A DNA stretch of 62,027 bases, from the NCBI GenBank assembly GCA_900547725.1, contig URHR01000003.1, positions 1 to 62,027 on the forward strand, read 5' to 3'. The number at the start of each line of letters is the position of its first letter. Within the stretch, counting starts at the first letter, position 1. Below the pieces are notes generated by a model, which was given only the letters and a program-made list of their open reading frames with translations, had not been told where the DNA came from and searched no databases. Position numbers and translations under genes: made by a program. Positions 1 to 62,027 of this stretch are shown here, in pieces. Source of the DNA: an uncultured Eubacteriales bacterium (lineage in GTDB: Bacteria > Bacillota > Clostridia > Oscillospirales > CAG-272).

Positions 1-7
1 ACTCTGC

Positions 8-92
8 CTCCGCGCTGACCCCTGCCCCGGTTCACCGTGAGCGGGGAAGGGGAAGTAACCACCGGAAGGCATACGGTTGGGGAAACAATGTC
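8..92 (+). repeat. Bipartite ~85-nt intergenic repeat, copy 1 (partner 23033..23115)
   Basis: 14..50 matches 23040..23076 at 35/37 positions (GCTGA-N-CCCTGCCCCGGTTCACCGTGAG-N-GGGGAAGG). CGGTTGGGGA recurs after a 23-nt spacer in both copies (74..83 and 23100..23109). Both copies lie 3' of a minus-strand gene. Confidence 0.7.
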
Positions 93-115
93 ACTATGTA
101 CCCCAAAAGTATTTC

Positions 116-287
116 AGGCATCACCGCGCAATTCACGATTGACACACTCACTCGCGCCTTTTCCGTGATCCTTCACAAAAATCCTTGCCTGCAGTCCGGC
201 TACAGCCTGCGAATTTTTGTATCGTCTGACGAAAAAAACGACTCTTCAGGTTGTGATTCGTGCCATCGGAATTACGCGGTAATGCCT
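116..287. mobile_element. MITE-like 172-bp element bounded by 19-nt imperfect terminal inverted repeats
   Basis: The left end AGGCATCACCGCGCAATTC (116..134) and right end GAATTACGCGGTAATGCCT (269..287) are reverse complements at 17/19 positions. The same ends recur at 41916..41968, and a solo left end recurs at 48219..48242. No transposase is present, and the only ORF inside (96..290) looks non-coding. Confidence 0.5.
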
Positions 288-333
288 TAACATTTGGGGT
301 GCACTTCAGTTCCGCTGCGTGTTCTTCACATTT

Positions 334-2424
334 TCATATCAGGACTCCAAAGAGCCGGATGGGCGTTTTGCCACCCTCGGCGTGCCGTTCCGGATAGATC
401 CGGATTTCCCGGACGGGAATCTCTGGGCGGGGATTGGAGAGCGTCCAGCCGTACACGGTGCGTGTGCCGGTGTCGGAATCCGGCAACGGAATGACATCCG
501 TAAAGTAAGCCAGTGCGCCAATCCATTCATCGCGTGGGATGACCGCGGTCGGCCGGAAATCCGAAGCGGGGATCTCGCCCTCCGTGTCGGATTCGTCCTC
601 CACATTTTTTATGAAACCGGACGGCAGATCCGTCCCGAAGCCACCATGTAGGTCTCCGGTTACCACGCCGTATTCCATAGGGTATGCCTGTGCGATGCCG
701 TCCTCCCAGATCAGGGTGCAGAAGCCGAGGATGCGCGGCGCGGGGTCACGGAAAAACCAGGTATAAACACGGGAGAATGTCGCAGTTCCGTTCAGATCAG
801 CCGCTTGCAGCAGGGTGATTTTGGCACAGCATCGACCGACGGGAACGGTCACATGGGAATCTTCGCCGCAGAACGGAACCGACAGCCGTGTCCCCGGCGA
901 TTCTGTTCCGTCCAGAATCACGGATCCTGCCGGTGTCAGCAGCGTTTGTTCCTTCTGAGGAATCGGTGTCGGCAGTCCGCGCACCATTGCGCGAAGCATC
1001 GGCATCATCCGGTTGGTGTCGGACATCCATTCGTCCCGTACCGCATCGCAGAAATCAGTTCGCCAAAGCACTGCGGCGGAGAAGGCGAATTCAAAAAACC
1101 AGCCGTTCCTGCCGATCTCGTTTTCGTCCGCAACGCACCAGGTGGAGACCTCCGCACCTGTGACATTCGGACGGCGGGAGCGCTTTTCCCATCCTGTGAC
1201 CGTTGTGCCGTGGAAGTTCCCGTAGATCTCGCGAAATCCGCGATCGGCAAATTCCTGCTCGGAGTGGAAGGAGGAGGTATAGCACCAGTCCAGCATGGTA
1301 ATGTCCCGTGGGATGCGATCGATTGCGCCGAAGCAGGCGGGCTTTTCGTAATGCCGCCCGTAACAGCCGTCCTTCACAATCGCGTCCCCCATGCGCTTTC
1401 CGCCGGGCAGTGCAAAATTTTGCAGGGATTCACCCCACATGAACAGCCGGACGCCAAGTTTTTCATAAATGCCGTGCAGGCGGTTGATTTCGGTTGCCAG
1501 CAGTTCCGCGCCGCTGTGCGTCCGGCACTTCGGGCAGACGCCGAGAATGCGGATTTCGTCATGACCGATGGAAACACGGTCAAAGCCGATCAGGCTGTGT
1601 AGCTCGGTCGCAATGTCGGTGTAGATCCGGTAGGTCTCCTCATTCAGCGGGCAGCAGGTATCGGGGTATGTCTCATACGGAATTTCCGCGATTTCCGGAT
1701 GCGCGAGGGTCAGGTAGTAGCTGTGACTGAGCGCCTGAATTTCCGGAATGACCTCCATTCCGAGAAACCGGGCGTGGCTGACGATGCGCATCAACTGATT
1801 CTGGGACAGCACATCGCCGCCCGCCAATTCGATGTGCGTGGAGTCCTTCCACCAAATCTGCGAGCCCTGCAGTCCCTGCGGTCCGCCGGGGTAGTTTTTT
1901 GCCTCTCTGCAAAAGCGCCTCCAGGCATCGGCAAGCTCCGGGTGACTGCGGTATTCCACCCCGCCGCCGATTTCCAGAAAGACCGTGTTGTATTTCAGGT
2001 ACGCCAGAGCATCCAGGATGCGGCAGAACATATCGATTCCGTCCTTGGGCGGCAGATAGAAATGCGCGCCGCGCAGGGGGAGATACGGCTCGTCCGAAAC
2101 GGTCAGACACGGGAGCGTGCGGTCGGGGCGGATCAGCTGGGACAGGGTCGCGGCGGCAAACACGAAGCCCCGGCGACCGCTTGCCCGAACGGTTACGCCG
2201 TCCTTTCCGCAAAGGATTCGGTAAGCGTCCGTGTTCCGCGAGGAGTCCCGCTCCAGTGTCAGATTGCCTTCCCCGCAGTGAAAATCCGAACGCCGGAGGA
2301 TGTGCAGAAACGCGCGGGCATCCTCTGCGCAGTCCGGGGGCGCGGCGATGCCGCCGTTCAGTGCCGTAACCCCGTCTGACGGGGTGATGTGTCGGGGGAG
2401 AGGGAAGATCGGAGGGAGTGTCAT
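334..2424 (-). CDS. GH20-like TIM-barrel glycoside hydrolase (hexosaminidase-like), no signal peptide
   Basis: ORF 334..2454. I moved the start to ATG 2424 (MTLPPIFPL), which forms an ATGA overlap with the stop of the upstream AraC gene. The segment LRGAHFYLPPKDGIDMFCRILDALAYLKYNTVFLEIGGG resembles the start of GH20-type catalytic barrels. The family call rests on motif memory only. Confidence 0.55.
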   Translation of the reverse strand: MTLPPIFPLPRHITPSDGVTALNGGIAAPPDCAEDARAFLHILRRSDFHCGEGNLTLERDSSRNTDAYRILCGKDGVTVRASGRRGFVFAAATLSQLIRPDRTLPCLTVSDEPYLPLRGAHFYLPPKDGIDMFCRILDALAYLKYNTVFLEIGGGVEYRSHPELADAWRRFCREAKNYPGGPQGLQGSQIWWKDSTHIELAGGDVLSQNQLMRIVSHARFLGMEVIPEIQALSHSYYLTLAHPEIAEIPYETYPDTCCPLNEETYRIYTDIATELHSLIGFDRVSIGHDEIRILGVCPKCRTHSGAELLATEINRLHGIYEKLGVRLFMWGESLQNFALPGGKRMGDAIVKDGCYGRHYEKPACFGAIDRIPRDITMLDWCYTSSFHSEQEFADRGFREIYGNFHGTTVTGWEKRSRRPNVTGAEVSTWCVADENEIGRNGWFFEFAFSAAVLWRTDFCDAVRDEWMSDTNRMMPMLRAMVRGLPTPIPQKEQTLLTPAGSVILDGTESPGTRLSVPFCGEDSHVTVPVGRCCAKITLLQAADLNGTATFSRVYTWFFRDPAPRILGFCTLIWEDGIAQAYPMEYGVVTGDLHGGFGTDLPSGFIKNVEDESDTEGEIPASDFRPTAVIPRDEWIGALAYFTDVIPLPDSDTGTRTVYGWTLSNPRPEIPVREIRIYPERHAEGGKTPIRLFGVLI

Positions 2425-3260
2425 GATTGCTGTTCCTTTCCGTTGCGCATACATTGCATTTGATATTTTTTCGGTGTGACACCGGTGATTTCCTTGAAGG
2501 ATTTGGAGAAATAAGCGCTATCGTTGAACCCGCACGCCATTGCGACATCGGTCACGCGGCAGTCGTTTTTGGAGAGCAGTTTCTGCGCCGCCGTAATGCG
2601 GGTGAGCATAATGTAATCGTTCAGCCCGATCCCCGTAACTTTTTTGAATAGCTTGGATAGATAGCCGCTGCTGATGGCGTATTTTTTGGACAGGACATCC
2701 AGATTCAGCTCCTGCGAGATGTTGTCGGCAATGTATTTGGCTACTTCCATAATAATCCGGTAGATCTCCGGGTATTGGGGCGGTTCTTTTGCCTGATCCT
2801 GCCGGTAGCGGGAGATCAGGATGAGTAGCTCCTGCAGATACAACTTTTGCATTTTCCGGTAATCCTGCGGGTGTCTGCTACTTTCCTCTTCTATGAACGC
2901 CAAGAGCTTGCGAATGCAATGGAGGTACTCCGGGCGAATCCGGATATGCCGGTTTTCCGACATCTCGCGGATGTAGCGCAGATACTCCGGACCGACGAAA
3001 TCATCGTCAAATACCAAAATCATTCGGCTGATGTCCGTGTGGTTGGAGCAGTCCGTTTGGTGATAGATTCCTTTGGGGATGAATGCGAAATCGTTCTGTT
3101 CCAGATAGTAAAGGTCATTTCCGATCAGATAGGTTACCTTCCCGCGCTCCAGAAAATACAGCTCATGGTGGTTGTGAAAGTGGATCACCGGCATTTTGGT
3201 TCCAACCGGATATACCTTATGTTCAAAGAAATCAATCTTGTCCGTATGGAAAACTGCCAT
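2421..3260 (-). CDS. AraC-family transcriptional regulator (cupin sensor plus HTH)
   Basis: ORF 2421..3341. It has a C-terminal AraC HTH (SSGYLSKLFKKVTGIGLNDYIMLTRITAAQKLL...GFNDSAYFSKSFKEITGVTPKKY). I moved the start to ATG 3260 (MAVFHTDKIDFF), which has GGAG-type SD sequence upstream; the start remains uncertain. Confidence 0.85.
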   Translation of the reverse strand: MAVFHTDKIDFFEHKVYPVGTKMPVIHFHNHHELYFLERGKVTYLIGNDLYYLEQNDFAFIPKGIYHQTDCSNHTDISRMILVFDDDFVGPEYLRYIREMSENRHIRIRPEYLHCIRKLLAFIEEESSRHPQDYRKMQKLYLQELLILISRYRQDQAKEPPQYPEIYRIIMEVAKYIADNISQELNLDVLSKKYAISSGYLSKLFKKVTGIGLNDYIMLTRITAAQKLLSKNDCRVTDVAMACGFNDSAYFSKSFKEITGVTPKKYQMQCMRNGKEQQS

Positions 3261-3443
3261 CTCTGCTCCAATCCCTCCGGAGGCCGTCCGGAGAACCTTA
3301 TTGTTTCTATTATAGCACGCCTTTTTTGAAAAGTCAACCAATTTTTTGTTTTTTTCTCTGAAACAAGCCTGAAAAGTACATGAAAACAGAAAAAAATAGT
3401 TGTATAATAAGATCAGTTAGCATGGGAAATTGGAGGGTTTTTT

Positions 3444-4841
3444 ATGGTTTACCGTGACGGAAGGGCGGAACAGGTGAAAATCGCTTACATCGGCGGCGGC
3501 TCGCGCGGCTGGGGCTGGGGGCTGATGAGCGATCTCGCGTCTTGTGGGGATATGTCGGGAGATGTTTATCTTTACGATATCGATTTTTCCGCAGCGCAAC
3601 ACAATGAGGTGATCGGCAACCTTTATCGGAACGCCGAGGGCGCGCGCTCTGTGTGGAATTATCATGCGGTGCGGAGCGCAGGGGAGGCACTGACGGGAGC
3701 GGATTTTGTTGTCATCTCGATTCTGCCGGGTAATTTTGACGATATGGAATCGGATGTTCACGCGCCGGAAAAGTACGGGATTTACCAGTCGGTCGGAGAT
3801 ACCACGGGACCCGGCGGAATCGTCCGGGCAATGCGGACGCTTCCGATGTATGAGGAGATTGCCGCGAATATCCGCCGGTACTGCCCGGAAGCCTGGGTTA
3901 TCAGCTACACGAACCCGATGTCGCTTTGCGTCAAAACGCTTTACCGGGTGTTTCCGGAAATCCGCGCGTTCGGATGTTGTCATGAAGTATTCGGCACGCA
4001 GAAGGCGCTGGCGGTGGCTCTGCTGAAATGCCGCGGGGCGGAAGCCGAGCGGCATGAGATCAAGGTTAATCCCGTCGGTGTCAACCATTTTACATGGCTG
4101 ACGCACGCCCGATACCGCGACCTGGATCTGTTTCCCGTCTGGCGGGAATTCGCGGAGCGCTATGCCGCAACCGGATATACCGAAAACCTGGATAAGAACT
4201 GGATGAACAATTCCTTTTCCTGCTCCAACCGGGTCAAATTTGATCTGTTTCTGCGGTACGGTGTCATTGCCGCCGCAGGAGACCGGCATCTGGCGGAGTT
4301 TTGCGAGGGCGGGTGGTATCTGCGGAATCCGGAGACCGTCCGGGAATGGGGATTCGGTCTGACAACGGTGAAATGGCGCAAGGAGGATCTTGCAAAGCGG
4401 CTGGCGAAAAGCGAGGGCTACCGCAACGGAAGCATTTCGGTTGCAATCAAGAACACCGGCGAGGAGGGGGTGGAGCAGATGCGCGCCATTCTCGGACTGC
4501 GGGAACTGGTGACGAATGTCAACCTTCCGAACGTGGGACAGATCCCGAACCTGCCGCTGGGGGCGGTTGTGGAGACCAACGCGGTGTTCCGCTCCGGCAG
4601 TGTCACTCCGGTGTTTGCAGGGAATGTGCCCAAAGCGATTTACCCCTTGGTGGCGCGCGTGTCCGGGCAACAGGAGGCGCTGTCGGATGCCATTGCACGG
4701 CGGAACGGAAAGGATGTTTTCAACGTTTTTCTCAACGATCCGCTGACGACCTGCTCCTATGACGATGCCAGACTGCTTTTCCGCGAAATGGTCGCCAATA
4801 CAGCATCCTATCTGTCATCCTACGATCTGACGGGAATCTGA
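3444..4841 (+). CDS. Glycoside hydrolase family 4 (NAD/Mn-dependent); alpha-galacturonidase (LplD-like) is plausible from context
   Basis: 465 aa. The N-terminal Rossmann start KIAYIGGGSRGWG is typical of GH4, and GGAGGG lies 7 nt upstream of the ATG. It is followed by an LplA-like SBP and uronate genes. Confidence 0.8.
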   Translation: MVYRDGRAEQVKIAYIGGGSRGWGWGLMSDLASCGDMSGDVYLYDIDFSAAQHNEVIGNLYRNAEGARSVWNYHAVRSAGEALTGADFVVISILPGNFDDMESDVHAPEKYGIYQSVGDTTGPGGIVRAMRTLPMYEEIAANIRRYCPEAWVISYTNPMSLCVKTLYRVFPEIRAFGCCHEVFGTQKALAVALLKCRGAEAERHEIKVNPVGVNHFTWLTHARYRDLDLFPVWREFAERYAATGYTENLDKNWMNNSFSCSNRVKFDLFLRYGVIAAAGDRHLAEFCEGGWYLRNPETVREWGFGLTTVKWRKEDLAKRLAKSEGYRNGSISVAIKNTGEEGVEQMRAILGLRELVTNVNLPNVGQIPNLPLGAVVETNAVFRSGSVTPVFAGNVPKAIYPLVARVSGQQEALSDAIARRNGKDVFNVFLNDPLTTCSYDDARLLFREMVANTASYLSSYDLTGI

Positions 4842-4961
4842 AGAACCCGCAGAACGGATTGGGGGAGGTGAGAAAAGCCCTTGGCTGAATTTCAGTGTCC
4901 AGACTGCCTTGCCTGAAAAAATCAGAACCGGTCTCCGGAGAACGGAGAGAAAGGAAACAAA

Positions 4962-6428
4962 ATGAAAAAAGTAATGAGATGCCTGATAGCCCTGCTCCTG
5001 TGTGCATGCCTGTTGCCGTCCGCTGTTGCCTGCAAGAACAACAAACCTTCGATAGAATCGGGGAACTCCTCCGATGTTGAAACAAAGCCGGGAAACCTGC
5101 CGGCGGAGACGGATGAGGACGGGTATGTACTGGATGATCTGCCGGACAATCCCGCATTTGACAAGACCGTTCGAATGCTTTACTGGGAGGATGTGGAGAA
5201 TGTTGAATTTGATGTGAGCGATCCTTACGGCGACCGCATCAGCAACTCCATTTATATGCGCAATCTTGCCGTAGAGGAACGACTGGGAATCAAACTGTCC
5301 TTCCATGGGACGGCCGGCAATTACGGAAACCTGGACAATTTCCTTGCAACTGCACAGGCGGGCTCGATTTCCGGGGATTATGATCTGTTTGCGGGCTACA
5401 GCATGAGCGGCGCATCCCTGGCGATCAACGGGCTCTGCCTGGATATGAAAACGCAGAAATATCTGAATTTCGAAAAGCCGTGGTGGCCGGAGTCCCTGAC
5501 CTCGGAGACGACAATCATCGACAAGCTGTTCTTCGCCTCCGGCGACATCTCCACCAATCTGCTCCACATGATGTATGTGGTGTTCTATAACCAGGAAATG
5601 ATCGATGCCGTCAGTCTGGAGAATCCGGTGGAGCTGGTGGATGAGGGCACCTGGACCTATGAAAAAATGTTCGATATGGCAAAGGGAATGTACTTGGACA
5701 CCAATTCGAATGATATTACAGATCAGGATGATCAGTACGGTTTCAGCGCCGGAAAAATGCACTATGAGGCCTTATTCACGGGTGCCGGAATCAAGACCAT
5801 TGAGAAGAACAATCTGGGCTGGATGATTGTTTCCCCAACTTTCAACTCCGCCAAGACCACCAAACTGCTGGATGACATCTGCACGTTCGTCCACGGTTCG
5901 AATGACGGCTTTTACGGTACCACCTTTGAAAAAGGACACACGCTGTTTGCCATTGACCGCTCCTACTATGCAATGATCCACAAGGAAGAAATGTCCTTTA
6001 CCTACGGCATTGTGCCGATTCCGAAGTATGACACGATTCAGGAGGGCTATGCCACCTGTCTGGGCAATCCCTTTACGGTTTACTCGATTGCCAAGTCCAG
6101 TGTCATTCCTGATATTGCAGCGGCAACGCTGGAGTGCCTCGCCTCGGAAGCGTACCGGAAGGTGACGCCGGAGCTGTTTGAGGCAACGATGAAATACCAG
6201 TACAGTGACGTTCCCGCTTCCGCGCGGATGTACGATCTGATCCGTAATTCGGTTATCATTGATCTCGGAAGAATTTTTGATAAGGAACTGGATGGCTACC
6301 CGCACACGCTGTTCAGTAATCCCATTGCCAAAAACGCGCCCGAAAGTTTTAGCAGCAGTTACAGAACGGGTGAGGAGACCATGTTGGAACGGTTGAAAAC
6401 CAACATTAACCCGGCATTCTCAAAATAA
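4962..6428 (+). CDS. Extracellular solute-binding lipoprotein (CUT1/LplA-like)
   Basis: 488 aa. The signal peptide has a lipobox (LLPSAVAC). Its size and sequence style match large sugar-binding SBPs, and it is paralogous to 40430..41884. No permease or ATPase gene lies nearby. Confidence 0.7.
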   Translation: MKKVMRCLIALLLCACLLPSAVACKNNKPSIESGNSSDVETKPGNLPAETDEDGYVLDDLPDNPAFDKTVRMLYWEDVENVEFDVSDPYGDRISNSIYMRNLAVEERLGIKLSFHGTAGNYGNLDNFLATAQAGSISGDYDLFAGYSMSGASLAINGLCLDMKTQKYLNFEKPWWPESLTSETTIIDKLFFASGDISTNLLHMMYVVFYNQEMIDAVSLENPVELVDEGTWTYEKMFDMAKGMYLDTNSNDITDQDDQYGFSAGKMHYEALFTGAGIKTIEKNNLGWMIVSPTFNSAKTTKLLDDICTFVHGSNDGFYGTTFEKGHTLFAIDRSYYAMIHKEEMSFTYGIVPIPKYDTIQEGYATCLGNPFTVYSIAKSSVIPDIAAATLECLASEAYRKVTPELFEATMKYQYSDVPASARMYDLIRNSVIIDLGRIFDKELDGYPHTLFSNPIAKNAPESFSSSYRTGEETMLERLKTNINPAFSK

Positions 6429-6440
6429 AAGGAAACCGAT

Positions 6441-8678
6441 ATGAAATTACTTCCGGAAGGATATATTGCAGTGCAGAGCACTGCGGACGGAGTTCTGCCG
6501 GACAGCTTCCGGTTCGGCGAAACCGTTTGGGCGGTACGCCCCGGCATTAACATTTTTGCCACTGCTCAGGAGGCGGCGGATCACGCATACGCCGCCCCGA
6601 CCGAACAGCTCCCCGGCATGCCGGAGCTGTCCGGGTGTCCGACCCTGCTTTTCTCTGCGGGAGAGCACCTTGTGGACGGTCTCCGAATCAGTCGATCGGT
6701 TGCGCTTTTCGGTCAGGGGGCCGGCATCTCGCCGAACCGTTCCTTTGACGGCGAGACCTGCCCGCAGGAGAATCCGGCGCGCGGGGAGGGAGAATCCGTA
6801 CTGACGGGAACATTCTACCGCGGCATGATCGATCTGACCGAGCCGGAGGTCCGGACATTGATCTTTGACGGCTTTACCTCGCGCGACGTCCGATTCCGCG
6901 ACTTGCGGACAACGGGCGGCGAGGCGCGCCTGATTTTCCGAAACCTGATTCACCGTGGACCGTGCGGGCATACGCTGTACTACTTCTCCAAGCCGCGTAC
7001 GGATGGCGGAATCGTCAGAAACGTCATGTTCTCGGATATCCGGCTGACCGATTTCGACGATTTGGACTACGGTAACTGTTTTGTTCAGCTGACCGCTGCG
7101 CGGGCGCTGTTCGAGCGGGTCGTGATGGATCATACCGGGTTGTTCTTCGGTCTGACCGATCTTGTCGGCTGTTTTTCCAATGCGGTGACCAATGTGCCGG
7201 TGGCGGAATATACGTTGCGGGGCTGCTGGTTTGGCAATCTCGGCGGGGGCATCCGTACTGCCTGCCGCGAACTGCTGACACGGGGAGCACCGGAAGTCGG
7301 CATCTGCCTGACCGTCGAAAATACCGTATTTTATCGCGTCGGGGGCGGTGAAGAGCCGGTTCTGTCCCTGATGCTTGCCAATTCCGCCTGCCGGGTCTCT
7401 TTGCGCGGCGTGACCGTTACAGATCCGACCGGCGGGAGAGCCGCGGCAATCCGGGTCTGCGGAAAAGGCAGGGAACTGGTGATTAGAGAGGACTGCCGGT
7501 TTGACGGATTCCGGGAGCGCGTTGCCTTTGATCGGCTGTATGACGGGGCGGTTCCCGTCTGTGTGGAGACCCGTTCCGAAGCATTTCGGACGCAAACGGA
7601 GGATTCGCATATCGTGCGGGCACTGTGCGATGCCGATTTTGCCGGGTTGGAGCGGCACTACGCCGGGAAACGGGCGTATTATGGCGATCTTCATGTGCAC
7701 ACGCAGTGCGGCGGGACCAGCGACGGAACCTACCCGATGGAAAAATGGGTCGCGGAGATGGATCGGCTAAAGCTGGATTTTGCCGCGGTTGTGGATCATC
7801 GGCAGATGCGCGGGTACTTTCTCCCGGAGTGGAGCGAGGAGCGTTTTATGATCGGCACTGAGCCTGCCACACGGCTGCAGGATCTTCGCGCAGGGCGGAG
7901 CGGACAGAACGAGTTGCATTATCTGATGCTGTTCCCGCACAAATATTCCCTTGCCATGGTGCTTGCCAATTTCCCGGAGTTCCGGTTTCACGGGGATGAG
8001 CTGACGGGGCGCTTCCGGTATCCGGATTTTACACGCGAACGGATGGCGGAGCTGAGCGCATACGTTCAGTCCATTGGCGGTATTCTCGTTCACGCTCATC
8101 CGAAGGTGATGATGGCTTCGGATGACCCGTTGGACTACGATCTCGGCGAAGGAACGTTCATCGAAACGATTTACGGAAATCCCGAATCGACTGCATCTCT
8201 GAAGGATTATCAGCTTTGGGAAAAGCTGCTGGCGCTCGGAAAGCGCATCCGTATCTCCGGCGGATCGGACACACACGGCGGAGTGAGCAACCGGGCAGTC
8301 TCCACGTTTTATACGGCGGAGCGTTCTGGAAATACGTTTTTCGAGCAGATGCGTTCGGGAGATTTTACCGTTGGCGCCTTCGGCTTGCAGATGATGATCG
8401 GAGACACCCCGATGGGGACATCTGTCGCTTACCGGGACGATCTGATTCTGGCACTGCGTGCAGGGGATCCCTTCCGGCCAACCTTTTCTGCGGGAGATGC
8501 GTATGAATTGCGGATTCTGACTGACCGCGGTGTGGCGTATGCTTCGACGTGGGACGGAGAAGCGCCGCAGCGGGTGGCTTTGCAGGTTGAGCGGCGTGCC
8601 TTTTACCGGGCGGAGATTTTTGATCTGACCAAGGGCTGTCGCGTTGCCATCGGCAATCCCATTTGGCTGGATTCGTGA
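6441..8678 (+). CDS. Two-domain protein: N-terminal repetitive beta-helix-like region plus C-terminal PHP/CehA-type metallohydrolase domain
   Basis: 745 aa. PHP-like metal motifs are present: YYGDLHVHTQCGG, AAVVDHRQ, LVHAHP, GGSDTHG. There is no signal peptide. It is embedded in the uronate operon. Confidence 0.6.
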   Translation: MKLLPEGYIAVQSTADGVLPDSFRFGETVWAVRPGINIFATAQEAADHAYAAPTEQLPGMPELSGCPTLLFSAGEHLVDGLRISRSVALFGQGAGISPNRSFDGETCPQENPARGEGESVLTGTFYRGMIDLTEPEVRTLIFDGFTSRDVRFRDLRTTGGEARLIFRNLIHRGPCGHTLYYFSKPRTDGGIVRNVMFSDIRLTDFDDLDYGNCFVQLTAARALFERVVMDHTGLFFGLTDLVGCFSNAVTNVPVAEYTLRGCWFGNLGGGIRTACRELLTRGAPEVGICLTVENTVFYRVGGGEEPVLSLMLANSACRVSLRGVTVTDPTGGRAAAIRVCGKGRELVIREDCRFDGFRERVAFDRLYDGAVPVCVETRSEAFRTQTEDSHIVRALCDADFAGLERHYAGKRAYYGDLHVHTQCGGTSDGTYPMEKWVAEMDRLKLDFAAVVDHRQMRGYFLPEWSEERFMIGTEPATRLQDLRAGRSGQNELHYLMLFPHKYSLAMVLANFPEFRFHGDELTGRFRYPDFTRERMAELSAYVQSIGGILVHAHPKVMMASDDPLDYDLGEGTFIETIYGNPESTASLKDYQLWEKLLALGKRIRISGGSDTHGGVSNRAVSTFYTAERSGNTFFEQMRSGDFTVGAFGLQMMIGDTPMGTSVAYRDDLILALRAGDPFRPTFSAGDAYELRILTDRGVAYASTWDGEAPQRVALQVERRAFYRAEIFDLTKGCRVAIGNPIWLDS

Positions 8679-8749
8679 CAGAAGGAATATTTGCAGTGGG
8701 GAAGCGGCCGGGAATGCGGTCGCTTCTCTTCCAAAGGAGAATGTTACAC

Positions 8750-10078
8750 ATGAAAAAAGTATTGCAATACGGCGAGGGAAATTTCCTCCGTTCGTTTGTG
8801 GATCTGTATTTTGAAACCCTGAACCGCGAGGGCGGGGAATGGGCGGTGGAGATTGTCAAGCCGATTCCCTTCGGCTCTCTGGACACCTTTGCGCGACAGG
8901 AAAATCGCTACCATGTGATTCTGCGTGGCGTGAAGGACGGGAACGCCGCCGAGACGGTTTACCCCGTTTCGGTTGTGGAGCAGGCGATCTCTCCGTTTGA
9001 CGACTTCCCCGTATATGCGGCGTTGGCGGCCGACCCCGCGCTTGCCGTCATCGTCTCCAACACCACCGAGGCGGGCATCTGCTACCACGAAGGGGACAGC
9101 TTTGACGGCTTTGCGGAGATTACCTATCCCGCCAAGCTGACAAAATTCCTGTATGCGCGGTTTCGGGCGGGGCTTCCGGGTGTGTATCTGCTCCCCGTGG
9201 AGTTGATCGGAAACAACGCCGACGAGTTGTTCCGCTGCGTGGAGAAGTACATCGACCTCTGGCAGCTGCCAGAGGCGTTCCGCGAATGGAACCGCACCGA
9301 AAACTTCTACTGCAATACGCTGGTCGACCGCATCGTTTCGGGCTTTCCGCGCGACGAGGCTTTCCGCGAAAGGCTTTGGAAACTGGTTGGGGAGCGGGAC
9401 GATCTGCTGTCGGTTGCCGAGCCGTTCGGGCTTTGGGTCATCGAGAACAAAGGAAAGATCGCCGATCTGCTCCCCGCAGGACACCATAACATTGACATCA
9501 TCCTGACCGATGACATTGCCTACTACAAGAAGCGCAAGGTGCGGGTGCTCAACGGCAGCCACACGAATCTGGTGGCGGCCGGACTCCTGTCGGGCGCAGA
9601 GACGGTCTACGACTGCATGACAAACGAAACGCTTTACCGCTTCTTCCGCGCATCGCTGGAGGAAATCGTTCCGTTCGTTTCCTCCGACCGCAGCATGACC
9701 GAGCGATTTGCCGCCGATGTGGAAGAGCGCTTCCGCAACCCGTACCTGAACCATCAGCTGACGAGCATTGCACTCAACAGCATTTCCAAGTGGCGGGCGA
9801 GAGTCCTGCCAACCTTCCGCGATTTCTTCGCCGCAAACGGGCGGATTCCCGAACACCTGACGGTCGGCTTCTCCTGCCTGATGCACCTGTATCGAACGAA
9901 GTATGCGGAACTGAAGGACGATGCGGAGGTGCTGTCCTTCTTCGCATCGGGCAAACCGCTGAAGGACTTCCTGTCCGACCGCACGGTCTGGGGCGAGGAT
10001 CTGACCGCTTACCCGCAGTTCCTTGAAACCGTGACCGCGCAGACCGAACGGCTGGCGCGCGGGGAGAGTCTGCTATGA
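8750..10078 (+). CDS. uxaB: Tagaturonate reductase (altronate oxidoreductase)
   Basis: ORF 8663..10078. I moved the start to ATG 8750 (AAGGAGA lies 9 nt upstream). Blocks QYGEGNFLRSFVD, SNTTEAGI, YPAKLTKFLY, NTLVDRIVSGFPRDE, RKVRVLNGSHT and RFRNPYLNHQL align with E. coli UxaB as I recall it. Confidence 0.9.
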   Translation: MKKVLQYGEGNFLRSFVDLYFETLNREGGEWAVEIVKPIPFGSLDTFARQENRYHVILRGVKDGNAAETVYPVSVVEQAISPFDDFPVYAALAADPALAVIVSNTTEAGICYHEGDSFDGFAEITYPAKLTKFLYARFRAGLPGVYLLPVELIGNNADELFRCVEKYIDLWQLPEAFREWNRTENFYCNTLVDRIVSGFPRDEAFRERLWKLVGERDDLLSVAEPFGLWVIENKGKIADLLPAGHHNIDIILTDDIAYYKKRKVRVLNGSHTNLVAAGLLSGAETVYDCMTNETLYRFFRASLEEIVPFVSSDRSMTERFAADVEERFRNPYLNHQLTSIALNSISKWRARVLPTFRDFFAANGRIPEHLTVGFSCLMHLYRTKYAELKDDAEVLSFFASGKPLKDFLSDRTVWGEDLTAYPQFLETVTAQTERLARGESLL

Positions 10079-11481
10079 CAAAAGACGGACTGTTGGTCAT
10101 CAACCCGCGCGATAACGTGGGCGTAACGCTGACCGCGCGCGGAGAGATTCCCGCAGGGCATAAGATTGCACTGCGCGACATCGACGAGGGCGAAGCGGTC
10201 ATCAAATACGGCGCGGTCATCGGCAGGGCAACAAAGCCGATTCACGCGGGCGAGTGGGTGCATACGCACAATCTGCGCACCCATCTGGACGAGGCGCAGA
10301 CCTATCCCTACGAGCCGAAGCCGACGGAACAAGCCCCCGCACAGCATGGAACGTTTCAGGGCTTTCTCCGTCCGGACGGTCGGGTCGGAATCCGCAACGA
10401 GATTTACATCATTCCGACGGTTGGATGCGTGAACGGAATCTGCAAACGCTTGGAGCGTGTGTCGCAGAAGCTGATCAGGGGGTCATTGGATGGCATCTAT
10501 GCCCTGACCCATCCGTGGGGATGTTCCCAACTGGGGCAGGATGCGGCAAACCTGCGGGAACTGCTCTGCTCGATTGCGCGCAACCCCAATGCCGCGTTTG
10601 TCCTGTTTGTGGGGCTTGGCTGTGAGAACAACCGCCTGTGCGACATCCGCGAGGAACTTTCCGACCGCGACAATGTTGCCTACCTGACCTGTCAGGAGGT
10701 GGAGGACGAACTGACCGAAGGCTATCGGACGCTCTGCGATTTTGCCGACCGCGCGGCGGAACTGTCGCGGGAAACGGTGGGATTGGAGCAACTCTGCATT
10801 GGTCTGAAATGCGGGGGAAGCGACGGCTTTTCGGGACTGACCGCCAATCCGCTTGTCGGGCAGATGTCCGACCGTCTGGTCGCCTGCGGCGGGCGCGCGG
10901 TTCTGACCGAAGTGCCCGAGATGTTCGGCGCGGAACAGCGGCTGATGAACCGTTGCCGCGACCGCGAAACCTATGCGCGCTACTGCAGGCTGATTACCGA
11001 TTTCCGCGATTATTACACGGCGCAGGGCTTTCCCGTTTACGAAAATCCCAGTCCCGGAAACCGCGCGGGCGGGATTACAACACTGGAGGAAAAGTCTCTC
11101 GGTTGCATCGAAAAGGCAGGGCATACCGCAATCTGCGACGTTCTGCCCTATGCGGGGCGCGTGAAGGAATCGGGAGTCAGCGTATTGAACGCGCCGGGGA
11201 ACGACCTCATCGCCGCAACCGCGCTTGCCGCCGCAGGATGTCAGCTGGTGTTGTTCACAACAGGCAGGGGTACGCCGTTTTCTACCTTTGTACCGACTCT
11301 GAAAATCGCAACCAACAGCGCACTTGCCCAAAAGAAGTCCGGTTGGATTGACTTCAACGCCGAGCCGATGGATGCGGACGCGCTCTGGTCGCTGATCCTC
11401 CGCACCGCAAACGGCGATTATCGAGCGAAAAGCGAAGATTTACGGGAAATCGCGTTTTTCAAAACAGGCGTCACGCTGTAA
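10075..11481 (+). CDS. uxaA: Altronate dehydratase
   Basis: 468 aa. It has an N-terminal SAF-like start (NPRDNVGVTL...GHKIAL) and the length and Cys-rich core typical of UxaA/GarD. Its ATGA overlaps the uxaB stop. Confidence 0.88.
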   Translation: MTKDGLLVINPRDNVGVTLTARGEIPAGHKIALRDIDEGEAVIKYGAVIGRATKPIHAGEWVHTHNLRTHLDEAQTYPYEPKPTEQAPAQHGTFQGFLRPDGRVGIRNEIYIIPTVGCVNGICKRLERVSQKLIRGSLDGIYALTHPWGCSQLGQDAANLRELLCSIARNPNAAFVLFVGLGCENNRLCDIREELSDRDNVAYLTCQEVEDELTEGYRTLCDFADRAAELSRETVGLEQLCIGLKCGGSDGFSGLTANPLVGQMSDRLVACGGRAVLTEVPEMFGAEQRLMNRCRDRETYARYCRLITDFRDYYTAQGFPVYENPSPGNRAGGITTLEEKSLGCIEKAGHTAICDVLPYAGRVKESGVSVLNAPGNDLIAATALAAAGCQLVLFTTGRGTPFSTFVPTLKIATNSALAQKKSGWIDFNAEPMDADALWSLILRTANGDYRAKSEDLREIAFFKTGVTL

Positions 11482-11510
11482 ACTATCAGAACAACCCAAA
11501 GACAGAAGAA

Positions 11511-11598
11511 TCCCCCTTTGATGAAAGTTCCTGAAAGTCTTGAAACCTTCTTGGGGGAAGTTTTCAAGCAGGGTTTGGGGCAAAGCCCCAAGGTCTTA
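11511..11598 (+). repeat. SD-abutting double-hairpin leader element, copy L1 (partly decayed)
   Basis: ...AGCAGGGTTTGGGGCAAAGCCCCAAGGTCTTA is followed directly by AAAAAGGAGAAACC-ATG of uxaC. The architecture matches 29306..29401, 60364..60457(-) and 61955..62027(-). Confidence 0.7.
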
Positions 11599-11612
11599 AA
11601 AAAGGAGAAACC

Positions 11613-13007
11613 ATGAGTTACCTGAAACGAAATTTTTTGCTGTCCAACAAGACGGCGGAGCGACTGTACTTCGACTATGCCGAGGGGATGCCGGTTTTTG
11701 ACTACCATTGCCACCTGCCCGAGAAGGAAATCCTTGAAAACAAGCCGTTTGACGACATTGCAAAAATCTGGCTTGGCGGCGACCATTATAAATGGCGGCT
11801 AATGCGGAATTACGGCGTGGACGAGGACTGCATCACGGGCAACCGTCCGTGGGCGGAGAAGTTCGGGGCGTATTGCCGCGTGCTCGGCACTGCCTACGGC
11901 AACCCGCTTATGCATTGGTCGCAGACCGAACTGGAAACCTATTTCGGCTGTACGCTCGAGATTAACGAAAAGAACGCCGGGAAAATCCGCACACAGTGCA
12001 ATGCGTATCTGAAGGAGCATCAGGTCACGCCGCAGATGCTGATCGAGCAGTCGGGCGTAAAGCGGGTGTTTACCACCAACGAAATTTTCGACGACCTTTC
12101 AACCTTTGAAGCCATCGCAAAGAAGGGCTACGCCTTCAGGGTCACGCCCGCATTCCGCGCGGATAAGATCATGAACGCCGAAGCCGAAGCGTACCCGTCC
12201 TACATCGACCGTCTGGCAGGGCTGTGCGGGAAGATCGCCAATCTGGATGACCTCGAACGAGCCGCAGAACAGCGCCTGCAGGCGTTCATCGCGGTCGGCA
12301 CTTGCGCAAGCGATACCGCACTCGAAAGCGTTTATCCCATCGCAGACCGTGCCGAAGCGGATCGCATCTTCCGTGCCGCGAGAGAAGGAAGGGGCATCAG
12401 CGCGGACGAGGCGTGTCGCTTTAAGGGGTACTTCACCTACTTCCTGCTCGGTCTGTACGCGAAATACGACATCCGGAGCGAGTTGCACATCGGCGCAATG
12501 CGGAACAACAACACGCGAATGTTGGAAAAACTCGGCTTGGATACCGGTTACGACAGCATTGCACAGGACATCGGCATCAAGGAGCTGTCGCGCCTGCTGG
12601 ATCGGTTGGAGCGGGAAGGCAGACTGCCGAAAATGGTGATCTTCAACCTCAATCCCGCGATGAACACAGAAATTCTGACATTGCTCGGCTGTTTCCAAAG
12701 CGGGGAGGCAAAGGGCAAACTGCAATACGGCGCGGCTTGGTGGTTCCTCGACAACAAGGAGGGGATGGAGAAGCACCTGCGCGATCTGACCTCGCTCGGG
12801 CACCTCGCAACCTTCCTCGGTATGCTGACCGACAGCCGCTCGTTCCTGTCCTACCCCCGCCACGGGTACTTCCGCCGCATCCTCTGCAACTTCCTCGGCA
12901 CGTTGATGGAAAACGGGGAGATGACCGATGACATCCAAGCCGTCGGCGAGGTGGTAAAGGATATCTGCTACCGCAACGCAACCGCGTGGTTCGGGGTTGA
13001 TGGCTGA
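11613..13007 (+). CDS. uxaC: Glucuronate/galacturonate isomerase
   Basis: 464 aa. The N-terminal FLLSNKTAERLYFDYAEGMPVFDYHCHL signature is that of UxaC. Confidence 0.9.
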   Translation: MSYLKRNFLLSNKTAERLYFDYAEGMPVFDYHCHLPEKEILENKPFDDIAKIWLGGDHYKWRLMRNYGVDEDCITGNRPWAEKFGAYCRVLGTAYGNPLMHWSQTELETYFGCTLEINEKNAGKIRTQCNAYLKEHQVTPQMLIEQSGVKRVFTTNEIFDDLSTFEAIAKKGYAFRVTPAFRADKIMNAEAEAYPSYIDRLAGLCGKIANLDDLERAAEQRLQAFIAVGTCASDTALESVYPIADRAEADRIFRAAREGRGISADEACRFKGYFTYFLLGLYAKYDIRSELHIGAMRNNNTRMLEKLGLDTGYDSIAQDIGIKELSRLLDRLEREGRLPKMVIFNLNPAMNTEILTLLGCFQSGEAKGKLQYGAAWWFLDNKEGMEKHLRDLTSLGHLATFLGMLTDSRSFLSYPRHGYFRRILCNFLGTLMENGEMTDDIQAVGEVVKDICYRNATAWFGVDG

Positions 13008-13033
13008 AATTCGCAGAGAAAGAGAAACCCCAA

Positions 13034-13633
13034 ATGCGGAAACCGAATGATCTGACTGACGAAATCAAAGTTTTGCCGGTTGCGGTGATTCACAGCGCGG
13101 GCGAAACGAAACCGATGCTGGAGGCGCTCCGTGACGGCGGCATCCCGGCGGCGGAGATCACCTTCCGAACCCCCTGCGCGGCGGAAGCCATCCGCATCGG
13201 CTGCAAAGCCTTCCCGGATATGCACATCGGCGCGGGGACGGTGATCAACACAGAACAGGCAAGGACCGCCATCGCGGCGGGGGCGGAATTTGTCGTGTCT
13301 CCGGGGCTGAGCGCGGGGGTTGCGGAGGTCTGCCGCGCGGCGGGCGTTCCGTACTATCCCGGCTGTGTGACCCCGACCGAAATTATGGCGGCGCTGGAAC
13401 TTGGCATCACGACCGTCAAGTTCTTTCCTGCGAATGTCTACGGCGGCTTGGCAAGCATCAGGGCGCTGTCGGCACCTTTCCCGCAGGTGAAGTTTCTGCC
13501 CACCGGCGGAGTTGACCTTTCCAATCTGGCGGAGTACCTTGCGTGTGACCGCGTTGCTGCGGTTGGCGGCAGCTTCATGATGAAGGGGGACATCCGCGGG
13601 AACTGCCGGAGAATCCGGGAGGTGATCGGATGA
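13034..13633 (+). CDS. kdgA: 2-dehydro-3-deoxy-phosphogluconate (KDPG) aldolase
   Basis: 199 aa. Motifs AAEITFRTP, GAGTV and VKFFPA are present, and it lies in the uxa-kdg context. Confidence 0.85.
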   Translation: MRKPNDLTDEIKVLPVAVIHSAGETKPMLEALRDGGIPAAEITFRTPCAAEAIRIGCKAFPDMHIGAGTVINTEQARTAIAAGAEFVVSPGLSAGVAEVCRAAGVPYYPGCVTPTEIMAALELGITTVKFFPANVYGGLASIRALSAPFPQVKFLPTGGVDLSNLAEYLACDRVAAVGGSFMMKGDIRGNCRRIREVIG

Positions 13634-14652
13634 AAATCGTAACCTTTGGCGAACTGATGATGCGCCTGACCCCGCCCGGCTATGCGCGCCTGACGCAGGC
13701 AAGATCGTTTGAGGTCACCTTCGGCGGTGCAGAAGCGAATGTGGCGGTGTCGCTTGCCTGCATGGGCGAGGATGCGGAGTTCGTTTCCAAAATTCCGGCA
13801 AACGACATCGGTCAGGCGGCGGTCAACAGTCTGCGCGCATGGGGCGTGGGAACTGCGCATCTGCTGCGCGGCGGCGAGCGGCTGGGAACTTATTACATGG
13901 AGCGCGGCGCTTCGCAAAGACCTTCCAAAGTGGTCTACGACCGTGCCGGTTCGGCGGTTGCGCTGGCAAAGGCGGCGGAATTTGACTGGGCGAAAATTTT
14001 TGACGGCGCAGACTGGTTTCATCTGACCGGCATCACCCCGGCGCTGAGTGTGGAACTGGCGAATGCCTGCGAGGACGCCTGCCGCGCGGCAAAGCGGAAG
14101 GGAATGACCGTTTCGTTCGACCCCAACTACCGCGCCAAGCTCTGGAGCGTGGCGGATGCGGCAAAGGCAATGCGGCGGTATCTGCCGTATGTCGATGTGC
14201 TGATTACGAACGAAAATCAGGCGGCGGATCTGTTCGGGGTGCGTATTCCGGCAGGCGAGGTGTCGGGTGACGATGTGACCGAGCGCGGCTATCTGGCGCT
14301 TGCCGAGGGCATGAAGGCGCTGTATCCGCGTCTGCGCTATGTGGCGCTGACCGAGCGGCGCACCTTTTCGGCAGAGGTCAACAGCTTCTGCGCAAAGCTG
14401 TATGACGGGGAGAACCTGTACAGCTCGGAGAAATACCGCATGGAGATTGTCGACCGGGTCGGCGGCGGGGATGCGTTTGCGGCAGGATTGATCTATGCCC
14501 TGCGGAACGGGAAGAATGCCCGGGACGCGGTGCGGTTTGCAGCGGCGGCAGGCTGCCTGAAGCACACGGTGGAAGGGGACATGAACCCCGCAACCGTTGC
14601 CGAGATCGAGGCGCTTGCAAACGGCAACGCAACCGGGCGCGTGCAGAGATGA
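13630..14652 (+). CDS. kdgK: 2-dehydro-3-deoxygluconokinase (PfkB family)
   Basis: 340 aa. Motifs MKIVTFGELMMRL, GGAEANVAVSLA and VGGGDAFAAGLIYAL are present. Its ATGA overlaps the kdgA stop. Confidence 0.85.
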   Translation: MKIVTFGELMMRLTPPGYARLTQARSFEVTFGGAEANVAVSLACMGEDAEFVSKIPANDIGQAAVNSLRAWGVGTAHLLRGGERLGTYYMERGASQRPSKVVYDRAGSAVALAKAAEFDWAKIFDGADWFHLTGITPALSVELANACEDACRAAKRKGMTVSFDPNYRAKLWSVADAAKAMRRYLPYVDVLITNENQAADLFGVRIPAGEVSGDDVTERGYLALAEGMKALYPRLRYVALTERRTFSAEVNSFCAKLYDGENLYSSEKYRMEIVDRVGGGDAFAAGLIYALRNGKNARDAVRFAAAAGCLKHTVEGDMNPATVAEIEALANGNATGRVQR

Positions 14653-14733
14653 AACGGGAGAGAGGCACGGCATCCCGCGCCGGCAGTACAGGCGACAGCG
14701 GCAGACGCAATCGGTTTCCGACCCGTATCCATA

Positions 14734-14776
14734 CGAAAAAGGGCAGAAGTGCGCTGATTTTACGCGCCTTCTGCCC
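14734..14776 (-). terminator. Hairpin with a U-run on the minus strand (putative terminator)
   Basis: GGGCAGAAG(T)GCGC pairs with GCGCCTTCTGCCC (14741..14776). The minus strand continues with TTTTTCG. On the + strand no T-run follows. Confidence 0.45.
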
Positions 14777-15114
14777 TGAAAAACGGGAACGGACTTTCTG
14801 ACCGTTCCTACGTCACGTCCTCACTGTCCCCATTCCCGATTGCCTCCGAGAACCTTCCCGGTTCGGTTTTGGGAAAGATGAAAAGTGAAAAAAACTTCCT
14901 GTGCGAAACTCAGGAAGGCAGCCTGTAGACCAAAAGGCTGTCGCATTGATCAAGTACCCGCTTATATGGTATCTTATTCGCCTTCCTCTTCAAAAAAACT
15001 CTCGCCCCGCTTTTTGTGCTTCGGTGTGAGTGGTTTTGGAGTCTGCAGGTTGAGCCGGGCGGTTGAGGCCGTCCGGCTTTTGCGGTTGTCGGAATGATGT
15101 CGGCTCTCTGCCTG

Positions 15115-15834
15115 TTACAGCGCGTTCAGAATGGTTCGGGCAATGATGCGGTGTCCCTCGTTGCCGGGGTGGAGACGGTCGGTGTTGACGTTGCTGAAAT
15201 AGGCTTGCGCGCTTCCGTCAAAGAGCGGGAACAGACCGCTGTTGCGGTACAGGTCGATCAACTCAACCGACCAGATGTCCGCCGCCTGCCGCTCCGCGCG
15301 GATGTATTCATCCAGGAAGTGCCCCGATTTGTTGGAATAGAGCTCGTTCGGCTGAATGTTCGTTCCGCCGAAGTATGCATAAGCCCGGTGAAGCGGGGTC
15401 ATCAGGATGACCCGCTTGTTGTAGTACTGCCGCTTTATCCGCTCAAACACGCGGTTGAGCCTGCCGCAGAAGGTGGCGTTATCCATGATGAATTCCCGCT
15501 TGGCGCGGGTCGAGAATTCCGTGAACACACCGTCCGCATTGCTGTTGCAGGGAAACGGCTCGGAATGCACGGTCCAGAAATCTCCGATCGGAACGCCCGC
15601 ATTGAAATCGTTGGTTCCGATGAACACAAACAGCGTGGTGAAGCGGATTCCAACCTCCGCGTCCATCCGATCCATCTGATCAAACAGCCCCGTGGTCTGC
15701 GCGCCGTTCTTTCCGTAGCGGTAGACCGGAATTCCGGTCGCCTCATGAATAAAATCGATGTATGTTTTGGTCGCTCCGACCCCCTCGGTGATGCTGTCAC
15801 CCAAAAAGCAGAATGTTTCTCCGATTCCTGTCAT
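15115..15834 (-). CDS. SGNH/GDSL-family hydrolase
   Basis: 239 aa. It has block I FLGDSITEG, a GTNDF block, and a C-terminal DRLHPGNEGH (D-x-x-H). Confidence 0.75.
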   Translation of the reverse strand: MTGIGETFCFLGDSITEGVGATKTYIDFIHEATGIPVYRYGKNGAQTTGLFDQMDRMDAEVGIRFTTLFVFIGTNDFNAGVPIGDFWTVHSEPFPCNSNADGVFTEFSTRAKREFIMDNATFCGRLNRVFERIKRQYYNKRVILMTPLHRAYAYFGGTNIQPNELYSNKSGHFLDEYIRAERQAADIWSVELIDLYRNSGLFPLFDGSAQAYFSNVNTDRLHPGNEGHRIIARTILNAL

Positions 15835-16027
15835 GCCAAATTACTCCTTCTTTTTTTGTTCGTACAAAGTATAGCATAATGTTGCGTTCAAATCAAGTGG
15901 TTTTCGGTCAAAAGATCTGAAAAAACGGACTTTTTGGTTCTCTGTCTGCTTTCTCTTTGCCGGCTGCCGGCTGACAACAAAACAATAATTTACAAAAATA
16001 AATTCGAACTGGTCTAAATCATTATAT

Positions 16028-16053
16028 TATTTGCCGAAAGAATATGATACAAT
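16028..16053 (+). promoter_or_regulatory. TG-extended -10 promoter candidate with shared motif TATTTGCCGAAAG (locus A)
   Basis: TATTTGCCGAAAG (16028..16040) is identical to 41887..41899 upstream of locus B. TG-A-TACAAT lies at 16045..16053. No good -35 is present. Confidence 0.4.
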
Positions 16054-16163
16054 ACAGGTAAAGCAAGCATGTATGACCGTAAAAAGTGCCCCGGCAACCG
16101 CAACCGGGTGTCTCTTGCGGACGGTCTGACGTCTTGCGAAAAAACATTCAAGGGTGGAGGGAC

Positions 16164-17849
16164 ATGATGAAAAGATTGCTATCTGTATGCTTGACCTTTT
16201 GTATGCTCTTTGGCACGGTCTTCGGACTCTCGCTTCTGACCGAAGCCACCGGATCTGCGGTTTGGGATGGCAGTGCGGACACCTCATGGTACAACACGAC
16301 CGATACCGTTTTTACCCTGACCGACGGTGCCGACCTCGCAGGTTTTGCGGCGATTGTAAACGGCACGGCAGAAGGAATTGAGCAGACTAATTTCGAAGGA
16401 AAAACCGTGCGTCTCGGCGCGGATATCGTTCTGAACGATGGCGATGCAAAGACATGGGGAACATCGGCTGCGGGACTGCAGGCGTTTCCGATGATCGGAA
16501 ACCTGAAGGGATCGACTTATGCAGAAACCGATGAGCCGAAATATTTTGCGGGCGAATTTGACGGGCAGGGATATACGATCTCCGGGCTGTTCATCAATCA
16601 AAAAGTGAATTCCCGCGGCGAGGGGTCGGCACTGTTTGCAGCTGTATACGGTTCGGCAAGCCTGCATGATTTTTCCCTTGTCAATTCGTACATCAGGAAT
16701 CCCAACAACTATGCGGCAGCGGCAATTACGGCATATGTAATGCCGAAATCCTCCGCTGAGGCGGACGCGTTCCATATCTATAATATCTATACCGATGCAA
16801 TCGTAACCGCATCGAACAATAAGAACTTTGGCATTGGCGGCATTGTCGGACGGATCGGATATGCCTGGAGCGATGCAAAGATCAACGACTACAACACAAT
16901 CTCCTCCTGTGTGTTTGCGGGGACGATCATTCACACCGGCACGGGGCTTGCCAATGCAGGCGGAATCATCGGGGATGTCTATGACCATGGCGTCAATGTT
17001 TCGGACTGCCTGAATCTTGGAATCGTACAGAGCGTCAACAACGGAAACTACATTGGCGGCATTGTCGGAAGAGGAAATCCGAATAACAGTAAAATTACGG
17101 TAACAAGTTGCGTAAATGCGGTTACGCCGGATACCGCAAACGCAACGGCAGCCGAAATTCTTTCCATGGAGAACAAATCGCCCCGCCCGGATTTTGCAGT
17201 GAAGGATTGCTTCTATGTGGGAAACAAATATGCGGTCAACCGCGCAACGACGGATCTTGGCGCGAAATTTCCGAAGGTGATTACCGCAACCAAAGTCACC
17301 GCAGAGCAACTGACCGGGCTTGGTGTTTCCGGGGAGATCACCTCCGGACTGAGCGGATGGATTCTGCGGGACGGACAGGTGATGATTCCTGCGGGCGCGG
17401 CGGCGGTTGTTCCGTCCGAACCGTCCCATTTCGCACCGGTCACGGAGGGCGGCGTGGCGTTCCGCGGCGTACAGAATACCGAGGCAAAGGATGGAAGCTT
17501 CAACCTCCGCTTCATCGGAACGGTGGATTCCCTGCATTATTCCGTTCTCGGGTATGATTTATCCTGCACTTGGGCGGAGGGCTCGAAGCCGGAGGCGGAG
17601 TTTACGACCGATACTGTTTACAAGACCATTACCGCAACCGAGAACGGAATGACAAAGCAGTACACGGCAGAAGGTTTTTCGGCAGAATATATCTGGGCGG
17701 TGACAGTGGCAGGCATTCCGGCAACCGGTGACATGACCTTTACCGTCAAGCCTTTTTCCTGTGATCTGGAAGGAAACAAGACCACGGTCGGCGTGTACAC
17801 ACTGGTTTATCGGGACGGACAGTTTGTCAGCCTGACCCGACAGAAATAA
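16164..17849 (+). CDS. Secreted GLUG-repeat protein, paralog 1 (C-terminal beta-rich domain)
   Basis: ORF 16086..17849. I moved the start to ATG 16164 (GGTGGAGGG upstream), giving the signal peptide MMKRLLSVCLTFCMLFGTVFG. It has WDGSADTSWYNTTD..LAGFAAIVNG, FAGEFDGQGYTISGL, and repeated GGI[VI]G....C units. Confidence 0.7.
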   Translation: MMKRLLSVCLTFCMLFGTVFGLSLLTEATGSAVWDGSADTSWYNTTDTVFTLTDGADLAGFAAIVNGTAEGIEQTNFEGKTVRLGADIVLNDGDAKTWGTSAAGLQAFPMIGNLKGSTYAETDEPKYFAGEFDGQGYTISGLFINQKVNSRGEGSALFAAVYGSASLHDFSLVNSYIRNPNNYAAAAITAYVMPKSSAEADAFHIYNIYTDAIVTASNNKNFGIGGIVGRIGYAWSDAKINDYNTISSCVFAGTIIHTGTGLANAGGIIGDVYDHGVNVSDCLNLGIVQSVNNGNYIGGIVGRGNPNNSKITVTSCVNAVTPDTANATAAEILSMENKSPRPDFAVKDCFYVGNKYAVNRATTDLGAKFPKVITATKVTAEQLTGLGVSGEITSGLSGWILRDGQVMIPAGAAAVVPSEPSHFAPVTEGGVAFRGVQNTEAKDGSFNLRFIGTVDSLHYSVLGYDLSCTWAEGSKPEAEFTTDTVYKTITATENGMTKQYTAEGFSAEYIWAVTVAGIPATGDMTFTVKPFSCDLEGNKTTVGVYTLVYRDGQFVSLTRQK

Positions 17850-17862
17850 GGAGGGGAGACTT

Positions 17863-18003
17863 ATGAAAAAGCAATATTCGGCACCTGAGATGATCTGTCA
17901 CAACATGGAATGGACGGATATTCTGACCACTTCCCTCAATTCCCAAACATCCGGGGAGGGGAAATCCTACAACTTTAACGAATGGGGGATAACATCGTTA
18001 TGA
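17863..18003 (+). CDS. 46-aa micro-ORF (small acidic hypothetical protein), family member 1
   Basis: It is not in the ORF track (<60 aa). GGAGG lies 8 nt upstream of ATG 17863. The product is MKKQYSAPEMICHNMEWTDILTTSLNSQTSGEGKSYNFNEWGITSL. Its TGA (18001..18003) overlaps ATG 18000 of the next gene. A same-length, same-motif partner lies at 43453..43593. Confidence 0.55.
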   Translation: MKKQYSAPEMICHNMEWTDILTTSLNSQTSGEGKSYNFNEWGITSL

Positions 18004-19499
18004 AAAGCAAGAGCCTGATTTGTTTCATCCTGTTTTGCGCCCTGCTGGTTACGGCAGTCCTACCGGTTTCCGGAGAGGATTCCTCGCCGGTGGCTACGGC
18101 ATGGGACGGAAGCGCGGATACTTCGTGGTACAACACAACCGATAACACCTTTACTTTAACAGACGCTGCCGACCTTGCCGGCTTTGCCGCCATTGTAAAC
18201 GGCACGGCGGAAGGCATTGCACAGTCCAATTTTCTCGGAAAGACTGTCCGGCTCGGCGCGGATATCCTGCTCAATACGGGTGATGCAGCGTCTTGGACGC
18301 CGGAAACCGAGGGCTTGCAGGCGTTTCCGATTATCGGAAACATCAGCGAAAAAGACGGTGCCGCGGATGCCAGCCTGCAGTTCAGCGGGGAATTTGACGG
18401 ACAGGGACACACCATTTCCGGTCTGTACGTAAACGGTCGGTCCGACTGGTGGGAAGGTTCGGGACTTTTTGCGGCGATATACGGTCCCGCAAAGCTCCAC
18501 GATTTTGCTCTGGTCAACTCGGCGGTCTTTCAGCCCGGTCGTTACAATGCCGCTGCCGTCACAGCATATGCGTTTGTCAAGTCCGGTGAAGAAAAGGATG
18601 CCTTCAGCATTTATAACATCTATACGGATGCAATGATTACTGCGTCTGGCGAAAAAACCGGAATCGGCGGGATTGTCGGTAAAATCTCCGACCCGACCTA
18701 CAAGAGTGTGACGAACGCTTACGGATCGATCCGTTCCTGCGTGTTTGCGGGAAAGATCACCCAAACCGGAAACTGTGCGGCTTATTCGGGAGGCATTCTC
18801 GGAAACGTGAACGATGTCGGCGTGCAGATTTCCGACTGCCTGAACCTCGGAACCATTGTCAGCCTGAACAACCGGGAGTACCTGGGCGGAATTGTCGGAA
18901 AGGGTGACACCAACCACTGTACCATCCGCATCAACCGTTGTGTGAGCGTGGTGGATCCCACCTCTGCCAGCCGAAAAGTCGGCGGAATTATTTCCTTCGG
19001 CAATAAGCCGATTGACGATGACGAATTTTTGGACTGCTTTACCGCCGGCGAGCGTTATGCCGTTTGCAAGGAGGGGAACGAGGCAACCGGAGACAGCATC
19101 CGGACGGGGAAAACCACCCTGCGGGAGCTGGTCGGTGCGGATGTCCCCGAAGCCGTAAAGACAGCACTGACCGGCTGGGTCACGCGTGAGGGCGGAATCA
19201 TCATTCCTGCAGGCGTTGCCGCGCTGACGCCGCTGTTCGGCGATGTGCCAACCCCTCCGTCGGGGGAAAACACGACAGAGACGCCGACCGAGAAGCCAAC
19301 GGATGCTCCCACGAAGCCGAACAATCCGCCTACAGGGGAAAAGCCCGCGCAGGATTCTTCCACACAGGAACGGTCGGCCGGCACTGCGGCGGAAAAGCCG
19401 GCTGAAAAAGGCTGCCAAAGCGCCGTTGGGATTGCACCGCTCCTGGCACTGATACTCTCCGGCATTTACGTCGCGGAGAATAAGAAAAGAAACCGTTGA
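18000..19499 (+). CDS. Secreted GLUG-repeat protein, paralog 2 (Pro/Thr linker plus C-terminal hydrophobic anchor)
   Basis: ORF 17982..19499. I prefer the start at ATG 18000 (MKSKSLICFILFCALLVTAVLPVSGED signal peptide). The N-terminal domain resembles paralog 1. FSGEFDGQGHTISGL is present. The C-terminus is ...GIAPLLALILSGIYVAENKKRNR. Confidence 0.7.
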   Translation: MKSKSLICFILFCALLVTAVLPVSGEDSSPVATAWDGSADTSWYNTTDNTFTLTDAADLAGFAAIVNGTAEGIAQSNFLGKTVRLGADILLNTGDAASWTPETEGLQAFPIIGNISEKDGAADASLQFSGEFDGQGHTISGLYVNGRSDWWEGSGLFAAIYGPAKLHDFALVNSAVFQPGRYNAAAVTAYAFVKSGEEKDAFSIYNIYTDAMITASGEKTGIGGIVGKISDPTYKSVTNAYGSIRSCVFAGKITQTGNCAAYSGGILGNVNDVGVQISDCLNLGTIVSLNNREYLGGIVGKGDTNHCTIRINRCVSVVDPTSASRKVGGIISFGNKPIDDDEFLDCFTAGERYAVCKEGNEATGDSIRTGKTTLRELVGADVPEAVKTALTGWVTREGGIIIPAGVAALTPLFGDVPTPPSGENTTETPTEKPTDAPTKPNNPPTGEKPAQDSSTQERSAGTAAEKPAEKGCQSAVGIAPLLALILSGIYVAENKKRNR

Positions 19500-19501
19500 A
19501 G

Positions 19502-21625
19502 ATGAAAAAACTGATTACAATTGCTCTATGTATTATGCTTGCGGCAGGACTGCTTTTGTCCTGCCGCAACGGAAACGATCCGGCTTCCCCGACAGATGAC
19601 GGGACGGAGAGCAGTACCGTTGCGCTCCGCCCGGAGGAGTGGACTCTAATCCGTCCCCAAAAGGCAAGCCCGGCGTTGACGGCGGAGATTAACCGCCTCA
19701 AGCGTGCTTGGGAGTCGGCAACGGGTGAAACCATTGTGCTGAAAACCGATGCCGATCCGGAGGGGGCGCATGAGATTCTGATCGGGGAGACCTCCCGTGC
19801 GGCGTCCAAAAGCGCGCGGGATGCATTGCAGGGGGATCGGTATGCGCTGACGCATGACGGAAATCATATCGTGATTGTCGGTTCCTGTGATGCGCTGACG
19901 GCGGAGGGCGTTCGCTATTTTGCCGAGACGTATGTCGTCAGTGCCCCCGCGCTGACCCTGCCGGACGGATTGCAGTATGTCAGCGAGGAGTTGGACGTGG
20001 TTTCGCTGACCAACGGAACCCGTTTCCGGTATCCGGTCATCTTTGCGGACGGACTGGATAATACGCCGGACAAGGGGAATCAGAATCGTGTGGATTACAC
20101 CGTTCAGCTGGCGCGGGATCTGCGAAACCGGTTGGAGGCGCTGACAGGTGCCGTTCCCAACCTGAAGTCCGACTGGGTCAAAATCGGAACGGATACCGCA
20201 GACACGTATGAAATTCTGATCGGAGACACGGCGCGTCCCGAATCGGCACAGGCAAAATCCCGCTTGAGGGGAGCACAGGATTACGGCGTTTTCTTCATCG
20301 GAAACAAGATTGTCATCTCTGCATGGACGGAGCAGACACTGGGCAAAGCGGTGAACCTGTTTCTGGAGAACCTGGAACTTTGGCGCGTTTCTGCGGAGGG
20401 GCAGGTCGCGGATATCCGCCTGCGGAAAACGGATCTGACGGATGCATACCGCGGCTGGCAAACGGACATTCCGCTCCCGGAGCGCGGCAAGCTGACCGGA
20501 TGTGTGACCTGCGCAAACGATCAGCTGGAGTATGTATGGACCGATGTACGATCCGATGATTTTTCCGCCTATCGGAAGAAGCTGGAGGCGGATGGGTATA
20601 CCCTGCGGGACGAAAACCGGATTGGCGAGAATCGGTTTGCAACGTATGTCAAGGGAACCGCATTTCTGCACGCATCCTTTGTCCCGAACGGCTCGGCAGG
20701 AATGCCTGCCATCCGGGTCATTACCGGGGTGACGAACAAGGCGCCGTATCTGCCGGAACCGTCATCGGTCAGGCAGGAGTATGTGAAAATCACGGAATCC
20801 AAGCTGACGCAGATGGCGCTGGATTATCAGGCGGGCGACTACGGAATGTGCTACGTTGTTACGCTGGAGGACGGCAGCTTCCTGATTGTGGACGGCGGTG
20901 CAAATATCGGAAAGACCGACCACACCCGGCTTTGGAATCTGCTGAAGCAGCTGAACGAACGCCCGGACGGGAAAATCGTAATCGCCGCATGGCTTTTGAC
21001 GCACAATCACGCCGACCATTATCAGGTCTTTGAGGATTTCTGCGCCGAATACGGCAGTCAGGTGACAATTGAACAGTTCGTCTGCAATGTGCCGGACAGC
21101 ATTGTGGCGTATAACTCCACCGACCCCGGAACGCATTATCAGAACGGTTTTTCAAAATCGTCCCTTGCGGCAGGTGGCATTCGGAACATCAAGCCTTACA
21201 CGGGGATGAAATGGTCGGTGCGCAACGTGGAGCTGGAGGTTCTGTTCACACAGGCGGATCTGTATCCCAAAAAGCTGACGCTGTACAATGATTCCTCCAT
21301 GGCATTCCGAATGACTGTTGCGGGACAGACCATGCTTTGGCTGGGGGATATTCAGACGAACGCTTCCGATGTGATCTGCGCGATGTACGGAGAGAATCTG
21401 AAAAGCGACATGGTTCAGGTTTCTCACCACGGCGGAAACGGCGCCACCGAGCAGCTTTACACGCTGATCCGCCCGACAGTTGCATTTTGGCCGTGCGACC
21501 GTGCGAATTATCAGGGGTACATCCGCCATTTTCCCGCAAGCGACCTGCTGGCAAACCAGTTGGGTGTGAAGAAAAATATTGTTGCCGACCCTGACCATAC
21601 CCTGACTTTTCCGTTCCTTTCCTGA
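19502..21625 (+). CDS. Lipoprotein with two EILIGxT modules and a C-terminal metallo-beta-lactamase-fold domain
   Basis: ORF 19496..21625 with an ATG at 19502. The lipobox is LLLSC. The modules are HEILIGETSRAASKSA and YEILIGDTARPESAQA. The HxHxDH motif is LLTHNHADHYQVF. Confidence 0.7.
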   Translation: MKKLITIALCIMLAAGLLLSCRNGNDPASPTDDGTESSTVALRPEEWTLIRPQKASPALTAEINRLKRAWESATGETIVLKTDADPEGAHEILIGETSRAASKSARDALQGDRYALTHDGNHIVIVGSCDALTAEGVRYFAETYVVSAPALTLPDGLQYVSEELDVVSLTNGTRFRYPVIFADGLDNTPDKGNQNRVDYTVQLARDLRNRLEALTGAVPNLKSDWVKIGTDTADTYEILIGDTARPESAQAKSRLRGAQDYGVFFIGNKIVISAWTEQTLGKAVNLFLENLELWRVSAEGQVADIRLRKTDLTDAYRGWQTDIPLPERGKLTGCVTCANDQLEYVWTDVRSDDFSAYRKKLEADGYTLRDENRIGENRFATYVKGTAFLHASFVPNGSAGMPAIRVITGVTNKAPYLPEPSSVRQEYVKITESKLTQMALDYQAGDYGMCYVVTLEDGSFLIVDGGANIGKTDHTRLWNLLKQLNERPDGKIVIAAWLLTHNHADHYQVFEDFCAEYGSQVTIEQFVCNVPDSIVAYNSTDPGTHYQNGFSKSSLAAGGIRNIKPYTGMKWSVRNVELEVLFTQADLYPKKLTLYNDSSMAFRMTVAGQTMLWLGDIQTNASDVICAMYGENLKSDMVQVSHHGGNGATEQLYTLIRPTVAFWPCDRANYQGYIRHFPASDLLANQLGVKKNIVADPDHTLTFPFLS

Positions 21626-21630
21626 AAAAA

Positions 21631-21672
21631 GCGGAGCGCCCGCAGGACGCTCCGCTTCGACATTTTCTACCT
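21631..21672 (+). terminator. Weak terminator-like hairpin
   Basis: GCGGAGCG pairs with CGCTCCGC (21631..21655), preceded by an A-run and followed by TTCGACATTTTC. Confidence 0.4.
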
Positions 21673-21684
21673 GGAGGTAATCAT

Positions 21685-22575
21685 ATGTCTGTTCTTTTGG
21701 TTGCGGTGCTGATTCTCGTATACACAGCCCATTCACTGTTTGCAAGTCTGTTTTCCAAGCATTATCCGGGGGAGCACGGGGAGGCATCCCGCGTTTATTC
21801 TGTTTACTATGGGCTGATTGTGTCGCTCGCAACGCTGGCGGCATCCGGATTTGTTCCCAAAATCTCCTGGCTGACGCTTCTTTTGGGGATTGCCAACGGT
21901 GTTGCGGTCATGCTCTATAATCTGTCGCTTATCGGTGCCGCAGAGCGAGGACCGTATTCGGTTGTCATGGTATTCTCGCTGTTCGGTGGAATCCTTGTTC
22001 CGCTGGCGGTTTCGGTCGTTGCCTACCGGGAGCACCTGACTCCGGTGCAGTGGGCGGCAATTCTCATCATGTTGGTGGCATTCGTTTTTCTGAACATCGG
22101 AAAAAAAGGAGAGAAGCTGAAGGACAGCGTGAAAAAGGGCTTTTTTGCGCTCTGTCTGCTCCAGTTCTGCGCAAACGGGGCATACGGAACCCTGCTCAGC
22201 GTTCAGGAGCGGCTGACGGAGGGAACGGAAAACAACGGCATGACCGTTGTGACCTATGCGGTCGTTTTTCTGCTGTCGGTTCTCCTGCTTGCCGGCCGGA
22301 GGCGGGAACGGACGATGGCAGATCTCCGGCTGAACCGGAAATCTGTCGCTTGCCTCATCTTCTGCACCGGTTCGGTGACGGCGGGAATCATGATTCTGAT
22401 GCACTGCCTGTCACTGATGAACGTTGCGGTGCTGTATACTGTCGAAAACGGTGGTGTCCTGCTCCTCTCGGTCATTCTGTCGGCTTTCCTGTTCCGGGAA
22501 AAAATGACGGTGTCGAAGGGGATCGGAATTGTGCTGTCGGTCGTAAGTATGGTTTTGCTCGGCTTGCAGGGATGA
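21685..22575 (+). CDS. Polytopic membrane protein, EamA/DMT-like transporter (tentative)
   Basis: 296 aa, hydrophobic throughout with many predicted TM segments. GGAGG lies 8 nt upstream. Confidence 0.5.
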   Translation: MSVLLVAVLILVYTAHSLFASLFSKHYPGEHGEASRVYSVYYGLIVSLATLAASGFVPKISWLTLLLGIANGVAVMLYNLSLIGAAERGPYSVVMVFSLFGGILVPLAVSVVAYREHLTPVQWAAILIMLVAFVFLNIGKKGEKLKDSVKKGFFALCLLQFCANGAYGTLLSVQERLTEGTENNGMTVVTYAVVFLLSVLLLAGRRRERTMADLRLNRKSVACLIFCTGSVTAGIMILMHCLSLMNVAVLYTVENGGVLLLSVILSAFLFREKMTVSKGIGIVLSVVSMVLLGLQG

Positions 22576-22777
22576 TTTTTCATACAGGGAACGTCCGACG
22601 GACTCTGCCGGGCGTTCGGACTGCAGACAAAGTATATCTTCAATGTATATAATACGCTTGCGCCTGCCAAATATGCGAGCGTTGGGCGGGAGTACCGATA
22701 TTCGTTGCCGGAGACGAAGAAATCATAAACAACCGGAATGGTTCGGTTCGTATTTACAATTGAAACAGCTTGCAGAA

Positions 22778-22825
22778 GTGGCTGTGAAAACCCAAAACGG
22801 ATTTTCACAGCCACTATCTTTGTAA
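22778..22825 (+). terminator. 13-bp hairpin with a weak T-run
   Basis: GTGGCTGTGAAAA (22778..22790) pairs with TTTTCACAGCCAC (22802..22814), followed by TATCTTTGT. Confidence 0.45.
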
Positions 22826-23032
22826 CATTCGGGATAAAGCCTCTCTTGACCTGTGGTCTGCGAATTTTTTCTGCCTGCAAAGCGCTTGGGATTGAGTTTA
22901 TGTCGGCGGCTGGCTGCAAAAAGAACCCCGTCTCCGAAGAAACGGGGCAAGAATTCGTAACATTGAAAGCGGGGAGGACATCAGCAGAAAATGGGCAGTT
23001 GCAAAAAAACAATTTTCCTGCCAAGGCGGATG

Positions 23033-23115
23033 TCCGTCCGCTGATCCCTGCCCCGGTTCACCGTGAGTGGGGAAGGTGACGTACCCGCTTGAAAGAATCC
23101 GGTTGGGGAGAAATG
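23033..23115 (+). repeat. Bipartite ~85-nt intergenic repeat, copy 2
   Basis: See copy 1 (8..92). This copy abuts the stop codon of the minus-strand rpiR-like gene. Confidence 0.7.
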
Positions 23116-23117
23116 CT

Positions 23118-23987
23118 CTAATATTTTTTACTCTGCAACGCTGCCTCGGTGTTATAAATTGCCTGCTTTGCGGCTTGATCGGCGTGGAGGACGATGTAGG
23201 TATAGATGCAGTCGATGATGGCGAGCTGCGCCAAGCGGGAGTTCATGGCGAGGATGGAATGCTCGGTCTCTCTGGAGCGGGTGAACAGGGCATAGTCCAC
23301 GGACTCCGCAAGCGGGCTTTTGCCGTGGTTGGTGATGCAGGCGGTGGTTGCGCCGTAGAGCTTGCACAGCCGCATGGCGTCCACAATATCCCGTGACGCG
23401 CCGGAGTGCGAAATGCCGATGGCAATTCCGCCGCGCCGCAGATGGGAGGCGATGATGGCTTGCAGATGGTTGTCACAGCATGCCTGCGCGTCAAGTCCCA
23501 GGCGCAGAAATTTGTGCGCCGCGTCCTGCGCAATGGAGGCGGAATTTCCAAGCCCGAAAACAACGATCCGGTTGGCGTGAAGCACCGCCTGTGCCACTGC
23601 CTCCAGCGTTTTCTCGTCCAGAACCGATTCGGTTTCCCTGAGAGATTCCGAAATGGACGCGATCCGCTTCTGATAGATGCGGTAGCAGTTGTCGCTTTTC
23701 CGAATCTCCTCGTCGATCCCCGATGCCGAGCCGATTTCTGCGGCAAGCCGCACCTTCAGCTCCTGATAGCCGTTCAGTCCGAGCCGCCTTGCAAACCGTA
23801 CCACGGTTGCGTTCCCGCAGGAGCAACGCCCGGCAAGCTCCGAGATCGAAATGCCGAGGATTTCCCCGGTGTGTGCCAGAAGGTAGTCCGCGAGCTTTTG
23901 CTCCGCGAACCCCATGCGGTCGTAATTTTGCCGGATGCTGTGCAGAACCGATTCCATCATACCTCCGAAAACGGAAATTATTTTCAT
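23118..23987 (-). CDS. MurR/RpiR-family transcriptional regulator (HTH plus SIS)
   Basis: 289 aa. The HTH is GISISELAGRCSCGNATVVRFARRLGLNGYQELK. The SIS block is IVVFGLGNSASIAQDAAHKFLRLG. It is divergent from the 24105 operon. The start could instead be the internal MMESV. Confidence 0.85.
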   Translation of the reverse strand: MKIISVFGGMMESVLHSIRQNYDRMGFAEQKLADYLLAHTGEILGISISELAGRCSCGNATVVRFARRLGLNGYQELKVRLAAEIGSASGIDEEIRKSDNCYRIYQKRIASISESLRETESVLDEKTLEAVAQAVLHANRIVVFGLGNSASIAQDAAHKFLRLGLDAQACCDNHLQAIIASHLRRGGIAIGISHSGASRDIVDAMRLCKLYGATTACITNHGKSPLAESVDYALFTRSRETEHSILAMNSRLAQLAIIDCIYTYIVLHADQAAKQAIYNTEAALQSKKY

Positions 23988-24046
23988 TTATTATACCATA
24001 TCCGAAAGAAAAAGTCAAGCATTCAGAAATTATTTTCTCATCCGTC

Positions 24047-24075
24047 TTGCAAAACCCACCGTGATATGCTAAAAT
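24047..24075 (+). promoter_or_regulatory. Sigma-A-type promoter of the 24.1-34.3 kb operon
   Basis: TTGCAA (24047..24052), a 17-nt spacer ending in TGC, and TAAAAT (24070..24075). It lies 30 nt upstream of ATG 24105, which has an AAAGGAGAA SD. Confidence 0.6.
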
Positions 24076-24104
24076 GAAGACAATACGGCAAAGGAGAAAA
24101 AACG

Positions 24105-25541
24105 ATGCAATATCAAATGAACGATTTTCTGTTCTCCATGATTCTGACCGAACTGGAGGACGCGGTGGGAAAGGAAAACTGCTCCACGCGCCCGATTGAC
24201 AAGGTGACGCACAGCGTGGATTACTACTGGCTCTCGCGGATGTGGGCAGACCGGGGACAGCGGATGCCGGAGGCGGATTTCGTGGTCTGCCCGCTGGATG
24301 CGACCGAGGTCTCCAAGGTTGTGAAAATTGCGAACTATTATAAAATTCCCGTGACGGTCTGGGGCGCGGGCGGCGGCACGCAGGGCGGCGCGATTCCGGT
24401 CTGCGGCGGCATTCTGCTGGATACCAAGCGGATGAACCGGATTTATCAGGTCAATACCGAGGGAATGTACATCGAATGCGGCACGGGTGCTATCTACAAG
24501 CACATTGAGTATGCCGCAAATGAGGTGGGCAAGGCGACCATGCACTACCCGTCCTCGCTGACCTGCTCCACGGTCGGGGGCTTCCTTGCGCACCGCGGCA
24601 TCGGCGTGGTGTCCACGAAATACGGCAAAATTGACGATATGGTTCTGCAGATGGAGGTTGTGCTTCCGAACGGGGACATCATTCTGACTTCCCCCGCGCC
24701 CAAGCACGCGGCAGGTCCCGACCTCAATCAGATTTTCATCGGCTCGGAGGGAACGCTCGGCATCATCACCAAGGCGCAGATCCGCATTTTCGACCAGCCG
24801 GAGGAACGGCGCTTCCGCGCATTCCTGTTTAAGGATATGCACGGCGCATTTGTCGCGTCGCGGGAACTGCTCCAGAAGTTCAAGCCCTCGGTCATGCGGC
24901 TGTATGACGAGGCGGAGACCGCTTCGCTGATCAAAAAGGTGGTCGGCGTGGAGCGCAAGGGCGCGTTCATGAACATTGCCTATGAGGGTTGCCGCGAGAT
25001 GGTGGAGGTGGAGGAGAAAATCCTTTTGGACACCTTCAAAAAGTACGGCGCGGAGGATCTCGGAAGCGAATACGGCGAGAAGTGGTGGAAGGAGAAGATT
25101 ACCTTCTTCTATCCCGGCTACATGATGGATCTGCCGCAGATGTTCGGCACAATGGATACCATTGCCCCGTATGACAAAATCGAGGAGATCTATTGGGCGA
25201 TGAAGGAGGCGATTGAGACCAACTTCCCGCAGGCGAAGTTCATTGCGCATTTCTCGCACTGGTACGAGTGGGGCGCGATGGTCTACGACCGCTTTATTGT
25301 GGACGGCAAGGATGTTCCGCAGGACCCGGTCGAAGCGCTCCGGCTGCATCAGGCAATCTGGACCTGCGGCGTGCGGACGGCTTTGGCGCACGGCGGCGTG
25401 GTCAACGATCACCACGGCGTGGGCATCAAGCTCGGCAGACTGATGAAGGAGCAGTACGGCCCTGCCATGCAGGTGTTCGAGGGACTGAAAAAACAGCTTG
25501 ACCCGAACGGGATCATGAACCCGTTCAAGCTGGGACTCTGA
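24105..25541 (+). CDS. FAD-linked oxidase/dehydrogenase (GlcD / D-lactate dehydrogenase-like)
   Basis: 478 aa. It has an FAD_binding_4-style N-terminal half (ATEVSKVVKIANYYKIPVTVWGAGGGTQGGAIP) and the C-terminal HHGVG motif of the vanillyl-alcohol-oxidase/GlcD superfamily. Confidence 0.8.
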   Translation: MQYQMNDFLFSMILTELEDAVGKENCSTRPIDKVTHSVDYYWLSRMWADRGQRMPEADFVVCPLDATEVSKVVKIANYYKIPVTVWGAGGGTQGGAIPVCGGILLDTKRMNRIYQVNTEGMYIECGTGAIYKHIEYAANEVGKATMHYPSSLTCSTVGGFLAHRGIGVVSTKYGKIDDMVLQMEVVLPNGDIILTSPAPKHAAGPDLNQIFIGSEGTLGIITKAQIRIFDQPEERRFRAFLFKDMHGAFVASRELLQKFKPSVMRLYDEAETASLIKKVVGVERKGAFMNIAYEGCREMVEVEEKILLDTFKKYGAEDLGSEYGEKWWKEKITFFYPGYMMDLPQMFGTMDTIAPYDKIEEIYWAMKEAIETNFPQAKFIAHFSHWYEWGAMVYDRFIVDGKDVPQDPVEALRLHQAIWTCGVRTALAHGGVVNDHHGVGIKLGRLMKEQYGPAMQVFEGLKKQLDPNGIMNPFKLGL

Positions 25542-25554
25542 GGAGGTGGATGAG

Positions 25555-26646
25555 ATGAAACTGTCGGAAAAGGTCAATCAACACGTGGATTCCTGCCGGT
25601 TCTGCTGGATGTGCCATCACATCTGCCCGATCGGCAATGCAACGGGACACGAAAGAAGCACCCCCCGCGCAAGGGCTTTGGAAATTTCCCTTGTCACGCG
25701 CGGCGCGCTCCGGCTTGATGATATTATGGACAACATTTACGAATGCGCCGGATGCGGTGCGTGCGTGCAGGTCTGCGTCACCGGATGGGACCCCGTGATG
25801 TTCACGAAAGCCGTCCGTGAGCAGGCGGCACTGGAGGGAAAGCTGCCGGATTATATCCGGAAATTGGTTGCAAACTGCCTCTCAAGCGGAAACGCGTACG
25901 GAATGACAGACCCGGCAGGGGAATTGCAGGCGGCAATCGGAAGGCATTCCGCCAAGACCGATACGCTCCTGTTCCTCGGCTCGGACGCAAGATACAAAAT
26001 GCCGGAGCAGGCGGTGAAAATGATTGCGGTTCTGGAGCGCGCGGGAGTAGACTTTACCGTGCTTGCGGAAGAGCCTGCGTCGGGCGCGCAGATGGATTAC
26101 CTTGTCGGGGCACTCAGGGAAACGAAAGCGCAGATGCAGGCGTGCGCGGCTGTGCTGAACGGCTACAAAACCGTGATTGCCGCCGACCCGACCGATGCAA
26201 AGGTTTTGCGCAGAACCTACGCGGAATACGGCGTGGAACTCTCCTGCCGCGTGGTGACCTTCCCGTCCTATGCGCTGAAACTGCTGCAATCCGGGAAACT
26301 GACCGTCCGAAAGCGGGAGATGCCTGTCGTTTATCAGGATCCGTTCCAGCTCTCGCGCGACCTCGGAGAAACCGAAGAACCCCGTGCGCTCATCTCCGCC
26401 TGCGCCGACCTTTCCGAAATGCTTCTGCACGGGGAGGAGACGGTCTGGGCAGGAAATCTGCTGATGGCGGAATGGATGCCGGAGGTCATGCGGGCAGTCG
26501 CGGCAAGAAGAATCTTCAACGCGGAGAGCGTTGGCGCAAAAACAATCGTCACGGCGTGCGTGGGCGAATATGCCGCACTGAAGGCGGCGGAAACAGACGG
26601 GATGAACATCCTGTCCATAGAAGACCTGATTCTCGGAGGAAACTGA
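25555..26646 (+). CDS. (Fe-S)-binding protein, GlcF/LutA/HdrD-like
   Basis: ORF 25546..26646. I prefer the ATG at 25555 (AGGAGG 8 nt upstream). The cysteine clusters are CRFCWMCHHICP and CAGCGACVQVC. Confidence 0.72.
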   Translation: MKLSEKVNQHVDSCRFCWMCHHICPIGNATGHERSTPRARALEISLVTRGALRLDDIMDNIYECAGCGACVQVCVTGWDPVMFTKAVREQAALEGKLPDYIRKLVANCLSSGNAYGMTDPAGELQAAIGRHSAKTDTLLFLGSDARYKMPEQAVKMIAVLERAGVDFTVLAEEPASGAQMDYLVGALRETKAQMQACAAVLNGYKTVIAADPTDAKVLRRTYAEYGVELSCRVVTFPSYALKLLQSGKLTVRKREMPVVYQDPFQLSRDLGETEEPRALISACADLSEMLLHGEETVWAGNLLMAEWMPEVMRAVAARRIFNAESVGAKTIVTACVGEYAALKAAETDGMNILSIEDLILGGN

Positions 26647-26647
26647 A

Positions 26648-27487
26648 ATGCTTGTCAATCTGCAAACAATCATCGGGATGGCGGAGGCGGGCGGCTTCTG
26701 CGTTCCGGCATTCAATGTGTACAACACCGAGACCCTGATGGGGGTGATTGCGGCGGCGGAGGAAGCGCACGCACCTGTGATTGTGCAGGTCTACCCGCGC
26801 CTGATCAAAGAGGAGGTCGGTTTTTACATCTGTCCCGCGGCGGTTGCGGCGGCAGGACGGGCAAGCGTGCCGGTCTGCCTGCACCTCGATCACGGACCGG
26901 ATTTGTTCTCGGTACAGCGTTCCCTGCGCTGGGGTATGACGGGCATCATGCTGGACGGCTCTACGCACCCGTTGGAGGAAAACATCGCATTGACGAAGCA
27001 GGTGGTGGACCTTTGCGCGGCGGTCGGCGTCGGCGTAGAGGGAGAAATCGGTCATGTCGGAAGCGTCAATGATGCCGCGATGGACGAATTTACGTCTCCC
27101 GATGAGGCGGCGGAATTCGTCAGACAGACCGGTGTGACCTGTCTGGCGGTCCTCATCGGCAACGCGCACGGGCACTACAAAAAGCCGCCGAAGTTGGATA
27201 TCGAGCGGGTCAGAGCCATCCGCAAAGCTACGGGCGGCATTCCGCTTGTTCTGCACGGCGGAAGCGGCATTCCGGACGATCAGGTTCGGGCGGCAATCGC
27301 GGCGGGCGTGCGCAAAATGAACATCGGCACGGATGTCTGCTGTGCCTTTGCGGACGGAACGCAGGAAACGCTGAACGATCCCGCGCGCAGTCTGGCGGTT
27401 GACCTCTTCATGAAGAAGCCGATTGAGTCCGTCAAACGCTTGGCACTCTCCAAAATTGCCCTGACGGGAGCTGAGGGGAAAGCATGA
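26648..27487 (+). CDS. Class II ketose-bisphosphate aldolase family (IolJ / KbaY / GatY-like)
   Basis: 279 aa. Motifs VPAFNVYNTETL, LHLDHG, GEIGHVG and LVLHGGSG are present. Confidence 0.85.
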   Translation: MLVNLQTIIGMAEAGGFCVPAFNVYNTETLMGVIAAAEEAHAPVIVQVYPRLIKEEVGFYICPAAVAAAGRASVPVCLHLDHGPDLFSVQRSLRWGMTGIMLDGSTHPLEENIALTKQVVDLCAAVGVGVEGEIGHVGSVNDAAMDEFTSPDEAAEFVRQTGVTCLAVLIGNAHGHYKKPPKLDIERVRAIRKATGGIPLVLHGGSGIPDDQVRAAIAAGVRKMNIGTDVCCAFADGTQETLNDPARSLAVDLFMKKPIESVKRLALSKIALTGAEGKA

Positions 27488-28398
27488 AGGCGCAGATTGT
27501 CGGGATCGGCGCGTGTGTTGCCGATACGCTGTGGTGTCTGCCGACCTACCCGACCGAGGACACCAAAATGAAAGCGGAAGAATCGCGGCAGGCAGGCGGC
27601 GGACCTGTTGCAACGGGCTTGGTCGCCGCCGCAAAGCTGGGCGCAGATACCGCATTCATCGGGAATCTTGCCGATGATGCAAGCGGGCGGTTTCTGTATT
27701 CGGATTTTGAAAAATACGGCGTGAGGACGGATCTGATTACCACGCTGTCGGGCTACCGCTCCTTTTCGTCCGCGCTCCTGCTTGCCGGGGACAGCGGCAC
27801 CCGCACCTGCGTGTTCGACCGCGGCAATTTGCCGCCGACCGTACTGAATGCGGCGCAAAAGACCGCCATCGCGGAAGCGGAAATCCTGATGGTGGACGGA
27901 AACGACCTGGATGCGGCGGTGGAGGGCGCGGGCATTGCCCATGCCGCAGGGAAACGGGTGCTGTACGATTGCGGCGGGAACTACCCGAACATCGCGCGCC
28001 TGCTGGCGGTCTCGGACATCCTGATTCCGAGCGAGGAATTTGCGCTTGCCGAAACGGGTTGCAAAACCGCCGCCGATGCGGCGAAAGCGCTGTTTGACAC
28101 CTATCATCCTGCCGTGGTGGTCATCACGCAGGGCAGGCGGGGCGGCATCCTGTTTGACGGGACGAAACCAACCGCCTACCCGATTTATCCCGCACGGGTG
28201 GTGGATTCCAACGGGGCGGGGGACGTGTTCCACGGCGCGTTTGCGGCGGCGCTTCTGCGCGGGTATGACTTCCTGACCTGCTGTCATTTTGCGTCCGCAA
28301 CCTCGGCGCTCAAATGCACGGGCATCGGTGCGCGGGAGAGCGTGCCGGATTTTGAAACGGTCAGAACCTATCTGAAGGAGAACGGCTATGAACTTTAA
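27484..28398 (+). CDS. PfkB-family sugar(-acid) kinase (IolC-like by context)
   Basis: 304 aa. GGGPVATG and the anion-hole motif DSNGAGDVFHGAF are present. Its ATGA overlaps the aldolase stop. Confidence 0.8.
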   Translation: MKAQIVGIGACVADTLWCLPTYPTEDTKMKAEESRQAGGGPVATGLVAAAKLGADTAFIGNLADDASGRFLYSDFEKYGVRTDLITTLSGYRSFSSALLLAGDSGTRTCVFDRGNLPPTVLNAAQKTAIAEAEILMVDGNDLDAAVEGAGIAHAAGKRVLYDCGGNYPNIARLLAVSDILIPSEEFALAETGCKTAADAAKALFDTYHPAVVVITQGRRGGILFDGTKPTAYPIYPARVVDSNGAGDVFHGAFAAALLRGYDFLTCCHFASATSALKCTGIGARESVPDFETVRTYLKENGYEL

Positions 28399-29176
28399 GA
28401 AAACCTATCACCCCGCAAAGGGGTATACCGAGATCTGCAAAATTGGGGAATGCAGTCTGCACCGCCTGTCGTTCGGGATCATCGAGCTGGACGCGGGGGA
28501 CAAACTGCCGTTTGAAACGGGGGACAAAGAGACGGCGTTCGTTATGCTGTCGGGACACTGCAATGTCCGCTCCGGTGAAGCCGAATGGCGAAACATCGGC
28601 AACCGCCAAACGGTATTCGAGAACCGCCGCGCCGAGTGCGTCTACCTGCCGCGCGACTACTGCTGTGAGATTGAAGCCATCGACCGTGTCAAAATCGCGG
28701 TCTGCGCAACGCCGGTTGACCGCAAGACCGAGCCGCAGGTTCTGCGCGAGGACCATGCGGTTCTGAAACGGTTGGGACGCGTTCCGTTTGAGCGGGAGAC
28801 GAGTTTTCTGGTGGACGGCAACAGCAACGCGCTGAAACTGACAATCGGCGAGGCATACTGCACCGAGGGCAACTGGGCGGGCTTCCCGCCGCACAAGCAT
28901 GACACCGACGATATGCCGCGCGAGTGCATTGCCGAGGAAATCTACTATTTCCTGTTCGAGCCGGAGCAGGGCTTTGCGGTGCAGTGCGTCTACACGGCAG
29001 ACGGTAAGGTGGACGAAGCCTACCGCGTGAAGAATGACGAACTGGTGGAGTTCCCGTACGGCTACCACACCACCGTTGCGACGCCGGGTTACCAAACCTA
29101 CTTTCTGTGGCTCATGTCCGGTGACCATCAGGGCTTCAACCGTTCGAACGACCCTGCGCACGACTGGGTGAGGTAA
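28388..29176 (+). CDS. iolB: 5-deoxy-glucuronate isomerase family (IolB/KduI cupin)
   Basis: 262 aa. GNWAGFPPHKHD, EEIYYF, QGFAVQCVYT and NDPAHDWV align with the B. subtilis IolB blocks (GNWSSYPPHKHD, EETYYH, QGFVFQRVYT, NDPAHEW) as I recall them. Confidence 0.75.
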   Translation: MNFKKTYHPAKGYTEICKIGECSLHRLSFGIIELDAGDKLPFETGDKETAFVMLSGHCNVRSGEAEWRNIGNRQTVFENRRAECVYLPRDYCCEIEAIDRVKIAVCATPVDRKTEPQVLREDHAVLKRLGRVPFERETSFLVDGNSNALKLTIGEAYCTEGNWAGFPPHKHDTDDMPRECIAEEIYYFLFEPEQGFAVQCVYTADGKVDEAYRVKNDELVEFPYGYHTTVATPGYQTYFLWLMSGDHQGFNRSNDPAHDWVR

Positions 29177-29269
29177 GACCTTGAGGCTCTGCCTCAAACT
29201 CCGTTCAAGGAACTTTTTGAAAAAAGTTCCTTGAAAATCTTCAAAAACTTTCACTGAGGGGGGCTCCCC
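29174..29269 (-). repeat. Leader-element family, inverted and decayed copy (L2')
   Basis: TAAGACCTTGAGGCTCTGCCTCAA...CAAGGAACTTTTTGAAAAAAGTTCCTTG...ACTTTCACTGAGGGGGGCTCCCC. Its last 23 nt (29247..29269) are the perfect reverse complement of 29306..29328. Confidence 0.65.
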
Positions 29270-29305
29270 ATACAAAAGAAAGCACTGAACATGGGTTCTG
29301 CATAC

Positions 29306-29401
29306 GGGGAGCCCCCCTCAGTGAAAGTTCTTGGGGGTTCTCAGGGGACTTCTTCCAAGAAGTCCCCTGAGCAGGGTTTGGGACAGCGTCCCAAGGTCTT
29401 A
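29306..29401 (+). repeat. SD-abutting double-hairpin leader element, copy L2
   Basis: GGGGAGCCCCCCTCAGTGAAAGTTCTTGGGGGTT-CTCAGGGGACTTCTTCCAAGAAGTCCCCTGAG-CAGGGTTT-GGGACAGCGTCCC-AAGGTCTTA is followed directly by AGGAGGAGAT-ATG (29412). Confidence 0.75.
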
Positions 29402-29411
29402 AGGAGGAGAT

Positions 29412-30065
29412 ATGAGTTATCAGGAATTAAGAAAGAAAAATCCGGGACTGCCGCTGATCGATGTGTCCTCGGCAGAGTTTTCGGACTACGGGAGACTGCT
29501 GGCGCTGGACTGCACGGAGATTCTGGCGGCGGCGCGGGAGATTCCCATGCCGGAGGGCGGCTCGGTCTATCTGCCGGGGGTGGAGGCGTTTGAGCGACTG
29601 CCGATTGCGAAAACGGTTCGGGATACGGTGTTCGGAACGCTGGATACGCAGTTGGGCTACTGCTACGGCTTCAACGACCGGCTGAATGCAACCGAATGGC
29701 ACGCGTCAAGCGAGGTCAACATCGCAGTGACCGATCTTGTGCTGATTCTCGGCAGACGGCAGGAGATTGACGCACGGGGAATGCTTCATTCCGCACGCAT
29801 GAAAGCATTTTTCCTGCCTGCCGGGAGCGCTGTGGAAATCTATGCAACCACGCTCCACTTCTGCCCCTGTCAGGCACAGGCCGGTGGCTTTGGCTGTGTG
29901 GTGGGTCTGCCGAAGGGGACGAATCTGCCGCTTGACGAAAAGCCGGACGATCCGCTTCTGTTCCGCCGCAACAAGTGGCTTCTGGCGCATGAAACGAATA
30001 CCGATCTGATTGCACGCGGCGCGGTCGCGGGCATTACGGGAGAAAACCTATGCGTTATACATTAG
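29412..30065 (+). CDS. Uncharacterised 217-aa protein (possibly DUF4867-like; unverified)
   Basis: It has a strong SD (AGGAGG) and coding-like composition, and it overlaps the next gene by 16 nt. I recognise no catalytic motif. Confidence 0.5.
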   Translation: MSYQELRKKNPGLPLIDVSSAEFSDYGRLLALDCTEILAAAREIPMPEGGSVYLPGVEAFERLPIAKTVRDTVFGTLDTQLGYCYGFNDRLNATEWHASSEVNIAVTDLVLILGRRQEIDARGMLHSARMKAFFLPAGSAVEIYATTLHFCPCQAQAGGFGCVVGLPKGTNLPLDEKPDDPLLFRRNKWLLAHETNTDLIARGAVAGITGENLCVIH

Positions 30066-31525
30066 GCATCGACTTCGGCGGCGGAGCGGCGAAAGCGACC
30101 CTGCTTTGCGCGGACGGGCAAATCGCCGCCACCCATACCGTGGAGTATCCGACCGCACATCCGACCGCCCGCGCGTGCGAGCAGAATCCCGCCGACTGGT
30201 GGCGGGCGCTCTGCACCTGCACGCGGGAGGTTCTTCGGAAAGGGAACATCCGGGCCGGGGAGATTGCCGCAGTCGCATTGGATTCCGCCACGCATTCGGC
30301 GGTGGTCTGCGACGGGAATATGACCCCCCTGCGCCCCTGCATCCATTGGACGGACAGCCGGAGCGCGGAGCAGGCGGCAGGACTGCGGCAGACGCACGGC
30401 GCGGAGATTTTTGCAAAAACCTACCACAGCCCCGACACCGTCTGGACGCTTCCGCAGTTGTTGTGGCTGAGGGAAACCGAGCCGCAGATTTACGAAAAAA
30501 TTCGGTATGTTCTGTTTGAAAAGGACTGGCTTCGCTACCGCCTGACCGGAGTCCTCTGCACCGACCGCATCGAGGCGGCGGGGAGTATGCTTTACAACTG
30601 CGAACGCGGAGAATGGGATTCCGACCTGTGCGCGCTTGCCGGGCTGACGGCGGGACAGCTCCCGCCGCTCTGCGCGCCAACCGATTCCGCCGGAACCGTC
30701 ACCGCGACAGCCGCCGCAAAAACGGGGCTGGCAGAGGGGACGCCCGTCATCTGCGGAACAACCGATACCTGTATGGAAATTCTGGCATCGGGAGCGGTCC
30801 GCGAGGGGAACATGACCGTCAAGCTCGCCACGGCAGGGCGCATCTGCGTGATCACCGACCACGCCTGCCCCGACCGTCAGCTGGTCTGCTATCCCCACGC
30901 CGTGCGCGGGCTGTGGTATCCCGGAACAGCAACAAAAGCCGCCGCGTCCGCTCTGCGCTGGTATCGCGACACCTTCGGGGGCAGCTACCGGGAGATTGAC
31001 GCCGCCGCCGAAACGGTTTCCGTCGGCTGTGAGGGGCTGATGTTCCACCCGTATCTCAACGGCGAACTGACCCCGTATGCCGACCCCGCCCTGTGCGGCA
31101 GTTTCGTCGGCGTGCGCTCCACCCATACGAAAGCCCACTTTGCCCGCGCGGTACTGGAGGGCGTTGCGCTCTCGCTTCTCGATTGCTACCGCTATCTGGA
31201 AACGCTCGGCATTCCGCACGGGAATACCGCCACGCTCATCGGCGGCGGCGCGGGCAGTCCGCTGTGGGGGCAGATTGTTTCGGATTGTCTGGGATTGACC
31301 CTGACCGTCACCGAAAACAGCGATTCCTCCCTTGGCTCTGCCATGCTTGCGGGTGTCGCGGTCGGGCTGTTCGGCGGCTATGACCAAGCCGTGGCGCACT
31401 GCGTCCGCACGGTTCGGACGCTGACCCCGAATGAAGAGAACACGAAGCGCTACGCGGAACTGTACAAAACCTACCGCCGCGTGCATGACGCACTGGCGCC
31501 GATCTACAGCGGAGGGGAGACATGA
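30050..31525 (+). CDS. FGGY-family carbohydrate kinase (xylulokinase-like)
   Basis: 491 aa. It has the MRYTLGIDFGGGAAKATLL phosphate-1 motif, HPYLNGELTPY, and GGGAGSPLWGQIVSD. Confidence 0.85.
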   Translation: MRYTLGIDFGGGAAKATLLCADGQIAATHTVEYPTAHPTARACEQNPADWWRALCTCTREVLRKGNIRAGEIAAVALDSATHSAVVCDGNMTPLRPCIHWTDSRSAEQAAGLRQTHGAEIFAKTYHSPDTVWTLPQLLWLRETEPQIYEKIRYVLFEKDWLRYRLTGVLCTDRIEAAGSMLYNCERGEWDSDLCALAGLTAGQLPPLCAPTDSAGTVTATAAAKTGLAEGTPVICGTTDTCMEILASGAVREGNMTVKLATAGRICVITDHACPDRQLVCYPHAVRGLWYPGTATKAAASALRWYRDTFGGSYREIDAAAETVSVGCEGLMFHPYLNGELTPYADPALCGSFVGVRSTHTKAHFARAVLEGVALSLLDCYRYLETLGIPHGNTATLIGGGAGSPLWGQIVSDCLGLTLTVTENSDSSLGSAMLAGVAVGLFGGYDQAVAHCVRTVRTLTPNEENTKRYAELYKTYRRVHDALAPIYSGGET

Positions 31526-32901
31526 GGATTGCGGTCTGCGTGCGGCAGGGACTTGACGGCGAGTTGAACCCGTTTGACGCATCGGCATATGAGATTGCCC
31601 TGTCGGAAGCGGGTGCGGAGGTGATTCTCGTCAGCATGGGCGTTCCCAAAACTGCCGATCTGCTCCTGCACCTGACCCGTCTCGGCGCGTCCCGTGCGAT
31701 CCTGCTGTCCGATCCGATCTTTTCCGGTTCGGATACGCTGGCAACCGCCTATGTGCTGTCCCGCGCGATGGAAAAGCTGAAGCCCGACCGCATTCTCTGC
31801 GGCAGAAAGACGCTGATCGGAGACACGGGGCAGGTGCCGCCGATGCTCGCGGAGATGGCGGGCTATGAATTCCTGCCCGATGTGCTGACCGTTGCCGACG
31901 GGAATGCCGTGACACGCGAGGGAAACCGCAGACTTCCGCCCCGCGCCCTGCTTGCGGCGGAAAAGCAGGCGGTTCTGCGATTGCCGTCCCTGCTGTCCCG
32001 CGTGGGAACGGTGGAAACATGGAACGCCGCCGACATCGGGGCTGACCCCGTGCGGTGCGGGCTGAACGGCTCGCCCACACGGGTGCTTGAAACCCGGGAG
32101 AACACCGCAGGCAGACGGAAATGCCGCATTCTTCAGCCGCGCGACCTGCCGGAAATCCTTGCCGAAGCCCTGCGGGAGAGACGGGAACAGAGCGCACCGC
32201 AGGGGAACGGGGAAAAGCTTCCGTGCGTTCTGTCGGTCGGCTCGGAAGCCATGTCCTTTGCGCGGACGGTCTGCGACAATCCGCAGGAAATTCCGTTATG
32301 CTCTGCCTCGGAACTGGCAGAAGTCATTGCGCAAAAAAAGCCGGATGCGGTGCTGTTCGGGAATGATCCCGCATCACGGGAGACTGCCGCGAGGCTGGCG
32401 GCGAGGGAAAAGCTCGGACTGTGCGCCGACTGTACCGCCGTGACCGCAGAGAACGGGAGGGCTGTTCTGTACCGCCCCGCGTTGTCGGGCAGTCTGATTG
32501 CAAAGATTGTGTCGGAGACGACACCGGCACTGGCAACCGTCCGATGCCGCACCGAGCGGAGCGCGTCCCTGATCGTTGCGGCTGGCTACGGCGTGCGGAA
32601 ACAATTGGACACGGTACGAGCCATGGCGACCCGCCTCGGCGCGGACTTTGCCGTCTCGCGCAAACTGGTGGACGGCGGCTTTGCCCCGTACCGCGAGCAG
32701 GTGGGGCTGACCGGAAAGACCGTTTCCCCTGCGGTTTATCTTGCCGTCGGCATTTCGGGCGCGGTGCATCACCTTGCGGGAATGGATCGCTCCGGCACGG
32801 TCATCGCCGTCAATCCCGACCCGCACGCGCCGATTTTTGATTATGCGGATTACGGTATCCGCTGCTCATTTGAAGAATTGGAGGATTTGTATCATGCTTG
32901 A
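31522..32901 (+). CDS. Single-chain electron-transfer flavoprotein (EtfB-like N-terminal half fused to EtfA-like C-terminal half)
   Basis: 459 aa. The N-terminus MRIAVCVRQGLDGELNPFDASAYEIAL...SGSDTLATAYVL is EtfB-like. The C-terminus VYLAVGISGAVHHLAGMDRSGTVIAVNPDPHAPIFDYADYGI matches the EtfA FAD-binding signature. Its ATGA overlaps the FGGY stop. Confidence 0.75.
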   Translation: MRIAVCVRQGLDGELNPFDASAYEIALSEAGAEVILVSMGVPKTADLLLHLTRLGASRAILLSDPIFSGSDTLATAYVLSRAMEKLKPDRILCGRKTLIGDTGQVPPMLAEMAGYEFLPDVLTVADGNAVTREGNRRLPPRALLAAEKQAVLRLPSLLSRVGTVETWNAADIGADPVRCGLNGSPTRVLETRENTAGRRKCRILQPRDLPEILAEALRERREQSAPQGNGEKLPCVLSVGSEAMSFARTVCDNPQEIPLCSASELAEVIAQKKPDAVLFGNDPASRETAARLAAREKLGLCADCTAVTAENGRAVLYRPALSGSLIAKIVSETTPALATVRCRTERSASLIVAAGYGVRKQLDTVRAMATRLGADFAVSRKLVDGGFAPYREQVGLTGKTVSPAVYLAVGISGAVHHLAGMDRSGTVIAVNPDPHAPIFDYADYGIRCSFEELEDLYHA

Positions 32902-34297
32902 CTATCGGGTAAAAATCGGTCTTGTCGCCATGCGGCGCAACACCACAGACCGCCCGCGCGGAACTTTTCTGACCTGGTATTCCGCCGAACAGCGGGAGAA
33001 AAAGAATCTTGATTATATCGAAAGCCACTTTGCAGGTGATCACGTCAGCTTTACCGATCAACGCGGACTGGGACACAACGATCTGATTTTTGACGCGGCG
33101 AGTGCGCAGGCGGTCGTTGAGCGGTTTCGCAGGGAAAATGTGGACGCGGTGATGATCATCAACTGCAATTTCGGAAACGAGGAAGCGGCGGCGGACATCG
33201 CGCAGGCGCTCGGCAAGCCGGTTCTTCTGTGGGCGCCGCTGGATGACGAATACTATGCGGACGGAATGCGTCCGACCGACTCGCAGTGCGGGCTGTTCGG
33301 CGTGTCGCGGCAGCTGCAACGGTTCCGCATCCCGTTCTCGCATCTGCCGTGCTGTCGGGTGGAATCTCCGGAATTCCGGGAGGGCTTTGAGCGCTTCGTG
33401 CGCGTTGTCTGCATGGTCAAAAATTTCCGCGGGATGCGCATCGGTCAGCTTGGAACGCGTCCCGCGCCCTTCTTCTCGGTCATCTGGAACGAGGGCGAGC
33501 TGATGGAGCAGTTCGGGGTGAAGATTGTTCCTATCAACTTTGCCACGCTTGAGCAGAGAATGAAGGAAGCGCCGGAGAAGTATGCGGAGGAAATTGCGGA
33601 ATACGAGCGGTATTTCACCCACAACTTCCGTCTCGATGACCTGACCCCGCCGCAAATCAAACCCATGGCAACGCTTGCGGCAACCTACCGCCACCTGTTT
33701 GAGGAGTTCGACCTCGACGTTCTTTCCGCCGAATGCTGGACGGCAACGCCCGTGATGTTTGCGGGGCTGGCACCCTGCGCGGTCTACGGACTGCTGAACG
33801 ATCTCGGATATTTGGTTTCCTGCGAGAGCGACCTGCACTGTGCCATGACCATGGCACTCCTGAAGTGCGCAACGATGGGGGAGGGCAAGCCGCTGTTCGG
33901 GGAATTCACTGTGCGGCATCCCGAAAACAAAAACGCAGAGCTGCTCTGGCACTGCGGACCGTTCCCGCTCTCGCAGAAAGCCCCGGACAGCGAGGCAAGA
34001 CTGGTCAACCAGCGCGAATGGTTCCGCGGAAAGGACGGCGACTATACCGTGGCGCGCATTGACCGCGAGACCGGCGGGCAGTATGTCATCCTCCCGCTCC
34101 ATTGCCATACCACCGATGGCCCTTTGACGCACGGCACTTACATCTGGGGCGAATTTGAGGACCTGCAGGCAGTGGAGGACAAGCTCCTTGACGGTCCTTA
34201 CATCCACCATTTCGTCGAAATGCAGGGCGACTACCGCAAGGAAATCCAAGAGTTCTGCAAGTATTTCCCGAACCTGAAAGTCGATCGGGTGGAATGA
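32894..34297 (+). CDS. FucI/AraA-superfamily sugar isomerase-like protein
   Basis: ORF 32741..34297. I moved the start to ATG 32894 (MLDYRVKIGLVAMRR; GGAGGA upstream; 8-nt overlap with the ETF gene). At 467 aa it has the size and N-terminal pattern of short L-fucose-isomerase-family proteins. The family call is tentative. Confidence 0.55.
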   Translation: MLDYRVKIGLVAMRRNTTDRPRGTFLTWYSAEQREKKNLDYIESHFAGDHVSFTDQRGLGHNDLIFDAASAQAVVERFRRENVDAVMIINCNFGNEEAAADIAQALGKPVLLWAPLDDEYYADGMRPTDSQCGLFGVSRQLQRFRIPFSHLPCCRVESPEFREGFERFVRVVCMVKNFRGMRIGQLGTRPAPFFSVIWNEGELMEQFGVKIVPINFATLEQRMKEAPEKYAEEIAEYERYFTHNFRLDDLTPPQIKPMATLAATYRHLFEEFDLDVLSAECWTATPVMFAGLAPCAVYGLLNDLGYLVSCESDLHCAMTMALLKCATMGEGKPLFGEFTVRHPENKNAELLWHCGPFPLSQKAPDSEARLVNQREWFRGKDGDYTVARIDRETGGQYVILPLHCHTTDGPLTHGTYIWGEFEDLQAVEDKLLDGPYIHHFVEMQGDYRKEIQEFCKYFPNLKVDRVE

Positions 34298-34500
34298 AGC
34301 GGTTTTTGCGATAAACGAATCGGGAGGCAATGAGATTGTGAGGAATCCAAAAGCCTGTCACTGCCGCCGATTTCCGGGGCAGAGAAGGCGGACATCCCCT
34401 TGCCGGATACTTGGAAAGACCGTATGACCTGAAAAATTGAATCCCATACAGGCGAATGAGAAGTTTTTTCGCGTCCGACGACGCGGCGGATGAAACGCTC

Positions 34501-35364
34501 TCATTCGCCTTCTTTCAATCTGCTCTGCAAATTTCTGATTTTCCACTTAAGCGGAGTGGTTCCCGTATATTTCCGAAAGAGCTTATAAAGGTGGGATGTG
34601 TCATAAAGTCCCAATTGTTCGGATATGTCCTCCAGCGTGATTTCCGAGGTGTTCAACAGCTCCTTGGCTTTTTCTACCCGACTCCGGTTGATGTATTCCA
34701 TCGGCGAGTAGCCCAGCTGACTCCGAAAGCGTCTGCGCAGGGAGGATTCGCTGGTGGCAAAATGCTTTGCAATATCGGCAATGGACGGGTTTTTATCCAG
34801 ACCGGAGTCGATGTAGTCCAGAATCGGTTGAAGCGTATGTTCCGAGGCGGACTGATTCTGCAGATTCAGGATCAGGTGATGGATCAGGTTCAGCAACCGG
34901 CTTTTGGCGGAGAGCATCTTTTGCGTTTTATAGTCCGTCACCGCCGCTTCGAATTTCTGCCGGTAATATTCGTTGGTATCCACGGTCAGAATTTCCGGCT
35001 CTGTGCCGACCGTAATGCGACTGCCGGACGGATCGCAGAGCGAAAAATTCAGCAGCAGGGTCGCGGGCTGGGTGTCGGTATCGTCCAACAGAAATTCCAC
35101 CATGTACCGACACCCCTGCGGAACGGAAATGACCGAATTCCGCCTGCCGTGCAGAATCCTGCCGTCGGTCAGGGTGTAGCGTGCCTCGCGGCATAAAATA
35201 ATCGTCAGCCCGTTATCCGGGCGCGGCGCATCCAGATAGACGAATTTTGAATGATTTTTCCATGGCTGTCGCAATCCGACAACCGAAAAGATTTGTGCAT
35301 CTATACTGTTTAGATTGAGTAATTTTACCAGTTCCATATGAAAGCCTCTCAAAATTATTTTCAT
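34501..35364 (-). CDS. AraC-family transcriptional regulator
   Basis: 287 aa. The C-terminal HTH is IADIAKHFATSESSLRRRFRSQLGYSPMEYINRSRVEKAKELL...LGLYDTSHLYKLFRKYTGTTP. Confidence 0.85.
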   Translation of the reverse strand: MKIILRGFHMELVKLLNLNSIDAQIFSVVGLRQPWKNHSKFVYLDAPRPDNGLTIILCREARYTLTDGRILHGRRNSVISVPQGCRYMVEFLLDDTDTQPATLLLNFSLCDPSGSRITVGTEPEILTVDTNEYYRQKFEAAVTDYKTQKMLSAKSRLLNLIHHLILNLQNQSASEHTLQPILDYIDSGLDKNPSIADIAKHFATSESSLRRRFRSQLGYSPMEYINRSRVEKAKELLNTSEITLEDISEQLGLYDTSHLYKLFRKYTGTTPLKWKIRNLQSRLKEGE

Positions 35365-35436
35365 TTCGGGCGGTTATCCTATATTTTATTATAACACAAA
35401 TGACCGGATTTTACAATAAGTAAACCGAAATATACA

Positions 35437-35465
35437 TTGATTTGTCCTGCTTTTTGTTATATAAT
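35437..35465 (+). promoter_or_regulatory. Sigma-A-type promoter of the GH30-GH29 operon
   Basis: TTGATT (35437..35442), a 17-nt spacer, and TATAAT (35460..35465). It lies in the divergent region between AraC and GH30. Confidence 0.55.
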
Positions 35466-35513
35466 ACAGATGATACAATCTTAACCGGGCAGATCCGGCG
35501 GGGAGAATACAAA

Positions 35514-36884
35514 ATGAAAGCAACACAATACATAACCGGAGTCGAGTTACCGTTTGTCCGCAGAAACCTGTACCCGTCTGCCGGCATGAGCGGCGCGATT
35601 ACGGTTTCGGTGAAGGACGCGATTCTGTCGCGGGATTTTCTCGGCTTTGGGGTCGCCGTTACCGGCAGTTCCTGCCATGAGCTGAATGCAATGGAGCAGG
35701 GCGCGCGGGCGGCACTGCTGCGTCGGATTTACACCGCGGACGGACTGAACCTGTCCGTTGCCCGACTGACGGTGGGATCCAGTGATTACTCAGCGGAGCT
35801 GTACTCCTATGACGATGTCGAAAACGATCTTTCGTTGGCGCACTTTTCCGTTGACCGGGATCGCGCCTATATCATTCCGATGATACAGGAGATTCTGAAA
35901 GTTCGTCCCGATCTTTATCTGTATGCGTCTCCGTGGTCTCCGCCCGCATGGATGAAGACCGGCGGCAGCCTTTGCGGCGGGTATATGCGCAGGGAGTACA
36001 TCGGGTGCTATGCGGACTACCTGATCCGGTATCTGAAGGAATACGAAAAATGCGGCATCCGGATCCGCGCGCTGACGCCGCAGAATGAGCCGGAGACACA
36101 GCAGCACGGGCTGATGCCGGCGTGTATCTGGCATCCGGACATTGAAGCGGAATTCGTTTCGGTCCTTCGGAAAAAGCTGGATGACGAGCGGATGGACGTG
36201 AAGATCTGGATGTACGATCATAATTTTGACGGCGTCTCGCGCGTGATGTGGATGCTGGAGCACCATAAACAGCTGCCGCAGATCTGTGACGGTCTGGCGT
36301 TTCATTATTACAACGGCGGCATCGAGCGGACAGAGGCGCTGAGAAAAGCCTACCCGGATCTCAATTTGTATTTTACCGAGGGAGGGCCGCGCCTGCTGGA
36401 TCACTACGCGACCGACTGGTGCAAATGGGGAACGATGATGGCAAAGGTTCTGAACAACGGTTTCAGCTCCTTTACCGGCTGGAATCTGCTGTTGGATGAA
36501 ACCGGAGGACCGAATATCGGTCCGTACTTCTGCGGCGGTCTGGTTACGCGCAACAGTGCAAGCGGCGCGCTTTCCCGAAGCGGACAGTATCAGGCATTCC
36601 GGCATTTTTCGCACTTTTTCCGGCAGGGGGCGGTTGTTCTGCAAACGGATGTAACGGGAAACGAAGCCGGTCTGTTCCGGTTTCCCGCGGCGGAAAAAGA
36701 CATCACGGTCACCGCATTCCAAAACCCGGACGGCAGTCGGTTTGTCGTTCTGATCAATCCCGATCCGTCCGCCAAAAAGCAGGTTCAGCTTCGGGTCGGA
36801 ACCGACAATTGGTATGTGGAACTGCTTCCGGATACGCTGTCGACCGTGGTGCTGGAGGATCGGGAAAGGAAGGGCGCGGAATGA
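35514..36884 (+). CDS. Glycoside hydrolase family 30 (glucosylceramidase-like)
   Basis: ORF 35442..36884. I moved the start to ATG 35514 (GGGGAGA upstream). Motifs GFGVAVTGSSCHEL, YASPWSPPAWMKT and LTPQNEP are present. Confidence 0.8.
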   Translation: MKATQYITGVELPFVRRNLYPSAGMSGAITVSVKDAILSRDFLGFGVAVTGSSCHELNAMEQGARAALLRRIYTADGLNLSVARLTVGSSDYSAELYSYDDVENDLSLAHFSVDRDRAYIIPMIQEILKVRPDLYLYASPWSPPAWMKTGGSLCGGYMRREYIGCYADYLIRYLKEYEKCGIRIRALTPQNEPETQQHGLMPACIWHPDIEAEFVSVLRKKLDDERMDVKIWMYDHNFDGVSRVMWMLEHHKQLPQICDGLAFHYYNGGIERTEALRKAYPDLNLYFTEGGPRLLDHYATDWCKWGTMMAKVLNNGFSSFTGWNLLLDETGGPNIGPYFCGGLVTRNSASGALSRSGQYQAFRHFSHFFRQGAVVLQTDVTGNEAGLFRFPAAEKDITVTAFQNPDGSRFVVLINPDPSAKKQVQLRVGTDNWYVELLPDTLSTVVLEDRERKGAE

Positions 36885-38101
36885 CGAATCAATTCGGTAT
36901 GTTTATCCACTGGGGCATTTACGCGCAGACCGGTATTCAGGAACAGGTCTTTGCCCGGGAGGATTGGGATCGGGCGCGTTACGAGCGGCTGGCGCAAACC
37001 TTCTGCCCGTCGGATTACGACCCGGAAGCATGGGTGCTGCTGGCAAAGCGTGCCGGCATGAAATACATCTGCTTTACCGCCAAGCATCATGACGGCTTCT
37101 GTATGTGGGACACGCGCCAGACCGACTATTCCGTCATGCATACGCCCTACGGGAAGGATGTTCTGAAGCAGCTGTCCGATGCCTGCCGAAAGCACGGAAT
37201 GAAGCTGTCGATCTACTATTCCATCCCCGACTGGCATCATCCGTTCGGATACAATCCGGCGTCCACCCACCAGTGGAAAGCGGTTGCGTGCGAGCATCCG
37301 AAGCCGGAACTGTACCGGGATTATATCAGGCGGCAGATGACGGAGCTTCTGACGGGCTACGGGGAGATCCATTCGCTGTTTTGGGATATTCCGCCGGGAC
37401 TGACAGACCCTTCCGTCAATCAGTTGGTGCGGAAGCTGCAGCCGGGAATTCTGATCAATGACCGCGGATTTGACAAGGGTGATTTTTCCACGCCGGAGCG
37501 GGAGTATCAGTCGGCAGACGGGACTCGGTTTACCCGCATGACTGAGGCGTGCAATTCGGTCGGCGTGCAGAGCTGGGGTTACCGCGCGGATGAGGACTTT
37601 TACGCAATCCGGCATCTGCTGTCCTCGATTGACCGGATCATGGCGATGGGAGGAAGCTACCTGTTGAATGTCGGACCGGATGCGCACGGGGTGATTACAG
37701 AACCGTATGCATCCCGTGTCCGGGCGGTGGGGGATTGGTATTGCAGAATGGAGGGCTGTCTGGAGAATGCCGGGGCGGATTCGTTTGACTACCGGGTACG
37801 ACTTGACAAGCCGCCGCTTGCAACGGAGAAAAACGGAAAGACCTATCTGCATTTTCCGGACGGGATCTGCTCTTCTGCACTTTATCTGCGTCAGTGGCGG
37901 TCGACGCCGGAGCGAATCCGGCTGATGAACACCGGTGATGTTCTGCCGTGGCGGATCGAGCCGCTGCCGGAGTTCCACAACGGGACAACCGGGCGGGCGG
38001 AGACCGCGTACCTGCGCATTTACGGAATTCCGATCGACCGCCTTTCCGGAGAGCCGATTGTGCTGGAGGTGGAATGGAAATACGACAATTCCGCTTACTG
38101 A
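36881..38101 (+). CDS. Alpha-L-fucosidase (GH29)
   Basis: ORF 36809..38101. The start at ATG 36881 forms an ATGA overlap with the GH30 stop. Motifs FGMFIHWGIYAQ and KYICFTAKHHDGFCMWDT are present. Confidence 0.85.
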   Translation: MTNQFGMFIHWGIYAQTGIQEQVFAREDWDRARYERLAQTFCPSDYDPEAWVLLAKRAGMKYICFTAKHHDGFCMWDTRQTDYSVMHTPYGKDVLKQLSDACRKHGMKLSIYYSIPDWHHPFGYNPASTHQWKAVACEHPKPELYRDYIRRQMTELLTGYGEIHSLFWDIPPGLTDPSVNQLVRKLQPGILINDRGFDKGDFSTPEREYQSADGTRFTRMTEACNSVGVQSWGYRADEDFYAIRHLLSSIDRIMAMGGSYLLNVGPDAHGVITEPYASRVRAVGDWYCRMEGCLENAGADSFDYRVRLDKPPLATEKNGKTYLHFPDGICSSALYLRQWRSTPERIRLMNTGDVLPWRIEPLPEFHNGTTGRAETAYLRIYGIPIDRLSGEPIVLEVEWKYDNSAY

Positions 38102-38138
38102 TTTCTTTACCGATACATGAATTGGGAGAATTCCGGAT

Positions 38139-39014
38139 ATGAACCTGTCGATTAACGCAAATTATCTGGTTTGCACCAGAGATCCGAATCGCTTCCGCAC
38201 CGCAGGGGAGTGCCTTGCGCTTTGCAGACGTGCGGGTTTCCGTACCTTTGACTATTCCCCGTATCTGGACTGCGACAGCTGGGAGGAAAGCATTGACGCG
38301 GTGATCCGTGCGGCAGACGCGCTGGATGTGGAGCTGGAGCAATCGCACGCGCCCTACAATTACTATGCAAAGCGCACTCCGGAGCACTTTTCCGTGCTGC
38401 TGGATCGCAGTGTGGAGGCGGCGATCCGGATGAAGAACCGCCAGCTGGTGTTCCACATGGACGAATATCATGCGCCGTCTCCCGATGCATATGATCCGGA
38501 TGCCGCTCTGGATCGGGCATACGAAGCGCTGGCGCCGCATATCGAAAAGGCGCTGGCGAACGGTGTCCGGGTGGCGCTGGAGACGATTTTTGAGGATCGC
38601 ATCACCGTCGGAAAAACCGGGCGATCGCACTTCGGGGGAACACTTGATGAGCTGCTTCGGTCGCTCGACCGTTTCCGCCATCCGGACGTCGGGTGCTGTT
38701 GGGACTTCGGTCATGCATATCTGGCATACGGGCGGGAGGGTCAGTTGGATGCCATGCGCACATTGGGCAGCCGCATCATCTGCACCCACACGCACGACAA
38801 CTACTATACAAAGGATCTTCACCTGATGCCGTTCTTGGGAGAGCAGTGCTGGGAGCGGGTCATGCGGACGTTGGCAGAGATCGGATATCGGGGCAATCTG
38901 ACCTATGAATTTGTCTATGGCAGACTGCCCGACCGCCTGATTCCCGCATTCCTCGGCTACGCGCACGATACCGGCGAGGTGCTGATTGATCTGTTTGAAG
39001 GAAAGGAGGGATGA
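38139..39014 (+). CDS. Sugar phosphate isomerase/epimerase (xylose-isomerase-like TIM barrel)
   Basis: 291 aa. The metal-ligand pattern is HAPY...VALETIFED...CWDFGHA...HTHDN...TYEF. Confidence 0.72.
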   Translation: MNLSINANYLVCTRDPNRFRTAGECLALCRRAGFRTFDYSPYLDCDSWEESIDAVIRAADALDVELEQSHAPYNYYAKRTPEHFSVLLDRSVEAAIRMKNRQLVFHMDEYHAPSPDAYDPDAALDRAYEALAPHIEKALANGVRVALETIFEDRITVGKTGRSHFGGTLDELLRSLDRFRHPDVGCCWDFGHAYLAYGREGQLDAMRTLGSRIICTHTHDNYYTKDLHLMPFLGEQCWERVMRTLAEIGYRGNLTYEFVYGRLPDRLIPAFLGYAHDTGEVLIDLFEGKEG

Positions 39015-39018
39015 CGGG

Positions 39019-40365
39019 ATGATCAAAGGAAGAATCGGAAGATGTCTTGCGTGGCTTCTGGCGGGGGTTGTCCTGCTGGCTTCCTGCAAACCGGGGCAGT
39101 CCGATTCCCCACAGGATACTTCGAAAGAAACGTCCGGGCAGACTCCGTCCGGGGCGCTTGAACTGATCCGGGACGGGAAGGCGGGCTGTGGCATCGTGCG
39201 GCAGACCGGTATCGGGAAGGATGCGATGACGCTGTGCTCGGAGCTGTTCGACGCCGTACAGGAGAAGACCGGTGCGGAGATCGGCTTTGTCAGCGACCGG
39301 AAGAGCTTGCAGGACGGTTGGGTCGAGATCCTGATCGGGGACACGAACCGCCCGGAGTCCGCACAGGCAAAGCAGGCGCTGGGAGACGATGCATATTCGG
39401 TTTCGGTCGTCAACCGGAAGCTGGTGCTGGTCGGCGCGGATGAACGGATGCTGGAGCATTGTTTGCGGTCGTTTCTGGATATGATTGCGCAAAATGCGGA
39501 AGCGCTCGGAATGGGACGCGGGTACTGGACCATGCCGCAGGATTTCAGCCGGCGTTTCGACAGCCCGGATGAAAGCTATAACGGACACATCGGAAGGGGA
39601 TATCCGCTCAGCTCCGTGTTTACCAGAATTCCGAAGCTGTGTGCAACCGGCGGAAGCTCCTCGGTCGGGGATTACCGCTTTCCGTGGGTGCAGGGCGGCT
39701 GTACGGACGGCACTTATTACTACGCTTTCATGATTACCGACAACTCCGTAGCGCCGACCAAATGTACGATCTTAAAGTATGAGCTTGCCTCGCAGAATCT
39801 GGTAAAGGTCAGCCGGGAGCTGGAACTGGGGCACGCCAACGATGCCGCATGGAATCCGGATCGGGGCGTGATTGCGGTGTGCGGCTCCGGAATGACCCAC
39901 TATCTGATCGATCCGGAGACTCTGACGGTGAAGGAAACCGTCCGGACTGACAATCCGGGCTACACCGTGGTCTATGACTCCGTGCAAAAGGAGTATCTGA
40001 TGGCAACCTCCACCGCAGTCTATGTCTATGACAGCGACTTCCGTCCGAAACGGCAGTTTGCCATTGAAGGATTCCTTTCGGCGTTTGACGCGGGCGGCAA
40101 GGCGGCAGGGCAGGGAATGACCTGCGACGACACTTATCTTTACTATCTGGAATATTGGCAGAATTCCGCAAACGGAAAGGACATCCGTTGCAATATTGCG
40201 GTCTACCGTCTGCGCACGGGCGCGTTTGTCCAAAGAATTCCGCTGGAGATGAAGCGCGAGGCGGAGAACATCTTCATTTGGAACAACAGCTTTTATGTGG
40301 TGTGCAACAACATCTCCTGGTCCGGCTCGGAATGCTTCCGGATCGATATTGTTCCGGAAGACTGA
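39019..40365 (+). CDS. Lipoprotein with one EILIGDT module and a C-terminal beta-rich domain
   Basis: ORF 38986..40365. I moved the start to ATG 39019 (AAAGGAGGG 8 nt upstream). The lipobox is LLASC. The segment VEILIGDTNRPESAQAKQAL matches the modules in 19502..21625. Confidence 0.6.
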   Translation: MIKGRIGRCLAWLLAGVVLLASCKPGQSDSPQDTSKETSGQTPSGALELIRDGKAGCGIVRQTGIGKDAMTLCSELFDAVQEKTGAEIGFVSDRKSLQDGWVEILIGDTNRPESAQAKQALGDDAYSVSVVNRKLVLVGADERMLEHCLRSFLDMIAQNAEALGMGRGYWTMPQDFSRRFDSPDESYNGHIGRGYPLSSVFTRIPKLCATGGSSSVGDYRFPWVQGGCTDGTYYYAFMITDNSVAPTKCTILKYELASQNLVKVSRELELGHANDAAWNPDRGVIAVCGSGMTHYLIDPETLTVKETVRTDNPGYTVVYDSVQKEYLMATSTAVYVYDSDFRPKRQFAIEGFLSAFDAGGKAAGQGMTCDDTYLYYLEYWQNSANGKDIRCNIAVYRLRTGAFVQRIPLEMKREAENIFIWNNSFYVVCNNISWSGSECFRIDIVPED

Positions 40366-40429
40366 AGCTCCGGGAGCAGGACTGCCCGAACGGGCGAACA
40401 ACCGATTGAAAAGAAAGGATCATTTCACG

Positions 40430-40468
40430 ATGAAAGCGATGAAAGCGATGAAAGCAATGAAAGTGATG
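40430..40468 (+). repeat. 9-bp tandem repeat encoding (MKA)3-MKV-M at a gene start
   Basis: ATGAAAGCG ATGAAAGCG ATGAAAGCA ATGAAAGTG ATG gives five in-frame ATGs. Confidence 0.9.
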
Positions 40469-41884
40469 CAAGCATGGCTTCTGATTCTTGTTTTTGTACT
40501 GCTGGCGGTTTTCCCCTCCTGCAAATCGAAGCCTGAGGGTGGGACGCCGACCGACTCCGGAACAGGGGAGAAAACGGAAATCATTGCGGACATTCCGCAG
40601 CGAGCCTACAATACCCATTTTACCATTCTCAATCCGAACAGAAAGCTGCTGGACACCTATTACTGGTGCGAGGACGAAAAAGCCGGAACATCGATTGACG
40701 CGGCAAACTACGGACGGGAGGCGGCAATTGAGGAGCACCTCGGCATTGAGATCTTCCATGAGCTTTACGAGCTGAAGGAGGGGACGCTGTATCGCCTGAT
40801 CGAACAGCAGAACCTGACCGGAACGGAGGCGTATCAGCTTTTCCTGACGCACTCCTTTCAGGATCTGGTCAGCATTGTGACAACCGACAGCGTGCAGGAT
40901 CTCTCACAGGTTTCCGGGGTCTCCCTGAATGAGGATTACTGGAACACGCAGATCATGGAGCAGGTGCGGTTTCAGGGGCATATGTTCCTCGGGAGCAGCT
41001 CGTTCATTCTCCATGAGCCGGTTGTCATGCTGTTCAACAAAAACATGGCGGGCGCACTGCTGAGCGACGGAGGTGCGGCACAGCTGTACGACCACGTGCG
41101 GGAGAAAACCTGGACCATCGAGCAGATGCAGACCTATGCAAAAATGGTTGATACCGGCATGAACAGCAGTCTTGCCAATAAAAAAGACGGGACTTACGGC
41201 TTTGCAACCCTGTTGGACTGGGAGCTTGCCTCCTTTGCGCAGGCAAACCATTATTTCCACGGCACGGTCACCGAAGAGGGCAGCGTAAAGCTGCAGGCAT
41301 TCAACGATGATATCTTCAAAATCTTTCAGAAGGTCGTCGGGCTGGTGGATCAGGAGTACACGTACAGCTGGAGATATTCCGACATCGGAACCGGCGCGGA
41401 GCTGAGCATCAGTACCGGGCGGGTGCTGTTTGCCACCAGCGGAACGCCGGACATGATTCCGCTGATGCTGGAGAGCGAAATTCCGATCGGCGTTCTGCCG
41501 TATCCGACAATCGAAGCGGGAATGAGCTATCAGAGTCTGGATTGGGCAGGATATTTTGCCGTTCCGCGGGCGATTGCCAACACGCAGATGAGCGGCGAGG
41601 TCGCGGAACTGCTCTCCTGGTACGGTGAGAATACGATCAAGAACGAATTCTACAACGTTCTGCTGGGACTCCGGGCAAGCAACGAACCGGAGGACCGCGA
41701 AATGCTGGCGCTGATCTTCGACAACCTGGTGGCTGACCCGGCTCTGCCCTATATGAATGAGGGCGCATCACCGGTTGCCTACATCTTCTATGTCATTTCC
41801 CGGATGCTCTCCAAAGGGGAGCGCGGAATGGCGGGCTGGTACGCACAGTATTACGACCCCGCACAGGCGGCACTGAAGTTTTGA
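40430..41884 (+). CDS. Extracellular solute-binding lipoprotein (paralog of 4962..6428)
   Basis: ORF 40295..41884. The start is at the first ATG of the repeat (GAAAGGA 10 nt upstream). The signal peptide ends in VFPSC. It resembles the first SBP (for example AIEEHLGIEI vs AVEERLGIKL). Confidence 0.68.
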   Translation: MKAMKAMKAMKVMQAWLLILVFVLLAVFPSCKSKPEGGTPTDSGTGEKTEIIADIPQRAYNTHFTILNPNRKLLDTYYWCEDEKAGTSIDAANYGREAAIEEHLGIEIFHELYELKEGTLYRLIEQQNLTGTEAYQLFLTHSFQDLVSIVTTDSVQDLSQVSGVSLNEDYWNTQIMEQVRFQGHMFLGSSSFILHEPVVMLFNKNMAGALLSDGGAAQLYDHVREKTWTIEQMQTYAKMVDTGMNSSLANKKDGTYGFATLLDWELASFAQANHYFHGTVTEEGSVKLQAFNDDIFKIFQKVVGLVDQEYTYSWRYSDIGTGAELSISTGRVLFATSGTPDMIPLMLESEIPIGVLPYPTIEAGMSYQSLDWAGYFAVPRAIANTQMSGEVAELLSWYGENTIKNEFYNVLLGLRASNEPEDREMLALIFDNLVADPALPYMNEGASPVAYIFYVISRMLSKGERGMAGWYAQYYDPAQAALKF

Positions 41885-41910
41885 TATATTTGCCGAAAGG
41901 CTGATATAAA
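41881..41910 (+). promoter_or_regulatory. Promoter candidate with shared motif TATTTGCCGAAAG (locus B)
   Basis: TTGATA (41881..41886), an 18-nt spacer containing TATTTGCCGAAAG (41887..41899), and TG-A-TATAAA (41902..41910). Confidence 0.5.
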
Positions 41911-41915
41911 ATTAA

Positions 41916-41968
41916 AGGCATCACCGCGCAATTCCGACGGTGCAATCGCGAATTGCGCGGTAATGCCT
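41916..41968. repeat. Minimal copy of the MITE ends forming a 19-bp hairpin in the 5' leader of 41987
   Basis: AGGCATCACCGCGCAATTC, a 15-nt loop, and GAATTGCGCGGTAATGCCT (18/19 complementary). It is followed by AAAAAAAGGAGAAAACAC-ATG. Confidence 0.75.
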
Positions 41969-41986
41969 AAAAAAAGGAGAAAACAC

Positions 41987-43354
41987 ATGAAACACTTTCG
42001 TTTGCTCGCAGTCCTCGCAGCCCTTTGTATGCTTCTGACCCTTGCATCCTGCGCCACCCCGGACACACCGCCCACCGGAACATCGGGTACATCCGCAACG
42101 GAAACCCCGAACACCCCCACCAAGCCGAATCCGGAAGTCCCCACGTCCGTTCCGACCGGGGAGACCCCCAAGCCTGAGACCCCGACAACCGCCGGAGGAA
42201 ATGAAGGAGAGACTCCCAAGCCCCCGAAGTATGCGTGGGCAACGCAGGGCGGTGACGGAAGTGCGGATTCGCCGCTCATCATCAATCAGGAAAATTTCGT
42301 CGCGTTCTATAACTTCTATCTCCAGGGCGGCTGGAACTCCTTCGGAGATATCAAAGAGCATTTTGCGCTCGGCTCGGACATCGTTGTCAACACCGGAGAC
42401 GCGAAGACATGGGGAACTGCAGCTCCGCAGACTGTGTTTGAAAGATCCATGTGCGCGTTTAACGGACAGCTTGACGGAAAAGGGCACAGCATTTCGGGAC
42501 TGTGCATCAAGGTGTCTAATGCAACCAAAGACGACCGTGCCGCACTGTTCCATCAGATCAATAAGGGTTCGACCGTCAAAAATCTCGGCATTGTCAATTC
42601 TTATATCGAATTGAAATCGGGAGACTTCGGCTATGTCACCAGCGGCACGTTTGCCGGACGGCTGCTCGGAAACATCGAAGGCTGTTACAGCGACGCGGTT
42701 GTGGTCGGCATCGGCGGCACACCGAAAACCAACACCCTGGGCGGCATTGTGGGAATGGTGAATGAAAACGGTGTCACCGTCAAGGGCTGCGTGTTTGCCG
42801 GCTCGGTGACCTCCGAAAACGCGGGAGCAGGCGGAATTGTCGGAAAGATCAATGGCGGAAAGACCGGTGTTGTGATTTCGGACTGCCTCAACCTCGGCGA
42901 TGTGAAAACCGGATTTACCCGTTCGGGCGGTATCCTTGGGGAAAACTCCAACAATGACGATCCGGCAAACAAGATCATCAACTGCATCAATCTTTCGAAA
43001 AACATTGTCAGCGCGGCAACCGCTGAGGGCGGAAAGGCCGGCGGAGAGATTTACGGCGACAACTATGCCAGCATCCGCAAGCTGACAGTCAATACCTATA
43101 TCATCTCCGATGTCCGCGTGTCCGGCGGGACGGTTGCAAACGGCGTGACGCTGGATGAGAACGGTGCGGTTGTGAACGATGAAAAGAACGTCGGCTGGAC
43201 ATTTAAGATCGTTACGCTGAAAGCCTTCCTTGCCGGCGGAGAGAATATGCCGGAGGGGTGGTTTACCGCCGAAGGCTGTCTGCCCTGCCCGATTGAAGGA
43301 CTCCGCATCGAGCTTGCTCCCTACCTCGCGCTCTGGGGCGTGACGCTTGCCTGA
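41987..43354 (+). CDS. GLUG-repeat lipoprotein, paralog 3 (Pro/Thr-rich N-terminal linker)
   Basis: ORF 41963..43354. I moved the start to ATG 41987 (AAGGAGA upstream). The lipobox is LTLASC. FNGQLDGKGHSISGL and GGIVG...C repeats are present. Confidence 0.7.
   Translation: MKHFRLLAVLAALCMLLTLASCATPDTPPTGTSGTSATETPNTPTKPNPEVPTSVPTGETPKPETPTTAGGNEGETPKPPKYAWATQGGDGSADSPLIINQENFVAFYNFYLQGGWNSFGDIKEHFALGSDIVVNTGDAKTWGTAAPQTVFERSMCAFNGQLDGKGHSISGLCIKVSNATKDDRAALFHQINKGSTVKNLGIVNSYIELKSGDFGYVTSGTFAGRLLGNIEGCYSDAVVVGIGGTPKTNTLGGIVGMVNENGVTVKGCVFAGSVTSENAGAGGIVGKINGGKTGVVISDCLNLGDVKTGFTRSGGILGENSNNDDPANKIINCINLSKNIVSAATAEGGKAGGEIYGDNYASIRKLTVNTYIISDVRVSGGTVANGVTLDENGAVVNDEKNVGWTFKIVTLKAFLAGGENMPEGWFTAEGCLPCPIEGLRIELAPYLALWGVTLA
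42636..43246 (+). repeat. 611-bp segment identical to 44584..45194
   Basis: I compared the two stretches line by line and found no mismatch at a constant offset of 1948. The flanking 150 bp are similar but diverged, with a 12-nt indel. The ORF track shows identical antisense ORFs at 42685..43005 and 44633..44953. Confidence 0.9.
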
Positions 43355-43392
43355 AGCGATTACCGCTTCCGGTTCTGATGCCCCACAAGGCA

Positions 43393-43430
43393 GATACCGC
43401 CGCCCGATTCTGTATCCGGGCGGCGGTATC
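43393..43430 (+). other. GC-rich 14-bp perfect stem-loop between GLUG paralog 3 and the micro-ORF
   Basis: GATACCGCCGCCCG, a 10-nt loop, and CGGGCGGCGGTATC. No T-run follows. Confidence 0.8.
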
Positions 43431-43452
43431 GGAATAAAGAAAGGAGATTTGC

Positions 43453-43593
43453 ATGATGAAAAGCAGTTTTTACACCTCGCCGGAGATGCTTCTGATAGGG
43501 ACGGATGCCGACGATGTCATCCGCACCTCCGGGATACAGGCAGTCGAAAATGACGGGATTTCTGCAGTGCCGGGCATCCCGTGGAAATCCTGA
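43453..43593 (+). CDS. 46-aa micro-ORF (small acidic hypothetical protein), family member 2
   Basis: It is not in the ORF track. AGGAG lies 6 nt upstream. The product is MMKSSFYTSPEMLLIGTDADDVIRTSGIQAVENDGISAVPGIPWKS. Its stop is 23 nt before ATG 43617. It has the same length, position and motif as 17863..18003. Confidence 0.55.
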   Translation: MMKSSFYTSPEMLLIGTDADDVIRTSGIQAVENDGISAVPGIPWKS

Positions 43594-43616
43594 TCGGAAG
43601 GAGGGGCGGAAAAGAC

Positions 43617-45302
43617 ATGAAGAAATTTGTATGTTTGCTGTTGGTGACGGTACTGCTTCTTGCCGCAACGGCGGCGATCCCTGTGTCCGGTGAAGAAGCG
43701 GAGGAAGCCGCCTTTACCGCACCGGTATTTTTCGGCGTGCAGACCGCACCCGGAGACGGGGAGAACACACAGCATATCCGCTTCATCTCGGTTGCTCCGA
43801 ATGCCGTCGGAACTGCGTTCGGATATGAGATTACCGCACAGTATACGGAAAACGGCGCTCTTCGGACGGTGCGTTACAGTGCCGCCGACGGGGACGCCGT
43901 GCTTGAGGGCAACACGGTGTATCGCTCCGTTCTGACCGGGGCATATCAGGCGGAAGGGACACGGGTTACGGCGCAGGAGCTGGGAAGTCAGTTGACCCCG
44001 CCGATTCCGAACCCGTTCGGTCTGTTTGCCCTGTCGATTCAAAATGTGCCGACGAACATCGGGAACATTACGTTCTGGGTTCGTACTTACGTAAAAAACG
44101 GCGATGCGGTCATGGACAAATCGGGCGCGACCGGGGTTTCGGTGACAAACGGAACGGTTTCCGAAACTGCGGCTGCCCCGGCGTATCCTTGGGTGACGCA
44201 GGGCGGCGACGGGTCTGCCGCCTATCCCTTTGTTCTCAACGGTAAAAATTTCAGAGCGTTTTATTACTACTATTCCAATTGTACCGGCGGCGCGAAGAAC
44301 GGCTTTGCGGCAAACCGTCACTTTGCGTTGGAGAGCGACATTGTCCTGAACGCGGGGGATGCAAAAGCCTGGGGGACGGATGCGCCCGCGCTGGTCTTTG
44401 ACAAATCGATGAACGCATTCAACGGTGTACTCGACGGCAGAGGGCACAGCATTTCGGGACTGTGCATCAAGGTGTCCGGTGACCGTGCCGCACTGTTCCA
44501 TCAGATCAATAAGGGATCGACCGTCAAAAATCTCGGCATTGTCAACTCTTATATCGAACTGAATGCGGGAAGTGCGGGCTATATCACCAGCGGCACGTTT
44601 GCCGGACGGCTGCTCGGAAACATCGAAGGCTGTTACAGCGACGCGGTTGTGGTCGGCATCGGCGGCACACCGAAAACCAACACCCTGGGCGGCATTGTGG
44701 GAATGGTGAATGAAAACGGTGTCACCGTCAAGGGCTGCGTGTTTGCCGGCTCGGTGACCTCCGAAAACGCGGGAGCAGGCGGAATTGTCGGAAAGATCAA
44801 TGGCGGAAAGACCGGTGTTGTGATTTCGGACTGCCTCAACCTCGGCGATGTGAAAACCGGATTTACCCGTTCGGGCGGTATCCTTGGGGAAAACTCCAAC
44901 AATGACGATCCGGCAAACAAGATCATCAACTGCATCAATCTTTCGAAAAACATTGTCAGCGCGGCAACCGCTGAGGGCGGAAAGGCCGGCGGAGAGATTT
45001 ACGGCGACAACTATGCCAGCATCCGCAAGCTGACAGTCAATACCTATATCATCTCCGATGTCCGCGTGTCCGGCGGGACGGTTGCAAACGGCGTGACGCT
45101 GGATGAGAACGGTGCGGTTGTGAACGATGAAAAGAACGTCGGCTGGACATTTAAGATCGTTACGCTGAAAGCCTTCCTTGCCGGCGGAGAGAATGCACCG
45201 GAGGGGTGGAGCTACAGGGAAGGCTGTCTGCCATGCCCGATCGACTGGCTGGATATTGACCTTGCCCCCTATCTGGCCGCATGGGAAATTTCGGGTATCT
45301 GA
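43617..45302 (+). CDS. Secreted GLUG-repeat protein, paralog 4 (extra N-terminal beta-rich domain)
   Basis: ORF 43581..45302. I moved the start to ATG 43617 (MKKFVCLLLVTVLLLAATAAIPVSGEE signal peptide). FNGVLDGRGHSISGL is present. The C-terminal two-thirds are near-identical to paralog 3. Confidence 0.7.
   Translation: MKKFVCLLLVTVLLLAATAAIPVSGEEAEEAAFTAPVFFGVQTAPGDGENTQHIRFISVAPNAVGTAFGYEITAQYTENGALRTVRYSAADGDAVLEGNTVYRSVLTGAYQAEGTRVTAQELGSQLTPPIPNPFGLFALSIQNVPTNIGNITFWVRTYVKNGDAVMDKSGATGVSVTNGTVSETAAAPAYPWVTQGGDGSAAYPFVLNGKNFRAFYYYYSNCTGGAKNGFAANRHFALESDIVLNAGDAKAWGTDAPALVFDKSMNAFNGVLDGRGHSISGLCIKVSGDRAALFHQINKGSTVKNLGIVNSYIELNAGSAGYITSGTFAGRLLGNIEGCYSDAVVVGIGGTPKTNTLGGIVGMVNENGVTVKGCVFAGSVTSENAGAGGIVGKINGGKTGVVISDCLNLGDVKTGFTRSGGILGENSNNDDPANKIINCINLSKNIVSAATAEGGKAGGEIYGDNYASIRKLTVNTYIISDVRVSGGTVANGVTLDENGAVVNDEKNVGWTFKIVTLKAFLAGGENAPEGWSYREGCLPCPIDWLDIDLAPYLAAWEISGI
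44584..45194 (+). repeat. 611-bp segment identical to 42636..43246
   Basis: See the partner entry. Confidence 0.9.
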
Positions 45303-45305
45303 GGC

Positions 45306-46277
45306 ATGACGATGGATCAAATTTCGGAGAACAACCGGTTTCCGGACGGTGCAACGGTCTGCTTCATCGGGGACAGCATCACCTGGAACAATCTGTTCCT
45401 TGCCCATATTGCGGCATATTATCGCTCCCGGTTTCCGGAATCCGGCGTAGCCTTTTACAACTGCGGGATTGCCGGGGCGGGACTGAAGACCCTGCTGGCG
45501 GCGTTTGATACGGATGTCAGACCGCTTTGCCCGACGCACTGCGTTCTGCTGATCGGCGCGAATGATTCGCATCTGCAGAGCGGGTGCGGGGAGGATCGCG
45601 AGGCGTGGTATTCCATGCTGGAGCGGTCCTTCGGGCGATTCCGGAGACAGCTTTCGGAGTACTGCGGGCGAATCCGGGAGATCGGTGCGGAGCTGATCCT
45701 CTGCACACAGCTTCCCTATGCGGAATATCAGGAAAGCACCGTGCCGCCGCATCGGGCGGGTGCGGCGGTGATGCTGGGGTATGCGGATTTTACGCGGGAT
45801 TATGCAAGGGAAAACGGCTATCCTTTGTGCGATTATCATTCGTATTTCGCCCGCGCCATGCAGAAGGAGGTTCTGTTTGAAGCGGATCGGGTGCATCCGA
45901 ATCCGCAGGGGCAGTACCGGATTGCCGACTGCTTTCTTGCCTTTCAGCACTGCAGTCCGGGCGCTCCGCAGGCTTTGCCGGAGGATGTGGAGGCGTGGCA
46001 CCGCACGGTGCGTGTATTGCGGGACATGGTTACGGCGGAGCATTTCATTCTTGAGGATCGGTTTGACATCCCGGAGGAGCAACGGGTGGCGGCAATGAAA
46101 CGGTATCTCTCTGCGGATCACTCCAAGGAGGCGGATTCCGCCCTGCCTGTGAGGCTTGCAGAGCAATATCTGACGGAACAGCCGGGGAGACAGAACAGAA
46201 TCCGCTCGGTCACGGACTTTATGACCAAAAAGCCAACGGTATCCGGGGAGAGCGAACCCGCACGCGCCGATTTCTGA
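45306..46277 (+). CDS. SGNH/GDSL-family hydrolase
   Basis: 323 aa. FIGDSITWNN, CGIAGAG, LIGANDS and DRVHPNPQG blocks are present. The start may instead be the ATG at 45312. Confidence 0.75.
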   Translation: MTMDQISENNRFPDGATVCFIGDSITWNNLFLAHIAAYYRSRFPESGVAFYNCGIAGAGLKTLLAAFDTDVRPLCPTHCVLLIGANDSHLQSGCGEDREAWYSMLERSFGRFRRQLSEYCGRIREIGAELILCTQLPYAEYQESTVPPHRAGAAVMLGYADFTRDYARENGYPLCDYHSYFARAMQKEVLFEADRVHPNPQGQYRIADCFLAFQHCSPGAPQALPEDVEAWHRTVRVLRDMVTAEHFILEDRFDIPEEQRVAAMKRYLSADHSKEADSALPVRLAEQYLTEQPGRQNRIRSVTDFMTKKPTVSGESEPARADF

Positions 46278-46385
46278 TTCTGCGGAACACCGCAGGGAAA
46301 TCCGGTCGTTCTGCGGGAATTTCCCGAACCGGACATCGGGGAAAAACGGAACAAACGGAGTCATAAAAGAAAGGAAGATTGATTG

Positions 46386-48170
46386 ATGACATATCCGAAA
46401 ATCGGTATCCGTCCCGTAATTGACGGAAGATGGGGCGGGATTCGGGAATCTCTCGAAGCGCAGACGATGAATATGGCGCGCAACGCCGCAAAGCTCATCA
46501 CGGAGACGCTGCGCTATCCGGACGGCTCGCCCGTGCAATGCGTCATCAGCAAAACCACCATCGGTGGCGGCGCTGAGGCTGCCGCGTGCGAGGAACAGTT
46601 CTCCCTCGAAAATGTCGTTGCCACGTTGTCCGTTACGCCCTGCTGGTGCTACGGAACAGAAACCTTTGACATGAACCCCAACACCGTCAAAGCAATCTGG
46701 GGGTTCAACGGAACGGAACGCCCGGGGGCGGTCTACCTTGCCGCCGTTCTTGCCGCACACGCGCAAAGAGGCTTGCCCGCATTTGCAATTTACGGTCAGG
46801 ACGTGCAGGATATCGGGGATAGCGGAATCACACCGGATGTCAAAGCAAAAATCCTTCGCTTTGCAAAATGTGCCGTCGCAGTCGGATGGATGAAAAATAA
46901 ATCCTATGTCAATATCGGCGGCGTAACGATGGGTATCATGGGGAGCTTTTGCGATGCCGATTTGCTGCAAAAATACTTCGGTATCCGCGCGGAATGGGTT
47001 TCCATGGTGGAAATTCTGCGCCGCATGAAACTGGAAATCTATGATCACGGGGAATATGAAAAAGCCCGCGCATGGGTCAGGGAAAACTGCCGCGAGGGAT
47101 ACGACTGCAATGCGGGGGTGACCCTGCCGAAAATCGTAACCGATTCCAAGGTCATTCCGCCCGACTCGGATTGGGATTTCGTTACGCGCATGACGATGAT
47201 CGTGCGGGATATTCTGTTCGGCAACGCGAAGCTGGATGACATGGGATGGCATGAGGAAGCGCTCGGAAAGAACGCGATTGCCGGCGGATTCCAGGGACAG
47301 CGGCAATGGACAGACTGGCTTCCGAACGGAGACTTTACCGAAACGCTGATGGCGTCAACCTTTGACTGGAACGGCGCGAAAGCCCCGACCGCATTTGCAA
47401 CCGAAAACGATACGCTCAACGGTCTGGCGATGCTGCTTGGTACTTTGGTGTCGGATACCGCGCCCTGTTTCCATGATGTGAGAACCTACTGGAGTCCGGA
47501 AGCCTGCGAGCGCGTGACCGGTAAAAAGCCGACCGGAAAAGCCGGGAACGGATTCATCCACCTGGTCAACAGCGGCGCTACCGCAATGGACGGTTGCGGT
47601 CAGGTCAGAAACGCGCAGGGAGAGAACTGCATGAAGCCGTTCTGGGATATGACCGAGGAGGATATCAGGGCTTGTACGGACGCAACGGACTGGTGTCGCG
47701 CCAACTATCAGTATTTCCGCGGCGGCGGATTTTCCGCACATTTTCTGAAGCACGCGGAAATGCCGTTGACGATGGTTCGGGTCAATATCGTTGAGGGACT
47801 TGGACCGGTGATTCAGATTGCGGAAGGCTACAGCGTTGTCCTGCCGAAAGACATGGACGAAAAAATCGACAACCGCACCGACCGCAGCTGGCCGACCGTT
47901 TGGTTTGCGCCGAACCTGACCGGAGAGGGTGCGTTCCGGGATGTCTACAGCGTGATGGCAAATTGGGGCGCAAACCACGGCGCGACGGTTTACGGTCATG
48001 TCGGGGCAGAGCTTGTAACGCTTGCTTCCATGCTCCGCATTCCCGTAACGATGCACAATGTGGCAAAGGAGAACATCTTCCGTCCGCACGCATGGGCTGC
48101 ATTCGGAACGGAAAGCGCCGAAAGCGCCGACTACCGCGCGTGCCGTCAGTACGGACCGTTGTATCGATAA
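46386..48170 (+). CDS. fucI: L-fucose isomerase
   Basis: ORF 46383..48170 with an ATG at 46386. It appears collinear with E. coli FucI as I recall it (PKIGIRPVIDGR, WGFNGTERPGAVYLAA, FQGQRQWTD, DVRTYWSPEA, VMANWGANHG, YRACRQYGPLY). Confidence 0.93.
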   Translation: MTYPKIGIRPVIDGRWGGIRESLEAQTMNMARNAAKLITETLRYPDGSPVQCVISKTTIGGGAEAAACEEQFSLENVVATLSVTPCWCYGTETFDMNPNTVKAIWGFNGTERPGAVYLAAVLAAHAQRGLPAFAIYGQDVQDIGDSGITPDVKAKILRFAKCAVAVGWMKNKSYVNIGGVTMGIMGSFCDADLLQKYFGIRAEWVSMVEILRRMKLEIYDHGEYEKARAWVRENCREGYDCNAGVTLPKIVTDSKVIPPDSDWDFVTRMTMIVRDILFGNAKLDDMGWHEEALGKNAIAGGFQGQRQWTDWLPNGDFTETLMASTFDWNGAKAPTAFATENDTLNGLAMLLGTLVSDTAPCFHDVRTYWSPEACERVTGKKPTGKAGNGFIHLVNSGATAMDGCGQVRNAQGENCMKPFWDMTEEDIRACTDATDWCRANYQYFRGGGFSAHFLKHAEMPLTMVRVNIVEGLGPVIQIAEGYSVVLPKDMDEKIDNRTDRSWPTVWFAPNLTGEGAFRDVYSVMANWGANHGATVYGHVGAELVTLASMLRIPVTMHNVAKENIFRPHAWAAFGTESAESADYRACRQYGPLYR

Positions 48171-48218
48171 GCCCGACTGAGAATCTCCGCATTTTCATGG
48201 CGCACCGAACCGAAAGAA

Positions 48219-48242
48219 CGGTATCACCGCGCAATTCACGAT
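48219..48242 (+). repeat. Solo left end of the MITE-like element
   Basis: The 20-nt segment ATCACCGCGCAATTCACGAT is identical to 120..139. Confidence 0.6.
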
Positions 48243-48247
48243 CTTCG

Positions 48248-48292
48248 GCTGGGAAAATTCCGTTCGGGTTTTCCCAGCTGCCCTTTTTTTGT
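48248..48292 (+). terminator. Intrinsic terminator of fucI
   Basis: GCTGGGAAAA (48248..48257) pairs with TTTTCCCAGC (48269..48278), followed by TGCCCTTTTTTTGT. Confidence 0.8.
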
Positions 48293-48384
48293 ATCTTTCT
48301 GTACGCATAAAATGTATAAAAAATATCGTAATAGAAAACAAAAGGTTAATTTTGGCGATCTTGCAGAGCTCGGTGCATAAAATC

Positions 48385-48413
48385 TTGCAAAATGAAAATT
48401 TTTGTGATATAAT
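48385..48413 (+). promoter_or_regulatory. Near-consensus sigma-A promoter of the giant gene
   Basis: TTGCAA (48385..48390), a 17-nt spacer ending in TGA, and TATAAT (48408..48413). I verified the coordinates against overlapping ORF-track translations. Confidence 0.65.
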
Positions 48414-48498
48414 ATGTAAAGAAATGAATATACAAGCAAGAGAAAGCACACCGCCCCCCAATCCATAAACCGCAACAGGCAACACCACACGGACTGCT

Positions 48499-48525
48499 CA
48501 GACTGAACAGACTAAACAGACTAAA
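48499..48525 (+). repeat. 9-nt tandem repeat in the leader (CAGACTGAA CAGACTAAA CAGACTAAA)
   Basis: This is a direct reading of the sequence. A fourth degenerate unit (GGACTGCT) precedes it. Confidence 0.85.
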
Positions 48526-48629
48526 CTGCCTGCGTTTTTTGTACTGTCTGACGAAATCCGGACGGTGCAGGATTGGCTGAAACGAAACCCGCGACGGGAG
48601 GTAACCGCCTATGAAATTCTGAATGATGA

Positions 48630-48668
48630 GCGCAGAGAACAGATGTTTTTCTTGCGCTTTTTTGTTTC
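48630..48668 (+). terminator. Intrinsic terminator inside the 5' leader of the giant gene (attenuator candidate)
   Basis: GCGCA(G)AGAA (48630..48639) pairs with TTCTTGCGC (48649..48657), followed by TTTTTTGTTTC. It lies 60 nt upstream of ATG 48729 and about 210 nt downstream of the promoter. Confidence 0.6.
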
Positions 48669-48728
48669 TGTCCATCAGGCAGCCGGCAAAAGGCAGGCTG
48701 CAAAACCCGAAAAAAGAACGGAGGTTTT

Positions 48729-51700
48729 ATGGAAATCAGAGTCAAAAAGACCGTTATCATCATTCTCGTTGCGGCGCTTGCCGTTCTGGCGGCTGTCGGA
48801 ACCGTCATTGGCATCGTGGTGTCACGGCGCGGACAGAACCCGACCGTTACCGTTACCGTTACCTTTGTGACGAACGGCGGAAAGGAGATTGCCCCGGTTA
48901 CGTTGCAGAAAGGGGAGACGCTGACGCTCCCGACAGCGGAAAAAGACGGCAGAGTCTTTGCGGACTGGTATTACGACGGGGAATTTGCGCAAGTCTGTCC
49001 TACGGAAATCACCGTGGAAAAGGACGAAACGCTTTACGCCCGCTACGGAGCGGTTTTAACTTTTGTAACCAATGGCGGAACGGAAATCGAGCCGCGAACC
49101 TACTTCGAAGGCGAAGAAATAGGAACTCTTCCTGTATCGTATAAGGATGATTTTTCTTTCGGCGGTTGGTATTATGACGCAGAATACAGCCAGAACGTCG
49201 GCAAAAAAGACACGATAGAATATGCTCTGACGGTATATGCAAGATTTTCGGAAAAATCCGAAACGATAAGAAAACTGACGAGTGTAAAAAACGTTTCCTT
49301 ATCTCCGGCCGTCAAAGTAAAGACCGACGGTATTGTTTTGCATAATGAAAACATATCGGATTACATCTCTTTCGTTTCTTTGAGCGGAGAAACAATAGAC
49401 CTCATCTGCCGCCCGTCGGAAAACGGGGCTTTTATCGTCGAACCCAACAAAAATCTTTCGGAGGGGATGACGTACTCTGCAAGGACTTTATCTTCTTTGC
49501 TGAAATTTGTCGCCGTTGACGGAAACGACACGGAGAGCGCAGACGAAGTAACCATAACCACGCATAAAGAAGAAAAAGAAGTTATCGAGAAAAAAACGTC
49601 TGTTCATCTCACTTCAGCCGAACTTGCCGGATGGGAAGAAAACGTTTACGTTTATATGGACGCAGGACTTGAAAAGAACGTGAACAGAATTGTGGCGAGA
49701 ACGGAAAAAGAACTGAAAGTCGGCTCGATCGTAACCGTCGGCGAAAAAACGACGGCACAAGACACCGATTATATTTGCAAAGTGATCTCCGCCGGAAAGG
49801 AGAGGATGCAATATGTTGTCGGTTCGGATATTAAAGAAGATGAATTTTATGTGTTGGACGTTGTTACTCCCAACGTAGATGACGTTTATATCGATATCGA
49901 TATATACGGAGAAAAGCAGGCACAGCTTGAAGGTGTGATAAAAATTTCTGCGGAAACGATTGCGGAAAACGTGGAAAAGAACGAAGGGATCGTGATGCTT
50001 AAAAGCGCAGTCAGAAACGCCATCGCGCAGTCGCCTACGATAACCAACTACACAAACGCTCTTTCCGAGGCGGAAAAAGCGGCGGTTGTTGCGGCAATCG
50101 CAGGTTTTGAATTTCAAAAGCCGAAAGTAAAAATAGATATAACGGGAACGGTGCTTGCTTTCGGGATCGAGCTTGGCGGTGAAATCCGGGTGAAAAACTT
50201 CAAAGTGGGCGTTTCCGTTACGATAAAAAACAGAACGCAGGTGGATTATCGGTACACGATTTGCAAGTCCGGACTTGTCACGCTGAATCCGCTGTTATGG
50301 TTCTATACCGATATTCAGGTCGACCTTGCAAACGATTTTTCGATTTCACTTGCCGCAACCGTGGAATTTGCGGACGCCAAGGACGACATTCACGGGATCA
50401 TTGACATTACCGACGAAGTGGAATACGTGATGGACATCGCCAAGGACGGACAAAACAAGTTTGCCGAAGCGATCACAGGCAGCCCTCTGTGGGATGACAG
50501 CGAACTTGAATACGTTGATATTTTCAGCATACCGTTGGGGCAGATTCCGCTGCCGGTTCCGGTTGTGTCGCTTATGATGGAGTTTAACGTAGTAGGTTCT
50601 TTGGGCGCGCGGGCAGGACTGTACGTCGAATTTTCTCATCATTACGTTGAAACGACGACCCTTACGAACGGAGAAAGCGCGGACGGCAACAACGGCAAAC
50701 CCGTGATGCACAAGGAGTTCAGGTTTCTGAGAAACACGTCCGCAAACGAAATCGAGCTTTCCGTTACCCTGAAGGGGCAGGTCGGTTTCCGTTGCGGACT
50801 CGAAGCGAAACTGTCTTTGTCGGTGTTGAAACTCAACAATGTTGCCTCGGTATACGTTTCCTTCCGTTTCGGACCTTATATCGAACTCAGCGGACTCGTC
50901 AACTTCCGTTATTCTTACGATGCCGTAAACAAGATTTCCGAAACGCACCTTTACGGCGGAATGTATCTGGAGGTCGGCTTGTTCGTCAACGCGAAAATCG
51001 GGGCGAAATTCCTTGTTTACGACGTCAATACGGACATTTTCGATAAAAAAATTCCTCTGTACGGCGTAGGCGACAGACTCATTCCGTTAGGGTTCGTCGA
51101 AAAACAAAATTCGCCGGACAATCCGTATGTTATCGTGTCGCGCTACGGTGGAGTGAGAATGAACAGCGTGCAGATGAAATATCTCGATATCGTCACAGGC
51201 GAGGAGGTCGTGGACAATGCGCTCAGAAACAGATACGGGGCGCAGCTGTGGTACGAATTCGAACTTGTCGATGCGCCGGATTATCAGACGAAAAACCATT
51301 CCGACTATGTAACGATGAACGCCGGCACATTTTCCGTCAGCAAAAAATATCCGTATAAAACGCTTCACTTTGTTGTGAAAGCGAAAATGCTTCAGCGGCA
51401 CGGCGTGTATGCAAGCGGAATCGAACGGATTTTCTATGTGGAATACCGAAATCCGGACGGCAGAGATTACGCAACTCAATACAGCGAATTTATCAACGAG
51501 TATTACGTCGGCGGCGGTTCGAGACACTCGGAAGTATTGGCAAGGCTTGCATTCCGGGAAGGGGAACAAGTCTCTCCTCCCGATTTTACGGCGGAAACGT
51601 TGCCGATTCGTCAAGGATATTATCTTGACATGAATGACCTTTGGGAAAAATACTATCCGTTTTTGGACAACCGGGTAGACAGCGAATTCGACGGAACGTT

Positions 51701-54700
51701 CCCCGTGGTAACATACGAAAACGCAAATATGCTCTTCAAGGGCTACATGATCGTACACACCTGCTACTACAGACTGAAATGGAAACAGGTTACCTATACA
51801 GCCGATTTCTACTATCCGCAGTATTCGTCCGCCGATGTCGTATCCGAAAACAAATTCCTGAAATCGGCGCAAATGCTGTATGTTCCGTCGCTTCGCTCGT
51901 TTATCGTACTGACGGACAAAATAACCGCGCCGGACATTTACGGGAAAAAGTATGACGCTTTCGTGAGTACGAGCGGATTGCGCTTCACGGTCGACTACTT
52001 CAATGTAGATCCTGACAGTGATTTGTTTGCAGGTTTCGATATGGAAGCGGGGCTGTATCCGATCATTCGGGTGGATACCGATTCCGATTTGTATCGCAAC
52101 GACTTCGACATCATCAGAAACGGCGCGACGTTTGTCGCAACGTATACGGACGCAAATGTGTTTACCGAAACCTACGTTCTGGAAACGGAAACGTTCGGGC
52201 GCGTCAAAGTCGAATACAAGCCGTTCGGTTATAACGGCAAAACCATTCGTCCTTCGCCTCCCGCAGGGCTGGGAATCGGCGACGAGTTTGAGCAAAACGG
52301 AAATACCTACGTCATCACGGGGTATCGCGATATCAATCCCGCAGACGAGGCAAACAGCCGTTACTACAGCGTTGCCGATATGCCAGATGTTACGAAAAAC
52401 AGAATTTATTACGTGCTGTACGAACGCAAGGGCTTGAGCGAACTGCCGGTATATTATGTCAATATCGTCGCGAACGGACAAAAAATCGGCGATTACGGCG
52501 TAAAACAAGGCGAGCCGATCAATGTTGCGTTGCTGAAACTCAATTTTTCGGACAAAACGGTTATCAGCAGGCTTGCAGGCTATCCGCTCATGACGTTGGA
52601 TGAAACAATAAAAACCTATTCGGTCGTCTGGGACGAGGCGAATATCCCTGCGCAGATGCCCGAGGGAGACATCACCGTAAATCTGACGGCAACGTATACG
52701 TTTAACGAGCTTACCGCCGAATTTATCGTAAGCAATCCGCTTCAACGTTTTGCCGGCGGAGTGCGTTTTGAGACAAAACCGGACGGAAACAAAGTGTATA
52801 CGGCAAAAGGCAAGGCTTGGATTTTCGGCTCGGGTGACGAAACGGCATTTTATTCGCTCCCGAAGCTCAACGATTATTTTGATTCCGACGGCAAAAAATA
52901 TTATGCGTTTTACGGTTGGAAGAACGCAGGCGGAGAGGAATATCCTTACGGAATCCGCATGGCGTTTGTCAAAAACGAGGTTTATACGCCGATATTCTCG
53001 GAAAAAACGGTATTGCCGACGATTGCGTTTGTCAGCGTCGGTGACTACGGCTATGAATATTACTACAAAATAGCCGAGGGCGATTTCTTTGGCAAAACGC
53101 TTGCGGAGGTCATACAATCCGAAAAAATCGCTCCCCCTGTCCGCGGCGACGCAACCGGCATTTACGAATATCGGTTCAGGGATTGGGGGATCGATGAAAC
53201 CTCCTACGTTGTCGGTTCCGAAAAGGACGGGGACGGCAACGTAAAAACCTACATCGTGTTCAAAGCGCGGTTTAACGAAACATACAAACGGCACACGATA
53301 ACGTTCGAGGCTTTGGGCGGAGCGTTTCCGGGAGGAGAAAAAACGCTTAAAAAGGTTGGTGTTTACGGCGAGGATATATCCTCTGTCATTGCCGGGAATT
53401 ACTCCGATGAAAAAGGCGATTTTGCATTTATTTGTTGGACGACGGTTCCGTATTCTCTTGACCATAAGGTGGACAAAGAGGATTTGAAAATCGGCAACAA
53501 AGATGCAACGTATTACGCATACTATTCGCTTTCTCCCGCCACGGTTACGCTCACCTTCAAAGGGCGCGTTCAAACGGAAGAATCCGACGGCACCGGCAAT
53601 GTTTACTTCGGCGGAGACAAAACGAAAACCGAACTCAAAGTCAGCGATTTGTACGGCAGGGGTTACTATCTGACGGCGGGCGAATTTGCGGTTGACAGCA
53701 AGTCCAAAACTTTCGTTCCCGATTATCTGAAGTGGACGGTGGACGGCGAAGAACTGCGGTCTGCGTTTTATAACGACGGGTATATGGCGTATATCCCTTT
53801 CGACAGCAATGCAACGGTAGAAATCGTTTTTAAGCCTGCCACACCGAAAATCGTCAATCTTGCATTCGTCTCTGACGGAAAATGTTTCGAGCCGGACGGC
53901 ACGATCATAGACGGCGTGATTTGCAACGGTTCTATGAGCGGGTTCAGGCACGTAGCGAATTATTATGAGGCTTACGGCTCGACCATGACTGCGCCCAACG
54001 TGGATTATTACAGCGAAAACTACTATCGCTTCGACCGTTGGGAAGCAAAGACGTCGGACGGGAATTCGGTTATTTCCGTTCGGGCGGGCGATACGATAAC
54101 CTTTACCGAGGATCTCGTTTTCTACGGCGTTTACGTCCACGATACGTCGGTAAAAGTTGAACTTACTTTCCGCGCCGATGCATCTTACGGCAGTTCGGAA
54201 GGGAACGGTGACCTCGTGGGATTAAAGGTGTTTGACGACGGCAGCGTGGAAATCAAAGACTATGGCACGGCAGGCGAAAAAATCGCGTTTGATAAAATTC
54301 CGTCCTGCAAAGGTATGAAATTCGTCGGGTGGAGAACGAACGACAGCGATGAGATCATTACGCCAAGCAAACTCAAAGAGACGGTTTATTCGGCAAAAAC
54401 GACTTATTATGCGGTTTACGAACCCGATGCCGAAGTTTATAAAGTCGTTTTGAATGCGGGCGACGGAAAATTCGCAGACGGAACAACCGAAAAAGAGGTT
54501 GATCGCGTCCCGTTCGGCAGACTGACGAAAGAACTTGAAAAACCTGCGCCGAATGCGTCCGGACTTGTTTTCAGCCACTACGAAAACGAAAGCGGCTACC
54601 CCGTAACCGTTATCGAAAAAGGGGAGACGCTTTATGCCCGGTATGCAAAGCCTGTTTCGACGTTTGAGGATCTGCTGAATATTAATCTTGCACCCGAGCA

Positions 54701-55871
54701 GAACTACGTCCTGACGAATCACATCACGGCGGGCGGCGGCGCTTGGGACGAACACGGGCTTGTCAGCTGGACGGCGATCGGCGCGAACAGCCCGAGAGGT
54801 TTCTCGGGGACTTTCAACGGAAACGGGTATAAAATTTCCGTTTCGGCAAAAGGCGGAACAAAACAAAACTTCGGTCTGTTCTCTAAGATCAGCGGAACGG
54901 TTTACAATCTGTCGGTTGTAGGGTATTTCTCGATAAGCGGCACGACCGACGCGACTGCTCTCGGCGCATTTGCAAGTGAAGTTTCGGAGAGCGGACGAAT
55001 TATCGATTGCGTGAGCTTCGTCAGATTTACCGTTTCCGTAAAAGCAAATCGGAATCTTTCCGTTTCGGGTGCAATCGGCGTGAACAACGGTCTTATAGAC
55101 GGGTTTATGACTTCGGCGAGCGGAGAGATCAACATCGACAGCGACAAAGGGTTTTACGTCGGTTCAACGGTCGGTTCCAACTACGGCACGATGAAAAACG
55201 TCAATCAAAGCGGAAGGGGTGGTTCGGTTTACGTGACGCTTGCAAGAAGTCTGAATTGCAATATCGGCTCGTTCGCGGGCTACAATGCAGGCAGAATCGA
55301 ACATTGTTTCTCGGAAAGAGCGATAACGATAAATCTTTCGCAGGGCGACAACGTATATCTCGAAAACTCCGTTTTGCTCGGCGGGTTTGCGGGTAAAAAC
55401 GACGGGACTATCGAAAACTCGACCACGCTATACGGATACCTTGACTACAACGTGAGCAACCTTACGTTGCTGGGCGAAAAAGGACTGTATCTGTCCTACA
55501 TTTCGTACTCGGAAACGCCGCGTTATATCGTTTATGTTGTCGGTTCTGATAGTCAAGGTCCGACATATACCACAAAATGCGTGATCTATCTTGACGAGAA
55601 AGCTCAAAAGACCGGTTCTACGGAATATGAAGAATACACGCTTTCCGAATTCCGCAAGGCGCATCCTGCCGAAGCGGCAAAGATAGACGCGCTCAGAGGT
55701 TGCATCGTTTTCGACGCATTTGTTCCCGTAAATAACGGTAAAACCGATAACTGCTTCGTTGCGCCGGGCGTGGGAACCGGCAACGGTGTGGAACTCGTTT
55801 CAGGCTGCGGTTTCGACGAATTAAAGTGGAATTTCCTTTTGAGATTGCACAGCACTGTTTATGAACCGTAA
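48729..55871 (+). CDS. Giant (2380 aa) N-terminally anchored surface protein with Listeria-Bacteroides-type repeats and a C-terminal GLUG-like module
   Basis: GGAGG lies 4 nt upstream. The TM anchor is KKTVIIILVAALAVLAAVGTVIGIVV. Repeats are of the type VTFVTNGG..I.P......G......P....K.G..F.GWYYD. The C-terminal region has FSGTFNGNGYKISV and GG[IF][VA]G units. The gene is visibly more AT-rich than its neighbours. Confidence 0.85.
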   Translation: MEIRVKKTVIIILVAALAVLAAVGTVIGIVVSRRGQNPTVTVTVTFVTNGGKEIAPVTLQKGETLTLPTAEKDGRVFADWYYDGEFAQVCPTEITVEKDETLYARYGAVLTFVTNGGTEIEPRTYFEGEEIGTLPVSYKDDFSFGGWYYDAEYSQNVGKKDTIEYALTVYARFSEKSETIRKLTSVKNVSLSPAVKVKTDGIVLHNENISDYISFVSLSGETIDLICRPSENGAFIVEPNKNLSEGMTYSARTLSSLLKFVAVDGNDTESADEVTITTHKEEKEVIEKKTSVHLTSAELAGWEENVYVYMDAGLEKNVNRIVARTEKELKVGSIVTVGEKTTAQDTDYICKVISAGKERMQYVVGSDIKEDEFYVLDVVTPNVDDVYIDIDIYGEKQAQLEGVIKISAETIAENVEKNEGIVMLKSAVRNAIAQSPTITNYTNALSEAEKAAVVAAIAGFEFQKPKVKIDITGTVLAFGIELGGEIRVKNFKVGVSVTIKNRTQVDYRYTICKSGLVTLNPLLWFYTDIQVDLANDFSISLAATVEFADAKDDIHGIIDITDEVEYVMDIAKDGQNKFAEAITGSPLWDDSELEYVDIFSIPLGQIPLPVPVVSLMMEFNVVGSLGARAGLYVEFSHHYVETTTLTNGESADGNNGKPVMHKEFRFLRNTSANEIELSVTLKGQVGFRCGLEAKLSLSVLKLNNVASVYVSFRFGPYIELSGLVNFRYSYDAVNKISETHLYGGMYLEVGLFVNAKIGAKFLVYDVNTDIFDKKIPLYGVGDRLIPLGFVEKQNSPDNPYVIVSRYGGVRMNSVQMKYLDIVTGEEVVDNALRNRYGAQLWYEFELVDAPDYQTKNHSDYVTMNAGTFSVSKKYPYKTLHFVVKAKMLQRHGVYASGIERIFYVEYRNPDGRDYATQYSEFINEYYVGGGSRHSEVLARLAFREGEQVSPPDFTAETLPIRQGYYLDMNDLWEKYYPFLDNRVDSEFDGTFPVVTYENANMLFKGYMIVHTCYYRLKWKQVTYTADFYYPQYSSADVVSENKFLKSAQMLYVPSLRSFIVLTDKITAPDIYGKKYDAFVSTSGLRFTVDYFNVDPDSDLFAGFDMEAGLYPIIRVDTDSDLYRNDFDIIRNGATFVATYTDANVFTETYVLETETFGRVKVEYKPFGYNGKTIRPSPPAGLGIGDEFEQNGNTYVITGYRDINPADEANSRYYSVADMPDVTKNRIYYVLYERKGLSELPVYYVNIVANGQKIGDYGVKQGEPINVALLKLNFSDKTVISRLAGYPLMTLDETIKTYSVVWDEANIPAQMPEGDITVNLTATYTFNELTAEFIVSNPLQRFAGGVRFETKPDGNKVYTAKGKAWIFGSGDETAFYSLPKLNDYFDSDGKKYYAFYGWKNAGGEEYPYGIRMAFVKNEVYTPIFSEKTVLPTIAFVSVGDYGYEYYYKIAEGDFFGKTLAEVIQSEKIAPPVRGDATGIYEYRFRDWGIDETSYVVGSEKDGDGNVKTYIVFKARFNETYKRHTITFEALGGAFPGGEKTLKKVGVYGEDISSVIAGNYSDEKGDFAFICWTTVPYSLDHKVDKEDLKIGNKDATYYAYYSLSPATVTLTFKGRVQTEESDGTGNVYFGGDKTKTELKVSDLYGRGYYLTAGEFAVDSKSKTFVPDYLKWTVDGEELRSAFYNDGYMAYIPFDSNATVEIVFKPATPKIVNLAFVSDGKCFEPDGTIIDGVICNGSMSGFRHVANYYEAYGSTMTAPNVDYYSENYYRFDRWEAKTSDGNSVISVRAGDTITFTEDLVFYGVYVHDTSVKVELTFRADASYGSSEGNGDLVGLKVFDDGSVEIKDYGTAGEKIAFDKIPSCKGMKFVGWRTNDSDEIITPSKLKETVYSAKTTYYAVYEPDAEVYKVVLNAGDGKFADGTTEKEVDRVPFGRLTKELEKPAPNASGLVFSHYENESGYPVTVIEKGETLYARYAKPVSTFEDLLNINLAPEQNYVLTNHITAGGGAWDEHGLVSWTAIGANSPRGFSGTFNGNGYKISVSAKGGTKQNFGLFSKISGTVYNLSVVGYFSISGTTDATALGAFASEVSESGRIIDCVSFVRFTVSVKANRNLSVSGAIGVNNGLIDGFMTSASGEINIDSDKGFYVGSTVGSNYGTMKNVNQSGRGGSVYVTLARSLNCNIGSFAGYNAGRIEHCFSERAITINLSQGDNVYLENSVLLGGFAGKNDGTIENSTTLYGYLDYNVSNLTLLGEKGLYLSYISYSETPRYIVYVVGSDSQGPTYTTKCVIYLDEKAQKTGSTEYEEYTLSEFRKAHPAEAAKIDALRGCIVFDAFVPVNNGKTDNCFVAPGVGTGNGVELVSGCGFDELKWNFLLRLHSTVYEP

Positions 55872-55916
55872 AAGACGGCGGCAGAATTTCTGCCGCCAAA
55901 GACTGCAGACCAAAAA

Positions 55917-55966
55917 GCACTCACACCGAAGCAATAGCCGAGGTGTGAGCGCTTTTTCGATTTTTA
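55917..55966 (+). terminator. Intrinsic terminator of the giant gene
   Basis: GC(A)CTCACACC (55917..55927) pairs with GGTGTGAG(C)GC (55942..55952), followed by TTTTTCGATTTTTA. A 9-bp hairpin at 55877..55897 precedes it. Confidence 0.75.
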
Positions 55967-56209
55967 TGCGGGCGTCGTTGCGGAATCAGCTGATAAGTCC
56001 GTTTTCAATGTGACGGAACTGCTCGCTGCGGCGGCGGACGGCGGAAAAATCGCTGTTGCTGCCGGGTTTGGTCAGACTGTGCAAAATCTTTGTAAAACGC
56101 TTGTAAAATATGCCGAATGCGACGCTGTTGCACAATAAGAAGCGACAAAATGCTAAATTCTGATGTCATTCTGTTATTGAAAATGAGGTGAAAATGTGAT
56201 ATGTTATAA

Positions 56210-56449
56210 ATGAATCCCGGCGGTTTACCACGGGAAAACTTCTACGGCGCGTACACCAAGGACGATCTGCCGGAGGATCTGAACTACGGCGGGAAGACTG
56301 TTACTATCTTTGTGGATGCCGCGCACGCGGACGGTGTGCGGAAATTTGCCGTTCTGACCGATGACGCCGCCTGCAATACCTCCGACCACTGCCCGGTGAT
56401 GATTGAGTGGGAGACTGACAGATTCCCTTTTTCCAAAAAAGGAGCAGAA
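56210..56449 (+). pseudogene. Possible relic of the 3' end of an endonuclease/exonuclease/phosphatase (EEP) family gene, in frame with the next CDS
   Basis: The 80 codons end in ...FAVLTDDAACNTSDHCPVMIEWETD, which matches the terminal SDH-x-PV motif of EEP enzymes. The frame opens right after a TAA and has no SD. A strong SD precedes the internal ATG at 56450. Confidence 0.4.
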
Positions 56450-58075
56450 ATGAAACCAATGAAACCATTGTATGAAAGCCGCAAGGCAAGTTTTGAGCGG
56501 GCTGTTTACCGCCCGAATTCCAATGTCATCGCACCGCCTGTCGCCGCGGTTTTTGCCACAGGGGCGTTGGGGGAGCGGATGAAACAGGAGCCGCCGCAGA
56601 CTGTCTTTTTTCGTGTTTTTCCGGATCTGACGGTGAAAGACGGTGCCGGTGTTCCGGTCGGAACGCTTTATGACTGTCTGGACAGCACCCGAAGCGCGGT
56701 TCCGGTGCTGTACCTTGACGATCTGTCGGTCTCGCAGGCGCTGGTTTCCTTCGTCTGGGAGAATGCACTGGGAGACGCGGCGCTGTGCGTTCCGATTGCG
56801 TTGGCAAAGCAGGCGGAGGAGCTTTTTCTCCGCGTGCCGCATCTGCGCAGAATTCTGGACTGCCGCGCCGTCGGTGTCGGTGCCGACTGGTTTGCCGTTT
56901 CGGAGCGGGCGTGGTCGGTGGGGGCTGTCGGGCTGTTGATTTCGGCAGATCAGACCGATTGGGATACGCTGAATCTGCTGCACGAGCGCGGGCACAGCAT
57001 CTGGTGCGATGCGGCAGGGCAGGAGGCGGCTGCGATTTTTGCGGGGGCGGACGGCATTCTGACCGATTCCCCCGCGCGGGTATACGGCATTTTAGGGGCG
57101 CTCCCGGAGCATTCCCGCACGCGGCGCTACCGCCTTCTGGCGCACAAGGGCTACCAGGACGAATACCGCCTGCCGGAAAACTCGATCCGGGCGGTGGTGC
57201 GCGGCGCGGAGCTGGGGCTGGACGGCGCGGAGATTGATATCAAACTGACGCGGGACGGCATTCCGTTCGTCATTCATAATCCAACCACCAAAGCAATGCT
57301 GACCGGCGAGGAGCGGGTGGTGGAAACGTTGACGGCGGCGGAGCTGGAGGCACGCGAGCGTACCGATTTTCCGGGCGAGCGAACCGACCGGCTGGAGAAA
57401 ATGCTGGCTGCGGTTTCCTGCCGCCCGCACTATCCGGTGTTTGTGGAATTCAAGCCGGCACAGAAGTTTTACCACATTGAGCGGATGGCGCACGCGGTGC
57501 GGGAGATTCTTGCGCGGACGGGCACGGAACGGGGCGTTGTGGTGCTTGGCGAGGCTGACGAGATGCGCTGTCTTGCAAATCTGCTTCCGGGACAGCCGAA
57601 GCTTGCCGGCGTTTGGGAGAAGCCGCAGCCGCCCGAAACGCCCGCGGAGGCAACCGAACTGCTCTGGCGGCTCTGGAGCCGGGTTGCGGATGCGCCGGCG
57701 GGGCTTTGCGTGGAGGACGTAATGGTCAACCGGCTGTTTGCCGAGGAAGCGGCATTGCGCGGCATCCGTGTGGTGGTGTGGACGCGAAGCTGGTATTCTT
57801 CGCCTTCGCTTTGGGAAAACGACGGCGAGCGGTCGGACGAGGGCTTTCTGGACGGCTACAGCGCAACGATTTCCGATCACGCCGACAAATACCTGCACAT
57901 CCCGCTCCGGCTGGAAGCGGCGGGAGACCGTGTGGCGGCTGTCATGCGGGACGGAACGAGCCATGCGGTACCGGAGGCGGAATGGTTTGCTTTGCCGGAC
58001 GGCACGCGGATTCCGGGGGTGCGCGTTGCTCTCCCGACGGGGAAATATTTTTACCTGTTTGGGCAGGCAATTTAA
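56450..58075 (+). CDS. Glycerophosphodiester phosphodiesterase (GDPD) domain protein with a long N-terminal extension
   Basis: ORF 56210..58075. I prefer the start at ATG 56450 (AAAGGAGCAGAA upstream). The GDPD block is LLAHKGYQDEYRLPENSIRAVVRGAELGLDGAEIDIKLTRDGIPFVIHN. Confidence 0.68.
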   Translation: MKPMKPLYESRKASFERAVYRPNSNVIAPPVAAVFATGALGERMKQEPPQTVFFRVFPDLTVKDGAGVPVGTLYDCLDSTRSAVPVLYLDDLSVSQALVSFVWENALGDAALCVPIALAKQAEELFLRVPHLRRILDCRAVGVGADWFAVSERAWSVGAVGLLISADQTDWDTLNLLHERGHSIWCDAAGQEAAAIFAGADGILTDSPARVYGILGALPEHSRTRRYRLLAHKGYQDEYRLPENSIRAVVRGAELGLDGAEIDIKLTRDGIPFVIHNPTTKAMLTGEERVVETLTAAELEARERTDFPGERTDRLEKMLAAVSCRPHYPVFVEFKPAQKFYHIERMAHAVREILARTGTERGVVVLGEADEMRCLANLLPGQPKLAGVWEKPQPPETPAEATELLWRLWSRVADAPAGLCVEDVMVNRLFAEEAALRGIRVVVWTRSWYSSPSLWENDGERSDEGFLDGYSATISDHADKYLHIPLRLEAAGDRVAAVMRDGTSHAVPEAEWFALPDGTRIPGVRVALPTGKYFYLFGQAI

Positions 58076-58158
58076 CAGTTTGTTCTTCTATTGCGGGCGG
58101 GATTGTGATATGATAATTTCAGTGTACGGATTGTGAAAAGAGCAAAGGGGATGCGCCT

Positions 58159-59139
58159 ATGAAATGTTCCTATATCCGGCAGACGTCGGAATTTTCCCAA
58201 TTCTGTTATCTGAAAAGTCCCGCCGAATTCGACACGCCGGCGGACGGGCAGCGGTACTACAAAAACATGGTGTTCCTCACCAACCCGAATGACGCGGAGG
58301 CGGAGCTTTTTGTGGAGTCGTTGGGGTATGAGATTTCCGACCCGAAAAAGAATCTGATCAACCGGCTCTATCCGCATTCGATGATTATCCACTATATTGT
58401 GGGCGGTCACGGCTTTTTCAACGGCAAGCCGATTGCCCGCGGGGACTGCGTGGTAGCGGAATGCAACAAGCCGCACACCCTGCGCACCGATCCGGAGGAC
58501 ACGCTGGAATTCTATTGGGTCATGCTGCGAAGCCGTCAGACTCCGGACACCTCCCGCTGGGGGCTTCCGAAAGGACAGGAAATCTTCCGGTACGGTTTTG
58601 AGGAGGATATGCGAAGGATTTTTCGGGAGATGCTTTATTTCGACCGTCACGACTGCGAACCCTACTGGTTCTATATGGGAAAGCTGTACGAGCTGATTGC
58701 GTTCCACACTAGCGTCAGGATTGAGAAGGCGGAGGAGGAAAAGACCGACTACCGCTTCAGTCACACCATTTCCTTTGCCATGCGGATGTGGGAGCAGACC
58801 AACTATCAGCTTTCGGTGGAGGACATTGCGCGCTCGCTCGGCTTTTCACGCAAGTATTTCAGCGCTGTTTTCCGGAAGTACGTTGGGATTACGCCGCAGG
58901 ACTATGTAGTGGACCGCCGAAACCGGATGGCAAAGATCCGGCTGGATGCGGGAGAGAGCAACCTCAAAACGCTGGCGTATCAGCTGGGGTACAGCGATTA
59001 CTCCTCGTTTTCGCGGGCATTCAAGCGTGCGGTCGGCATTTCTCCGCAGGAATACCAGCGGCAGGCGCAGAACGGCACCGGGCATCCGGACTGCAGGGAC
59101 GAACGCGGGGCTTCAGCCGACAAAGAGAAGGGGAGCTGA
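58159..59139 (+). CDS. AraC-family transcriptional regulator (cupin plus HTH)
   Basis: 326 aa. The HTH is VEDIARSLGFSRKYFSAVFRKYVGITPQDYVVDRR...LGYSDYSSFSRAFKRAVGISPQEY. Confidence 0.85.
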   Translation: MKCSYIRQTSEFSQFCYLKSPAEFDTPADGQRYYKNMVFLTNPNDAEAELFVESLGYEISDPKKNLINRLYPHSMIIHYIVGGHGFFNGKPIARGDCVVAECNKPHTLRTDPEDTLEFYWVMLRSRQTPDTSRWGLPKGQEIFRYGFEEDMRRIFREMLYFDRHDCEPYWFYMGKLYELIAFHTSVRIEKAEEEKTDYRFSHTISFAMRMWEQTNYQLSVEDIARSLGFSRKYFSAVFRKYVGITPQDYVVDRRNRMAKIRLDAGESNLKTLAYQLGYSDYSSFSRAFKRAVGISPQEYQRQAQNGTGHPDCRDERGASADKEKGS

Positions 59140-59140
59140 C

Positions 59141-59260
59141 ATGAAAATCGGGGTATTTGCCGATCCGCATGATTGCGGCAGCGAGGTGCTCTGCCGAACG
59201 CGCCGACCGCGGCTTTCCTATGAAAAGGTGCGGCAGGTGATGGAGGCATCCCGTATCTGA
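59141..59260 (+). pseudogene. Truncated N-terminus of a calcineurin-like metallophosphoesterase
   Basis: It is 39 codons. MKIGVFADPHDCGSE is the canonical motif-I start of metallophosphoesterases, but the frame stops after 39 aa. Confidence 0.45.
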
Positions 59261-59321
59261 CCGTTCCCGCGCTCTGCGAGGGAGAGGCGATACCTTGCCG
59301 GATTCTGGAAATCTGAAGCAA

Positions 59322-59354
59322 AAAGGCTTTGAGACAACACTCAAAGCCTTTTTT
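59322..59354. terminator. Bidirectional intrinsic terminator
   Basis: AAAGGCTTTGAG, a 6-nt loop, and CTCAAAGCCTTT, flanked by an A-run upstream and a T-run downstream. It lies between convergent + and - transcription units. Confidence 0.75.
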
Positions 59355-59516
59355 GCGGTTATAGGGGATTGCCCGGAGTGGATGTCGGAGCGGTCGCTGT
59401 AACTGTCGCCCGAAAAAAGGAACAAAAGCCGTTCGATCTGCCGCCCGCCGATTCGGATATGCTCCGGATTTACGCCTGCCTTGTGAAGCGGCGCGGGATC
59501 GACCGCGATGTCATGT

Positions 59517-60350
59517 TCAGACGCCGCTGTAGGCGTTGAAGCCGCCGTCAACCGGGACGATCACTCCGGTGACAAAGCCGCTGGCATCGTCCGAGGCGAG
59601 CCAGAGGAGCGTGCCGATGAGGTCGCTCACCTCTCCGAAGCGTTTCTGCGGAGTTGCGGCAAGAATCTTGCCCGTGCGCGCCGTGGGATTGCCGTCCGCG
59701 TCAAACAGCAGAGCGCGGTTCTGGTTGGTCACAAAGAACCCGGGTGCAATGGCATTGACGCGGATGCCGCAGGGGGCGAAGTGAACCGCGAGCCACTCGG
59801 TAAAGTTGGAAATCCCCGCCTTTGCCGCGCTGTACGCAGGAATTTTGGTCAGGGGTCGGAAGGCGTTCATCGATGAAATATTGATGATGTTTCCGCCGGT
59901 CTGCACCATGTCCTTCGCGAACACCTGCGTGACCAGAAATGCCGAGGTGATGTTCAGGTCGAACACGAACTTCAGCCCCGATTCCTCCAAGCCGAAAAAG
60001 GACTTGACGGTATCATCGGTCTCCGGGGTCATCGTCTCATTGTCGCAGGTCGCGCGCGGATTGTTCCCGCCGGCGCCGTTGATGAGGAAATTCACCCTGC
60101 CGAACGCCTGATGCACCCGTTCCGCCGCCGCTTCAATGCTCGCCTTGTCAAGGCAATTCGTGCCGACGGCAATCGCGTTTTCACCGATTTCATCCGCGAC
60201 CGCCTTCGCCGCCGCCTCGTTGATGTCCAGAAGCGCCACCTTTGCTCCGCACGCCGCCAGCGCCCGGCAGAATTCGCTCATCAGCACCCCGCCCGCGCCG
60301 GTTACGGCAACCACTTTATCCGAGAGGTCGATTTGATACGGTAGTTTCAT
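59517..60350 (-). CDS. SDR-family oxidoreductase, UxuB-like (fructuronate reductase type) by insert pattern and context
   Basis: 277 aa. It has VAVTGAGGVLMSEF, NGAGGN, the insert FFGLEESGLKFVFDLN, and YSAAK. The SDR assignment is firm; the UxuB assignment is tentative. Confidence 0.8.
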   Translation of the reverse strand: MKLPYQIDLSDKVVAVTGAGGVLMSEFCRALAACGAKVALLDINEAAAKAVADEIGENAIAVGTNCLDKASIEAAAERVHQAFGRVNFLINGAGGNNPRATCDNETMTPETDDTVKSFFGLEESGLKFVFDLNITSAFLVTQVFAKDMVQTGGNIINISSMNAFRPLTKIPAYSAAKAGISNFTEWLAVHFAPCGIRVNAIAPGFFVTNQNRALLFDADGNPTARTGKILAATPQKRFGEVSDLIGTLLWLASDDASGFVTGVIVPVDGGFNAYSGV

Positions 60351-60363
60351 TGTTTCTCCTTTC

Positions 60364-60457
60364 TAAGACCTTGGGACTCTGTCCCAACCCCTGCTTAGGG
60401 GACTTCTTAAGGAGAAGTCCCCTAAGAACCTTCAAGACCTTCCATGAGGGGGCTTCG
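60364..60457 (-). repeat. SD-abutting double-hairpin leader element, copy L3
   Basis: In gene orientation: ...CCCCCTCATGGAAGGTCTTGAAGGTT-CTTAGGGGACTTCTCCTTAAGAAGTCCCCTAAG-CAGGGGTT-GGGACAGAGTCCC-AAGGTCTTA followed by GAAAGGAGAAACA-ATG. 60365..60437 matches 61955..62027 at 72/73 positions. Confidence 0.8.
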
Positions 60458-60493
60458 GCGTAGCTATTTTTATAATACAAATTCTGTACCTTC

Positions 60494-60724
60494 ATTCTCC
60501 CCCTCCAATCCAAACAAATTACAACCAACCAAACGAGCGCGATAGCCGCACTCCGGGAGGCATCCCTCCCAAATCCGAAAATAACTTTCCTCCCCGCGGC
60601 AACCAAATCTTTCCCAAAAGAGAGTACCACTTCAATCCCCGCACCACCAAACAGACAGTGCTGTTTGTGCGGTTGCCGTGGGGAGGAAAGTTAGGGGAGA
60701 TGAGGGAGGTTTGGAGGGAGAAGG
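60494..60724 (+). repeat. ~230-nt imperfect long inverted repeat (structured-RNA or MITE candidate)
   Basis: The inner arms 60583..60604 (AACTTTCCTCCCCGCGGCAACC) and 60671..60692 are complementary at 21/22; the one mismatch is a G-U pair only on the + strand. The outer arms 60495..60508 and 60711..60722 pair with a 2-nt bulge. There is an apical 7-bp hairpin at 60648..60667. The left arm is CU-rich and the right arm is GA-rich. Confidence 0.6.
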
Positions 60725-60775
60725 ACACCCTCCGAAAGGGGGTCCTTCTTCCTCCAAGGTCTTCCCCCTCACCCC

Positions 60776-61924
60776 TTACTCTTTCATTCTCACAGGCAAC
60801 AGCATAAACAGTTCGTGAATGTTTTCGTCCTCGGCGGGCTCAATGTTGATGGAGGTCAGAGCGGAGGAGAGAGAGATTTTGACGATGTCGGCGGAGCAGG
60901 ACTTCAGGCTGTCAATCAGGAAACGGTTGTTGAACGCAATCACAAGATCTGGCCCTTCGTGCTCGATCGGAACTTCGTCGTAAGTCTCCCCGAGCGTCGA
61001 CTGCGCCGAAATCTTCAACAGATCCCCCGCCAATTCCAGACGAACGTGCGCCCGCACACTGCCAACCACCTTTTCCTCGGTCACAAGCGCCGCGCGATCC
61101 AAAGCCGCAATCAGACGGTCGCGGTCTACCTTGATTGTGATCTTGTGATTCGTCACAATGATGCGGTCGTAATCAATGTACAGACCGTCAATCAGGCGCG
61201 AGAAGAAGATCAGATCGTCAAAGTGGAACACGATATTCCTCAACGTCTTGGTAACGCGCACCGTCGCGTTCTCGTCGTCCTTCAGCATTCTGTACAGCTC
61301 TCCCACCGACTTCGTCGGCAGAATGAACGCGTGGTTCAGCTTCGAGCCGTTCGTGTTGCCGTTCTCAATCGGAACTTCCACCGAGCACTTCGCCAGTTTG
61401 AAGCTGTCGCACGCCACGGCAAGCAGGTTGTCGGTTGTCACCTTGAAATAGCAACCGTTGAGCACCACGCGCTGGTCGTTTGTCGCCATTGCGTAGCTGC
61501 ACTTTGCAATCATTTCCCGCAGGACTGCCTGCGAAATGGTGAATCCGTCCTCGGTTTCCAGCGGTGGGAGCGCGGGGAAGTCCTTCCCGTTCAGCGCGTT
61601 CATGCGGTGCGTGGATTTTCCGCTCGCGATGCACGCCTGCAGGCTCGGGGTGACCGTCAGCGTAACGGTATCGCCTTCCATGACTCTGACCGTTTGCGAA
61701 AATTTCTGCGCGTTGAGGATATAAGACCCTGCCTCCTCGACCTCCGCCTGCACGGACAGCCGGATGCCTTTCTCCAGATCGAATGTCGTAAGCGTACAGG
61801 TGCCGTTCTCGTCCGCCTCGATGAGGATTCCCTCGATTGCGGTCAGCGTCGATTTTCCCGACACTGCGCACATGAGCGGCGCGACGGCGTTACAGATCTC
61901 CTGTCTGTTGAATACGATTTTCAT
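60776..61924 (-). CDS. dnaN: DNA polymerase III beta subunit (sliding clamp)
   Basis: 382 aa. The start MKIVFNRQEICNAVAPLMCAVSGKSTLTAIEGILIEA and the three-domain length are typical of DnaN. Confidence 0.9.
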   Translation of the reverse strand: MKIVFNRQEICNAVAPLMCAVSGKSTLTAIEGILIEADENGTCTLTTFDLEKGIRLSVQAEVEEAGSYILNAQKFSQTVRVMEGDTVTLTVTPSLQACIASGKSTHRMNALNGKDFPALPPLETEDGFTISQAVLREMIAKCSYAMATNDQRVVLNGCYFKVTTDNLLAVACDSFKLAKCSVEVPIENGNTNGSKLNHAFILPTKSVGELYRMLKDDENATVRVTKTLRNIVFHFDDLIFFSRLIDGLYIDYDRIIVTNHKITIKVDRDRLIAALDRAALVTEEKVVGSVRAHVRLELAGDLLKISAQSTLGETYDEVPIEHEGPDLVIAFNNRFLIDSLKSCSADIVKISLSSALTSINIEPAEDENIHELFMLLPVRMKE

Positions 61925-61954
61925 GGTTGTACCTCTCTTTCTTTGGGAAGGGAG

Positions 61955-62027
61955 AAGACCTTGGGACTCTGTCCCAAGCCCTGCTTAGGGGACTTCTTAA
62001 GGAGAAGTCCCCTAAGAACCTTCAAGA
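61955..62027 (-). repeat. Double-hairpin leader element, copy L4 (cut by the window edge)
   Basis: It matches L3 at 72/73 positions. It lies 30 nt upstream of the dnaN ATG, separated from it by CTCCCTTCCCAAAGAAAGAGAGGTACAACC. Confidence 0.8.

Follow-up and report, generated by a model that had tools for sequence, protein, structure and literature searches.

What does a gene of only 46 codons do between two genes for secreted repeat proteins, and do the genes that accompany it, twice in one stretch of DNA, make up a system? The stretch in question, referred to below as the window, comprises 62,027 nt from the gut Clostridia genome of an uncultured Eubacteriales bacterium (GCA_900547725.1 URHR01000003.1:1-62027) and contains two loci, A and B. 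In each, a 46-codon gene separates two secreted GLUG-type paralogs, accompanied by genes for an SGNH esterase and a lipoprotein with the EILIG module. Both loci are set inside sugar-catabolism operons, with GH29, GH30, GH4 and FucI among the neighbours.

The original prediction of a common parts list for loci A and B holds in all its sequence claims on recheck. The loci had also been called twins. They are twins in their parts list and not by simple block duplication: GLUG paralogs are more alike within one locus than between A and B, the order of genes is not the same, and locus B has an additional SBP-like lipoprotein gene (40430-41884), the A-side paralog of which sits at 4962-6428; "twin" therefore refers to the parts list only. 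No named system of such composition was found in the sources searched, in agreement with the earlier remark that none was known, and the small proteins are nameless in every source. The conserved core of the surface module is a two-gene unit, consisting of a secreted protein and a micro-gene.

The secreted GLUG-type proteins

All four GLUG-type genes lie on the + strand. In locus A, A1 (16164/16167-17849) specifies a secreted protein with a Sec signal peptide, a solenoid of ~390 aa, a C-terminal β-sandwich and no anchor; A2 (18000-19499) has a Sec signal peptide, a Pro/Thr-rich stalk and a C-terminal hydrophobic membrane anchor. (The A2 start is the ATG at 18000, which gives a 499-aa product and fits the 499-aa homolog P0063.) In locus B, B1 (41963/41987-43354) is a lipoprotein (lipobox LASC) with a Pro/Thr-rich linker, and B2 (43617-45302) combines a Sec signal peptide with an extra N-terminal β-sandwich. 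Identity is 52% for A1/A2 (E 3e-133), 75% for B1/B2, whose genes share an identical tract of 611 bp, and ~30% between the A and B proteins (E 1e-18 to 1e-22). A four-way alignment shows little or no variation in the core F-x-G-x-[FL]-D-G-x-G-[HY]-[TS]-I-S-G-L and in three GG[IL][IV]G...C units (none at all in the columns GGI[VI]G and C.[FN].G), which confirms a pair of secreted paralogs in each locus and excludes the possibility that the shared motifs are spurious.

The Pfam GLUG model (PF07581) matches none of the four even at E<=10. It does score a giant protein of the same window (48729-55871; E 8e-4), precomputed PF07581 matches are on record for many homologs of the window proteins (E 1e-25 to 1e-9), and distant homologs score with either PF07581 or PF05342. 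The AF2 model of A1 (pLDDT 79, pTM 0.75; core pLDDT mostly >85) has 3n6z as its top Foldseek match and superposes on it (E 1e-8, TM 0.71 on target). Alignment, AF2 model and Foldseek search agree on a right-handed, 3n6z-like solenoid of GGxxG ... C/N-x-G rungs, and repeated GGhhG...C.N.G rungs are likewise a feature of PF07581, of 3n6z (BACOVA_03286) and of the N-terminal domain of the M26 IgA1 protease (6xjb). The window proteins differ from these relatives in being short (455-561 aa) tandem paralogs that fall, all four, below the Pfam GLUG model. The PDB deposit title of 3n6z is 'putative IgA1 protease'; it is the non-catalytic domain that the window fold resembles. Unlike the streptococcal M26 IgA1 protease, the window proteins have no M26 peptidase domain, HExxH or LPXTG: Pfam M26 does not match any of the four, a motif search finds HExxH in none, and they do not qualify as zinc peptidases of the Peptidase M26 (IgA1 protease) type. 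Because they contain no HExxH or other catalytic motif, they are most likely binding scaffolds.

The micro-gene and its linkage to secreted-protein genes

Micro-gene A (17863-18003, + strand) starts 13 nt past the A1 stop, and its own stop overlaps the A2 start (ATGA). Preceded by a strong Shine-Dalgarno sequence (AAGGAGGGGAGACTT-ATG), it encodes 46 aa, MKKQYSAPEMICHNMEWTDILTTS followed by an acidic tail. Micro-gene B (43453-43593, + strand), also with a strong Shine-Dalgarno sequence (AAAGGAGATTTGC-ATG), encodes 46 aa composed of MMKSSFYTSPEMLLIGTDADDVIRTS and the tail GIQAVENDGISAVPGIPWKS. Both share the frame-1 GC3 excess of neighbouring genes, and the two products align as Y-x-x-P-E-M-x8-D-[IV]-[LI]-x-T-S. 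Ribosome-binding sites, GC3 and alignment thus bear out the proposal of a 46-codon gene between the paralogs of each locus. Close variants of the window micro-genes are intact in 22 of 22 cases, at 46-47 aa. (dN/dS against 90% relatives is 0.5-0.67, a value calculated on 46 codons alone and hence indecisive.)

The micro-gene is a real gene of a large family of tiny acidic peptides to which no source gives a name. At 50% identity the family forms at least 3,916 clusters with E<=1e-3, and it ranges over Lachnospiraceae, rumen and other Clostridia, with amino acids conserved while the DNA varies. Lengths among the best 150 matches are 31-119 aa, one apparently spurious 377-aa repeat protein aside. 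The consensus is MKKxYxxPEMEIIxFxxEDVITTSG, followed by a variable acidic Gly-rich tail, usually with an aromatic residue at its end. Tails (n=191) have a median length of 20 aa, with 16% Gly and 20% Asp+Glu, and 95% are net negative; an aromatic residue is found among the last 8 positions in 73%, and 5 are Cys-rich. Tail position 8 is mildly enriched in Asp/Glu (0.38 vs about 0.2-0.3 elsewhere); most tails have no Cys, and their residue positions give no clear sign of any known modification. One subfamily conserves the C-terminal motif DAGLDNEVSA[DN]KWVF behind a hypervariable Pro/Thr/Ala linker. The micro-peptide has no signal peptide and no membrane segment, and AF2, given the peptide alone, models the leader without secondary structure (pTM 0.16).

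The unit that recurs is a large secreted-protein gene with a micro-gene 3-21 nt downstream on the same strand. This distance from stop to start applies in 13 of 16 cases (13, 17, 15, 16, 15, 14, 18, 18, 21, 15, 14, 18 and 3 nt; the other three are 65, 98 and 197 nt), and the micro-gene is always co-directional with the secreted-protein gene upstream. An HMM whose training set was limited to close relatives of both window micro-ORFs, searched against all ORFs >=25 aa of 8 GLUG-anchored loci, otherwise matched only small ORFs directly downstream of GLUG-type genes. A same-strand family member is present in 7 of 11 independent GLUG-type loci, so that co-occurrence of these gene families extends beyond the present genome. 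The micro-ORF is not confined to GLUG pairs: in housekeeping neighbourhoods, family members are also preceded by genes for other cargoes, namely Flg_new, GH43_C-containing and unclassified giant secreted proteins. No shared C-terminal domain that might serve as a partner site was found among the upstream proteins.

A leader resembling those of RiPP precursors

The first 24 residues of the micro-gene product are, as judged by sequence comparison, homologous to radical-SAM/PqqD RiPP precursors, and its N-terminus looks like the recognition leader of a modified peptide natural product. With micro-gene A as query, phmmer matches a precursor of locus L015 over residues 1-24 (E 1.4e-5). L015 has two precursors with a leader of the family type and Cys-rich cores. 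Its radical SAM/SPASM enzyme is matched by RiPP-maturase models (PapB at E 1e-31; TIGR04463 at E 7e-37, under the curated cut-off of that model), the lasso RRE model recognises its discrete PqqD (E 8e-8), and a small ORF of 154 aa without model match looks like an S24/S26-type peptidase by its GKSMLP motif only. Its gene content marks L015 as a genuine radical-SAM/PqqD RiPP cluster, and the homology accordingly extends to a precursor inside a demonstrable cluster. The NCBIfam model lasso_cyano also gives a weak match, at residues 1-13, in 7 of 33 members.

The leader motif reads YSAPEM and YTSPEM in the window and, with a conserved N-terminus and a variable C-terminus, is of the type [Y/W]xxPx[L/V/I/F/A], a published RRE-binding motif (PMC13381572). 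Precursors of linear polyphosphorylated peptides (LPP) are 35-200 aa long, with the N-terminus conserved, the C-terminus variable and a Ser conserved right after the leader, and their gene clusters are embedded in polysaccharide loci (PMC13381572); the lasso leader motif is YxxPxL (PMC10368454). The micro-gene family is like these LPP and lasso precursors of Bacillota in its small gene, conserved N-terminus and hypervariable C-terminus, in having YxxPx[hydrophobic] and, after it, another conserved stretch closed by a conserved Ser, and, with respect to LPP clusters, in its polysaccharide-related setting. The consensus sequences differ: YxxPEMEIIxFxxEDVITTSG for the micro-gene vs YxxPxVLxHQxIxFETxxS for LPP.

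Homologs of RRE/PqqD, radical-SAM, SpI-type peptidase, kinase and exporter are found neither in the 62-kb window nor in the GLUG, MBL and giant-protein loci examined, and no cognate RRE, modifying enzyme and leader peptidase stand beside the precursor there. Homologs of the L015 rSAM, PqqD and putative peptidase are absent from the window and from the GLUG-type loci L001-L008 and L016-L021, and the gene tables of L022-L024 hold no rSAM, PqqD or peptidase of the L015 kind. (In L009-L011 an rSAM/SPASM gene of weak similarity, E 6e-4 to 2e-3, lies ~3.4 kb downstream.) Unlike LPP and lasso precursors, the micro-gene has no nearby RRE, SpI-type peptidase, HprK-like kinase, NTP-transferase, cyclase or exporter in the loci examined, and its place is directly behind the 3' end of a gene for a large secreted protein, in many cases amid housekeeping genes. 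RiPP clusters are not known to be organised with the precursor hard-wired to a giant secreted protein. This linkage, the missing maturation genes, the mostly Cys-free tails without clear modification signature and the lack of a common C-terminal domain in the upstream proteins all count against a RiPP precursor.

Lipoproteins, esterases and the glycan context

The EILIG/MBL lipoprotein of locus A (19502-21625, + strand; lipobox LLSC) has two copies of EILIG[DE]T-x-R-x-x-S-x-x-A and a putative ComEC-type metallo-beta-lactamase (MBL) domain with HNHADH intact; the EILIG lipoprotein of locus B (39019-40365, + strand; lipobox LLASC) has one copy and an unclassified β-rich C-terminal domain. The predicted module counts are therefore correct for both loci; outside the orthologs the module was seen in L016 only. 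Profile matches of the module (NAGLU_N E 0.0044, Glyco_hydro_20b E 0.25, N-terminal domain of GH84 BT_4395 E ~0.5) are all sub-threshold and all in one fold class (GH20b / NAGLU_N / GH84 N-terminal), suggesting that the modules may be GH20b/NAGLU_N-like. The MBL domain (HNHADH at residue 503; SHHG motif) scores 16.7 bits with Pfam Lactamase_B, below the 22.7 cut-off, and is best matched by the MBL domain of ComEC (NCBIfam ComEC_Rec2 E 3.9e-7, partial; PDB ComEC 9vc6 E 7.7e-4). It is apparently an active phosphoesterase, placed, unlike that of ComEC/Rec2, in a lipoprotein that lacks a competence channel and has two putatively GH20b-like domains. Around GLUG-type genes of other loci, phosphoesterases (MBL, EEP or Metallophos) are found again, and L005 and L003 each encode a fusion of one with the GLUG protein.

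The SBP-like lipoprotein of locus B (+ strand, ~480 aa) has no Pfam or NCBIfam match. Its family profile gives a weak match to MalE in the PDB (E 0.12) and none to the true SBP_bac_1 protein of L004, and neither window copy is adjoined by permease genes. Lipoproteins of the locus-B type recur in L003, L007, L016, L019 and L024.

SGNH/GDSL esterase A (15115-15834, - strand, divergent from the GLUG operon; 239 aa, N-terminus MTGIGETFCFLGDSITEG) and esterase B (45306-46277, + strand; 323 aa) both match Lipase_GDSL_2 (E 2.2e-18, 67.8 bits, and E 1.6e-16, 61.8 bits, respectively; cut-off 32.9), with GDSI at residues 12 and 22 and with the DxxH blocks DRLH and DRVH (read from translations), and belong to the SGNH/GDSL family. 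They are 23% identical (E 8e-4) and differ in size and position. Neither has a signal peptide, and esterase A is for this reason likely cytoplasmic. The presence of an SGNH hydrolase in each locus stands; the two are distant, cytoplasmic by sequence and absent from non-orthologous loci. As to a single system, the secreted-protein/micro-gene unit, SBP-like proteins and phosphoesterases do recur, whereas SGNH esterases do not and EILIG lipoproteins hardly do.

The setting recalls Gram-positive polysaccharide-utilisation loci: window lipoproteins and secreted proteins are encoded among GH29, GH30, GH4, GH20, FucI, uronate-pathway and regulator genes, and in the related L004 and L007 SBP_bac_1 and BPD_transp_1 permease genes lie by the GLUG gene. 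Unlike such loci, those of the window have no recognisable extracellular glycoside hydrolase or carbohydrate-binding module and no adjoining permease genes, their SBP-like family is without Pfam match, and the enzymes that recur are phosphoesterases, not glycosidases. Glycan binding or processing by the surface module is a reasonable guess from the neighbourhood and weak domain matches.

A proposed surface module, and other readings

Loci A and B can be thought of as paralogous copies of a Clostridial cell-surface module, with a leader-plus-tail micro-gene, placed within sugar-catabolism operons; the chances of this account as a whole we hold to be evenly balanced. The first gene would provide a large Sec-exported protein, here a GLUG-type right-handed β-helix, and the second, the micro-gene, would be translationally coupled to it. 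Attachment to the membrane would be through the C-terminal anchor of the second paralog, A2, in locus A, and through B1, itself a lipoprotein, in locus B. Lipoproteins (one GH20b-like with a ComEC-type MBL domain, one SBP-like) would complete the exterior, with the SGNH esterases and the neighbouring GH29, GH30, GH4 and FucI perhaps acting in the cytoplasm on imported products. The micro-gene product would consist of a leader (the first 24 residues, YxxPE[LM]...D[VI][IL]-x-[TA]-S) and the variable acidic Gly-rich tail. As an RRE-type recognition leader, the former may, in the form of an extended strand, be bound in trans by a recognition protein whose gene lies elsewhere; processing of the peptide may take place near the invariant Ser, and the functional product may be the acidic tail, supplied in constant ratio to the upstream surface protein and acting at the surface.

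A different role for the micro-protein, which we consider unlikely, is that of a stoichiometric partner (adaptor, escort or inhibitor) of the upstream secreted protein instead of a modified-peptide precursor, its N-terminal motif docking on a common machine and its variable, acidic, aromatic-ended tail on the specific cargo; resemblance to RiPP leaders would then come from common ancestry or from convergence towards a motif that forms a strand. The 3-21 nt spacing, the common strand and the ATGA overlaps with the following gene speak for translation that is coupled and stoichiometry that is fixed, the association spans unrelated cargo architectures (GLUG, Flg_new, GH43_C-containing, MBL, EEP), and maturation genes are absent nearby. 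The subfamily with a conserved C-terminal motif behind a hypervariable linker looks like a two-site tether, and several cargoes are phosphoesterases, whose phosphate-rich substrates acidic tails could mimic. On the other hand, the cargo is Sec-exported unfolded, yet the micro-peptide has no signal peptide or membrane segment; the cargoes have no domain in common; an escort that is translated after its cargo of 500-3,500 aa would be badly timed; and the leader is homologous to those of genuine RiPP precursors.

Whether there is a system at all bears on the reading of the promoter regions. The 13-mer TATTTGCCGAAAG has two exact copies, at 16028 and 41887, and the window contains no further copy when up to 2 mismatches are allowed; as predicted for the head of each locus, it is followed after 2-4 nt by a TG-extended -10, and it sits in the spacer of the promoter for the first GLUG gene. 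On the + strand, the site of locus A spans 16028-16053 (13-mer 16028-16040; TGaTACAAT 16045-16053) and the promoter-like site of locus B 41881-41910 (-35 TTGATA 41881-41886; 13-mer 41887-41899; -10 TGaTATAAA 41902-41910). The 13-mer is identical in L001, has one mismatch in L002 (a 90%-identity relative) and a 1-nt insertion in L006, and is a candidate common operator or promoter element. It would instead be chance or a duplication relic if A and B were ordinary paralogous stretches of a sugar-utilisation island that share common gene families by happenstance, with the micro-ORF kept mainly as a translation-coupling spacer. This we regard as improbable. By our estimate, chance alone would give ~100 exact 13-mer pairs in 62 kb, but the chance for two pre-specified 100-nt regions is ~1e-4 to 1e-3 (also our estimate), and the element keeps its promoter-spacer place though the GLUG proteins of A and B are only ~30% identical. 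SGNH genes that are cytoplasmic and unrelated in detail, the differing gene order, active gene conversion (the 611 identical bp of B1/B2) and micro-ORF nucleotide conservation vs L002 inside the mosaic range of flanking genes would all suit happenstance; amino-acid conservation across thousands of micro-gene clusters with variable DNA, and recurrence of GLUG, micro-gene, SBP-like and phosphoesterase genes in non-orthologous loci, fusions included, would not.

Least probable by far are orphan lasso-peptide precursors with cyclase and peptidase encoded elsewhere (leader ending T-x-S, core Gly1 cyclised onto Asp/Glu 7-9, C-terminal aromatic residue as plug): the weak lasso_cyano matches, the YxxPx[LM] leader, whose Thr lies two or three residues ahead of the junction, Gly at the tail start in 54%, the 20-aa median tail, Asp/Glu at 7-9 in 68%, the late aromatic residue in 73% and the fit of the micro-gene B tail to a Gly1-Asp8 ring with a Trp18 plug are set against the absence of a cyclase or B2 peptidase gene from every locus examined, a Y-to-junction spacing that exceeds that of the lasso motif by 2-3 residues, Asp/Glu without sharp positional peak and equally common at position 2, about 49-50% with Asp/Glu at 7-9 predicted from acidic composition alone, and a micro-gene A tail that begins with Leu.

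An intergenic stem-loop

The 106-nt intergenic stretch between B1 and micro-gene B (MFE -42.5 kcal/mol, z -3.8) contains a stem-loop (43393-43430, + strand) with a perfect 14-bp GC-rich stem and no T-run. Sequence segments over the stem-loop (43352, 43412) are 93% and 98% identical in L006.

The micro-gene and its place behind secreted proteins

Locus A runs from an SGNH hydrolase gene on the minus strand (15115-15834) through a promoter region to the GLUG-type gene A1 (16164-17849), the micro-gene (17863-18003), the second GLUG-type gene A2 (18000-19499) and a lipoprotein gene (19502-21625), with an EamA transporter gene next in order. Locus B comprises a lipoprotein gene (39019-40365), the gene of an SBP-like lipoprotein (40430-41884), a promoter, the GLUG-type gene B1 (41987-43354), a hairpin, the micro-gene (43453-43593), the GLUG-type gene B2 (43617-45302), an SGNH gene (45306-46277) and FucI, with a strong terminator at 48246. 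All the motifs first listed for the two loci hold up, and the 46-codon micro-ORF originally predicted for each locus is a real gene: in both copies the ribosome-binding site is good and GC3 is of the coding type, the stop codon of micro-gene A overlaps the A2 start (ATGA), and the database variants, 78-98% identical, all remain whole at 46-47 aa. (There is no support for unusual nucleotide conservation of the micro-ORF: its dS of 0.075, against 0.41-0.54 for the flanking GLUG genes, is inside the range of the region's mosaic identity profile. Its dN/dS rests on 46 codons and is not informative.)

A first homology search with the micro-ORF returned close relatives only, and the wider search was seeded with homologues derived from gene context. 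A scan of genome contigs provided 8 GLUG-anchored loci, in which every ORF of at least 25 aa was compared with an HMM made from the close relatives only. Besides orthologs, this yielded five small ORFs (E 1e-6 to 0.05), from Faecalimonas, rumen and other Clostridia MAGs, all of them directly 3' of a GLUG-type gene and on the same strand. Searching with these five as seeds gives 61 proteins, and an HMMER scan of 1.84 billion cluster representatives gives 3,916 matches at E≤1e-3; the top 150 of these are 31-119 aa long, save one 377-aa repeat protein that is apparently spurious. Neither Pfam nor NCBIfam nor any source record names the micro-proteins, and the indexed literature does not contain the motif strings EDVITTS, DVITTSG or PEMEII.

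Gene neighbourhoods bear out the association of micro-gene and GLUG-type gene: a family member is present in 7 of 11 independent GLUG-type loci (L003, which has two copies, L004, L005, L007, L019, L020 and L024) and absent from L008, L021, L022 and L023. In the micro-gene-anchored loci L009-L011, the micro-gene comes after a 2,421-aa Flg_new protein. Elsewhere it comes after GH43_C-containing proteins of 1,856 and 2,096 aa in a housekeeping neighbourhood (L012-L014) and after a Flg_new-type protein with a length of 627 aa or more (L025); it is flanked by unclassified proteins of 1,009 and 1,061 aa in L017, and in L016 it stands between a 380-aa metallo-beta-lactamase (MBL) protein and a full homologue of the locus A lipoprotein, with both EILIG modules and the MBL domain (E 6e-86). 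In 13 of 16 cases, 3-21 nt separate the upstream stop codon from the micro-gene. Fusion to the upstream gene by read-through or frameshifting is out, the frames being mixed and every copy having its own Shine-Dalgarno sequence and ATG; because the frames are mixed, the micro-gene is a translation unit of its own, probably a coupled one. The two kinds of anchored loci together with the short spacing thus make "secreted protein then micro-gene" the core, and the invariant relation is that of a large secreted protein followed by the micro-gene. The GLUG pair split by a micro-ORF, as it was first described, is an arrangement that is indeed seen, and it is better read as a GLUG-then-micro-gene unit to which a second GLUG gene is added.

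A RiPP-like leader and an acidic tail

The micro-protein consensus is MKKxYxxPEMEIIxFxxEDVITTSG. The tail that follows the near-invariant Ser has a median length of 20 aa, is rich in Gly, Asp and Glu, is net negative in 95% of members and has an aromatic residue among its last eight positions in 73%. Cys is absent from most tails (5 of 191 are Cys-rich), and none of the 191 has a membrane segment. One subfamily (P0026, P0029-P0036, P0040-P0043, P0049, P0209, P0241, P0262 and P0271; total length 57-119 aa) has a conserved C-terminal motif, DAGLDNEVSA[DN]KWVF, beyond a Pro/Thr/Ala/Ser-rich linker of very variable length, and looks, in its arrangement, like two binding sites on one flexible tether.

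One homologue context, L015, is a textbook RiPP cluster. Its two precursors have the same leader (MKKQYSAPEMEVISLKSEDMILTSG...) and Cys-rich cores; its radical SAM/SPASM enzyme matches the RiPP-maturase models TIGR04463 and PapB (below curated cut-offs), its discrete PqqD protein matches the lasso RRE (RiPP recognition element) model, and a 154-aa ORF without a model match has a GKSMLP motif, by which it is read as a putative S24/S26-type peptidase. (The cluster, at 1561-4267 of L015, is compact and apparently undescribed.) Micro-gene A matches an L015 precursor over residues 1-24 (E 1.4e-5), and the NCBIfam model lasso_cyano weakly matches the first 13 residues of 7 of 33 family members. The published RRE-binding motif is [Y/W]xxPx[L/V/I/F/A] (PMC13381572). 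The recently described precursors of the linear polyphosphorylated peptides (LPP) of Bacillota are 35-200 aa long; their N-terminus is conserved (YxxPxVLxHQxIxFETxxS) and their C-termini vary. The leader, presented by the RRE, is cut by an SpI-type peptidase, the conserved Ser just past the cut is polyphosphorylated, and the clusters sit inside polysaccharide loci (PMC13381572). The micro-gene family has its overall design in common with these precursors (PMC13381572; for the lasso YxxPxL motif, PMC10368454). AlphaFold gives an extended, low-pTM model of the isolated micro-peptide, with no secondary structure in the leader, and such a model fits a motif that would fold on binding.

In the best explanation, the product of the micro-gene is an RRE-type leader peptide, its acidic tail would be released in proportion to the upstream surface protein, and recognition and processing of the micro-peptide would be supplied in trans. 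Homologues of the L015 RRE, radical-SAM and putative peptidase genes are found neither in the window nor in the GLUG-type loci L001-L008 and L016-L021, a weakly related rSAM/SPASM gene lies ~3.4 kb downstream of the micro-gene in L009-L011, and the gene tables list no kinase or exporter candidates beside micro-genes. In the main rival, the micro-protein would be a partner protein acting directly with the secreted cargo. A C-terminal partner domain common to the upstream proteins was sought and not found. Statistics of the lasso type are weak: 54% of tails begin with Gly and 68% have Asp or Glu at positions 7-9 (~49% is expected from composition), with no sharp positional Asp/Glu peak.

A more far-reaching reading, to be regarded as rather improbable as a whole, is that the family constitutes a new class of leader-bearing peptides of Clostridia, held in lock-step with large secreted proteins, served in trans by an RRE-type adaptor and trimmed at the Ser, with a product that works with the surface protein. 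The invariant Ser would then perhaps be phosphorylated or glycosylated, and the acidic, aromatic-capped product might be, for example, a ligand, an anchor, a cofactor or a signal that the surface protein is being made. If this were true, a RiPP-like pathway would be spread across many loci and bound up with cell-surface architecture, not antibiosis.

Few gene products of gut and rumen Clostridia are as poorly understood as the large secreted repeat proteins (GLUG, Flg_new and similar), and a tiny gene that is nearly always overlooked stands systematically behind large secreted proteins, in a family of thousands of clusters. Because a RiPP leader can be recognised at its front end, the question of its function is experimentally tractable. 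Processing in trans would carry RiPP logic beyond compact clusters, to precursors that are dispersed and go with surface proteins; a direct partner would instead be a new accessory factor for the export or function of secreted proteins.

GLUG-type beta-helix proteins

Sequence comparison shows A1, A2, B1 and B2 to be clearly paralogous, two to a locus as predicted, and their alignment confirms the motifs: all four have the FxGx[FL]DGxG[HY][TS]ISGL block and three GGI[VI]G...C rungs. The Pfam GLUG model does not match any of them, and Pfam, NCBIfam and PDB sequence searches return nothing significant for the GLUG-type, EILIG or SBP-like proteins. Profile searching finds 138 relatives of the GLUG-type proteins; many of the distant ones have PF07581 and a few have an M26 N-terminal domain. 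The AlphaFold model of A1 (67 sequences; pLDDT 79 overall, pTM 0.75) has a confident solenoid, and the only significant PDB match of the model is 3n6z, the GLUG domain of a Bacteroides "putative IgA1 protease" (E 1e-8, TM 0.71 on target); pneumococcal IgA1 protease is a weak second match. HExxH and LPXTG were looked for in the four proteins and neither was found. Because of the distant PF07581 relatives, the modelled fold match to 3n6z and the lack of HExxH, the GLUG-type proteins of the window are divergent GLUG-superfamily beta-helices with no recognisable catalytic site; most plausibly they are binding scaffolds. A1 and B2 have plain Sec signals, A2 has a hydrophobic anchor at its end and B1 has a lipobox.

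Pairs within one locus are more alike than pairs across loci. Moreover, 42636-43246 of B1 and 44584-45194 of B2 are perfectly identical over 611 bp, in genes that are otherwise ~70-96% identical, which points to recent gene conversion or to assembly collapse of both copies. On both grounds, the GLUG pairs would have been shaped by gene conversion or independent tandem duplication.

Lipoproteins, phosphoesterases and SGNH enzymes

The EILIG module, with two copies in the A lipoprotein and one in that of locus B as anticipated, is a real domain of ~120 aa; from three independent sub-threshold matches we infer that it may belong to the GH20b/NAGLU_N/GH84 N-terminal fold class. A lipobox is present in the two EILIG proteins and in the SBP-like protein. 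In the A lipoprotein the HNHADH motif is intact and ComEC MBL domains are the best matches. The SBP-like family consists of lipoproteins of ~480-520 aa without a Pfam model and with only a weak match to MalE; it has a third window member at 4962-6428, behind a GH4 gene, and recurs around GLUG-type genes in L003, L007, L016, L019 and L024 (L004 has a true SBP_bac_1 with two permeases).

MBL proteins occur in L003, L004 and L016. Two gene fusions, GLUG with MBL in L005 (341-3304) and GLUG with an endonuclease/exonuclease/phosphatase (EEP) domain in L003 (14683-18426), each have a micro-gene behind them and suggest that the beta-helix targets phosphoesterase activity. In L019 an EEP gene separates the micro-gene from the GLUG gene, and L024 has three Metallophos genes.

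Both predicted SGNH enzymes score above Pfam thresholds. Their assignment to the surface does not hold: since the catalytic block is at the very start and a signal peptide is absent, they are by sequence cytoplasmic. The two are only 23% identical. SGNH genes do not recur around GLUG-type genes outside orthologs. The guess of a surface apparatus is therefore partly supported, its stable members being the beta-helix, the micro-gene, the unclassified lipoprotein and the phosphoesterase, and it is to be re-centred on the unit of secreted protein and micro-gene. The pairing of GLUG protein, phosphoesterase and unclassified lipoprotein is a candidate nutrient-harvesting apparatus that is missed by current carbohydrate-enzyme annotation.

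Promoters and hairpins

The 13-mer common to both loci is exact at 16028 and 41887, with no further copy in the window at two or fewer mismatches. In both loci it lies just upstream of a TG-extended -10, as first reported, and fills the promoter spacer; relatives at ~90% protein identity keep it with one change. An exact 13-mer pair anywhere in 62 kb is unremarkable. One 13-mer at the same promoter position in two operons whose proteins are ~30% identical is not, and for this reason it is treated as a candidate shared operator.

The ~110-nt 5' leader of A1 contains a GC-rich hairpin at 16090-16108 (CCCGGCAACCGCAACCGGG) without an Rfam match. Between B1 and micro-gene B, 43393-43430 forms a perfect 14-bp GC-rich hairpin that has no T-run and whose covering windows are 93% and 98% identical in L006, a relative; its role could be in processing or stability, or that of a partial attenuator parting B1 from the genes behind it. 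Scans for promoters and terminators gave no useful information, and Rfam finds no riboswitch or known RNA over the whole window.

Surroundings of the loci in the window

Loci A and B are set among glycan-degradation genes, as had been stated: sugar-catabolism genes crowd the window (GH20, GH4, KduI, GH30, GH29 fucosidase, L-fucose isomerase), along with a uronate pathway (UxaC, KDG kinase, KDPG aldolase) and regulators of the AraC and RpiR types. Close relatives come from human-gut "Eubacteriales/Clostridia" MAGs.

The theme may recur a third time, in partial form, at 3444-8678, where GH4 (3444-4841) and the SBP-like paralog (4962-6428) are followed by a cytoplasmic protein of 745 aa (6441-8678) that has a metallohydrolase domain of the CehA/McbA type. 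L019 has the same order of GH4 and SBP-like genes, but there the next gene is GLUG-type in place of CehA/McbA-type.

GC content is 53-60%, but falls to 47-50% at 48-56 kb. In the region 48729-58075, this low-GC block (0.47-0.50 vs ~0.56), which may be a horizontal acquisition, encodes a protein of 2,380 aa (48729-55871) that has Flg_new repeats and matches the GLUG motif at borderline level. There is no micro-gene behind this giant protein; it is followed by a GDPD phosphodiesterase with an EEP-like SDHCPV motif at its N-terminus. At ~59500-62027, GC skew and gene orientation switch near 60 kb, with dnaN (60776-61924) on the minus strand. Converging orientations near dnaN are unexpected beside a replication-origin marker, and a rearrangement, or a join made in assembling the MAG, may lie behind the flip.

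Follow-up and report, generated by a model that had tools for sequence, protein, structure and literature searches.

Within the window, the whole stretch of 62,027 nt of clostridial DNA analysed here, a 46-codon open reading frame (micro-ORF A) is wedged between two genes for large surface proteins, and a second frame of the same length (micro-ORF B) sits between another pair of such genes. This arrangement raises the question of whether the two frames are genes at all and, if so, what role a peptide encoded so close to surface proteins may have. An earlier note on this DNA had argued that the frames were real and had guessed at three roles: a dedicated chaperone or export adaptor for the neighbouring proteins, a small secreted or modified peptide, and a translational coupling device. 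These proposals were followed up by comparison with orthologues, profile searches, inspection of the gene neighbourhoods of relatives and structure prediction.

Two micro-ORFs and their flanking genes

The features of the two loci and the peptides of three distant relatives are listed in Table 1. Locus A is laid out as the earlier note had it, with the TAA of the upstream gene at 17847-17849, followed by the GGAGG motif and the ATG of micro-ORF A at 17863. The spacer between GGAGG and this ATG comprises 8 nt, and 13 nt separate the upstream stop codon from the start. The translation was identical to that reported before, and the sequence bears out the ATGA junction, in which the TGA of micro-ORF A (18001-18003) overlaps the ATG of the next gene at position 18000. 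Via this junction, paralogue A2 is probably translationally coupled to micro-ORF A. The second 46-codon ORF (43453-43593) was likewise found at the equivalent place described for it, between the paralogues at 41963-43354 and 43617-45302. Micro-ORF B has its own ribosome-binding site (GGAG, 43443-43446). Unlike its counterpart at locus A, it starts 98 nt past the upstream stop, behind a hairpin, and ends 23 nt ahead of the next ATG without any overlap. None of 200 shuffled sequences folded as well as this hairpin, which is also present in the orthologous MAG locus L010 and was not called as a terminator when scored for one. A search of Rfam at gathering thresholds returned no RNA element in the window.

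Table 1. Features of loci A and B in the window, and peptides of three distant relatives.
Feature	Position	Strand	Basis
Paralogue A1, GLUG-type β-helix surface protein, 560 aa, signal peptide	16167..17849	+	ORF, translation
GGAGG ribosome-binding site of micro-ORF A	17850..17854	+	read off sequence
Micro-ORF A leader, codons 1-24, MKKQYSAPEMICHNMEWTDILTTS	17863..17934	+	family profile positions 1-34, E 8.5e-11
Micro-ORF A variable tail, LNSQTSGEGKSYNFNEWGITSL, and TGA, overlapping ATG 18000	17935..18003	+	sequence
Paralogue A2, GLUG-type, 499 aa, signal peptide, C-terminal membrane anchor	18000..19499	+	ORF, AF2
Paralogue B1, GLUG-type, lipoprotein-type signal, 5' of micro-ORF B	41963..43354	+	ORF, comparison
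GC-rich hairpin of 14 bp without U-tract, in the gap between B1 and micro-ORF B	43393..43430	+	-34.6 kcal/mol, z -4.4
Micro-ORF B leader, MMKSSFYTSPEMLLIGTDADDVIRTS	43453..43530	+	family profile, E 2.6e-9
Micro-ORF B variable tail, GIQAVENDGISAVPGIPWKS, and stop	43531..43593	+	sequence
Paralogue B2, GLUG-type, 561 aa, signal peptide, 23 nt 3' of micro-ORF B	43617..45302	+	ORF
Relative in locus L007, MNMKQIYENPTVEFVLLHTEDILTAS..., then terminator			
Relative in locus L009, MKKFISPELELIRLDVVDIITAS...			
Relative in locus L011, MRKTYSSPMANPVMYPVEDIITVS...			

All four proteins that flank the micro-ORFs are paralogous and have signal or lipoprotein peptides; identity is 52% between A1 and A2 and 75% between B1 and B2. 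Orthologues of A1 in other assemblies are also called as proteins of 560 aa. The earlier description of the flanking proteins as GLUG proteins holds in part. Scanning with Pfam gave no Glug (PF07581) match at E≤1 in any of the four, and a search of the GLUG profile against PDB sequences returned nothing meaningful. The AF2 model of A2, on the other hand, shows a confident β-helix core (pLDDT 75-90, pTM 0.66), whose best PDB match in Foldseek is 3n6z (BACOVA_03286; E 1.6e-7, TM 0.64) and which also matches the IgA1 proteases 7uvl, 7uvk and 6xjb (E about 2e-3 for 7uvl and 6xjb). The matched IgA1 proteases are streptococcal and Gemella proteins. Moreover, the window paralogues and their homologues were combined into an HMM, and in locus L042 the protein encoded ahead of the micro-ORF matches this HMM (E 2.5e-25) and also contains a true PF07581 Glug match (E 6e-18). 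Because of the fold matches of A2 and this Glug-bearing relative, GLUG-type is a fair label and is used here. The predicted fold of the flanking proteins is thus the GLUG β-helix of the IgA1 proteases and BACOVA_03286 (3n6z, 6xjb, 7uvl), whereas the metalloprotease domain of the IgA1 proteases is missing, as is the Pfam Glug match at the above threshold. No description of a small companion peptide for either kind of protein was found in the searchable literature.

The N-terminal motif reported to be shared by A and B was confirmed by a six-frame regular-expression scan of the window, which finds only these two ORFs. In an independent comparison, a profile of 141 family members (described below), built without relatives from the window, was searched against 1316 window ORFs of 20-150 aa; it recovered only A and B (E-values in Table 1), with the next-best ORF at E 2.8. 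Gene callers had annotated orthologues in related assemblies, amounting to 17 clusters for A (78-98% identity) and 5 for B, and a sixth cluster for B was added by a later profile search. The earlier note had named tolerance of frameshifts or stops as a refutation; neither occurs in the 22 orthologue clusters (17 for A, 5 for B), whose length is constant at 46-47 aa. Within the tails, the pattern SGEG.SYNF.EWG is kept across the 17 clusters of A, and GIQAxENDGxSxVPxIxWK is retained in 6 clusters of B. With frame and length kept in orthologues and a motif that recurs well beyond this genome, the claim of a real gene stands, and on comparative grounds both micro-ORFs are genuine protein-coding genes and not chance ORFs.

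A family of small peptides paired with secreted proteins

When one genome per species was scanned with the GLUG paralogues, few loci were recovered. Three distant loci (L007, L009 and L011) have, 12-17 nt past a GLUG-like gene, a small ORF that shares the N-terminal motif of A and B, and the peptides of these loci seeded a profile that found further relatives. When 1.84 billion representative proteins were then searched exhaustively with HMMER, 4006 clusters were obtained at E≤1e-3. Among the best 150 of these 4006 clusters, 148 are no longer than 97 aa, and the match mostly begins at the first residue. Family members (30-65 aa) begin with a leader of about 24 residues, MKKxYxxPEMEIIEFxxEDVIT[TA]S, which includes a lasso-like YxxP motif. 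The consensus can also be written as MKKxYxxPEMEIIEFxxEDVITTSG followed by a variable tail. The tails are hypervariable and acidic, with a median length of 18 aa (8-41 aa), a mean charge of -3.9 and about 24% D+E. Tryptophan, phenylalanine or tyrosine occurs within the last six residues of 95 of the 138 tails sampled, and only three of these tails have two or more cysteines. The commonest leader ends are TTS (69) and TAS (41).

The window micro-ORFs conform to this definition in their length of 46 aa each and in their place behind GLUG-type genes. Micro-ORF A retains the family positions Y5, P8, E9, M10 and D19 as well as T-T-S in its leader. In their middle part, both leaders diverge from the consensus, with ICHNMEW and LLIGTDA in place of the E[IV][IV]EFE of the family. 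Judged by these matches, A and B belong to a very large and unnamed peptide family of Clostridia from gut and rumen, of which they are divergent members. Scans of 25 members against Pfam and NCBIfam found no model that covers the family and only sub-threshold noise. The sole signal from a curated model was that of residues 1-13 to the cyanobacterial lasso leader model NF033528 (lasso_cyano; E 0.017), a sub-threshold match seen in 5 of the 25. In their source records, family members are unannotated or carry the label 'hypothetical protein'. A literature search with sequence strings, the GLUG motif, PF14907 and RiPP combined with Glug found no relevant paper, and the peptide profile gave nothing meaningful against PDB sequences.

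To describe the genomic company of the family, 80 metagenome loci with the common leader subtype were retrieved with a 12-sequence alignment, a sample skewed to one leader subtype and one abundant gut species. These loci contain 88 family micro-ORFs (62 distinct sequences). Sequence of more than 1 kb is available ahead of 73 micro-ORFs; for 63 of these, a same-strand ORF of at least 300 aa ends no more than 100 nt upstream, and 45 of 48 complete upstream proteins have a hydrophobic N-terminus. More than 40 of 67 upstream proteins contain a GLUG-like domain (E 1e-17 to 1e-26); the remainder belong to several unrelated secreted groups. The upstream proteins form six homology groups. Tandem arrays of a large protein and a micro-ORF are common (L028, L048, L053 and L057), and L016 has three micro-ORFs, each 5' of a secreted, non-GLUG-like protein of 1250-1334 aa. 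In the distant lineages L007, L009, L011 and L020, a GLUG-like gene is followed 3-19 nt on by a micro-ORF. The peptide genes of L020 and L023 lie 19 and 3 nt, respectively, past the surface-protein gene, with a non-GLUG partner in L023, and those of L007 and L020 are the last before a terminator. The lineages most like the window (L001 and L110-L112) have only the GLUG-like gene and then the micro-ORF, in glycan-utilisation settings. An apparent rearrangement in L002 was traced to scaffold N-gaps and discarded as an artefact. Pairing with large secreted proteins is thus general in this sample, with GLUG-type proteins as the commonest partner.

Candidate processing genes in relatives and their absence from the window

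In locus L019, whose Cys-rich peptides belong to the P0047 branch, the genes are arranged as in a classic RiPP cluster, two precursors being followed by a radical SAM gene, a PqqD gene and a gene for a 154-aa protein. Homologues of the 154-aa protein are encoded a few kilobases 3' of the micro-ORFs in 18 loci and contain the motifs G-x-S-M-x-P, H-R and G-D-N. The top three PDB matches of its profile were the signal peptidases B. anthracis SPase I, SEC11C and SpsB (E 0.06-0.43), in each of which the SM.P, HR and GDN motifs are aligned. The protein is therefore named here as a putative Sec11/SipW-like S26 peptidase, an assignment with weak statistical support, as the matches are sub-threshold. 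It co-occurs with a PqqD protein (PF05402, E 8e-15), a P-loop protein of 240-280 aa (LFHGS...SGTGKST) that is weakly similar to HprK_rel_A and ScmC at sub-threshold scores, a PF14907 nucleotidyltransferase (E 3e-41) and an ABC exporter. The HprK-like protein gave no meaningful match in the PDB.

Downstream sequence of at least 3 kb was available for 37 loci, of which 17 carry cassette genes (three or more kinds in 16 of these 17) and the other 20 showed none. L093 has a self-contained cassette, bounded by genes on the opposite strand, which consists of the genes for the HprK-like protein, PqqD, the ABC exporter, a precursor, the peptidase and the PF14907 protein; it includes no surface protein. 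In the 62-kb window, Pfam scans of essentially all large ORFs together with local HMMs for PqqD, the peptidase, the HprK-like protein and PF14907 detected no PqqD, S26-like peptidase, HprK-like protein, PF14907 protein, radical SAM enzyme or ABC exporter. The same holds for the window-like lineages L001 and L110-L112, which have no cassette within 10 kb. The Pfam matches of the window ORFs comprise sugar-catabolic proteins (GH20, GH4, UxaC, KDPG aldolase, GH30 and fucosidase) as well as GDSL esterases, regulators and dnaN; FucI was identified by its orthologue in L010.

The cassette resembles several known systems in part. The Cys-rich P0047/L019 branch, with its precursors 5' of radical SAM and PqqD genes, is like the radical-SAM/SPASM RiPP clusters of the sactipeptide and ranthipeptide type, from which the window peptides differ in having at most one cysteine, placed in the leader, and in the lack of a radical SAM gene in the window. 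The pair of an HprK-like and a PqqD-family protein recalls Haft's HPr-rel-A/SynChlorMet cassettes (TIGR04352 HprK_rel_A, TIGR04353 PqqD_rel_X and TIGR04249 ScmC), in which the two kinds of protein are likewise paired in a conserved cassette. The matches to these models lie far under the curated cut-offs (21.4 vs 125, 16.4 vs 200 and 21.2 vs 35), and the taxa, the peptidase and the precursor of the present family are different. The RRE-Finder papers make no mention of a cassette with PqqD, HprK-like, S26, PF14907 and ABC components.

Readings of the peptides

We favour the reading, at a probability of roughly 55%, that A and B are RiPP-type precursors with a lasso-like leader, made without a cyclase and tied to GLUG-type surface proteins. 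They show the usual build of a RiPP precursor, a conserved leader and a hypervariable core in a short ORF. The other common hallmark, a PqqD/RRE protein and a modifying enzyme nearby, is missing from the window and present in L019 and in the 17 of 37 loci described above. Among the roles guessed at before, the small secreted or modified peptide fits best, because the leader is of the RiPP type and the operons of relatives encode PqqD, a peptidase, an exporter and tailoring-type enzymes. The two other guesses fared less well. A coupling device is inadequate, as it cannot account for the conservation of leader amino acids across thousands of clusters, and a chaperone or export adaptor gained no support: peptide A alone has no stable fold in its AF2 model (pLDDT 66.6, the N-terminal 20 residues being most confident), and the partners come from several unrelated families. 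The model, which is most confident at the N-terminus and shows no autonomous fold, would fit a leader that folds on binding and counts against a self-folded chaperone.

If the precursor reading holds, the leader would be bound by a PqqD-type recognition protein and the tail would be tailored by the HprK-like P-loop protein together with the PF14907 nucleotidyltransferase or, in the Cys-rich variants, by a radical SAM enzyme instead. The Sec11/SipW-like S26 peptidase would then remove the leader after the small-x-small T-x-S site. A small-x-small pattern corresponds to the -3/-1 rule of type I signal peptidases, which makes the leader ends TTS and TAS compatible with cleavage by an S26 enzyme. 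An ABC transporter would export the tail. Since the cassette is absent from the window, the processing genes of this genome would have to act in trans. The mature tail may finally act outside the cell with the neighbouring surface protein, which is the weakest step of the scheme and is suggested by the one-to-one, co-operonic pairing with large secreted proteins.

The same pairing lends itself to a different and rather doubtful explanation, according to which each peptide stays unmodified and acts as a small partner to the surface protein encoded next to it, made at a ratio of about 1:1 by translational coupling and serving as a pre-export holdase, export adaptor, inhibitor or strand-donating subunit, with no RiPP processing in this lineage. 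This explanation would account for the tight one-to-one pairing in many lineages, the 13-nt and ATGA junctions in the window, the lack of processing genes in the window and within 10 kb in window-like lineages, the variation of the tails from cassette to cassette and the fact that the peptides evolve roughly as fast as their fast-evolving neighbours. It is harder to reconcile with the cellular location of the partners, all of which are Sec or lipoprotein substrates, whereas the peptide has no signal peptide. It also has to cope with partner families that are unrelated (six upstream homology groups, with the proteins of L013 and L016 not GLUG-like), with a conserved part that is of the leader type used by clusters with PqqD and radical SAM, and with the predicted lack of an autonomous fold.

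Selection on the peptides bears on a further explanation, an improbable one, namely that A and B are decaying relics of precursor genes whose machinery has been lost, kept open mainly by the transit of ribosomes to the downstream gene. The comparison of dN and dS proposed in the earlier note gave a divided answer. For the family as a whole, pS is saturated at 0.78 over 47 distinct leader DNA sequences from the metagenome loci and pN is 0.16, which shows that the leader is subject to strong purifying selection. The signal is weaker when close orthologues are compared: micro-ORF A has a dN of 0.108-0.114 and a dS of 0.113-0.132 (ω ~0.9, with only 28 synonymous sites), and micro-ORF B has an ω of ~0.67. 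The corresponding values are 0.13-0.24 for the genes flanking A, 0.29-0.47 for the fast-evolving neighbours of B and 0.06 for FucI. Differences between close orthologues are not enriched at third codon positions. We read this as a constrained leader joined to a fast-evolving tail, and constraint on the two peptides may be relaxed in this lineage.

Decay would be in keeping with a dN/dS of ~0.7-1 in close orthologues and differences over all codon positions, with the divergent middle of the leaders, with the lack of a cassette nearby and, at locus A, with the ATGA overlap with the next gene. Against it stand the intact frames and constant length in the 22 orthologue clusters and the conservation of the tail motifs SGEG.SYNF.EWG and GIQAxENDG..VP.I.WK. 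The total divergence of micro-ORF A, 14-15 differences per 141 nt, is several-fold under the dS of the flanking genes (0.22-0.55), so that the ratio of its dN to the flanking dS is ~0.2-0.5. Micro-ORF B overlaps neither neighbour, and in L007 and L020 coupling cannot be the purpose because the peptide gene is the last before the terminator.

The YxxP leader, together with the rings that could be drawn between Gly1 and Asp8 of the B tail (GIQAVEND...) and between Ser1 and Glu9 of the A tail (SLNSQTSGE...), made membership in the lasso peptides the first reading to be considered; it was rejected. The Firmicutes lasso clusters of the paeninodin and pseudomycoidin type comprise a precursor, a PqqD-like B1 protein, a B2 protein, the cyclase C, an ABC exporter, an HPr-kinase-like kinase and a nucleotidyltransferase (PMC7533575). 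The present family shares with them a short precursor, a leader with Y-x-x-P-x-hydrophobic and a small or Thr-rich end (with Thr near the leader end in both A and B), and, in relatives, a stand-alone PqqD that scores best against lasso PqqD models, an ABC exporter and HprK-like and PF14907-type proteins, which correspond to known Firmicutes lasso tailoring enzymes (PMC7533575). It differs from them in its pairing with large surface-protein genes and in the Sec11/SipW-like S26 peptidase (a sub-threshold assignment) of the relatives' cassettes. An Asn-synthetase-like cyclase and a transglutaminase-like B2 peptidase, in turn, were absent from the window and from the ORF maps of 11 cassette loci, including that of L093: none of these maps has a gene with the size or type expected for a cyclase. 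Selected cassette proteins, when scanned with Pfam, likewise had no cyclase-type match.

Most sequence details point the same way. The Thr at position -2 is variable among orthologues, which have DILTAS, DILATS and DILTTP in A and DEVLRPS in B, so that the leader ends in TTS, TAS, ATS or TTP in A and in RTS or RPS in B. A lasso core would not fit many of the family's tails, which are overlong (up to 41 aa) or, as in the L009 type, have no ring-forming acid at positions 7-9. The core pattern of G/S/A/C at the start and D/E at position 7, 8 or 9 is possible in one register each for B (G1-D8) and A (S1-E9); with tails of ~24% D+E, an acid at positions 7-9 is expected by chance in about half of them. 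All lasso NCBIfam models score the family under their cut-offs, the sub-threshold match of residues 1-13 to NF033528 reaching 15.1 bits against a cut-off of 33. That A and B are true lasso precursors served by a cyclase encoded elsewhere is therefore very unlikely. A double-glycine bacteriocin leader was discarded as well, as the hydrophobic residues are misplaced, the residue after the leader is mostly not Gly, and alignment of the ABC exporters to peptidase-ABC models begins only at about position 135 of these models.

The reading of A and B as cyclase-less RiPP-type precursors can be extended, tentatively, to a proposal that goes well beyond the two loci and is itself less likely to be right than wrong. 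The peptides, together with PqqD, the HprK-like protein, the S26 peptidase, the PF14907 protein and the ABC exporter, would form a new cyclase-less RiPP class, whose products would serve GLUG-type β-helix proteins as partner-specific ligands or as covalent decorations; the module would exist in thousands of lineages of gut and rumen Clostridia, and in the present genome it would lie inside glycan-utilisation loci and be served in trans. Its components, an RRE-dependent precursor and a GLUG β-helix, each belong to a known kind. By contrast, neither curated models nor the searchable literature contained the leader family, the enzyme set with an S26-like leader peptidase or the pairing with surface-protein genes, and for the one-to-one pairing with GLUG-type and other secreted proteins we found no described precedent.

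If this is true, a small-peptide family that ranks among the largest in the microbiota of the human gut and the rumen, with at least 4006 clusters at 50% identity, would have been missed. Its members would then point to a RiPP-type pathway whose enzyme set is unusual, with an RRE, an HprK-like protein, a nucleotidyltransferase and a leader protease resembling signal peptidases, and no cyclase. The leader profile provides a simple annotation handle for thousands of unannotated genes of fewer than 60 codons. The pairing points to a testable link between a matured peptide and a surface protein in commensal Clostridia, which may have a role in adhesion, glycan capture or cell-cell recognition.

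Start sites and possible sequence exchange around the micro-ORFs

B1 and B2, the GLUG-type genes on either side of micro-ORF B (43453..43593), are 96% identical over a block of 300 nt, against just 71-76% in the adjoining blocks (see table). This local rise in similarity is suggestive of recent gene conversion between B1 and B2. The interval between B1 and micro-ORF B contains a very stable hairpin of 14 bp that lacks a U-tract (43393-43430) and is retained, except for a single A-to-G change, in L010, the orthologous locus of a metagenome-assembled genome. It could serve as a processing or stabilising element, or as a weak terminator. For A2, the GLUG-type gene downstream of micro-ORF A (17863..18003), an alternative in-frame ATG is found at 17982, within the micro-ORF. 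Initiation at 18000 yields a normal signal peptide, and the same start is called in related contigs (499 aa).

Coordinates of paralogous blocks and genes in the window
Feature	Coordinates	Remarks
B1/B2 block pair	42533-42832 vs 44481-44780	300 nt, 96% identity
B1/B2 block pair	42359-42516 vs 44319-44476	
B1/B2 block pair	43271-43329 vs 45219-45277	
Lipoprotein-type paralogue pair without Pfam family	19502-21625 and 38986-40365	29% identity, E 5e-8
Lipoprotein-type paralogue pair without Pfam family	4962-6428 and 40430-41884	23% identity, E 1e-7
Surface protein with many Listeria-Bacteroides-type repeats	48729-55871	2380 aa
dnaN	60776-61924	- strand, right end of window

Related loci and profile matches

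In the related locus L016, genes for a SCIFF peptide and the cognate radical SAM maturase (394-2160) lie directly upstream of three tandem cassettes, each comprising a micro-ORF and a gene for a secreted protein of 1250-1334 aa; this adjacency is probably coincidental. In the metagenome loci L042, L032 and L067, an ATPase-like gene (439 aa; 8196-9515 in L042) separates the HprK-like gene from the PqqD gene. It occurs in one gut species, is missing from other cassettes, and looks like an insertion into the putative processing cassette. Two long proteins, P0059 (377 aa) and P0100 (487 aa), matched the family profile via internal repeats (...PDEDVVTASGPPEVI... and ...ADDLLTASG...) and probably represent chance matches of low-complexity or repeat sequence, unrelated to the family.

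Further genes of the window

A GLUG-like domain (residues about 1990-2169, E 5.6e-11) was detected near the C-terminus of the 2380-aa protein, using an HMM built from the window paralogues and their homologues; no micro-ORF of the family adjoins its gene. With dnaN at its right end and a GC skew that reverses sign within the last 2 kb, the window probably terminates close to the replication origin.

Both lipoprotein-type paralogue pairs accompany the GLUG loci. The lipoprotein gene at 40295-41884 carries three tandem copies of ATGAAAGC(G/A) followed by ATGAAAGTG (MKAMKAMKAMKV) at 40430-40465, a repeat that offers several possible in-frame starts, probably includes the actual one and might vary in copy number. 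Weak matches to the metallo-β-lactamase fold were obtained for a 707-aa protein among these paralogues. The GLUG loci of the window look like repeated glycan-utilisation modules.

Follow-up and report, generated by a model that had tools for sequence, protein, structure and literature searches.

The 62,027-nt stretch of DNA analysed here (the window; contig URHR01000003.1 of an uncultured Eubacteriales bacterium) carries a real sugar-catabolic operon, confirmed as nine co-oriented and tightly packed genes. The gene order was as the first-pass annotation had given it, and ten genes, including that of the RpiR regulator, were found where it had placed them, each with significant HMM matches.

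Operon organization and the palindromic spacer

The genes from the FAD oxidoreductase to iolB are separated by +4, +1, −4 and −11 nt, in that order. A 235-nt spacer follows between iolB and the DUF4867 gene, and the last three junctions (DUF4867-FGGY, FGGY-ETF and ETF-isomerase) measure −16, −4 and −8 nt. The negative values bear out the overlaps reported earlier. The RpiR/MurR-family regulator gene (HTH_6 and SIS domains; 23118–23987, minus strand) is divergent from the operon. The 117-nt region in between (23988–24104) contains sigma-70-like promoter candidates on both strands, TTGCAA-17-TAAAAT at 24047–24075 on the plus strand and TTGACT-17-TATAAT at 24018–23990 on the minus strand, and the last gene is followed on the plus strand by a terminator-like hairpin and a T-run (34485–34509); all of these are consensus matches only. 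The operon of this window encodes no transporter, as had been stated, and in some relatives an AEC or MFS transporter is embedded in it. An EamA gene is located upstream of the operon (21685–22575).

The spacer had been described as palindromic and indeed it is filled by a copy of a dispersed palindromic repeat with 99-nt inverted arms (29174–29401), related copies of which are present at 60355–60437, 61955–62027 and 11566–11602. The predicted RNA fold of the element has an energy of −139.7 kcal/mol (z=−11.85). Five of six metagenome contigs start 3–45 nt upstream of the DUF4867 gene, at or just past the element, and relatives have an aldose 1-epimerase gene at its position.

Enzymes encoded by the operon

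The first gene (24105–25541, plus strand) encodes a 478-aa flavoprotein with the Pfam domains FAD_binding_4 and FAD-oxidase_C. Among PDB entries, alkyl-DHAP synthase (ADPS) ranked best (143 bits), followed by D-LDH (120) and LctD (106), and the nearest named relative among those tested was E. coli YgcU. ADPS binds the DHAP head group. The residues R265, Y394 and H436-H437 align with R419, Y578 and H616-H617 of ADPS and are invariant across 61–62 homologues, giving an ADPS-type signature (the Arg in RLYD, the catalytic Tyr and HHGVG) shared with YgcU, whereas the GHxGDGNxH and GEHGIG motifs of the GlcD/LctD family are absent. The missing motifs and the ADPS residues rule out a 2-hydroxyacid dehydrogenase of the GlcD/LctD type, so the earlier label of a GlcD-like dehydrogenase had to be dropped. 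Because of the same signature, the suggested processing of lactaldehyde or lactate derived from fucose is unlikely.

The second gene (25546–26646, plus strand), which adjoins the flavoprotein gene in every related locus inspected, encodes a soluble Fe-S subunit of the 4Fe-4S dicluster type. The GlcF/LutA-like label needed correction: the subunit has the two [4Fe-4S] motifs, whose eight N-terminal cysteines are invariant in 62 sequences, and a GlcF/GlpC/LdhH-like C-terminal domain, but this domain is cysteine-poor, its cysteines are not conserved and the CCG cysteines are absent (CCG domain match at E=0.028 only). The redox module is completed by a compact fused EtfB-EtfA of 459 aa (31522–32901, plus strand), recognized as such before, with matches to both ETF chains and a predicted model of pLDDT 84.6. 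Two-subunit ETFs are typically about 130 aa longer. The proposed ETF linkage of the dehydrogenase needs to be narrowed: the flavoprotein/Fe-S/ETF module is present, but only the Firmicutes versions, those of Clostridia and Bacilli, showed an ETF, and none was seen in the versions from Thermoguttaceae and the Fibrobacter-like contig.

The trio described as iol-like proved to be only one-third Iol. The IolB-family cupin aldose-ketose isomerase (28388–29176, plus strand; PF04962, 231 bits) passes the equivalog model TIGR04378 (225 bits, cutoff 205). The PfkB-family sugar kinase (27484–28398, plus strand) scored 98 against the IolC model (cutoff 300) and was therefore rejected as IolC, its nearest match being the sulfofructose kinase YihV (133 bits, 34 % identity), ahead of ribokinase (85) and ketohexokinase (66); the score against the 1-PFK (phosphosugar-kinase) family model was 37 (cutoff 216). 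In the K27/N109/R138 sulfonate triad of YihV the K is kept, and V and N occupy the other positions. The class II, metal-dependent ketose-phosphate aldolase (26648–27487, plus strand; PF01116, 288 bits) exceeds the cutoff of the TIGR00167 subfamily model (244 vs 215.6) and falls under the cutoffs of the GatY, KbaY and FBA equivalog models. Its PDB matches were 7ncc (191 bits), YdjI (186), SqiA (184) and AgaY (180), and like the ketose-1-phosphate aldolase SqiA it has Ala at the position where FBP aldolase has the Arg clamping the 6-phosphate (PMC10665668).

The open reading frame for an "unknown 217-aa protein" (29412–30065, plus strand) is present and belongs to a known family, the DUF4867 cupins (SqvB/SftX family; PF16161, 229 bits). 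The protein matches B. megaterium SqvB (9GYY) with 174 bits, and the apparent Glu/His/Glu/His metal ligands of SqvB are identical in the alignment (PMC11968277); it may act as a mutarotase or open sugar rings. The FGGY carbohydrate kinase (30050–31525, plus strand) is xylulokinase-like, scoring 370 against the XylB model TIGR01312 (cutoff 380) and about 200 bits against PDB xylulokinases. The last gene starts at ATG 32894, not at TTG 32741 of the mechanical ORF list, and encodes a 467-aa SqvD/SftI-like aldose-ketose isomerase (32894–34297, plus strand). Its sole family match was the NCBIfam sulfoquinovose isomerase SftI (E=2.6e-26, 92 bits vs cutoff 700), with weak matches to Pfam Fucose_iso_C (E=0.074) and PDB AraA (E=0.048). 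It can be kept in the FucI/AraA superfamily as a distant member, but it is optional (34/52 related loci, absent in 18).

Related loci and known systems

Judged by ETF genome matches, at least 591 species-level genomes carry the cluster; most of them are MAGs of Oscillospirales from the guts of humans and ruminants, and variants occur in Bacilli, Thermoguttaceae and one likely Fibrobacter-like contig. Among 52 related loci with enough flanking sequence, all eight enzyme genes form a single string in 31 and the isomerase alone is missing in 13 more, an arrangement far beyond chance. The Clostridia share an invariant core of the FGGY kinase, the flavoprotein with its partner carrying two [4Fe-4S] clusters, the fused ETF, the IolB-type isomerase (IolB in 48/52 loci overall), the PfkB kinase and the class II aldolase. 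The optional additions are the SqvD-like isomerase, whose gene is first in most species and last in this lineage, and a ring-opener: DUF4867 is present in 24/52 loci, and an aldose epimerase often replaces or accompanies it. The FGGY gene adjoins the ETF gene in most loci; in the others accessory genes are inserted. Control by RpiR, proposed from the divergent gene seen here, is lineage-specific, since an RpiR gene was found in 16 of the 52 loci and an AraC-family gene instead in 12 (scored anywhere within 10 kb upstream of ETF, not by adjacency).

The flavoprotein is extremely conserved, with a median identity of 92 % over 52 species and 83–85 % in Bacilli and Thermoguttaceae; across phyla it is 83–92 % identical, in comparison to 35–77 % for its neighbours, and synonymous sites are saturated.

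Membership in the myo-inositol, LctBCD, sulfoquinovose and tagatose pathways was tested and each failed on a defining feature. As suspected earlier, no known pathway matching the operon was found in HMM libraries, the PDB or the literature, nor was any published characterisation of the cluster found there. An FGGY kinase paired with a flavoprotein of this type was found in three otherwise different clusters. A sister cluster, 54 % identical, has the order FGGY-FADox-partner-MFS-IolB-PfkB-Isom-Ald and no ETF; another, 40 % identical (L098), has FADox-partner-FGGY alongside an ABC transporter and GFO/IDH dehydrogenases. In E. coli, the ygc cluster, likewise uncharacterised, encodes YgcE (FGGY) and, not adjacent to it, YgcU (30 % identical to the flavoprotein, 174 bits), together with the ETF YgcQR, the ETF-QO-like YgcN and YgcP of the G3P-antiterminator family.

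A tentative pathway, for and against

In the best model, which we consider possible rather than probable, the route runs through a kinase, a flavoprotein dehydrogenase and an aldolase, and aldoses may enter by an optional branch. The FGGY kinase would phosphorylate the terminal CH2OH of the substrate, and the flavoprotein, by the logic of GlpK/GlpD and EryA/EryB, would carry out the sole redox step on the phosphate ester beside the phosphorylated end, giving a DHAP-like R-CO-CH2-OP head group. Electrons would leave via the two [4Fe-4S] clusters; their acceptor would be the fused ETF in Firmicutes and a different one in the versions from Thermoguttaceae and the Fibrobacter-like contig. The aldolase would release DHAP, the IolB-type isomerase would turn the leftover acyclic hydroxy-aldehyde into a ketol, and the YihV/ketohexokinase-like PfkB kinase would phosphorylate this to a second triose phosphate. 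In versions that have both the SqvD-like isomerase and a ring-opener, free aldoses would also be taken in, as ketoses, via the same PfkB kinase and aldolase. Since a single oxidation would yield triose phosphates, the substrate would have to be more reduced than a hexose, possibly of the hexitol or deoxy-sugar type. Plain fucose and hexuronates are poor candidates because genes for a canonical FucI, UxaC/UxaA and a UxaB-like reductase are already present in the window.

The model is favoured by the conservation and composition of the core with the recurrent FGGY/flavoprotein pairing, by the distribution of ETF and by redox balance, the operon having a single redox enzyme system. The invariant ADPS-type residues, the likeness of the PfkB kinase to enzymes that phosphorylate unphosphorylated ketoses at C1 and the SqiA-like Ala of the aldolase likewise speak for it. 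On the other hand, the NagA and NagB-like pair inside the operon of 17–19 related loci and the PMI-like gene in 6 suggest a bisphosphate route with a node at ketohexose-6-phosphate, and in the PfkB kinase the family-conserved Arg92 is a possible binding site for an anionic group. The ADPS residues also suggest carbanion or flavin-N5 chemistry beside a ketone and not simple carbinol dehydrogenation, and the ring-opener genes adjoining iolB and the FGGY gene agree less well with a C3 aldehyde or polyol than with a free cyclic aldose. The xylulokinase-like FGGY kinase also speaks against the model: in C. saccharobutylicum a triad of DUF4867, FucI-like isomerase and XylB belongs to an operon whose xylB is needed for growth on xylose. 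Further points against it are that most versions have neither a reductase nor a dedicated transporter and that the loci of Thermoguttaceae showed no FGGY gene within about 10 kb.

As far as found, the operon represents a widely conserved, uncharacterised form of carbohydrate catabolism in strictly anaerobic gut bacteria.

Organization of the operon and its surroundings

Nine closely packed genes on the + strand span positions 24105-34297, and a divergent gene for an RpiR regulator (23118-23987) lies 5' of them. The first two encode a FAD_binding_4/FAD-oxidase_C flavoprotein (24105-25541) and a 4Fe-4S dicluster protein (25546-26646), both recognized by Pfam. They are followed by genes for a class II aldolase (26648-27487; PF01116, 288 bits), a PfkB kinase (27484-28398; Pfam), IolB (28388-29176; TIGR04378, 225.2 bits at a cutoff of 205), a DUF4867 protein of 217 aa (29412-30065; PF16161, 229 bits), an FGGY kinase (30050-31525; XylB model TIGR01312, 370.0 bits at a cutoff of 380.25), a fused EtfB-EtfA protein of 459 aa, here called ETF (31522-32901; Pfam, PDB and structure model), and an isomerase (32894-34297) matched by the SftI model only. 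The isomerase start was placed at the ATG at 32894, in agreement with the gene calls on identical metagenome contigs. The consecutive junctions measure +4, +1, -4, -11, 235, -16, -4 and -8 nt, and these values together with the coordinates bear out the first-pass annotation, which had described an operon with tight or overlapping junctions. A sigma-70-like promoter 5' of the operon and a hairpin with a T-run 3' of the last gene were found as consensus matches only.

The palindromic spacer between the IolB and DUF4867 genes represents one copy of a dispersed repeat bounded by inverted repeats of the AAGACCTTGGGAC type; further copies lie at 60355-60437, 61955-62027 and 11566-11602. Its RNA fold has an energy of -139.7 kcal/mol (z=-11.85). 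Five of the six metagenome assemblies shown begin 3-45 nt 5' of the DUF4867 gene, at or just past this repeat, and in relatives of the operon its position is taken by an aldose 1-epimerase gene. Rfam and tRNA scans of the window were both empty. A separate 71-nt repeat forming a GC-rich hairpin is present at 13-83 and 23039-23109 (85 % identical copies), the latter copy directly 3' of the end of the RpiR gene, and has no Rfam match.

Other sugar genes were found outside the operon. A row of hexuronate genes (8663-13007, +) encodes a UxaB-like reductase of the mannitol-dehydrogenase family, the altronate dehydratase UxaA and the glucuronate isomerase UxaC, and follows genes for GH4, GH20 and an AraC regulator. 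An L-fucose isomerase with the canonical three domains, with strong Fucose_iso_N1, N2 and C matches, is encoded at 46383-48170 (+), downstream of genes for GH30, a GH29 fucosidase, an AP_endonuc_2 protein, four unknown proteins and a GDSL esterase; neither a fuculokinase nor a fuculose-phosphate aldolase gene adjoins it. Since the canonical FucI and the UxaC/UxaA and UxaB-like genes already cover plain fucose isomerization and hexuronates, plain use of either substrate by the operon was rejected. The 3' end of the operon isomerase gene (34233-34277) and a stretch just 5' of FucI (46289-46333) share 45 nt at 80 % identity, both with a GGAAAT...ATTTCC inverted repeat; this similarity may mark a common operator or be due to chance.

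At 16086-21625 and 41963-45302, two groups of large paralogues without Pfam matches are encoded in tandem; they share internal repeats (42533-42832 and 44481-44780, 96 % identity) and a recurring GGCGGAATTGTCGGA motif. The 2380-aa protein encoded at 48729-55871 (+) contains Listeria-Bacteroides repeats and a GLUG motif; it is probably a surface protein encoded on a segment of deviating composition (GC 47-50 % versus 55-60 % elsewhere).

The flavoprotein and its electron-transfer partners

The best solved-structure match of the flavoprotein is alkyl-DHAP synthase, ADPS (PDB 4BBY, 2UUU), with 143 bits, in comparison to 120 for D-lactate dehydrogenase (D-LDH) and 106 for LctD, the seventh-best match. 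The motifs RLYD (Arg419), GAMVY (Tyr578) and NDHHGVG (SHHHGVG in ADPS) align with those of ADPS: ADPS residues Arg419, Tyr578 and His616-His617 correspond to R265, Y394 and H436-H437, invariant in 61-62 homologues, and the position of His615 is occupied by Asp. Where the aligned D-LDH has GHVGDGNFH and TGEHGIG, the flavoprotein has AHFSHWYEWGAMVY and NDHHGVG. These active-site motifs rule out a hydroxyacid dehydrogenase of the GlcD/LctD type, and the earlier label of a GlcD-like dehydrogenase has to be replaced, the residues being of ADPS type and the D-LDH motifs not being there. The idea that the operon processes lactaldehyde or lactate released from fucose is unlikely in view of the same lack of D-LDH motifs and of the separate FucI gene in the window.

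ADPS/AGPS is a redox-neutral ether-lipid enzyme with a lipid-binding N-terminal region, and it exchanges acyl for alkyl on DHAP. It has 584-658 aa, in comparison to 478 aa in the flavoprotein, whose alignment begins at ADPS residue 115-204; the ADPS enzymes carry an extra N-terminal region of 100-200 aa and have no Fe-S or ETF partner, whereas the flavoprotein occurs in a context of sugar catabolism with both.

YgcU of E. coli K-12, encoded in the ygc genes (ygcNOP / ygcQRSUW / yqcE-ygcE), is 30 % identical to the flavoprotein (174 bits, a score that no solved structure reaches); its RLYD, catalytic Tyr and HHHGIG motifs correspond to those of the flavoprotein. The ygc genes also encode an FGGY kinase (YgcE), an ETF (YgcQR) and sugar-type transporters (two MFS). 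They differ from the operon in having a two-subunit ETF, the ETF-QO-like YgcN/YgcO, the regulator YgcP of the G3P-antiterminator family and an SDR, and in lacking an adjacent Fe-S partner, IolB, a PfkB kinase, an aldolase and an isomerase. The literature searched yielded no functional study of ygcU/ygcE, nor one of the gene combination of the operon or of ADPS-like enzymes with FGGY or ETF. Within the VAO/ADPS superfamily, the flavoprotein falls in a branch that is unstudied and takes in YgcU, a long-standing y-gene.

The median identity to the window proteins across species is 92 % for the flavoprotein, 77 % for the isomerase, 75 % for IolB, 74 % for the aldolase, 66 % for the PfkB kinase, 63 % for the Fe-S protein, 62 % for the FGGY kinase, 54 % for DUF4867 and 52 % for ETF. 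Homologues of the flavoprotein from a Bacilli MAG and from Planctomycetota (Thermoguttaceae) are still 83-85 % identical, whereas the ETF, Fe-S protein and isomerase of the same Bacilli MAG are 35, 39 and 41 % identical to those of the window. In cross-phylum conservation the flavoprotein exceeds its own operon partners by 30-50 percentage points. Identity at its third codon positions, at 33-59 %, is close to that of the neighbouring genes, in comparison to 83-92 % at the amino-acid level. The conservation therefore reflects purifying selection on the protein; recent horizontal transfer and overlapping antisense coding are both ruled out by the third-position values. The clade is an island, the closest 50 %-identity representatives being 54, 46 and 40 % identical.

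The 90 % cluster of the database protein P0121, with 2944 members and the flavoprotein as representative, also lists 264-aa proteins named 5-deoxy-glucuronate isomerase. One of them, P0241, is 77 % identical to the window IolB and unrelated to the flavoprotein; this cluster is therefore chimeric, through a database artefact or a fused or misassembled bridging sequence.

The Fe-S protein has eight invariant cysteines for two [4Fe-4S] clusters and a C-terminal domain like that of GlcF/GlpC/LdhH, in which cysteines are not conserved and, accordingly, a CCG cluster is absent. A genuine CCG-cluster protein of the GlcF/LutA type was thus ruled out; the earlier GlcF/LutA-like label holds for the two [4Fe-4S] motifs and the GlcF-like domain and fails for the CCG cysteines.

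ETF was modelled by AlphaFold (pLDDT 84.6, pTM 0.80), and the model, with TM scores of 0.65-0.69 to EtfB and 0.5-0.6 to EtfA structures, is that of a compact single chain covering both EtfB and EtfA; no ferredoxin domain is predicted in it. By sequence only, its best PDB matches are subunits of bifurcating complexes (LctC, CarE and a Bcd-associated Etf), with 115 bits versus approximately 90 for human ETF. Acetobacterium woodii LctBCD (PDB 7QH2) likewise joins a FAD_binding_4 dehydrogenase to ETF in an anaerobic Firmicute, and LctC is the best PDB match of the EtfA part. The operon differs from it in the fused, compact ETF, the separate protein with two [4Fe-4S] clusters and a flavoprotein without the 2-hydroxyacid-dehydrogenase motifs of the aligned D-LDH, so that the LctBCD analogy drawn earlier stands for the EtfA/EtfB partner and not for the type of dehydrogenase active site. 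Scans for hydrophobic stretches indicated that the flavoprotein, the Fe-S protein, ETF, the isomerase and DUF4867 all look soluble.

Kinases, aldolase and isomerases compared with known pathways

In B. subtilis, IolB-IolC-IolJ likewise combine an IolB-family isomerase, a PfkB kinase and a class II aldolase yielding DHAP and an aldehyde. The operon adds to these an FGGY kinase, the flavoprotein/Fe-S/ETF system and a second isomerase, and its kinase fails the IolC model (TIGR04382, 98 bits at a cutoff of 300). No iolG, iolE, iolD or iolA was found in the annotated operon or in the annotated related loci, as the first-pass annotation had noted for its iol-like trio, and its IolB-family call was confirmed by the TIGR04378 equivalog. 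The kinase, called iol-like there, has YihV as its best PDB match, and the Iol analogy breaks down for the operon as a whole: only IolB passes its model, IolC does not, and neither the upper genes nor iolA are present.

The same annotation had proposed that an IolB-IolC-IolJ-like lower pathway splits a deoxy-sugar acid into DHAP and an acid-aldehyde, with a GlcD/LctD-type dehydrogenase and EtfAB oxidizing a 2-hydroxy acid (lactate, glycolate, glycerate) by electron confurcation. The IolB match, the resemblance of the aldolase to YdjI and IolJ-type enzymes that cleave carboxylate-ended ketose 1-phosphates, the bifurcating-type ETF matches and an AEC-family transporter (organic anion type) embedded in some relatives are consistent with such a route. 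It is nevertheless very unlikely, as the flavoprotein has ADPS-type residues in place of the D-LDH motifs, the kinase is not IolC (98 versus 300 bits), iolG/iolE/iolD/iolA are absent, there is no aldehyde dehydrogenase to form the hydroxy acid, and UxaC/UxaA with the UxaB-like reductase already serve hexuronates in the window; moreover, the pairing of flavoprotein and FGGY kinase across different clusters suggests a phosphorylated substrate.

The closest match of the PfkB kinase is the sulfofructose kinase YihV (133 bits), followed by ribokinases and ketohexokinase; BLAST against E. coli PfkB gave no match, and the LacC/FruK/Pfk-2-type model TIGR03168 scored 37 at a cutoff of 216; Arg92 aligns with the TR-motif Arg of Pfk-2. 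The only aldolase model passed is that of the broad ketose-bisphosphate aldolase subfamily TIGR00167 (244, cutoff 215.6), the scores for the GatY subfamily (238 versus 383), TIGR01858 (218 versus 444) and KbaY (184 versus 542) lying below their cutoffs. The failure of the aldolase equivalogs and a kinase that is not of LacC/Pfk-2 type speak against a tagatose/galactitol pathway. The FGGY kinase is xylulokinase-like, which implies phosphorylation of a distal primary OH. The single family match of the isomerase is the SftI model NF048012 (92 bits at a cutoff of 700); it is distantly FucI/AraA-like. DUF4867 is the SqvB/SftX cupin of sulfoquinovose clusters (SqvB match, 174 bits), with the apparent SqvB metal-ligand residues identical in the alignment; the structure of this cupin has been solved, with no demonstrated function (PMC11968277).

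Several of these matches recall sulfo-EMP and sulfo-EMP2, in which YihV, SqvB, SqvD/SftI and SqiA take part (PMC9594981). The operon shares with them DUF4867 or a mutarotase, a FucI-superfamily isomerase, a C1 kinase and a class II aldolase, and differs by its redox module and IolB. The sulfonate triad of YihV is K27-N109-R138 (PMC8006165), and the corresponding positions are K, V and N in the window kinase; 56 of 63 homologues have K (7 gapped), 57 have V and 62 have N. In the operon aldolase, Pro stands at the position of the sulfonate-binding Gln51 of SqiA and Ala at that of the 6-phosphate-clamping Arg (PMC10665668). With one of three triad residues kept and Gln51 replaced, a sulfoquinovose pathway was rejected.

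A version with internal desulfonation can be drawn, in which DUF4867, the SqvD-like isomerase, the YihV-like kinase and the SqiA-like aldolase would yield DHAP and sulfolactaldehyde, IolB and the FGGY kinase would give 3-sulfoacetol phosphate, and the ADPS-like enzyme would swap sulfite for water. Four proteins do have their best or near-best characterized matches here (SqvB 174, the SftI model, YihV 133 and SqiA 184 bits, the last being the third-best aldolase match behind 7ncc and YdjI), and the host families Acutalibacteraceae and Oscillospiraceae are the main rumen yihQ carriers (PMC13219744). Against this scheme stand the lost YihV and SqiA residues, the SftI score of 92 versus 700 and the redox-neutral substitution, which gives no role to the Fe-S protein and ETF. 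Neither a GH31/YihQ sulfoquinovosidase nor a sulfonate/sulfite exporter nor a sulfolactaldehyde reductase or dehydrogenase was found in the operon or among the 25 Pfam families met most often in 119 flanking proteins, and we regard this scheme as highly improbable.

The xylose operon of C. saccharobutylicum, xylB-ROK-F6P aldolase-transketolase-DUF4867-'L-fucose isomerase', whose xylB is needed for growth on xylose (PMC6158908), shares by its described gene content the triad of DUF4867, a FucI-like isomerase and a XylB-like FGGY kinase. It continues with a transketolase and a transaldolase-type enzyme, whereas the window operon continues with the flavoprotein/Fe-S/ETF system, IolB, the PfkB kinase and the class II aldolase.

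Distribution of the cluster and its possible route

A scan with a fused-ETF profile, one genome per species, gave at least 599 candidates, of which at least 591 were confirmed. The best 80 of these are all MAGs of uncultured Clostridia from guts (human, Hadza and ruminant) and carry the labels Acutalibacteraceae, Oscillospiraceae, Faecousia or Ruminococcaceae. A contig of 'Clostridia bacterium HGM12690' matches the window at 98 %. Individual 90 %-identity clusters of the flavoprotein hold hundreds to thousands of metagenome sequences.

Gene content was counted in the 52 loci whose sequence extends 9 kb or more upstream of the ETF gene. All eight enzyme genes are present in 31 of them, and in 13 more the isomerase alone is missing. 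FGGY and ETF occur in all 52, the flavoprotein and Fe-S protein in 50, PfkB in 49, the aldolase and IolB in 48 each, the isomerase in 34 and DUF4867 in 24. The isomerase gene is usually the first of the operon and is the last in the window lineage. Accessory inserts encode an aldose 1-epimerase (22 loci), an AEC-family transporter (9 loci), a PMI-like protein (6 loci) and, between FGGY and ETF, a NagB-like protein paired with NagA (17-19 loci; NagA model TIGR00221, 233 at a cutoff of 225.65). A neighbouring glycosidase or transporter was dismissed as a clue to the substrate, the Pfam census of the 119 flanking proteins being heterogeneous with none recurrent. This census also listed ARMT1-like damage-control phosphatases at 4 loci and MGH1-like (GH63-type) glycoside hydrolases at 5 loci of different species.

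More distant versions vary in composition. The Bacilli version has every part in another gene order. The Thermoguttaceae version runs isomerase-flavoprotein-Fe-S protein-aldolase-PfkB, then IolB-DUF4867, and neither FGGY nor ETF was seen within approximately 10 kb. A sister cluster with a 54 %-identical flavoprotein, on a contig that also encodes a Fibrobacter-type domain, has the order LacI-FGGY-flavoprotein-partner-MFS sugar transporter-IolB-PfkB-isomerase-aldolase, with no ETF. In the sister with a 40 %-identical flavoprotein (loci L098, L099 and L100), flavoprotein, partner and FGGY are accompanied by two GFO/IDH/MocA dehydrogenases, a SIS protein and an ABC sugar transporter, and the partner has lost most cysteines. 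This second uncharacterized cluster also contains genes for an Ino1-like protein, PfkB and LacI. The FGGY kinase thus recurs with this type of flavoprotein, adjoining it or its partner in both sister clusters, and an ETF goes with it in Firmicutes and in E. coli.

The operon provides one redox system, two kinases, one aldolase, the constant isomerase IolB and an optional isomerase with ring-openers. The pairing with FGGY suggests that this kinase makes the substrate of the flavoprotein, and a single oxidation ending in triose phosphates requires a substrate more reduced than a hexose. As a third guide to the model, the PfkB kinase, placed near YihV and ketohexokinase, and the aldolase, with Ala for the 6-phosphate-clamping Arg, look by sequence like a ketose 1-kinase and a ketose-1-phosphate aldolase. 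The model to which we tentatively give preference, and which is possible at best, is a route from kinase to flavoprotein to aldolase with an optional aldose entry. The FGGY kinase would phosphorylate a terminal CH2OH, and the flavoprotein would oxidize the carbon beside the phosphate to a DHAP-like head group, with the two [4Fe-4S] clusters wiring to ETF in Firmicutes. DHAP would then be released by the aldolase, and the leftover acyclic hydroxy-aldehyde would be isomerized by IolB and phosphorylated by the PfkB kinase. The SqvD-like isomerase with DUF4867 or a mutarotase would serve as an optional entry for aldoses. Each core enzyme is used once in this scheme.

Several observations go against this model. 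The ring-opener genes adjoin those of IolB and FGGY. The FGGY kinase is xylulokinase-like, and in C. saccharobutylicum the triad of DUF4867, FucI-like isomerase and XylB belongs to the operon with the xylB that xylose growth requires. Finally, the NagA/NagB-like and PMI-like inserts suggest a node at ketohexose 6-phosphate.

The last of these would fit a bisphosphate route of the rare-ketohexose or tagatose type, in which an aldose (e.g. galactose) is ring-opened and isomerized, FGGY adds the 6-phosphate and PfkB the 1-phosphate, and the aldolase gives DHAP and GAP; in some species hexosamine or hexose 6-phosphates would enter via the NagA/NagB-like and PMI-like enzymes, and the flavoprotein/Fe-S/ETF system and IolB would carry out a side or entry reaction. 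The two kinases with an FBA/TBP-type aldolase that passes TIGR00167 and has GatY-type models among its best matches argue for it, as do the distal phosphorylation implied for FGGY, the Aldose_epim genes (22 loci), NagA and NagB-like pairs (17-19) and PMI-like genes (6), and Arg92 of the kinase at the Pfk-2 TR-motif position. Such a route is rather unlikely, however, since it leaves the most constant and most conserved parts unaccounted for (flavoprotein and Fe-S protein 50/52, IolB 48/52), and the conversion of a hexose to two triose phosphates needs no redox step. In addition, the kinase is not of LacC/FruK/Pfk-2 type (37 versus 216 bits), the aldolase lacks the 6-phosphate-clamping Arg and falls far under the GatY/KbaY equivalog cutoffs, and GatZ/KbaZ are absent.

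Full paper schemes for pentoses, hexoses, uronates, aldonates, 1,5-anhydroglucitol and L-sugars were discarded, each leaving at least one invariant gene unused or ending in a C3 product that is implausible; a balance was reached only with schemes of hexitol type and 6-deoxyhexose type. The ADPS-type residues would also fit an unusual reaction at the carbon beside a ketone. It is doubtful, though conceivable, that covalent flavin-N5 chemistry of the ADPS type acts on a ketol phosphate X-CH2-CO-CH2-OP, made by IolB and FGGY from the C3 aldehyde of the aldol cleavage, with acetol phosphate (X = H) being turned into DHAP while Fe-S/ETF remove two electrons.

A complete anaerobic 6-deoxyhexose route (rhamnose, fucose or quinovose type) built on this reaction is just as doubtful. 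The isomerase, the PfkB 1-kinase and the aldolase would give DHAP and lactaldehyde, IolB would convert the latter to acetol and FGGY would form acetol phosphate, whose methyl group the flavoprotein would hydroxylate with water via a flavin-N5 adduct to yield a second DHAP, two electrons leaving via the Fe-S protein and ETF. The scheme is redox-balanced and uses each core enzyme once; the FGGY product has the exact substrate skeleton of ADPS, whose catalytic residues are invariant here, and Val and Asn at the YihV sulfonate positions of the kinase fit a neutral C6. p-Cresol methylhydroxylase, which hydroxylates a methyl group with water, belongs to the same VAO superfamily and is among the flavoprotein matches. 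A GH29 fucosidase gene adjoins the operon in the window, and rhamnogalacturonan/pectin-type genes lie near two relatives. On the other hand, the E0' of C-H hydroxylation by water is near 0 V by our estimate, which would make reduction of NAD+ impossible even with confurcation, so that fermenting organisms would depend on an acceptor like crotonyl-CoA. Of the 52 loci, 18 lack the isomerase, the ring-opener genes group with IolB and FGGY, and a canonical FucI is already present in the window. We know of no precedent for methyl hydroxylation of acetol phosphate. If this reaction is real, gut anaerobes could take 6-deoxyhexoses such as rhamnose or fucose fully to two triose phosphates in place of excreted propanediol, and sugar metabolism would gain a novel type of C-H hydroxylation that is independent of oxygen.

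The general claim of the first-pass annotation, that the operon serves an anaerobic sugar route not yet described and involving a flavo-iron-sulfur enzyme linked to ETF, is upheld, and none of the known pathways compared fits. The operon is a real, abundant and uncharacterized sugar catabolic operon built around an unstudied branch of flavoenzymes. Its weight lies mainly in the cross-phylum hyper-conservation of the flavoprotein, in how common it is among gut MAGs and in its connection with the orphan ygc genes of E. coli. Since nearly all carriers are uncultured Oscillospirales of human, Hadza and ruminant guts, models of carbohydrate use in the gut have a blind spot for the substrate of the operon. 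Knowing the reaction of the flavoprotein would annotate thousands of genes and probably assign the function of E. coli ygc, and it could reveal new flavin chemistry or a new ETF-coupled fermentation step.
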